Source: Armatimonadia bacterium
Lineage (GTDB): Bacteria; Armatimonadota; Zipacnadia; Zipacnadales; UBA11051
Assembly (NCBI GenBank): GCA_039683575.1
Contig: JBDKRC010000211.1
Span: 1 to 24,365 of the forward strand
Length of the DNA stretch: 24,365 nucleotides
Direction: 5' to 3'
Shown one piece after another: positions 1 through 24,365 of the stretch. The notes under the pieces were generated by a model, which was not told where the DNA came from, did no database searches, and worked only from the letters and a program-made list of their open reading frames with translations. Position 1 is the stretch's first letter, and every line of letters begins with the position of its first letter. Made by a program: the position numbers and the translations under genes.

Positions 1-339
1 GGGGGGGGCGGGGTGGGGGGGGGGGGGGGGGGGGCATGGGATACTGAGGTTCGGCACCACGGGGCCAATGCGTGGGGCGTGCAGGCGCTGCGCGAGGATT
101 CATTCGACGTACCGTACCGTTGCCTGCTGCCACGGGAGGTCGAGGGGCTGGTGATGGGCGCGGGGCGCAGTATCAGTGTCGAGCACCCCTTCCTGCTGCG
201 GTGCATGGCCCACACGATGGTGGTGGGGCAGGCGGCGGGGACGGCAGCGGCTGTGGCCGGGCAGCAAGCGGTGTCGCCGGGGCAGGTGGCGGTCGCTGCG
301 GTGCAGGAGGAGTTGCGACGGCAGGGGGTTGTCGTGTAG
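1..339 (+). CDS. FAD-dependent oxidoreductase (FAD_oxidored-type), C-terminal part; 5' truncated by the window edge
   Basis: Frame 1 reads FDVPYRCLLPREVEGLVMGAGRSIS...LRCMAHTMVVGQAAGTAAA...VQEELRRQG, matching the family C-terminal motifs (IPYRxLxP, AGRxIS, GQAAG). Stop TAG at 337-339. Bases 1-34 are a G-tract of doubtful reliability. Confidence 0.8.
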   Translation, partial: GGGGVGGGGGGAWDTEVRHHGANAWGVQALREDSFDVPYRCLLPREVEGLVMGAGRSISVEHPFLLRCMAHTMVVGQAAGTAAAVAGQQAVSPGQVAVAAVQEELRRQGVVV

Positions 340-363
340 CTGGCAGCCCGGGACCTACAGCAG

Positions 364-969
364 CTAGTCAGTGAATACGTCCACGGGCCGCCCTGGGATG
401 GCTTTGGCGTGGCCGTCCACGAAGACGACGTTGGTGATACTCCACTTGGGCATGTTGTGCACTGCGCCGTAGCCCTGCTGCCAGAAGAACGCCCCGAAAA
501 CGTCGCTCCACATCCACAGTTCGGTTCTGGAGGAAAGCGTCAACTGGCGCGCGGGGTGGCGCGCAACGAAGGGACCGGTGTTGGAGTGGATGCCGAGCAT
601 GGACCAGTAGTAGTACCCGATGTTGCCGAGGTTGAAGTTGCTCTGCCCGGCGCGCAGGGTGGCATCGGCAGGAACGAGGCTCTCGATTGAGGGGCAGTAG
701 AATAGCTGCCAGTTCTTGACGTACGGCATCAGGCCCTGAGTTACATTGGGCATGCTGTTGCCCTGTGTAGCCGCAACGGGCAGCAGTTCGTCGTAGTCCT
801 GCCCGTAGGCCATGGTAGCCAGGGCGAGTTGTTTGAGGTTGCTCAGGCAGGAGGTCCGCCGCGCCTGCTCTCGCGCCTTGGCGAAGACGGGGAACAATAT
901 GGCGGCCAGAATCGCTATGATGGCAATTACGACAAGCAGCTCAATCAATGTGAAGCCCAGTCGCTTCAT
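364..969 (-). CDS. DUF1559 / prepilin-type N-terminal cleavage-methylation domain protein
   Basis: [47 protein letters not shown], then YGQDYDE and a C-terminal [17 protein letters not shown] lies upstream. Confidence 0.92.
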
Positions 970-1115
970 GATTGCGCCCTCCAGAGATGATACTGGAATG
1001 GTACCACGATGCCTTCTCTTCTACAGGCACATATGAGGAACGGCGAGGGCAAGATAGTAGGAAGGGCGCCGGTGCAGGAAGGCCATCCCGAAACTCCGAA
1101 ATGAACACCTGAACC

Positions 1116-2294
1116 ATGCAACGCTGCAAAATTGCCTATCTCGATCATGCCACTGATGTCGGCGGGGGCGCTGAAGAGGCCCTCGTGGACCTGCTGCGCT
1201 TTGTGGACCGCGAGCGGTTCCAGCCGGTGCTGATCGTTGCGGAGCGGTCGGACTGGCTGCGCAACGTGGACCTTGCGGGCGTCGAGGTGATCCGGTACTT
1301 CCCGGAGAGCGAGGAGATACTGGAGCGCTCACGGGATACGCTGGGAGAGGTGCGCTCCAACCTGCGCAGCCTGCGGCACAGTCTGCGCCCGGTGCGGGAA
1401 CTGGTCCATCTGTTGCGCCGACACAAGGTGGACATCGTCCATACGAATTCGCTCAAGACGCACGTGCTGGGGGGACTCGCGGCGCGGTGGGCACGCAGAC
1501 CGCTTATCTGGGACGTGCGCGACATCCTGGACCCCGGCCCGGCGCGCAAGCTGCTGCTCAGTGTGGCCCGGCTGACCCACCCGCATATCGTGGCCATGTC
1601 CGGGGCGGTGGCCAAGTTCCTCGCTCCGGCCCGGTGTGCCACCACCGTAGTACACGGGGGACGCAGCCCCGAGCACTTTGTCCAGGCCGCGCCTTCGCCC
1701 GAGTTGCGGGCCGAGTTGGGGCTGACCGAAGACAACGAGGTCATCAGCGTCATCGCGCGCCTGACGCCCTGGAAGGGGCACATGGTACTGCTGGATGCCT
1801 TCCGCGCGGTACACGTGGAGCGGCCCCAGGCACGGCTGCTGGTGGTGGGGGCGCCGACTTTCTGGGAGGAGACTTACCTGCGGGAGTTACAGGAGCGAGC
1901 GGAGGCTCTGGGGTGCGCCGAGGCCGTGCGCTGGCTGGGCTTCCGCGATGATATCCCGCAGATTCTGGCTCTGTGTGACATGATGGTCCTGCCCTCCTTC
2001 TATGAGCCCTTCGGAATAGTGATCGTCGAAGCGATGATTGCGGGTAAAGCTGTGATCGTGTGCGATTCCGGCGGTCCACCCGAGATCGTGGAGGACGGCG
2101 TGACGGGGCTGGTCGTGCCGACGCAGAAGGTTGGGCCGCTGGCGGACGCCATGGTGGAGCTGCTGAGCGACCCGGAGCGGCTACGAAAGATGGGGCAGGC
2201 GGGGCGACAACGGGCCCTGGACCAGTTTGACATCCGCCATGCCGTGCGCAAGATCGAGGCTATCTACGACCAGATTGCGAGCCGATGCCACTGA
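1116..2294 (+). CDS. Glycosyltransferase family 4 (GT-B fold)
   Basis: N-terminal GGGAE, DIVHTNS, ARLTPWKGH, LGFRDDI and the EX7E motif EPFGIVIVEAM, then GGPPEIVEDGVTG. Confidence 0.93.
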   Translation: MQRCKIAYLDHATDVGGGAEEALVDLLRFVDRERFQPVLIVAERSDWLRNVDLAGVEVIRYFPESEEILERSRDTLGEVRSNLRSLRHSLRPVRELVHLLRRHKVDIVHTNSLKTHVLGGLAARWARRPLIWDVRDILDPGPARKLLLSVARLTHPHIVAMSGAVAKFLAPARCATTVVHGGRSPEHFVQAAPSPELRAELGLTEDNEVISVIARLTPWKGHMVLLDAFRAVHVERPQARLLVVGAPTFWEETYLRELQERAEALGCAEAVRWLGFRDDIPQILALCDMMVLPSFYEPFGIVIVEAMIAGKAVIVCDSGGPPEIVEDGVTGLVVPTQKVGPLADAMVELLSDPERLRKMGQAGRQRALDQFDIRHAVRKIEAIYDQIASRCH

Positions 2295-2962
2295 TGAACA
2301 AGCTGCTGAAAGTGTGCGGTCTCAGCCGGATTGCCGACCTGCGCCACGCCCAGCGTTGTGGAGCCGATTTCGTGGGCCTCGTAGTCGAGGCGCCGGGCTC
2401 CCTGCGCGCGGTGACACTGGAGCAGGCTGAGAGGCTGGCGAAGCTAGCGCCGGGGCAGACTGTGGCGGTGGTGATGAGCGATGACCCGGAATTCTTGAGG
2501 CAGGTTGTCCGGAGACTGCGCCCGCGCGCCCTGCAACTCCACGTGCCGAAGGCCGCGGAGTTGGTTCGCGAGTTGAAGGCCCTGTGCCCGGTGTGGGTGG
2601 CGGTTGGCCTGCCGCCGAAAGGCATCGGTGCCAGCGATGAGGAGCAAGTCGCAGCCGAGATGCGCGCGGCTGCGGAGGCGGGGGCGGAGATGATTGTGCT
2701 GGATACCAGCGTGAAGGGTCAGACCGGGGGTACGGGGCAGACGTCTGACTGGGAACAAGCGGCGAGGCTCGTGGCTCTGTGTCCGATTCCGGTCTTGCTT
2801 GCGGGGGGAATCTGCCCCGAAAACGCCGCCAGGGCTCTGCTGGTCGTAAATCCTGTGGGACTTGACGCCAGCACGCGGCTGGAACGCTGTCCCCGCGAAA
2901 AGGACGCGGCGAAGGTGGAAGCCCTGGCCGCGTCGGTCAAAGACCGGACTGCCTCCCCATAG
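2294..2962 (+). CDS. trpF: Phosphoribosylanthranilate isomerase
   Basis: KVCGL (catalytic Cys), GADFVG, QLH, VLDT (catalytic Asp), GGTG, LLAGG, GLDAS. ATG 2294 overlaps the GT4 stop (TGATG); the ORF-track start 2285 is an alternative. Confidence 0.9.
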   Translation: MNKLLKVCGLSRIADLRHAQRCGADFVGLVVEAPGSLRAVTLEQAERLAKLAPGQTVAVVMSDDPEFLRQVVRRLRPRALQLHVPKAAELVRELKALCPVWVAVGLPPKGIGASDEEQVAAEMRAAAEAGAEMIVLDTSVKGQTGGTGQTSDWEQAARLVALCPIPVLLAGGICPENAARALLVVNPVGLDASTRLERCPREKDAAKVEALAASVKDRTASP

Positions 2963-3029
2963 CCCACACTCAAATCACCTCTGGCCACGCAGAGAACCCC
3001 CTGCGGACGATTCCGCGGTTGCGGAACGC

Positions 3030-3053
3030 ATCAAGATAAAGTAATATCTTCAT
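3030..3053. promoter_or_regulatory. AT-rich palindrome, candidate operator upstream of the barrel-KS-kinase operon
   Basis: ATcAAGATA-AAGTAA-TATCTTcAT; core arms AAGATA 3033-3038 and TATCTT 3045-3050. A second palindrome, TTCCGC-GGTT-GCGGAA, lies at 3011-3026. Confidence 0.35.
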
Positions 3054-3173
3054 CAGCTTCTACCATTGCGCCAGGGAGTGGTGTCTTTGTAGCAGCCTGG
3101 GGTAGGCCCTTCAGCCTGGCAGCATCATCGTACACATTACGTCGCAGCAACACTATGCTTGGAGGCCGAGCCC

Positions 3174-4208
3174 GTGACTCATCTACAGAGAGCCGCCGTA
3201 GTTGCACTCGTACTTGCCGCGCTTGCCGCAATCTCGCCATGTTTCGGCCAAGCCGAAATGTACGCCCTCTCGCATCCCTTTGCCCTCCCCACCGCTACGA
3301 CCACCCGCCTGTTTGGCATGGGCGGCTTCGTTACCTGTATTCCGGACCGAGGCTTTGCCAACCCTGCCTTCGCCGGCGCGCTGACTGACACTTCGGTCGT
3401 CGCCCGCCAGTCCCTCACCAGCTTCGAGAGCGGTCTGCGCTTCAAGGGCCAGCAGGCGTCCCTGGCCTTCCCGCTCAAGGACGACAAGCGCGGCATGCAG
3501 ATCGTTGGCTTCCGCCTTACGAGCCACCCCAGTTCCATCCCGATGCCGACACCCGTGCCGGCGGCCCTGGCGATATCCATGTCCGAGTATGAGTTGTCCC
3601 TCCACTACGGCCAGCGCGTCAGCCATGACCTGCTGCTCGGCGTGGGCGTGGCGCCGGTTTTCCACAATAGCTTCAACCTGTCCGTCGTGCCCAGCGGGCA
3701 TGAACTCGCTCAAATCACCTCCGAATCGGACAAAGGCATGCGTTTGGGCGCGGTCTACGAATGCAGTTCACGCGCGCGGCTGGGGTTTGTTTACGACCGC
3801 TATGATGAGGATGTAGTGGCCTCCGGGCATGCCATCGGCGGCGACGGGTTGCCCTTCTCCTTCACGTCCAAAGAGTTGGCCTTCGGGCTTTCCTATCAGC
3901 TCACGGATCAACTGCTGGGCGCCATCGAGTGGCAGCAGCTGTCCACCGAGCAGGATGCCAGCGATCTGGGCCCCGGAATGAAGTTCGGGGACGCCGGCTG
4001 GCGGATCGGCTTCGAGGGCGTTTCCGAGACCAAGTGGGCCTACCGCGTAGGCAGCAACGACGGGGCTATCTCCCTCGGCCTGGGGTATCTCGGCGACGAT
4101 GACTGGACCTTCAACTACGCCTTTATCCGTGACTGGAACAAGGACATTATCGGAGAGCTGATGGGGCCGTCTAACACCCACCAGTTCGAGCTGTCGTACA
4201 AGTGGTAG
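3174..4208 (+). CDS. Outer-membrane beta-barrel protein, PorV/PorQ/FadL-like
   Basis: Signal peptide (MTHLQRAAVVALVLAALAAISPCFG), hatch-like motif TRLFGMGG...FANPA, many amphipathic strands (ELAFGLSYQL, WAYRVG, WTFNYAF) and a C-terminal aromatic barrel signal THQFELSYKW. GTG 3174 has GGAGG at 3161-3165 (ORF-track start 3159). Confidence 0.7.
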   Translation: MTHLQRAAVVALVLAALAAISPCFGQAEMYALSHPFALPTATTTRLFGMGGFVTCIPDRGFANPAFAGALTDTSVVARQSLTSFESGLRFKGQQASLAFPLKDDKRGMQIVGFRLTSHPSSIPMPTPVPAALAISMSEYELSLHYGQRVSHDLLLGVGVAPVFHNSFNLSVVPSGHELAQITSESDKGMRLGAVYECSSRARLGFVYDRYDEDVVASGHAIGGDGLPFSFTSKELAFGLSYQLTDQLLGAIEWQQLSTEQDASDLGPGMKFGDAGWRIGFEGVSETKWAYRVGSNDGAISLGLGYLGDDDWTFNYAFIRDWNKDIIGELMGPSNTHQFELSYKW

Positions 4209-4250
4209 CCTAAGAGCCGGTCTACGCCGAACAGGGGGCCATCTTTGGTA

Positions 4251-5516
4251 ATGAAGCCTTCGTTGCTTAAGCCACACCAGCGCGTTGTAATCACCGGGCT
4301 GGGCGTTGTCGCGCCCAATGGCATCGGCCGCGATGCCTTCTGGGAGGCTCTCACGGAGGGTCGCTCAGGCATCGACTGGATCAAGGGCTTTGACACGTCT
4401 GACCTGTACTGCAAGATCGGCGGCGAGGTTCGCAACTTCGAGGCCAGCGACTACCGACCGGCCAAGAAGGCGTCGCGCAGCGGCCGCTTCTCCAATTTTG
4501 CCGTGGCCGCCGCCCAGCTTGCGGTGGCCGACGCCGATCTGGAGACCGCCGACGTTGATCCCTATATGATGGGCGCCGTCTTCGGCACCACGCTGGCGGG
4601 GCTTGGCAACATCGGCGATGACATCTACCAGCATCTCTACAAGCAAGGTATCCAGGGTCTTGATCCCCTGGCGCCGAGCGAAGTGTCGGCCCATGCCGCC
4701 ACGGCCAATGTCTTCATTGACCTGGGCATGAAGGGACCGAACACCACCTCCGGCCTCGGGTGCGTCTCGACGCTGGATGCCATGAACACTTCCATGGCGC
4801 TGCTGCAGGCGGGGCGCGCCAAGGTGATGATTGCCGGGGCCACCGAGGCCTGCCTGAGTAGCGTCGGGATGGGCGTATTGGCCGCACAGAAGGTCCTCAC
4901 CAAGCGCAATGATCCCCCGCAGGCAGCATGCCGGCCCTATGACAAGACGCGCGACGGCCTGATCCTGAGCGAGGGCAGCGCCGCGGTGGTGCTGGAGACC
5001 GCAGAACACGCCATGGACCGTGGCGCCCCCATATACGCTGAGGTATTAGGGTACGCCGCGACTACGGAGGCTCATCACCTGCTCCTGGCCAAGCCGGACG
5101 GCGAGGAGCTGGCGCAGGCCTTCCGCACGGCGTTACTGCAGGCGAAGATCTCCACGGATGAAATAGACTATATCTGCGCCCACGGCATCTCGAACAAGCA
5201 GTATGACGTGGCCGAGACCAACGCGGTCAAGCAGGTCATGGGGCCACGGGCTTACCATGTGCCAATGAGCTCGATCAAATCCATGACCGGGCAGCCCTTT
5301 GCCGCAGGTGGTGGTTGGCAGGTGGTCGCAGCCTGTATGACGATGCAAACCGGAATCATCGCCCCGACGATCAACTACAATGAGCCCGACCCGGAGTGCG
5401 ACCTGGATTACGTGCCTAACCAGGCGCGCCAGGCGCGTGTGGACACGGTCATGCTCAACTCGCACAGTGTTGGCGGGACTCACGCCTGTCTTCTGATTCG
5501 CAAGTTTGCGGCCTGA
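4251..5516 (+). CDS. Beta-ketoacyl-ACP synthase II (FabF-like) family protein with a divergent active site
   Basis: RVVITGLGVVAPNGIG, catalytic Cys in GPNTTSGLGC, RPYDKTRDG, EGSAAVVLE, YICAHG, SSIKSMTG, APTINY, DLDYVPN. The second His is replaced by Gln. Start ATG 4251 or TTG 4245. Confidence 0.9.
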   Translation: MKPSLLKPHQRVVITGLGVVAPNGIGRDAFWEALTEGRSGIDWIKGFDTSDLYCKIGGEVRNFEASDYRPAKKASRSGRFSNFAVAAAQLAVADADLETADVDPYMMGAVFGTTLAGLGNIGDDIYQHLYKQGIQGLDPLAPSEVSAHAATANVFIDLGMKGPNTTSGLGCVSTLDAMNTSMALLQAGRAKVMIAGATEACLSSVGMGVLAAQKVLTKRNDPPQAACRPYDKTRDGLILSEGSAAVVLETAEHAMDRGAPIYAEVLGYAATTEAHHLLLAKPDGEELAQAFRTALLQAKISTDEIDYICAHGISNKQYDVAETNAVKQVMGPRAYHVPMSSIKSMTGQPFAAGGGWQVVAACMTMQTGIIAPTINYNEPDPECDLDYVPNQARQARVDTVMLNSHSVGGTHACLLIRKFAA

Positions 5517-5579
5517 GCCGGGGGGCATTATCAGGTCTCTGTGCCGGACCCGCCATCCAGGCGGGGAGGGTCGCTCCCG

Positions 5580-8078
5580 ATGACGTTCAGATTGGACCAT
5601 GTCGTGCTGACTACCATCTCGCTGGCCAGTGTGATTCTCGGGATCGCGGTGTACAGCCGGGCACCAGACCGCGTGTGGAATCGGCTGTTTGCGGTCCAGG
5701 CGTTTGCCGTCAGCATCTGGGTCCTGCTCAACTACCTGCTACAGGCCGCCACCACCACTGAGGAGGCGGCGCTGTGGCTGCGGCTGACCCATCCCTCTGT
5801 GGCCCTCGTGATCTGCACCTGTGTGGATCTCTTCTGGGTCTTCCCGGAGCGCACCGAATTCGCTCCCTGGCCTCGCCGCCTCGCGCTGTATTTCCTGGGT
5901 TTTCTGTTCAGTCTCGTCGCTTTCATGCCCAACCTGTTCACCAGCCTCGAGCTCGCTCGCGGCACGGTGCTTGTGGAGTATGGCTGGCCTTTCCTGGCCT
6001 TCGGCGTATTCGCAATCGGCACACTGGGTTACGCTGACTACATACTCATCCGAAAGCGCCCGCGGCTGACCGGCCTGCAGCGCGCGCAGGTGAATTACGT
6101 TCTCACGGGCATGATCATCGGGCAGCTCCTGGCGCTGCTCACAATGGTCCTGCTGCCGCTTATCTGGCACAACACCTTCTATGCCCGGTGGGGTTCGGCC
6201 AGCTACATGCTGGTAATCGGTTTCATGGCCTACTCCGTGGCCAAGCATGGCATCATCCGGCCAGCAGTCGCCATCATCCGCGCCACAGCCTACCTCGTTA
6301 CCGCCAGCCTGATGCTGGTGGCGGTCATCGCGCTCGCTAGAGTGGGCAAGCCCCTGGTATACCATCTTCCCTCGGCCACGCTGTTTTACATGCTGGCTGG
6401 CGTTGTGTTGGGCTTTGGCGGTGCCTGGATACACCAGTGGATCAAGCGGCGTTTGGAGAACGAGCTTCCTGGCGCCCACCTTGCAGACGCTGCCCAGCGG
6501 GCTTCCGGGGACATACTCCGGACGCTGAATGCCGAGGAGTTGCCCGACTTCGTGTCGGACACCATAATCCAGATGCTGCGTGCGGCCCACGTCAGTTGCT
6601 ATACCCGTGATGCCTCGTCAGGCCATTTCCGCTTGCGGGCAAGCAAGGTGAACAGCCGCGGGGCGGGTGCAGGCCAACTGCCTGCCGAGATCGCCGACGA
6701 TTCGCTACTGGTGCAGATGGTGTCGCGCAGCCCGGACCTGCTGGACCGGTCGCAGATTCGCCGCTTCCACTCCTTTGAGGAGGCCCAGCGGATTGTCGAG
6801 GCCATGCGCCACTATGAGGCCGAGGTGGTCGCTCCAATCCTCTGGGAAGACCGGCTGATGGGCCTGGTGGTGGTCGGAGAGGCTCTTGCGGGAGACATGT
6901 ACGGCCCCGAGGAGATGCGCCTGCTGCAGAACATGCTGCCCCAGGTCTCCCTCGCCGTCCGCAACTCTGAACTCTTTGATGAAGTTGTTCGCATCATGGA
7001 GTACAATGAGAACATTCTGCGCCAGATGCAGAGCGGCGTCATCGCCGTCAACTCCGACCGCAGGATTGTGACCTTCAATCCCGCGGCTGAAGAGATTCTG
7101 GGGCTTAGCGCCGAGAGCGTCCTTGGCCGCACGCCCGATGTCTTGCCAACGCCAATCGCCGCCCGGCTGATTCAGGCGCTCTCGGGCATCCCGCTGCGTC
7201 CCGAGGACCGCATCGAGTTGCCGAACGCGCACGGCCAGCGCATTCCCGTCGCCTGTAGCACCTCCCGCTGGCGCGGCGCGGTGGGCTCACAAGATGGAGC
7301 CATCACCGTTATCAGCGATCTGACACTCGTGGAGGAGCTTGAGCAGGAACGCCGCGACGCCGAGCACCTTAACCTGATCCGGGTGCTCTCCGCGGGCATG
7401 GCGCACGAGATCCGCAACCCGCTGGTGGCGATCCGCACGTTTGCCGAACTGCTGCCCTCCCGCTGGGACGATGACGAATTTCGCGGCGACTTTCTTTCGA
7501 CGGCGCAGGAGGAAATCGAGCGCATCGACCGGCTGCTCACAGACCTGCTGATGCTATCGAAGCCCGCCGGGGCGGTTGTCGAGGCAATCGACGTCAATCG
7601 CGTGTGCGAGGGTGTCACACGTGCCATGTCGGCCAACGCCGAGGCCAAGCAGGTGAGCCTGGTTACCGACCTGCGCCTGGATTCCAGCCGTCCGTTCTTC
7701 GGAGACCGGGGCCGGCTGCATCAGGCACTTGTCAATCTTGTAAAGAATGCGCTAGAAGCGGAGCCTCCGGACGGCCTTGTGAAGGTAACGACTGAGGAGG
7801 CTCAGAATTACGATTCTGAATCCGTTGTGCTCGTCACTGTGCACAACGACAACAGCTACATCCCGGAGGGGCAACTGCAGGAGGTCTTCCGCCCCTTCTA
7901 TTCGCGGCGGCATGGTGGCACAGGCCTGGGTCTTTCGGTCTGCCAGACCATCATCGAGGAGCATCATGGCAGCATTCGTGCCGAGTCTTCCATGCAAGCC
8001 GGCACTGACTTCATCGTGGAGTTGCCGGTGAACTCCATTCCTGGGGAGAACTCGTATGGTCGTAACGCTGGCGACTGA
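5580..8078 (+). CDS. Membrane sensor histidine kinase (HisKA_7TM-like N-terminus, GAF, PAS, HisKA, HATPase)
   Basis: About 9 hydrophobic segments, GAF (APILWEDRLMGLVVVG), PAS (GVIAVNSDRRIVTFNPAAEEILG), H-box AHEIRNPL, N-box LVNLVKNA, F/G2 FRPFYSRRHGGTGLGL. ATG 5580 has SD GGAGG at 5565-5569 (ORF-track start 5541). Confidence 0.93.
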   Translation: MTFRLDHVVLTTISLASVILGIAVYSRAPDRVWNRLFAVQAFAVSIWVLLNYLLQAATTTEEAALWLRLTHPSVALVICTCVDLFWVFPERTEFAPWPRRLALYFLGFLFSLVAFMPNLFTSLELARGTVLVEYGWPFLAFGVFAIGTLGYADYILIRKRPRLTGLQRAQVNYVLTGMIIGQLLALLTMVLLPLIWHNTFYARWGSASYMLVIGFMAYSVAKHGIIRPAVAIIRATAYLVTASLMLVAVIALARVGKPLVYHLPSATLFYMLAGVVLGFGGAWIHQWIKRRLENELPGAHLADAAQRASGDILRTLNAEELPDFVSDTIIQMLRAAHVSCYTRDASSGHFRLRASKVNSRGAGAGQLPAEIADDSLLVQMVSRSPDLLDRSQIRRFHSFEEAQRIVEAMRHYEAEVVAPILWEDRLMGLVVVGEALAGDMYGPEEMRLLQNMLPQVSLAVRNSELFDEVVRIMEYNENILRQMQSGVIAVNSDRRIVTFNPAAEEILGLSAESVLGRTPDVLPTPIAARLIQALSGIPLRPEDRIELPNAHGQRIPVACSTSRWRGAVGSQDGAITVISDLTLVEELEQERRDAEHLNLIRVLSAGMAHEIRNPLVAIRTFAELLPSRWDDDEFRGDFLSTAQEEIERIDRLLTDLLMLSKPAGAVVEAIDVNRVCEGVTRAMSANAEAKQVSLVTDLRLDSSRPFFGDRGRLHQALVNLVKNALEAEPPDGLVKVTTEEAQNYDSESVVLVTVHNDNSYIPEGQLQEVFRPFYSRRHGGTGLGLSVCQTIIEEHHGSIRAESSMQAGTDFIVELPVNSIPGENSYGRNAGD

Positions 8079-10047
8079 TCTTAAGACGGACTGGCTCGGT
8101 AAAGTGACTGACCTTCTGTCCGGCGACACCATGGTTGTGCCTGTCGCCGGGGAAGCTGCCTTTGAGCTCGCGCAACGCCTGCCCGTCTCGATCATCGTTG
8201 CCGGCCTCGAGCCGCTCACCCATGAGAAGATGCTCGGCTACCTGCAGATGCGCAAGTGCTGCCCCGAGGCGGTGTTTGTCTGTCTCGCTCCGGCCGAAGT
8301 GCGTGGGCAGGTGCGGCACGAGGGTCTCTTCTCTCCCGACTTCTGGCTCGACCCGCAGGTGACACTCTCCGAGGCGCAGGAACTGCTGCAGCAGGCTGTC
8401 CAGAAGGCCCATCTACTCTTGGACGCGAGTGGGGTGCCTCCGACCCCTGAGCCACAGTGGCGCGAGGCAGCCGCCGAGCCTCTCGGACCCGAGCAGACGG
8501 TTCTGCACCAGCTTCTCGGGGCCATGGCCGGCAATGCCGACCCGGACCGGCTACTGGACGCCTACATAGACGCCGTGTCTCAACTCGTCCGTTGCGCCGG
8601 ACATTGTTTTCTGTGGAAGAGCGAAGACGGCGGTTGCCTGCGGGTGAAGCGCGCCCAGGGCCTACCCCCCGAACTCGCCACTCACGGACGCCTCAGCCCA
8701 ACGGATGCACTGCCGTCATGGTATCGGACAAACTCCCGGGCGCTGACGCGTCAGGAGCTTGCCCACTGGCCCGACGCCGCCCTCGCCGGGGCGCTCACCC
8801 GCGAACTGCAGGTCTTCCGGGGGCAGGTCGCCATACCGCTGCTTCTCAGCGGCCGCCTCGAAGGCTTGCTGATCCTGGCCGAAAAGGTGGTTGGCGAGCT
8901 TTACAGCAACACCGAGCTTGAGACACTCTTTGTGCTCACGAGCTACGTCTCGGTTCACCTTGAGAATCTGCGCCTGCAGGCCCAGGTGCGCGAGACGCAG
9001 GAGTACATGCAGCGTAGCCTAACTGCGATGCGCTGCGGCCTGATCACGCTCGGCTCCGACGGCTGTATCACGGTCTGCAACCCCTACGCCGCCCACGTGC
9101 TTGGGGTTCGGCCGCAGGAACTCGAAGGAGCAGACCTGCGGGCCCTGCCCTCTCCTCTGGGCGATTACCTGTATTCGGCCTTCAAGTCGCCGGAAGCTGT
9201 GGTTACTGCCGAGCGCCTGTCGCTGGCCGGCCTTGGCGTTCAGCTTCGGGTCACCACCTCACCACTTCTGGACGGCGCCGGCAAGGCCGTGGGCAGTGTG
9301 CTTTTGCTTGAGGATATCAGCAGCACGGTCGAGGAGGCCGCCGAGACGGCCCGTCAGGACACTATCAATGCCCTGACGCGCATTATCGGCCGTCTGGCGC
9401 ATGATGTTCGTACGCCACTGACAGCCATCAAGACCTATGCCCAGTTAATGGATCAGCCAGACGACTTCGAGGACCTCTCCCAGTTCTGGCATGACACTGT
9501 CAGCCCCCAACTGGAGCGCCTGGATCGCCTCATCAGCGAGCAGGTGAAGCTGATCGAGCCGCCGCCGCCCTCCTTCCAGCTTGTTGACGTCGAGCAGCTC
9601 GTGCAGGAGGTAGTGGCGAAGGCCTCCTCCGGCAATCCGGACAATGGCGATCCGCTCCTCAAGATCGTCGGACCACTGCCGCGCATCGTGGCCGACCCGG
9701 GTCCTGTTCGCGATGCGTTCGGTTACCTTTTGCGATATCTTGGCGATCACGGTGCTTCACCCGTGGGCGTGGTCCTGGACCAGCATCGCAAGGGCCCCAT
9801 CGCCAACGTCCGCATCAGGATGCGCTCGGCGGCCAATGGCAGCGTGCCGGACCCGCACACCATTCTGGATCCCGTCGCTGTACTACAGTCAGAAGAAGGG
9901 GATCTGGGGCCCGCCATCAGCCGGCAGCTCATTGCCCGGCAGGGCGGTCGTGTCGAGGCCGCGCACGGCGACGGTTTCTTTGAGTTCCGCATGTTATTCC
10001 CGATAAATGTGGTGGAGCCGGTGGATGCGCACGAATCAAACCGCTAG
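8056..10047 (+). CDS. Cytoplasmic GAF-PAS-HisKA protein with pseudo-receiver N-terminus and degenerate ATPase domain (pseudokinase or phosphotransferase)
   Basis: GAF (IPLLLSGRLEGLLILAEK), PAS (GLITLGSDGCITVCNPYAAHVLG), H-box AHDVRTPL. The N, G1 and G2 boxes are degenerate. Overlaps the upstream kinase by 23 bp. Confidence 0.85.
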   Translation: MVVTLATDLKTDWLGKVTDLLSGDTMVVPVAGEAAFELAQRLPVSIIVAGLEPLTHEKMLGYLQMRKCCPEAVFVCLAPAEVRGQVRHEGLFSPDFWLDPQVTLSEAQELLQQAVQKAHLLLDASGVPPTPEPQWREAAAEPLGPEQTVLHQLLGAMAGNADPDRLLDAYIDAVSQLVRCAGHCFLWKSEDGGCLRVKRAQGLPPELATHGRLSPTDALPSWYRTNSRALTRQELAHWPDAALAGALTRELQVFRGQVAIPLLLSGRLEGLLILAEKVVGELYSNTELETLFVLTSYVSVHLENLRLQAQVRETQEYMQRSLTAMRCGLITLGSDGCITVCNPYAAHVLGVRPQELEGADLRALPSPLGDYLYSAFKSPEAVVTAERLSLAGLGVQLRVTTSPLLDGAGKAVGSVLLLEDISSTVEEAAETARQDTINALTRIIGRLAHDVRTPLTAIKTYAQLMDQPDDFEDLSQFWHDTVSPQLERLDRLISEQVKLIEPPPPSFQLVDVEQLVQEVVAKASSGNPDNGDPLLKIVGPLPRIVADPGPVRDAFGYLLRYLGDHGASPVGVVLDQHRKGPIANVRIRMRSAANGSVPDPHTILDPVAVLQSEEGDLGPAISRQLIARQGGRVEAAHGDGFFEFRMLFPINVVEPVDAHESNR

Positions 10048-10112
10048 CAAACCGCCGCCGCGTTAGGCCGGGCCTTTGACCAGGCGGACGCGGGCGCACG
10101 TGAGGCAAGTAG

Positions 10113-11744
10113 ATGACCAAACCCCTGGTGCTTGTGATAGACGACGAAGTGGGGCCGCGCGAGTCCTTGAGGATGATCCTCAAGAACCGCTACGATGTGA
10201 TGCTCGCCGATGGCCCCGAACAGGGCCTCAAGATGGCGGCTGACGCCCGGCCCGATGTCGTCTTTTGCGACATCAAGATGCCTGAGATGGAAGGTCCTGA
10301 GGTGCTGCGCCGTCTCAAGGAGCTTGATTCCGAAGTCCAGGTCGCGCTCATCACTGCGTATGCCGCCGTGGACACCGCCCAGCAGGCGGTGCGTTACGGG
10401 GCCATCGACTACATAACCAAGCCTTTCTCGGTCCAGGACATCATGCTCGTGGCCGACCGCGCTGTTGAGAAGCGCCGCCAGTCCGAGCGTCAGCAGGCCC
10501 TGATTGACGAACTCCAGCCCACCGCGCGGGTGCTGTCCGGTCAGCTTTCCGCCATCACCAGCGGGAGCAGCGGTGATCAGACACAGATCTACCAGAACCT
10601 CACTCAGGCCCACAACTCCATTGAGTCCCAACTCAGCAAGATTGCCAAACTGAATGCTATCGGCGAAGTTGCCGCTGAGGTGGCACACGATGTCCGCAAC
10701 TTCCTGACCGCCATCCTCCTGCGCATTGAGATCCTGCTCATGGACCTCAAGGAGCCCTCGCAGGTCAACTCACAGGCGGTCAAGGAAGCCCTGCAGGACA
10801 TTCTGCAGGCGGCCAGCGACGGCGCGCAGGCCGTGCAACGGATCTCCTCGATCTCAAAGTCCGATCCCTACGAGCCCTTCACGCTCCTCAGCGTCAATGA
10901 GGTCGTGAACGATGTCGTTAGCATGTCCTTCGGCCAGTTCCAGACCAGCCAGGGCGTGAGCATTGAGGTCAAGACCACCGACGTTCCGGATATCTACGGC
11001 AGCCCGACGGCCCTGCGCACCGCAGTCATGAATATCGTCATTAACGCGCGGCAAGCCCTGCCCGACGACGGAGGCCATGTCACGATCAGCACTGCCGCTG
11101 AGGGTGAAGACGTGCTGATAATCGTGCAGGACACGGGACGGGGCATTGCCGACGATGTCATGCCCTATATCACGGAACCGTTCTTCACCACCAAGGGTGC
11201 GCACGGCTCGGGGCTCGGCCTCAGTGTCGCCCGCAAGGTCATCGGCAACCACGAGGGGCGCATCGAGTTCGACAGCGTCCCCGATCGCGGCACCACGGTC
11301 ACCATCAGGCTGCCGCTCAAGTCCTCACGCAGCCAGGAGAAGGAATCCACCGATACTCCAGAGCCCGGCGATCCTGTGCCCTCGGTGCTGGTGATCGAGG
11401 ACGACGTGGAGATGCTGACCAACATCAACACCGCGATCATCGGCGCGGGCCTGACCGCCGAGGGCGCTCGCGATGCCGGCGAGGCACTGCAGAAGCTCGA
11501 CGGGTACCTAACCGACTACGGGCATGCTCCAGCGACGGTCATCACCGACCTTCACATGCCGGGCCTCCTGGGCACGGAACTGGCTCGCCGCGTCAAGAAT
11601 CTCGCCCCCGACACGCGCGTGATACTCGTCAGCGGCTACATCACGGAAGAGGCCACACACATCTCCTCACCCCATGTGGACGCGATCATCAAGAAGCCCT
11701 TCCGCTTCCCCGACTTGCTCAGGCAGATCAGCCCACCAGTGTGA
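10113..11744 (+). CDS. Hybrid REC-histidine kinase-REC protein
   Basis: REC1 (VIDDE, VFCDIKMP, ITAY, TKPF), H-box AHDVRN, N-box NIVINARQA, G1 DTGRG, PFFTTK, G2 GSGLGL, REC2 (IEDD, ITDLHMPG, VSGY, KKPF). Confidence 0.93.
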   Translation: MTKPLVLVIDDEVGPRESLRMILKNRYDVMLADGPEQGLKMAADARPDVVFCDIKMPEMEGPEVLRRLKELDSEVQVALITAYAAVDTAQQAVRYGAIDYITKPFSVQDIMLVADRAVEKRRQSERQQALIDELQPTARVLSGQLSAITSGSSGDQTQIYQNLTQAHNSIESQLSKIAKLNAIGEVAAEVAHDVRNFLTAILLRIEILLMDLKEPSQVNSQAVKEALQDILQAASDGAQAVQRISSISKSDPYEPFTLLSVNEVVNDVVSMSFGQFQTSQGVSIEVKTTDVPDIYGSPTALRTAVMNIVINARQALPDDGGHVTISTAAEGEDVLIIVQDTGRGIADDVMPYITEPFFTTKGAHGSGLGLSVARKVIGNHEGRIEFDSVPDRGTTVTIRLPLKSSRSQEKESTDTPEPGDPVPSVLVIEDDVEMLTNINTAIIGAGLTAEGARDAGEALQKLDGYLTDYGHAPATVITDLHMPGLLGTELARRVKNLAPDTRVILVSGYITEEATHISSPHVDAIIKKPFRFPDLLRQISPPV

Positions 11745-11764
11745 TCCCCTCCACCACGCCGATA

Positions 11765-11788
11765 AGCAGGCGCTCTGCCTGCTCGTTT
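11765..11788 (+). terminator. Possible weak intrinsic terminator between convergent genes
   Basis: AGCAGGC-GCTCT-GCCTGCT hairpin followed only by CGTTT. A second hairpin, GCACTGGCA...TGCCGGTGC, lies at 11795-11820. Confidence 0.3.
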
Positions 11789-11858
11789 GAGGAGGCACTG
11801 GCAAGGCCGGCTGCCGGTGCGAGTGTCGGAGCGCAAGGGGTTGGGGGCCGGGTTGTAG

Positions 11859-12557
11859 TTAGAGCTCAACCAGTTCGGTAGCTGTCGGCGCCAGCATCGC
11901 CTTCTCAAGTTTCCTCCACCCCGCCCGAGGCAGGACCTCTTCGGCCCGGTCCACTATGGCATCGAGAACCTCCGCCGGTGCTACATGCTGCAAGCCGGCC
12001 AGAAAGAACAGCCGCTCGTGGGGGTTCATCGCCGGCAGCATCTCGTCCAGATACGCCAGCAACTGGCCGATGCTCATGCTCCCAATGATCGCCCCCAGAA
12101 CCCGCGCAAGTTCGTCCGGCTGCGCGACCTCCCAAAGGCTTAGCATGACCTGTGCCTCCTCCTGGTTGAGGTGAGGCAGGTACAGGCCGATGAAGCGGTT
12201 GAGGCCCCTGTAGAATTCGAGCCCAAGGGCCTGACGGAGGCCGGGATCCTCGACCTCGACCAAGCGCTCGAAATGAGCCTCGAGGTCGGCCAGCAGCGCT
12301 TCCTGAAGCTCGTGGTCGGCGCTGAGGGCGCGGGCAACACCGGGTAGCTTGAGGTCCAGGAGCGGGTGGACGATCTCCGTCTCATGCTCCAAGTGGCTAC
12401 GCAATAGCCCTGTCAGCCCCCTCCACGCCTCCTTGAGGTCATCCACCTCGTCCCCGTCGCCCCAGTCCACCTGGCCACTCAGGCGCGATAGCTCGAACAG
12501 AGCCGACCGCAGGCCCTTGTGTACCTCAGTATAGAGATCGAGCCGGGGAGCACTCAC
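11859..12557 (-). CDS. Hemerythrin (HHE cation-binding) domain protein
   Basis: Di-iron ligand pattern VHKGLR ... HLEHE ... DH ... HLNQEE in a helical protein. GTG start with SD GGAGG. Confidence 0.85.
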   Translation of the reverse strand: MSAPRLDLYTEVHKGLRSALFELSRLSGQVDWGDGDEVDDLKEAWRGLTGLLRSHLEHETEIVHPLLDLKLPGVARALSADHELQEALLADLEAHFERLVEVEDPGLRQALGLEFYRGLNRFIGLYLPHLNQEEAQVMLSLWEVAQPDELARVLGAIIGSMSIGQLLAYLDEMLPAMNPHERLFFLAGLQHVAPAEVLDAIVDRAEEVLPRAGWRKLEKAMLAPTATELVEL

Positions 12558-12561
12558 AATT

Positions 12562-12593
12562 GTCCCTCCAGAAAGCGTGTTTACTGGAGGGAC
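12562..12593 (-). promoter_or_regulatory. Perfect 10-bp inverted repeat covering the hemerythrin Shine-Dalgarno sequence
   Basis: GTCCCTCCAG (12562-12571), 12 nt, CTGGAGGGAC (12584-12593). On the minus-strand mRNA the 3' arm contains GGAGG and ends 4 nt before the GTG. Confidence 0.55.
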
Positions 12594-12640
12594 GATGGAA
12601 GCTCAGGGACGTTCAGCGGGCGCTGAAGGTGTGGCGCGCG

Positions 12641-13675
12641 TCAGCGCCTGAAGTGAGGCACAGGCAGTATCTGCCCCATCTCGACCGCCTCGGTGGCGAC
12701 AACCATCCCCGCCGCGCTGTTAGCGCCCTCGAAGGCATCTACTACCGGCTGCTTGTCGTTCAGGATGCAGTCGATGAAGTGGTCAATCTCAGGCTCGTAG
12801 GGATGGCCCTCGATCTGCTTGTCGGACAGGTCCTGAACCTCCACGTCGTGCCCCTCGCCAATCATCACCTTACCGCCGCGAATGGTGCCCTTCGTGCCGT
12901 AGACCTCCAGATTGTTGAAGTCGGGGCGTGGGCCGACGATGCCATAGGCACCCGTGAGCTTGCAGACGGCGCCGCTGGCCAGCTTGACCACCGCGCACAT
13001 GCAGTCGGGGTGCTGCATCTCGGGGAAGGCGAGGCTGTTGCCGTAGCCTGTGACCTCAACGGCATACGAATTGGCGTACCAGCGCAGCAGGTCGAACTGG
13101 TGAGAGCACCCCCCGACGAGGACCTTCTCGTGTTCGAGGTACCAGTTGATGTTGCCGATGTAGGGGTTGATCCGCGAGGGGTCGCCCTGGCCCTTGAGCC
13201 CATGGATGTAATCGGCCTCGAGGTAGAATATCTCGCCGAGCGCGCCGCTTGCGCACAGGCGGTGGACCTCGATGTTGTAGGGGTTGAAGCGCAGTATCTG
13301 CCCGACCATGGTCTTGCGGTCGCTCTGGCGGGCGGCATCGGTCATGCGGCACAGGTCATCAAGCGTGTTGCCCATGGGCTTCTCCACGATGACATGGCAA
13401 CCGGCCTGCAGGCCCTTCACGAACGGCTCGGCGTGGAGGTGGTCGGAGGTGTTGACGGAGAGCAGGTCGAGGTCGGCACGCTCCAGCATCTCGTCGAGGC
13501 TGGTATACAGGCCGCAGGTGTCGTCGAGGCCGATCCACTCCCGGGCATGATCGAGCTTCTTCTGGTCGAAGTCGCAGATGCCGACGAGGTCTGCGTGCTG
13601 GTGGAGCCAGTAGACCTTGGCATGGTGGATGCCGTTGTGGCCGATGCCGACGACTCCGGCGCGAAGCTTGCGCAT
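12641..13675 (-). CDS. Gfo/Idh/MocA family oxidoreductase
   Basis: MRKLRAGVVGIGHNG Rossmann motif, HVIVEKPM, GQILRFNP, GCSHQFD, LEVYGTKG. ATG 13675 has SD AGGAGGT; the longer ORF start 13888 was rejected. Confidence 0.93.
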   Translation of the reverse strand: MRKLRAGVVGIGHNGIHHAKVYWLHQHADLVGICDFDQKKLDHAREWIGLDDTCGLYTSLDEMLERADLDLLSVNTSDHLHAEPFVKGLQAGCHVIVEKPMGNTLDDLCRMTDAARQSDRKTMVGQILRFNPYNIEVHRLCASGALGEIFYLEADYIHGLKGQGDPSRINPYIGNINWYLEHEKVLVGGCSHQFDLLRWYANSYAVEVTGYGNSLAFPEMQHPDCMCAVVKLASGAVCKLTGAYGIVGPRPDFNNLEVYGTKGTIRGGKVMIGEGHDVEVQDLSDKQIEGHPYEPEIDHFIDCILNDKQPVVDAFEGANSAAGMVVATEAVEMGQILPVPHFRR

Positions 13676-13729
13676 GGGGGACCTCCTGAGGTGTGAGGAG
13701 TATTCCCTGAGGGGGAGTGGTTTCCTGCC

Positions 13730-13811
13730 GGAACGGGGACAGACCCCAATTTCGCTTGTGGGTTGGCAGTGGATCTGTGAAAGTTGCGAAATCAGGGTCA
13801 GTCCCCGCTCC
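13730..13811. repeat. REP/REPIN-like inverted repeat
   Basis: 26-nt arms GGAACGGGGACAGACCCCAATTTCGC (13730-13755) and GCGAAATCAGGGTCAGTCCCCGCTCC (13786-13811), 22/26 complementary, with a 30-nt spacer. Confidence 0.6.
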
Positions 13812-13838
13812 TTGGGTATTGACTCTGGCCTATCGTAG

Positions 13839-13864
13839 ATTGTATACAATATACAGTATACAAT
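13839..13864. promoter_or_regulatory. Candidate GntR/FadR operator(s) and promoter of the divergent genes
   Basis: Perfect palindrome ATTGTATACAAT (13839-13850) and three tandem TATACAR heptamers (13843-13863) directly before the gntR ATG. TTGACT lies at 13819-13824. Confidence 0.7.
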
Positions 13865-14587
13865 ATGAGCAACCCCCTCCCCCGCCATTCACTCACTGAT
13901 CTTGTAGCCGAAGCCCTGTCTGAGCGGCTTGTCGCCGGTGAACTCCAGCCCGGCGACCGCCTAGCTGAGGCGCAACTGGCGGAGGAGCTACAGGTGAGCC
14001 GCACTCCCGTGCGCGAGGCCCTGGGGCGGCTGACTACGCTGGGGCTGCTGGAGAAGGACACGCACCGGGGGGCGCGCGTAGCTGAGCCGACGCTGGCGGA
14101 GCTGTGCCAGGTGTATGAGGTGCGTGAGAGCCTGGAGGGGCTGGCGGCGGGGCTGTTTGCGCTACGGGCTACCGAGGCGGCGCGGGAGGAACTCAAGGCC
14201 ACGTGGCGGGAGGTCGAGGCGGCGTGGCGGGCCGGGGACGCGGCAGGGGTGCGATGGCATGATTTTCTCTTTCACCGGCAACTCATCCGCGGCGGGCAGA
14301 ATGAGTACCTCGCAGGGGCGGGGCATGCGGAGGCGCTGATGCTGCTGGCGTATCTCGTGCGGCGGCCGAAGCAGGAGGCGGGGGTACGCCAGGCCATAGG
14401 CGACCCGCATGTCGAGGTAATGCGCGCCATCGAGGCGCGGGACGGTGAGGCGGCGGAGAAGGCCATGCGGGCGCACGTGCGCGGGACGCGGGAGTCGCTG
14501 GCGCAAGCTCTGGAGCCTGAGGAGCGTAACAGGCTGTACCCGGCACCCAGAAAGAGGAGTGGCCCACGCTCATGGGTAAAACTGTGA
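13865..14587 (+). CDS. GntR family transcriptional regulator (FadR subfamily, FCD domain)
   Basis: wHTH LQPGDRLAEAQLAEELQVSRTPVREAL; FCD motifs YEVRESLEGLAA, DFLFHRQL, HVEVMRAIEARDGEAAEKAMRAHV. Confidence 0.95.
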   Translation: MSNPLPRHSLTDLVAEALSERLVAGELQPGDRLAEAQLAEELQVSRTPVREALGRLTTLGLLEKDTHRGARVAEPTLAELCQVYEVRESLEGLAAGLFALRATEAAREELKATWREVEAAWRAGDAAGVRWHDFLFHRQLIRGGQNEYLAGAGHAEALMLLAYLVRRPKQEAGVRQAIGDPHVEVMRAIEARDGEAAEKAMRAHVRGTRESLAQALEPEERNRLYPAPRKRSGPRSWVKL

Positions 14588-15708
14588 TGACGGGACGGGA
14601 GAGACTGCTGGCGGCGGTGCGGCATGAGGAGCCGGATCGGGTGCCGATTTGCCCCCGCATCCAGTGGGCCTGGCTCGATCCGGACGGGCGGCACCGGCTG
14701 CGGGAGCTCTACGAGCCCGCCATTGACCCCATGGACATCCTGAGCCCCCGGACACCGAACTACATCTACGGCAGTCAGCCCGATCAGTACGACCTGCCCG
14801 AGGTGCGGGTGGAGCAGAAGCGGTATGAGGAGGGCAACTACCAGGTTGTCGAGCGGGTGTTTCATACGCCCGCGGGGAAGCTCTCCGACCGCACGAAGAT
14901 CCCGCCGTCGGGGCGGGAGTACGGGATGTCGCCGAACGCGATCCGCACCGAGCACCTGGTCAAGGGGCGGGAAGACCTGCCCGCGCTACGCTACATCCTG
15001 CCGGAGATCAAGGGGAACTATGACCACGTGCGGGAGCGGATGACGGAGCTGGGAGACCGCGGCGTGGTGATGGTCAACATCTACAGCGAGCTATGCCATC
15101 AGGCCGGGGATGCGCGCGATATGCAGGACCTGATGATGGACTACTACCTCGACCGGCCGTTCTTCGATGAACTGACCGGCATCTTCCACGAGCGGTCCAT
15201 GACCGAGACGCGAGCGGTGCTCGAGGCCGGCGGGGAGTGGATCTTCTCCAACAGCTACTACAACAGCGTCTCGGCGGGGTGGTCGCCGGCGATCTTCGAG
15301 GAAGTCTTCGTCCCCCACATCAAGGAGCAAGTGGACCTCGTCCACAGCTACGGTGCCTATGTGGACTACTACGATGACGGCAACCTCGCCAAGTCCATGC
15401 ACCTGATCGCGGACTGCGGCGTGGATGTGCTGGAGACCTGCACTCCGCCGCCAATGTGCGACTTCGACCTGCGCGAGGCCAAGGCGACGATTGGCGACAA
15501 GGTGGCGCTGAAGGGCTATGTGGACCTGTTGTACGTGGTCATGCGTGGAACGCCAGAGCTTATTGAGCAGACGGTGGCGGAGGCGATGGAGATTGCGAAG
15601 CCGGGCGGCGGCTTCATCATCGGAAGCTCGGACAGCTTCCGCGAGGGTACGCCGCCGGAGAATATGCATGCGTATTTTCAGAGTTGTCTGAAGTATGGCG
15701 GGTATTGA
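14572..15708 (+). CDS. Uroporphyrinogen decarboxylase family protein (URO-D / MtaA-CmuA-like, not canonical HemE)
   Basis: MTGRERLLAAVRHEEPDRVP N-terminus, SPAIFEEVFVPH, and C-terminal GTPELIEQTV...GGGFIIGSSD...TPPEN. An alternative start, ATG 14587, overlaps the gntR stop (TGATG). Confidence 0.85.
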   Translation: MGKTVMTGRERLLAAVRHEEPDRVPICPRIQWAWLDPDGRHRLRELYEPAIDPMDILSPRTPNYIYGSQPDQYDLPEVRVEQKRYEEGNYQVVERVFHTPAGKLSDRTKIPPSGREYGMSPNAIRTEHLVKGREDLPALRYILPEIKGNYDHVRERMTELGDRGVVMVNIYSELCHQAGDARDMQDLMMDYYLDRPFFDELTGIFHERSMTETRAVLEAGGEWIFSNSYYNSVSAGWSPAIFEEVFVPHIKEQVDLVHSYGAYVDYYDDGNLAKSMHLIADCGVDVLETCTPPPMCDFDLREAKATIGDKVALKGYVDLLYVVMRGTPELIEQTVAEAMEIAKPGGGFIIGSSDSFREGTPPENMHAYFQSCLKYGGY

Positions 15709-15748
15709 GGCAGACACCTGGGGCGGCAGAGTGGTCGTAGATAACGGC

Positions 15749-15773
15749 AGGGCCGGCTGAAGCTCGGCCCCTC
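15749..15773. repeat. Short REP-like palindrome
   Basis: AGGGCCG-GCTGAAGCT-CGGCCCT; on the minus strand it begins with the GGAG tetranucleotide typical of REPs. Confidence 0.35.
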
Positions 15774-15798
15774 CAAACGGCAAGGAGAGACGGTTCTC

Positions 15799-17046
15799 AT
15801 GGACAAGCTGGCAATTGACGGTGGCACACCCGTTCGCACCACACCTTTCCCCATGCGGGATCAGATTGATGACCGCGAAGTGGCCGCAATCATGCGGGTG
15901 GTGGAGCGGGCGCGGACGACGGGCGGGGCGTTTGAGCGGTATGGCGGGGTCGAGGTGGATGCGTATGAGCAGGAGTTTGCGGCGCACATGGGCTGCAAGT
16001 ATGGCAATGGCGTCTCGCATGGCACTGGCGCGGTGCATACGGCCATCGGGGCGTTGCGCCTGGATGCGGGCAGTGAAGTTATCTGCTCGCCCATCACCGA
16101 CCCCGGGGCGATCATGCCGGTGCTGATGCAGAATTGCATCCCGGTGTTCGCCGACGCGGACCCGGAGACGCAGAACATGGACCCGGCCTCGGTGCGGGCA
16201 CGGATTACGCCGAAGACGAAGGCCATCGTCTGCGGTCACATCGCCGGACAGCCCTGTGATATGGATGCCATCATGGCGATTGCGAAGGAGCACAAGCTGT
16301 GGGTCATCGAGGACTGCGCGCAGGCCCATGACGCCGAGTACAAGGGCAAGAAGGCCGGCTCAATTGGCCACATGGGGTGCTACTCGCTGATGAGCGGCAA
16401 GCACTCGACCGCGGGCGGGCAGGGCGGAATGGTTGTGACGAACGATGAGGAGCTGTATTGGCAGGCCAAGCGCTTCGCGGACCGGGGCAAGCCCTTCAAC
16501 TCCGACGCGCCCGGAAACATGTTCGTCGGCATCAACTATCGCATGACCGAACTGGGGGCCGCTATTGGCCGCGTGCAGCTTGAGAAGCTGCCGGAGATCG
16601 TTGCGGTGCGCCGGCGGTGCGCAGGGATCATTGGTGAGGTGCTGGCGGAGCAGGGCTGCGAGGGCGTGCAGATGGGCAAGATCATCGAGGGGGCCAAGTC
16701 GGCCTACTGGTTCATCTTCCTGCGCTGGCATGCGGACCGCATGAGCGTCGACAAGGCCAAGTTCTGTGAGGCCGCGGCAGCCGAGGGCGTCGGCGTGGGC
16801 CAGAACTATGGCGCGCTGGCATGAAAGAACCCCTACATCCAGGACCGCAAGGCCTACGGCGAGACGAAGTGCCCGTGGTGTTGCCCGCTGTGGGGCGGCG
16901 AGATTGACTACGAGAATTGCTGCCCGAATGCTGAGCAGGCCGACTTCAACCTGATGCGCACGTCGGTACACGAGAGCTTCACGGACGACGACGCCCGCGA
17001 CGTGGGCCTGGCGATTGCGAAGGTGGAGAAGGCCTACCGGAAGTAG
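15799..17046 (+). CDS. DegT/DnrJ/EryC1/StrS family PLP-dependent aminotransferase with an in-frame TGA at 16822-16824 (possible selenocysteine, or a nonsense change)
   Basis: MDKLAIDGGTPVR, GTGAVH, PVFAD, IEDCAQAH, PLP-Lys motif SLMSGKHSTAGGQGG, GINYRMTE. After the TGA the same frame continues for 73 codons (KNPYIQDRKAYGETKCPWCCPLW...CCPNAEQA...VHESFTDDDARDVGLAIAKVEKAYRK) to TAG 17044-17046, giving the usual family C-terminus and 415 aa in total. Confidence 0.88.
16839..16859 (+). promoter_or_regulatory. Candidate bacterial SECIS-like hairpin
   Basis: AGG-A-CC-[GCAA]-GG-CCT at 16841-16855, extendable by CC/GG. The G-starting loop begins 22 nt after the TGA. The stem is short and could arise by chance in GC-rich DNA. 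Confidence 0.35.
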
Positions 17047-17081
17047 GGAGAGGGGGAGCGCAGGAGCTTGGGAGCGTGGAG

Positions 17082-17119
17082 ACGGGCCCGACACGAATGG
17101 TGTCGGGCCCGTTTTGTTT
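17082..17119 (+). terminator. Rho-independent terminator
   Basis: Perfect 13-bp stem ACGGGCCCGACAC-GAATG-GTGTCGGGCCCGT followed by TTTGTTT, between convergent genes. Confidence 0.88.
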
Positions 17120-17137
17120 GTGGTAAGTCAGCAGGGC

Positions 17138-17782
17138 TTAGTCGCCGGCTGCGACGGTGTACATTCCAGGGCTGGAGGGCTTGAGCCATTTCACATGGCC
17201 GTCGGCAAAGAGGAAGTTATTGCCGTCGCTGTGGCAATCGGCGGTCGAATGGTACCCGTTGAGATCACCGGAGCCATAGTCAGCTTGCCAACCGCCGTTG
17301 AGCACGAAGTAGCACCGTGCGTCAGCAGCCCAGAGGGTGCCAGCGACGTCCTGGATCTGGGCGGCGGCGCGAGAGGAGCGCAGCTCCCCGGCGAGGGCGT
17401 ACCCTGACCACCACGACTTGGTGTTGCGCCCGGAGAAGCCCGGGTAGGTGATGGTAGAGGGCTGGCAGCCGCAGCCACGGAAGGCGCCGTTGCGCCACTT
17501 GTTGCTGGGACACACCTGGACTTGCCAGTTCTTCATGTATGGCTGGATGATGTCGGTCCACCAGTAGTCGCCGATCATCTCAGGAGGCGTCCATTCGTCA
17601 TAGTCCTGCTGGTAGGACAGCAGAGCGAGGCCGATCTGCTTGAGATTGCTCTGGCAGCTTGACTGCCTGGCTTTCTCGCGGGCCTTGGCAAAGACCGGAA
17701 ACAGAATGGCGGCGAGGATCGCGATAATGGCGATCACGACCAGTAGCTCGATAAGCGTGAACCCAGACAGACGTGTCTTCAT
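17138..17782 (-). CDS. DUF1559 / prepilin-type protein with H-X9-DG motif
   Basis: [20 protein letters not shown]..., [26 protein letters not shown] 17782 has SD GGGAGGT. Confidence 0.92.
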
Positions 17783-18021
17783 GAACGTGGACCTCCCTGG
17801 CATGCTTGCGACATTATTCGGCAATATGTTGCCAATACCTTCCCACTTGGGTAGAAATCGGGAAGGCGGGGGACTGCGGCTGCCGGGGGGACGAACGCCC
17901 AGAGCTGGGTAGTGGATCAGGCCGGCCGGATCGTGTTGCGGTGAACAGTTGGGCGGGAACAGAAGGAGGTTCTCGGGAGTCAGTCGAACATCCCGATATC
18001 CTATCCGACAGGGGTGTCACA

Positions 18022-18684
18022 ATGCGCAGAGGTTTCACGCTTATTGAGCTACTGGTCGTGATCGCGATTATTGCCATCCTGGCAGCCATTCTGTTTCCGG
18101 TCTTTGCCAAGGCCCGTGAAAAAGCCCGTCAAGCCTCGTGTCTGGCCAACGTCAAACAGCTATCACTGGGCATCATGTCGTACGCGCAGGACTATGACGA
18201 GAAGTTGCCGCCGCGGTACTACCGATACGACCCGTCGGTGGCGGGCGGGCCGAACTGGTGCGACCATCTGGTGCAGCCCTACATCAAGAACCTCCAGGTC
18301 ATCCAGTGCCCCAGCACACAGGCCAAGTCCTACGGCTACAACCAGAACTACCTAAACTGGGTGTCGATCGGCTCCATCGCGACGCCGGCTGAGACGGTGA
18401 TGCTGGCCGAGGTGAAGAAGACGTATAACGACGCGGGCGGCATCGGTTGGGACCTGAGCGTGTTTCCGCCGTCAACCTACGGCAGCCCGCCGGCAGTTCC
18501 TGCTACCGACGAGGACGATCAGCCAGCCGCGGGCGACGCCAGCTATATCTACAAACCGCGCGCTCGGGGCGTTCACAACGGGGGCTGCAACGTGGGGTTC
18601 TGCGATGGACATGCCAAGTGGATGAAGACGTCACAGTTCTACTACGGGCAGGTACCGACGGACGCCTGGTTCGACCTGCTTTAG
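18022..18684 (+). CDS. DUF1559 / prepilin-type protein with H-X9-DG motif
   Basis: [17 protein letters not shown]..., [26 protein letters not shown] 18022 is preceded by AGGGGTG. Confidence 0.92.
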
Positions 18685-18709
18685 GTAGGAACGCGGGGGG
18701 AAAACACGA

Positions 18710-21289
18710 TCAGCCCTCGGCCAGTTCGACGGGAGCCAGCAGCGTTGCCGTCGTGCCCTGGCCGGGGGCTGTCTCGGTCAGGAGCTGTCCCCCAAAGTAC
18801 CGCAGGCGTTCACGGATGCTGAGCATTCCCATCCGTCTGCGTTCCTCATCGGAGGCCGGCTTGAGAGGCGGCCGCGGCTCACCATTGTCTTTGACCACCA
18901 ACGCCACCTGATCCTCCCGCCTTGACAGACTTACCTGGGCCTCGGTGACGTTGTCACGATCGAGCACATTCACCAGCAGTTCGCGCAGCGACTGGAACAG
19001 CACGATCTGCAGGTCCATCCCCAGCGGCTTGGGCTGCCCGTCGTCATGGAACTCCACTGGCAGCGAGTACTGCTCCTGGTATTGATGCACGAGAGTCTTG
19101 ACGGCCTCTTCGAAGCCGATCTCATAGAGGGCCGAGGAGCTGAGCTCGTACATAACGGCGCGGCTGCGGCTCAAGGCTTCCTGCAACAGGTCCTCAACCT
19201 CGGCGAGGGTCTGCTCACTCCCCTTCCCGATTGCCTTCTGCTGCAGCAAGCCGAGTTTGAGCTTGGCAAACGCCAGGAACTGCACAACGGTGTCGTGGAG
19301 TTGCGTGGCGACCCGGCGTCGCTCACGTTCTTCGGCGAGCGAGATCTCGGTGGCGAGGGCGCGCAGTTCACCTTGCTGCACCAGCAGGCGCTGCTGGGCC
19401 TGCTCGCGCTCCTCGATCTCCCGCCGCAGGTCCTCCTCCATGGCAATACGGTCGCTGATATCGGTGTGGAAGCCCAGGGCAGCGGGACCGTCAGCGAGCG
19501 TGATCTTCGCGACGTTGAGTTGATGGGTGCGGACCTGGCCATCGCGGGTGACCACATTCACGTCATACCGGATGGGGGCGTCCTCACCCCTGTCACGGGC
19601 GAGAACATTGTCGCGAACGATGTGTCGTGTTTCGGGGGCGTAGAGCGAGAGCACGTTCTGGTCGGGGACTTCGTCCTGGCTGTCGTAGCCCAGGAGTTCC
19701 AGCAGCTTGGGGTTGACGTAGACCAGATCGAGGCCGCGTCTGATGACGATGCCCAGGGGCGCACTCTCGATCAACTGCCGGAAGGTCTCTTCACTGTGCT
19801 GCAGAGCCGCGAGGGCTTGCTGGCGCTGCTCTTCCTGCTCGACGACCTGCAGGGCATAGGAGAGGTCGGCTGCGAGGGTCACAAGCAGTGCGACGCGGCG
19901 CTGGTTGAAGAAGTGCGGGCGGTCGGAGTACAGCACTATGGCGCCGATGGCTCGTCCGCCAGCTTCGAGCGGAAATGACGCCGAGGAGCGGTAGCCGCGC
20001 TTTCGGGCTTCTGCCACCCAGGGCTGCATGCTGCCATCCTGCTCGATGTCGTCGCAGATCTGGTGACGATTCAGCCTGAGCGCGCGACCGGTAGGACCCC
20101 GGCCTTCGGGCACGTCGTCGGCTGAAATGCGGATAACAGTAAGATAGCCATCTTCCTGGCCCCAGAAGGCAACCGGCACGATCTGGAGCGTCTGCTCGTT
20201 CAAGAGACCGATCCAGGCCATGAGGAAGCCGCCCTCGTCCACGGCGATGCGACAGGTGTCCTGGAACAGGCGGTCGCGGTCGCGGACCCGAACGATCATC
20301 TCGTTGATCCGTGTCAAGACGGCCCAGATCCGGTTAAGCTCCCGAAGATCGTCCTCAGTCGCCAACCGCTGCGCCTCGACCTCCTGCGAGTGCAGGGCCA
20401 GGCTTATGTCAGCGGCGAGGTCGTGGAAAAGGCCCTGTTCCTCCTCAGCATGTAGCAGTTCATCAGGAACCGACACGAACAGCGCGCCGTAGACGGTGTC
20501 GGCGTAGCGCAGGCCGGTGCCCAGAATGCCGGTGTCGCCGTGTAGCATATGCATGGGGCAGGCGCCATGCCAGGCGTCAGAGGGCACGGCAGCGACCTGC
20601 TCCGGGTGCTCCAACACGCTCCTGAGACAGGGAGGGAAGTCCCGCTTTTGTAGCGCTTCGATCACCAACGAGAAGCTTTCGCCAAGCCCGCTCTCGTAGG
20701 CCTGGGTGAAGTTGCCGGCGCTATCAACCAAGACAATCCAGGCGGCGCCGTACCCCCTGGTGACAGTGAGCCTCTCGCAGATGCTCTGCAAGAGCCGGTC
20801 CCGGTCGCGCTCCTGGGCAATCAACTGGCCGACATTGCGGATGGCGAGCAGCACGGAGTTGAGGTGCGCAATTCGAGCCTGCGCTTCACGTGCCTCCCGG
20901 CGCAAGCGCTCTGCCTTGAGGGCGCTATCCAGAGCGATGAAGAGGCGCTGGACGAGATTCTTGCCCTTGACGACATAGTCGGCAGCACCGCTGCGGATGC
21001 TGGAGGCGGCAATCTCCTCGTCGCCGTGCGCGGTCATGACAATGAAGACGGTCTCAGGGGCGGCGGCCACGAGATCGGGCAGGGCCTCGATGGCAGTGCG
21101 ATCGGGAAGCATGTAGTCGAGTAACACGGCGTCGTACGCACCGGCGTTGAGCTCCGCCAGAGCTTCGCTGGCCAGTTCGGCCTCGGCTACCTGGATGTTC
21201 TCGTAGTGATGTACCAGCGCGTCTCGCACCACTTCACGATGATCGGGCTGATCATCCACCACTAGAACCCGTAGGGCTACTTCCTCCAC
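18710..21289 (-). CDS. REC-GAF-GAF-PAS-HisKA_3 hybrid histidine kinase with an atypical ATPase domain
   Basis: REC (VVDD, LLDYMLPD, MTAHG, YVVK), two GAF domains (GYGAAWI; GFLMAWIG...GYRSSASFPL), PAS (YVNPKLLELLGY), HisKA_3 H-box ERRRVATQLHD, and a CA domain ending APGQGT. Confidence 0.9.
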   Translation of the reverse strand: MEEVALRVLVVDDQPDHREVVRDALVHHYENIQVAEAELASEALAELNAGAYDAVLLDYMLPDRTAIEALPDLVAAAPETVFIVMTAHGDEEIAASSIRSGAADYVVKGKNLVQRLFIALDSALKAERLRREAREAQARIAHLNSVLLAIRNVGQLIAQERDRDRLLQSICERLTVTRGYGAAWIVLVDSAGNFTQAYESGLGESFSLVIEALQKRDFPPCLRSVLEHPEQVAAVPSDAWHGACPMHMLHGDTGILGTGLRYADTVYGALFVSVPDELLHAEEEQGLFHDLAADISLALHSQEVEAQRLATEDDLRELNRIWAVLTRINEMIVRVRDRDRLFQDTCRIAVDEGGFLMAWIGLLNEQTLQIVPVAFWGQEDGYLTVIRISADDVPEGRGPTGRALRLNRHQICDDIEQDGSMQPWVAEARKRGYRSSASFPLEAGGRAIGAIVLYSDRPHFFNQRRVALLVTLAADLSYALQVVEQEEQRQQALAALQHSEETFRQLIESAPLGIVIRRGLDLVYVNPKLLELLGYDSQDEVPDQNVLSLYAPETRHIVRDNVLARDRGEDAPIRYDVNVVTRDGQVRTHQLNVAKITLADGPAALGFHTDISDRIAMEEDLRREIEEREQAQQRLLVQQGELRALATEISLAEERERRRVATQLHDTVVQFLAFAKLKLGLLQQKAIGKGSEQTLAEVEDLLQEALSRSRAVMYELSSSALYEIGFEEAVKTLVHQYQEQYSLPVEFHDDGQPKPLGMDLQIVLFQSLRELLVNVLDRDNVTEAQVSLSRREDQVALVVKDNGEPRPPLKPASDEERRRMGMLSIRERLRYFGGQLLTETAPGQGTTATLLAPVELAEG

Positions 21290-21744
21290 TTATCGGCCAT
21301 CTCCGGGCACGTATTGGTGATGGTCCAGTAGATGTTGAGGTTCTGGACCTTCTCATAGAACTCTTTGAAGCTCATAGGTTTGACGACGTAGCTGTTCGCA
21401 TGGCTCATATATGCTTTGAGGATCTCGCCCTCCTGGGAGGAGGTTGTCAGCATAACTACCGGTAGACCGACAAACCTGTCATCTTCACGGATCTTCGCCA
21501 GCACCTCGAGGCCATCGATCCCGGGTAGCTTGATATCCAGCAAGACGAGTGCTGGATCGGGATCGGTCCGGTCTGCGTACTTGCCGCGCCGGTAGAGGTA
21601 ATCAAGCCCGGATTCGCCGTCTTCGACCCACGCGACCGGGTTGACGACGTTACTGTTCTTGATCGCGTCCATAGTGATCTCGGCGTGGTCTGGGTTATCC
21701 TCCACCAGCAGGATTGGCTTGACTGCTTCCGCCACCTGGTTCAC
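21277..21744 (-). CDS. Single-domain response regulator (Rcp1-like)
   Basis: LLVEDN, LLDIKLPGIDG, MLTTS, ANSYVVKP and the C-terminal YW typical of the Rcp1-type subfamily. Confidence 0.93.
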   Translation of the reverse strand: MNQVAEAVKPILLVEDNPDHAEITMDAIKNSNVVNPVAWVEDGESGLDYLYRRGKYADRTDPDPALVLLDIKLPGIDGLEVLAKIREDDRFVGLPVVMLTTSSQEGEILKAYMSHANSYVVKPMSFKEFYEKVQNLNIYWTITNTCPEMADKWRK

Positions 21745-23713
21745 CAGCCTTCGGTAGTGTGAAGTAGAAAACGGTCCCTTCTCCGGGGGCCGACTCTACC
21801 CAGACGCGTCCCCCGTGGTACTCAACGATCTTGCGGACGATTGCCAGCCCCATTCCTGTTCCCTGCGTCCCCCGGGCTTCCGGCAGCCGCTGGAACGGCA
21901 GGAAGATCTTCTCATGGTACTGGGGTGCAATTCCCATGCCGTTGTCGGCTACCGCGACCTCGACCATGCCGTCGTCACGCAAGCGGCAGCTCAATTCGAC
22001 CCTCAGCGGCCGCTCCGGGTGACGGTACTTGAGGGCGTTGGCGATAAGGTTGGAGAGGACCTGCCGCAGGCGGTTGGTGTCGGCGTGAACCAGCGGGCAG
22101 GCCTGCTGGGGCAGGATGACAGTCGCTCCGCCCTCAGCTATCAGGTCGGCAAGGTTGACGACGACTTCCCGGGCCACTGACGCCGGGTCGAGGTCTGCCA
22201 CCCGGCCGGTGACACGACCGATCCGCGAGAGCTCGAGGAGGTCGCTTACGAGCGTTTCCATGCTCTCGACGTTGGCCTGCAGGCGGCCGAGACGACGGCG
22301 CCCCTCTTCGTCGAGCCGGTCGGAGTAATCGCGCACAATCATCCCTGTGAGCCCCTGGAGGGAGACGAGGGGCGAGGAGAGGTCATGAGAGACCGAGTAG
22401 GTGAAGGAGGTCATCTCTTCATTGAGACGGCGAAGGGTCTCGTTGGCCGCCGTGAGCTCAGCGGTGCGAGCGCGCACCTGCTCCTCGAGTTCCTCACGGC
22501 TGACAACCATCCGCTGCGCCATGTAGTTGAAGTCTCTGGCGAGGGTCCCCAGTTCGTCCTCGCGGTCCAGATAGACGCGGGTGTCAAGATCACCCTCGGC
22601 AACGCGGCGGGCGGCCGAAGAGACTTGAAGCACAGGCCCTGCCACGCGGCGCGCGGTGCGGTAGGCGACTGCGAGGCCCCCGGTGAGCAGGAGAGCCACC
22701 AGCAGTAACCAGAGCAGACTGATCCGGTTGACACCAGCCATGGCCTCACTGGCGTCAACCTTGTAGGTTACGCTCCAGCCGGTTACCGGGATCTGGGCTT
22801 GTGCCGCGAAGGCCATGATGCCGCGATAGTCGCGCCCGGCTGTGATTGTCCCCGGCGCACCCGCCAGATGGAGGGCCAGAGGGCCGCCCGGCTGCATGAT
22901 AGTCTCGGGAAGACCAGGCAGTTCGGTAAGCAGGCGCTGTTGACGGTCAAGTATCTGCGCCTGGGCGCTACGCCCTAAAGCCGACACCTGCTGGACGCGC
23001 GGGTAGAGCACTGCCGGGGCATACAGGCGCAGGACCAGAACCGCTATGTCAGGGCCAGTCTCATCGGCAGAACGTCTCAGAACGTGGACAATGTCAAAGA
23101 CGACGACTGAGCTGACGGGGTCCAAATACGGCTCGGTGAAGATGGGACTGTGCTCTGTTGGCAACTGGGAAGGGGGATGGTGCCTCGCTACCACCGCCAC
23201 TTGAGCTGCATTGCGAAAGCCACTCCAGGCGATGGGCCGCATGGAGTGGATGTCCAGCACGAAGGCATCCCCCACCTGTCTTCCCTGCGAGAGGCTGAGG
23301 TCGTGCATCATCCAATCGAGGGTCTGGCGCGCGCGACCACGAACGGCAGGGGACAGCGTAGAATCCTGGCACTCGGCGATGCTGTCGAGCAAGAGCGGAC
23401 GGTGACTGAAGCGGTCGACCGTCGAGATCCAACCATCTAGCAGGACCCCGATTTCCTCGGCTTTGCCGTCGCAGACGTCCTGCAGGTGGCGGAAAACCTG
23501 CTGTTCGAGGGTACTGCGGGCACCCAGGCCCAGGACAATGCCGCTGACGACAGCCGGGATGATGATCAGAGTTGCACTGAGGTAGGTGAGGTAGGCGCGG
23601 AGAGACCGAGACCGATTGCGGGGACGGTCAGGAGGGGGAATTGCGGCGTTTCCACGTGGCGAGGTGGTCTCGGTGGACTCGCCGTCGTGCTGTTTCTTAC
23701 CATCTTCGCTCAA
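21695..23713 (-). CDS. Membrane sensor histidine kinase (2 TM, Cache-like periplasmic domain, HAMP, HisKA, HATPase)
   Basis: Two TM segments flank a large periplasmic region. HAMP (EDELGTLARDFNYM), H-box FTYSVSHDLSSPL, N-box NLIANALKY, DNGMG, GTGMGL. TTG start with GAGG upstream. Confidence 0.92.
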   Translation of the reverse strand: MSEDGKKQHDGESTETTSPRGNAAIPPPDRPRNRSRSLRAYLTYLSATLIIIPAVVSGIVLGLGARSTLEQQVFRHLQDVCDGKAEEIGVLLDGWISTVDRFSHRPLLLDSIAECQDSTLSPAVRGRARQTLDWMMHDLSLSQGRQVGDAFVLDIHSMRPIAWSGFRNAAQVAVVARHHPPSQLPTEHSPIFTEPYLDPVSSVVVFDIVHVLRRSADETGPDIAVLVLRLYAPAVLYPRVQQVSALGRSAQAQILDRQQRLLTELPGLPETIMQPGGPLALHLAGAPGTITAGRDYRGIMAFAAQAQIPVTGWSVTYKVDASEAMAGVNRISLLWLLLVALLLTGGLAVAYRTARRVAGPVLQVSSAARRVAEGDLDTRVYLDREDELGTLARDFNYMAQRMVVSREELEEQVRARTAELTAANETLRRLNEEMTSFTYSVSHDLSSPLVSLQGLTGMIVRDYSDRLDEEGRRRLGRLQANVESMETLVSDLLELSRIGRVTGRVADLDPASVAREVVVNLADLIAEGGATVILPQQACPLVHADTNRLRQVLSNLIANALKYRHPERPLRVELSCRLRDDGMVEVAVADNGMGIAPQYHEKIFLPFQRLPEARGTQGTGMGLAIVRKIVEYHGGRVWVESAPGEGTVFYFTLPKAGEPGGGSSQANPAGGG

Positions 23714-23778
23714 GACAGCATGACCTCACCGCAAAAGAGTACCTTTGCTAACCGATGGCAGACCAGACTAAAGGCAGA

Positions 23779-23807
23779 ATTGTAGCGGAATGATCATCGT
23801 TGCGCAA
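23779..23807 (-). promoter_or_regulatory. Sigma70-type promoter for the kinase-RR-hybrid operon
   Basis: Minus strand TTGCGC (23807-23802), 17 nt, TACAAT (23784-23779), about 65 nt upstream of the kinase start. Confidence 0.6.
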
Positions 23808-23844
23808 GCTGCCGGGGAGGCAATAGACACCTCGGATTGCGAAT

Positions 23845-23879
23845 AGCACGGGCGGGCAGGGCGTCGCTCGTCCCGTGCT
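23845..23879. repeat. Intergenic GC-rich hairpin (REP-like)
   Basis: AGCACGGG (23845-23852) pairs with CCCGTGCT (23872-23879), with inner CGGGC/GCTCG pairing and no U-tract. Confidence 0.4.
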
Positions 23880-23973
23880 GAATATGAAGAGGCTGGTGTC
23901 GAAATGGCAGCCCGTTGGAGAATGGACGGCGAACCCCCATCAATATGACGAATCCCAAAGGCTGGTGGCTCAG

Positions 23974-24365
23974 ATGCGAGTGACAATTCTCCTGATGCTT
24001 TGTTCCCTGGTCTGGGTTCAGGCTGCAACCGCCCAACCAGTGGATGGTGAACTGCTGCGGAATCCGGGATTTGACCTGGATGCCGACGGCAATGGCATGC
24101 CGGATGACTGGTCCACCAGTGACAAGCAGATCAAGTGGCAGGAGAAGGTGTACCTGAGCAAGGACTATGAGATCGTCTCAGTGCCCAAAGCCTACGTGCT
24201 GGCGACCCAGGATCTGACGCTCAAGCCGGGCCAGCAGTACAACCTGCGAATCACGGCCAGAGGGACCGGCGGGGCGAACCTGGGGGCGCTCATTATGCAC
24301 GGCCCCCAGCGTCCGCAGAGGGAGATGAGCCTGCTGTGGAACGTCGAGCCCTCGGAGAAATACGA
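23974..24365 (+). CDS. Secreted protein with an N-terminal carbohydrate-binding-like (CBM4/9-type) domain; 3' truncated
   Basis: Not in the ORF track because it has no stop in the window. Manual translation: MRVTILLMLCSLVWVQAATA-QPVDGELLRNPGFDLDADGNGMPDDW...ATQDLTLKPGQQYNLRITARG. It has a signal peptide and an LLxNPGF...GxPxxW motif, and is open to the window end. Confidence 0.75.
   Translation, partial: MRVTILLMLCSLVWVQAATAQPVDGELLRNPGFDLDADGNGMPDDWSTSDKQIKWQEKVYLSKDYEIVSVPKAYVLATQDLTLKPGQQYNLRITARGTGGANLGALIMHGPQRPQREMSLLWNVEPSEKY

Follow-up and report, generated by a model that had tools for sequence, protein, structure and literature searches.

An apparently undescribed FabF-derived ketosynthase family encoded beside HisKA_7TM sensor kinases in Armatimonadota and other bacterial lineages

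The window analysed here, a 24,365-nucleotide stretch of DNA from an Armatimonadota genome, carries a block of five genes in which a FabF-like ketosynthase (KS) lies between a gene for a predicted outer-membrane barrel (c1) and the genes of three kinases (Table 1). KS stands outside any fab operon and shares its operon with the sensor kinases. The first of these, HK1, is membrane-embedded, with about eight to nine hydrophobic segments, and is the one protein in the 6.2 Mb genome that matches HisKA_7TM; HK2 has no hydrophobic segments. A scan of positions 2800-12100 for promoters and terminators found about as many candidates as shuffled sequence does. Contigs from RNA libraries (runs X4 and X6, from one sample of one study) partly cover each of the five genes, with 16 of 30 bins for the one run and 19 of 30 for the other. 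DNA carry-over was uncontrolled and contigs cannot show a single transcript, so they are not counted as evidence of expression, and stretches lacking cover carry no meaning either. A horizontal island in the window was considered and rejected, GC3 being uniform at 0.74-0.85.

Table 1. Genes and active-site features of the ketosynthase locus (window positions)
Feature	Position	Strand	Description
c1, secreted outer-membrane beta-barrel	3159..4208	+	FadL/TodX-like by predicted fold; directly upstream of KS
KS, FabF-like ketosynthase	4251..5516	+	PF00109 and PF02801 match; sensor-kinase-linked family
KS alternative start	4245		TTG; KS residue numbers are counted from here
Cys173 codon (GLGCVS)	4761..4763	+	FabF Cys163, acyl-accepting nucleophile
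HGISN	5181..5195	+	His313 (FabF His303) kept; Ile315 and Asn317 replace Thr305 and Thr307
KSMTGQ	5277..5294	+	Lys345 (FabF Lys335) kept; Gln350 (CAG at 5292) replaces His340
Gln359	5319..5321	+	Replaces FabF Glu349, partner tuning the second His
NSHSVGGTH (residues 405-413)	5457..5483	+	Remodelled gate and malonyl-pocket loop, aligned to NSFGFGGTN
HK1 sensor kinase	5541..8078 (alternative ATG 5580)	+	HisKA_7TM-GAF-PAS-HisKA-HATPase (Pfam)
HK2, soluble PAS-HisKA kinase-like protein	8056..10047	+	Pfam; shares 23 bases with the 3' end of HK1
Hybrid REC-HisKA-HATPase-REC kinase	10113..11744	+	Pfam; last gene of the conserved block

The ATG at 4251 is the likely start of KS because a 99% identical database protein, named 'beta-ketoacyl-ACP synthase family protein', has 421 amino acids. 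Both Ketoacyl-synt domains were found, one N-terminal (PF00109, E 4.1e-34) and one C-terminal (PF02801, E 3.3e-28); at E <= 0.001 only KAS I/II-type and thiolase-type domain models matched, and none of the KAS III or chalcone-synthase type. The best match in the PDB is a solved KAS II, 1e5m_A (E 4.4e-95), with 9s5h also among the structure-database matches, and KS is 35% identical to E. coli FabF. Residue equivalences were taken from alignments to 1e5m_A and to the E. coli FabF sequence obtained by translating L221. Against the fabF equivalog model TIGR03150, KS scores 412.6 bits, under the cut-off of 493.75, and against the subfamily model NF005589, 'beta-ketoacyl-ACP synthase II', it scores 394.9, over the cut-off of 387. 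Elsewhere in the genome, contig C21 holds a housekeeping fabD-fabG-acpP-fabF set, whose fabF exceeds the TIGR03150 cut-off at 535.9 bits, and KS is therefore an extra paralogue. Within the window, tblastn with E. coli FabH, FabD, FabG and AcpP returned zero matches and no ACP domain was found in the scanned open reading frames; the operon holds no gene for an ACP, a thioesterase or another release enzyme.

The original prediction had read four altered or retained ketosynthase motifs from the DNA, and the translation of 4245-5516 matches GLGCVS, HGISN, KSMTGQ and NSHSVGGTH exactly at the positions claimed. The resulting triad is Cys173-His313-Gln350, not the Cys-His-His of FabF. Conservation was counted in the Armatimonadota clade, represented by 119 homologues with 396 or more amino acids and 50% or more identity; two shorter sequences among 121 matches were dropped. 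The nucleophile and first His, which had been claimed as kept, are present in 119/119 members, as are the equivalents of Lys335 and Asp311, and those of Asn396, Gly401 and Gly402 are likewise retained relative to FabF. The substitutions are nearly as constant: Ile in 116/119 and Asn in 108/119 in HGISN, Gln350 in 119/119, Gln at the Glu349 position in 118/119, and in the gate loop His407 in 118/119, Ser in 108/119 and His413 in 118/119. Conserved motif changes of this kind lie far beyond chance, and decay is excluded as had been argued; an outcome that would have spoken against the prediction, close homologues all carrying His, was not seen. In addition, 61 columns are invariant among 25 sampled sequences whose identity goes as low as 50%. 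A chain-length factor, a KS-CLF pair and a KSQ-type enzyme were each considered and rejected, Cys173 being invariant and the window holding no partner gene.

Ten columns discriminate the clade from FabF (G109A, A162G, D265E, T305I, T307N, H340Q, E349Q, F398H, G399S and N404H), and all ten are placed by the alignment on the second-substrate, phosphopantetheine, active-site or gate side, which bears out the earlier observation that changes cluster on the malonyl side around an intact Cys. Further positions changed in the clade are F202L, F229L, L342F and P272A/S; in the available text of PMC10054515, the pocket that thiolactomycin, a malonyl mimic, occupies in FabB is lined by Pro272/Phe390 and Phe229/Phe392. 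The replaced Thr residues of HGTST bind phosphopantetheine (bioRxiv 10.64898/2026.05.19.726425, in the part accessible to us), and Glu342 of FabB, which corresponds to FabF Glu349, has a role tied to the second His (PMC2649909, Table 2). The D265E exchange appears in KS as Glu275. In the gate loop, Phe398, Gly399, Phe400 and Asn404 of FabF become His407, Ser408, Val409 and His413. Here the earlier reading holds in part: the motif is indeed remodelled, but in FabF it is Phe400 that acts as the gate and Gly399 as the pivot, according to the definition and roles of the gate loop (GFGG, flanked by Asn396 and Asn404) in the accessible sections of PMC7138838, and Phe400, although aligned to Val409 in KS, is still Phe in 81/119 clade members, so that the loop reads SVGG in KS and SFGG in most of the clade. 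The constant change in this motif is that of Phe398 to His407, accompanied by Ser for Gly399 and His for Asn404. ACP-docking region 1 is still mostly basic. Lys128 of ACP region 2 is lost, and this loss may, together with those of Thr305 and Thr307, indicate that ACP thioesters are not the substrates.

The family extends well beyond the clade: besides Armatimonadota, it has members in Planctomycetota and Methylomirabilota and on metagenome contigs. Its constants are E349Q, F398H, D265E and the loss of both phosphopantetheine threonines, and a signature of Gln349, His398 and Glu265 with Cys163, His303 and Lys335 kept occurs in 118-120 of 120 wider members and in KS itself (Cys, Gln at the Glu349 position and His at the Phe398 position each in 120/120), holding across sequences down to about 40% identity. 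In a quick IQ-TREE LG+G4 tree of 43 rows, 11 canonical ketosynthases stand apart (support 99) from the 32 rows of the family, which include a Q/H clade of 27 rows (support 97) and an Asn clade of 5 rows (support 94); a FastTree analysis of 87 rows agrees with the split from canonical FabF. Position 340 behaves quite differently from the constants. It is His in 64/120 and Gln in 56/120 wider members, Asn in the sister clade and His in 2/11 Planctomycetota loci, and the Q/H clade requires at least three switches. Gln as a clade marker, earlier put forward as a check, thus stands for the Armatimonadota and fails for the wider family. Database names of the nearest Gln- and Asn-bearing representatives were uninformative, and in the literature searched, which covered few subscription journals and no bioRxiv supplements, neither a Cys-His-Gln ketosynthase nor a linkage of KS to a HisKA_7TM kinase is described. 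The family is apparently an undescribed one, FabF-derived and linked to sensor kinases.

That linkage is the chief clue. A gene like HK1 lies directly downstream of KS in 19/20 other Armatimonadota loci (the remaining locus is truncated where its contig ends), in 11/11 Planctomycetota and 27/30 Methylomirabilota loci, and on metagenome contigs L140, L141, L142 and L158; the genes flanking the pair differ among the four lineages. HK2 occupies the same position in 19/20 other Armatimonadota loci and the hybrid kinase in 17/20. The neighbouring 7TM sensor kinase, which is the decisive context, was absent from the original prediction. That KS might be an ordinary or decaying spare FabF with coincidental kinase neighbours is scarcely tenable: it passes NF005589 and its relatives bear the database name 3-oxoacyl-ACP synthase II, but it scores under the fabF equivalog cut-off, the genome has a canonical fabF elsewhere, the signature persists over the range of identity given above, and the kinase linkage recurs in four lineages despite their different flanking genes. 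Linkage and conservation together already contradict it. From the pattern of kept and replaced residues, KS is better described as a specialised FabF descendant with a predicted intact catalytic core.

The same loci bear on what the exchange at position 340 means. Among orthologues that share this gene context, the residue is His in some, Gln in others and Asn in others again, so the change from His to Gln is not the key feature that it had been taken for. Since the three residues interchange in one context, the side chain at position 340 would donate a hydrogen bond, the part played by Asn in decarboxylating Cys-His-Asn enzymes, and Gln350 is therefore no evidence against decarboxylative condensation, the loss of which it had been thought to signal. 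FabH, with a Cys112-His244-Asn274 triad, still decarboxylates (PMC10054515, in its available part). KAS III/FabH and enzymes of the chalcone-synthase type offer a functional analogy for Gln350 and the Asn sister clade in having an amide side chain at the place of the second His, but they form another branch of the thiolase superfamily, whereas KS matches KAS I/II domain models.

Non-canonical chemistry had been the original proposal, for instance transfer of the acyl group to amine or alcohol acceptors, or head-to-head condensation. Such a resolution of the acyl-Cys without decarboxylation, by transfer or by a head-to-head Claisen reaction, would leave signalling possible and would accord with the loss of Thr305 and Thr307, which bind phosphopantetheine, with a second-substrate pocket made polar by His407, His413, Asn317 and Gln359, and with the loss of the gate-loop pivot Gly399. 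We nevertheless regard it as distinctly unlikely. The equivalents of His303 and Lys335, which are part of the decarboxylation machinery (PMC2649909, Table 2), are invariant, a toggle among His, Gln and Asn at position 340 is expected of a mere hydrogen-bond donor, and nearby there are zero conserved candidate genes to supply an acceptor; nothing observed points specifically to these reactions.

A different use of the acyl-enzyme would be as a co-sensor, with KS binding the kinase and reporting the acyl-ACP or acyl-CoA pool through its acylation state, without a released product. The strict one-to-one adjacency, the stop and start codons of the pair overlapping or abutting in L141 and L142, and the fact that the genome has just one KS (besides the canonical fabF) and one HisKA_7TM kinase are what one would expect of such partners. 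A conserved full catalytic core beside a remodelled second-substrate pocket argues instead for turnover chemistry, and contact between KS and HK1 finds no support in the present analysis, where a complex prediction of KS with HK1 residues 300-845, its controls not run, scored 0.00 and counts neither way. We consider the co-sensor improbable. The 7TM domain of HK1, modelled at pLDDT 89.5, gave only weak generic GPCR-bundle matches in Foldseek (E 5e-4 and worse, TM 0.34-0.49) and thus no specific ligand lead, and the literature searched yielded no ligand for HisKA_7TM domains.

Two further genes associate with the pair in some lineages. The product of c1 has no Pfam or NCBIfam match and a hydrophobic N-terminal segment (residues 6-33); its AlphaFold model (pLDDT 84.1, pTM 0.80) finds TodX, TbuX, CymD and FadL as best PDB matches in Foldseek (E 4e-12 to 1e-10, TMq 0.49-0.59), the match to FadL being moderate (TM 0.5-0.6, rmsd 8-9 A). 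It lies upstream of KS on the same strand in 19/20 other Armatimonadota loci, and a Pfam FadL/TodX gene (PF03349, E 1.7e-33) adjoins the module on L158, while no FadL-like gene was found beside it in the Methylomirabilota or Planctomycetota loci. A B12 radical SAM gene is adjacent in 15/20 Armatimonadota and 11/11 Planctomycetota loci and on L158, and is absent from 8/8 Methylomirabilota loci in a survey that took in some 7 kb to either side; its orthologue in the present genome is not beside KS, lying on contig C159 in unrelated context. Its NCBIfam matches are weak and include HpnJ, HpnR and rSAM_ladder_B12, these all far under their cut-offs.

These neighbours invite a reading in terms of membrane-lipid adaptation after the manner of des-desK-desR in Bacillus subtilis, in which the 7TM kinase would sense a physical membrane property and KS, with the radical SAM enzyme where present, would in turn remodel the acyl chains of bulk lipids. 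Adjacent genes are to be expected of a regulated lipid-modifying enzyme no less than of a signal synthase, and the membrane-embedded sensor adjoins lipid-type enzymes, KS being FabF-derived with ACP-docking region 1 largely kept and the radical SAM protein matching, if weakly, B12 enzymes of lipid pathways. We think this account unlikely all the same: KS shares the kinase operon and is not a separately regulated target, the malonyl and phosphopantetheine side is rebuilt in a way that a simple elongase does not need, and in two lineages the module is linked to a channel of the FadL type, which serves small hydrophobic compounds. The module is also patchy, occurring in 13/401 Planctomycetota and 61/251 Methylomirabilota genomes sampled, so that an accessory system fits better than core membrane homeostasis.

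We tentatively favour, at rather less than even confidence, a specialised and probably still decarboxylating condensing enzyme whose hydrophobic product is sensed by the adjoining 7TM kinase. A rebuilt second-substrate pocket together with kinase adjacency in several phyla makes the sensed molecule probably lipid-like rather than an ordinary fatty acid. We infer every chemical step of the following scheme. Cys173 would be loaded with an acyl chain, whose probable source is acyl-ACP made by the housekeeping fatty-acid synthase, and this chain would be condensed, probably with decarboxylation, with an extender held in the more polar rebuilt pocket, Gln350 supplying the hydrogen bond that is given by His340 in FabF and by Asn in KAS III. 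The hydrophobic product, which in many lineages may be tailored by the B12 radical SAM enzyme, would partition into the membrane as ligand of the co-encoded 7TM kinase, and this kinase would feed a multi-kinase relay; in the present organism the FadL-like channel may pass the product across the outer membrane. The larger proposition, that KS, a weakly GPCR-like 7TM kinase, B12 radical SAM tailoring and a FadL channel constitute a new and widespread class of lipid signalling, is speculative and somewhat unlikely as a whole. Such a class would allow communication from cell to cell, or from envelope to cytoplasm, in Armatimonadota, anammox-type Planctomycetota, Methylomirabilota and others.

Should the favoured reading be correct, many genes named '3-oxoacyl-ACP synthase II' in little-studied phyla from wastewater, sediment and soil, anammox-type and NC10-type bacteria among them, would encode not a fatty-acid synthase but the synthase half of a system that makes and senses a lipid, and the HisKA_7TM sensor domain would gain a candidate source of ligand. 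For enzymologists, the family would also be a naturally occurring test series for the active site of KAS I/II enzymes, with His, Gln or Asn at the second triad position and a relocated His at the Phe398 position. In genome annotation, such proteins could be told from true FabF by three simple marks: Gln at the Glu349 position, His at the Phe398 position and an adjoining gene for a 7TM kinase. A profile scan of genome contigs with patterns shared with FabF returned only generic FabF loci, at 36-49% identity, and a metagenome scan returned mostly generic FabF, with L140, L141, L142 and L158 as its only family members.

Among known systems, CqsA/CqsS and LuxM/LuxN are gene pairs of a signal synthase and a membrane receptor kinase. 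They resemble the present locus, for which a hydrophobic product is expected, in that the gene of a synthase using acyl chains adjoins that of a polytopic membrane sensor kinase. To our knowledge, none of CqsA, LuxM, PpyS and DarB is FabF-type, and none of their receptors has HisKA_7TM. PpyS (photopyrones) and DarB (dialkylresorcinols) are ketosynthase-type signal synthases, as set out in the available portion of PMC7154725. They differ from KS in that their signals are read by LuxR-type regulators. In Bacillus subtilis, Des is a desaturase, and DesKR controls des through a DNA-binding regulator. The des-desK-desR arrangement likewise sets the gene of a lipid-modifying enzyme beside a membrane-embedded kinase, whereas KS is a condensing enzyme in an operon with three kinases, and the window contains no DNA-binding response regulator.

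FabF / KAS II itself has the two-domain thiolase fold in common with KS, which departs from it by His340Gln, Glu349Gln, Thr305Ile, Thr307Asn, Phe398His, Gly399Ser, Asn404His and Asp265Glu. Another set of divergent FabF paralogues is the amxFabF2/amxFabFmut heterodimer of anammox 'Cluster I' (PDB 9s5h), clustered with radical SAM enzymes; in the accessible part of its description, amxFabF2 has a normal Cys-His-His triad and the phosphopantetheine threonines, and amxFabFmut lacks the Cys (bioRxiv 10.64898/2026.05.19.726425). A ladderane cluster was considered for the present module and rejected, the family occurring in three non-anammox lineages. Planctomycetota members of the KS family resemble Cluster I, as far as that part of the description goes, in adjoining a B12 radical SAM gene, but KS keeps its Cys, has no CLF-like partner in the window and is tied to kinases.

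Both ketoacyl-synthase domains were detected by domain scan in the FabF-like ketosynthase (KS) of the window, whose best solved relative is the KAS II structure 1e5m_A (E 4.4e-95), with the second catalytic His aligned to Gln350 and NSFGFGGHN aligned to NSHSVGGTH. Standard numbering was set by aligning the clade of Armatimonadota Gln350 ketosynthases with E. coli FabF, taken from the E. coli K-12 fab region. All of the motifs in the original prediction, which described a Cys-His-Gln triad and a remodelled gate, are found in the translation and are placed by these two alignments; the residue mapping therefore upholds that reading. The change in the gate motif is real, but the gating Phe of FabF, Phe400 (PMC7138838), is Val here and still Phe in 81 of 119 relatives, and the constant change among these proteins is Phe398 to His.

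Features of the window and of comparison loci (L140, L286, L288); FabF residues are from the alignment with E. coli FabF
Feature	Position	Strand	FabF residue	Basis
KS open reading frame, 423/421 aa	4245/4251-5516	+		translation
GLGCVS, Cys173	codon 4761	+	Cys163	KS translation
Glu275			Asp265	FabF alignment
HGISN, His313	codon 5181	+	His303	KS translation
Ile315, Asn317			Thr305, Thr307	FabF alignment
Lys345			Lys335	FabF alignment
KSMTGQ, Gln350	CAG 5292	+	His340	KS translation
Gln359			Glu349	FabF alignment
NSHSVGGTH	residues 405-413	+		KS translation
His407			Phe398	FabF alignment
Ser408			Gly399	FabF alignment
Val409			Phe400	FabF alignment
His413			Asn404	FabF alignment
Prepilin-type N-methylation protein with DUF1559	364-969	-		domain scan
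Prepilin-type N-methylation protein with DUF1559	17806-18684	+		domain scan
Prepilin-like protein	17138-17824	-		grouped with DUF1559 proteins by BLAST alone
Second signalling cluster, unrelated to KS block	18710-21289, 21277-21744, 21695-23713	-		domain scan
Divergent protein, ~265-275 aa	L288:6084-6887	-		
Divergent protein, ~265-275 aa	L286:8336-9163	+		
Divergent protein, ~265-275 aa	L140:1494-2288	-		

A word-indexed protein search listed 120 matches with 50-99% identity to the KS, those with a named source coming from Armatimonadota; with two short matches left out and the window protein included, 119 proteins of at least 396 aa were counted. Gln350, the catalytic Cys, His313 and Lys345 are each present in 119/119, and His407, His413 and Gln359 each in 118. 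This near-invariance rules out a decaying gene, as the original prediction had held. Exactly ten columns are fixed in at least 90% of the clade and fixed differently in at least 80% of 42 canonical sequences: G109A, A162G, D265E, T305I, T307N, H340Q, E349Q, F398H, G399S and N404H. Further differences from FabF are F202L, F229L, L342F and P272A/S. When the window protein was searched against 44 other genomes of its order, 39 gave a match (49-80% identity); among the remaining 356 sampled Armatimonadota genomes just 10 pass E 1e-100, all with identities (40-44%) like that of an ordinary FabF.

Roles are known for several of the changed positions. Phosphopantetheine is contacted by Thr305 and Thr307 (bioRxiv 10.64898/2026.05.19.726425), the second His is paired with the acidic Glu349 (Table 2, PMC2649909), and PMC7138838 describes the GFGG gate loop together with Asp265 and the Asn404 that flanks the loop. 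Thiolactomycin is held by two FabB pockets, Pro272/Phe390 and Phe229/Phe392, and its carbonyl contacts both His residues (PMC10054515). Judged from these roles and the ten columns, the acyl-accepting core of the family is intact and the extender, phosphopantetheine and gate side, that of the second substrate, has been rebuilt, which agrees with the earlier proposal.

The KS is an additional paralogue beside a canonical FabF. In this 6.2-Mb genome (96% complete), a FabF scoring 535.9 bits, above the fabF cut-off, lies on another contig, C21, in a fabD-fabG-acpP-fabF gene row; the window KS scores 412.4 bits, and domain scans and similarity searches found no ACP or other fab gene in the window. 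That the KS is a spare FabF is very unlikely, although NCBI and JGI name the family proteins beta-ketoacyl-ACP synthase (II). The genome has a third condensing-enzyme locus on contig C250 (~26945-29056; L003-L006), where an open frame of 745 aa adjoins a FabG homologue; its two halves are both KS-like, as in a fusion of KS-CLF type.

Of the 119 closest 50%-identity representatives under 700 aa in length, 79 have a Cys-His-His triad, 13 Cys-His-Gln, 9 Cys-His-Asn and 3 Cys-His-Met. Trees (FastTree on 87 rows; IQ-TREE LG+G4 on 43 rows) split the family from canonical ketosynthases, among them E. coli FabF and the FabF of this genome, and divide it into an Asn clade and a Gln/His clade that contains the Armatimonadota sequences. 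A profile built from members outside Armatimonadota listed 120 further proteins, those with a named source being Methylomirabilota or Rokubacteria. All 120 have the Cys, His303, Gln at Glu349 and His at Phe398; Lys335 is kept in 119 and Glu replaces Asp265 in 118. Gln at position 340 thus marks the Armatimonadota proteins but not the wider family, in which His (64) outnumbers Gln (56), and the state switches at least five times on the 43-row tree, three of them within the Gln/His clade.

Because Gln Nε2 is able to replace His Nε2 as a hydrogen-bond donor, and because His, Gln and Asn stand in for one another within a single gene context, Gln350 most likely does no more than hydrogen-bond the thioester or enolate oxygen. 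The analogy is with Asn in the Cys-His-Asn triad of decarboxylating condensing enzymes (PMC10054515). Since His303 and Lys335 are also kept, the enzyme has more likely preserved decarboxylative condensation than given it up, and would use an unusual extender or carrier. The original interpretation is supported in part: the second-substrate side is rebuilt and the gene is not decaying, but the non-decarboxylative chemistry first proposed is a rival and the less probable reading.

Twenty orthologous loci, with ~8 kb on either side, were compared with the window. A conserved single-strand block runs from c1, the upstream gene of a predicted beta-barrel (19/20 loci), through KS, HK1, HK2 (19/20) and a hybrid kinase (17/20); the HK1-like kinase is directly 3' of KS in 19, and the 20th ends at a contig edge. 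HK1 (HisKA_7TM-GAF-PAS-HisKA-HATPase) is the sole HisKA_7TM match of the whole genome. c1 has no family match, and its predicted model (pLDDT 84.1) has TodX, TbuX, CymD and FadL as top structural matches (E 4e-12 to 1e-10, TM 0.49-0.59). A B12-binding radical SAM gene adjoins the block in 15 of the 20 loci: in 13 it lies past the hybrid kinase in convergent orientation, and in the other 2 it is upstream and divergent. It is not adjacent to the KS block in the window's own genus; this genome's orthologue (50% identical) lies on contig C159 among unrelated genes.

The predicted model of the HK1 N-terminal domain (window 5541-6455; pLDDT 89.5) has nine helices, with a beta-hairpin at residues 133-147 inside one loop, and a weak, generic likeness to GPCR seven-helix bundles (TM <0.5). 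In the gap that separates c1 from KS, one extra A follows position 4211 in a DNA contig from run X1, probably strain variation. For window 2900-8100, public runs containing near-identical DNA carry the labels of wastewater, sludge or anaerobic-digester metagenomes, and just one run contains more than half of the sampled words.

The same linkage recurs in other lineages. With the family profile, 13 of 401 sampled Planctomycetota genomes reach 568 bits or more, and the match that ranks after them (519 bits) is a non-member; all 11 fetched loci run radical SAM, KS, HK1-like kinase, with Gln (9) or His (2) at position 340. Three of them (L249, L250, L251) carry, 5' of the radical SAM gene, an extra CLF-like protein that lacks both Cys and His, together with a canonical Cys-His-His KS. 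Of 251 Methylomirabilota genomes, 61 reach 551 bits or more (their FabF ~500). An HK1-like gene directly follows KS in 27 of the 30 loci compared, and two of the remaining three have less than 900 bases of flank; a search of 8 loci over wider flanks, ~7 kb on either side, found no radical SAM gene. Three loci with KS 43-44% identical to the window's (L140-L142) have KS, then directly a HisKA_7TM-GAF-PAS kinase and a second such kinase. A locus of the Asn clade (L158) reads FadL/TodX (Pfam, E 1.7e-33), B12-radical SAM, KS, 7TM kinase, REC-PAS kinase, sigma-54 activator and REC-GAF-HD protein, with rpoN nearby. The family is thus tied to a polytopic sensor kinase in at least three phyla; KS and the 7TM kinase therefore form the invariant core, with the FadL-like channel and radical SAM enzyme as frequent accessories.

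KS is linked to a membrane sensor, to a family of channels that serve hydrophobic molecules and to a radical SAM enzyme for tailoring, and these partners suggest a system that would yield a hydrophobic product that is sensed. Rival readings of the same linkage are a Des/DesK-like membrane-adaptation module and a KS that itself acts as co-sensor. The gene context may mark a new signalling system, for which chemistry, product and ligand are proposals; no account of the triad variant or the KS-kinase module was found in full-text literature, a coverage that leaves out most subscription journals.

In Methylomirabilota loci L286-L293, GC3 of the KS and following kinase genes is 0.56-0.76 versus ~0.85-0.97 in most flanking genes, which hints at horizontal acquisition or different expression; the window has no such contrast (0.74-0.85). 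Methylomirabilota-type loci also carry, divergent upstream of KS, a ~265-275-aa protein without a family match, and next to it a PfkB kinase, to which L288 adds a YegS-type lipid kinase. Elsewhere in the window, one of the two DUF1559 proteins also has an H-X9-DG C-terminal domain; such prepilin-type families are a usual feature of Armatimonadota and Planctomycetota-like genomes. The second signalling cluster comprises a REC-GAF-PAS-HisKA_3 kinase, a stand-alone receiver and a HAMP kinase.
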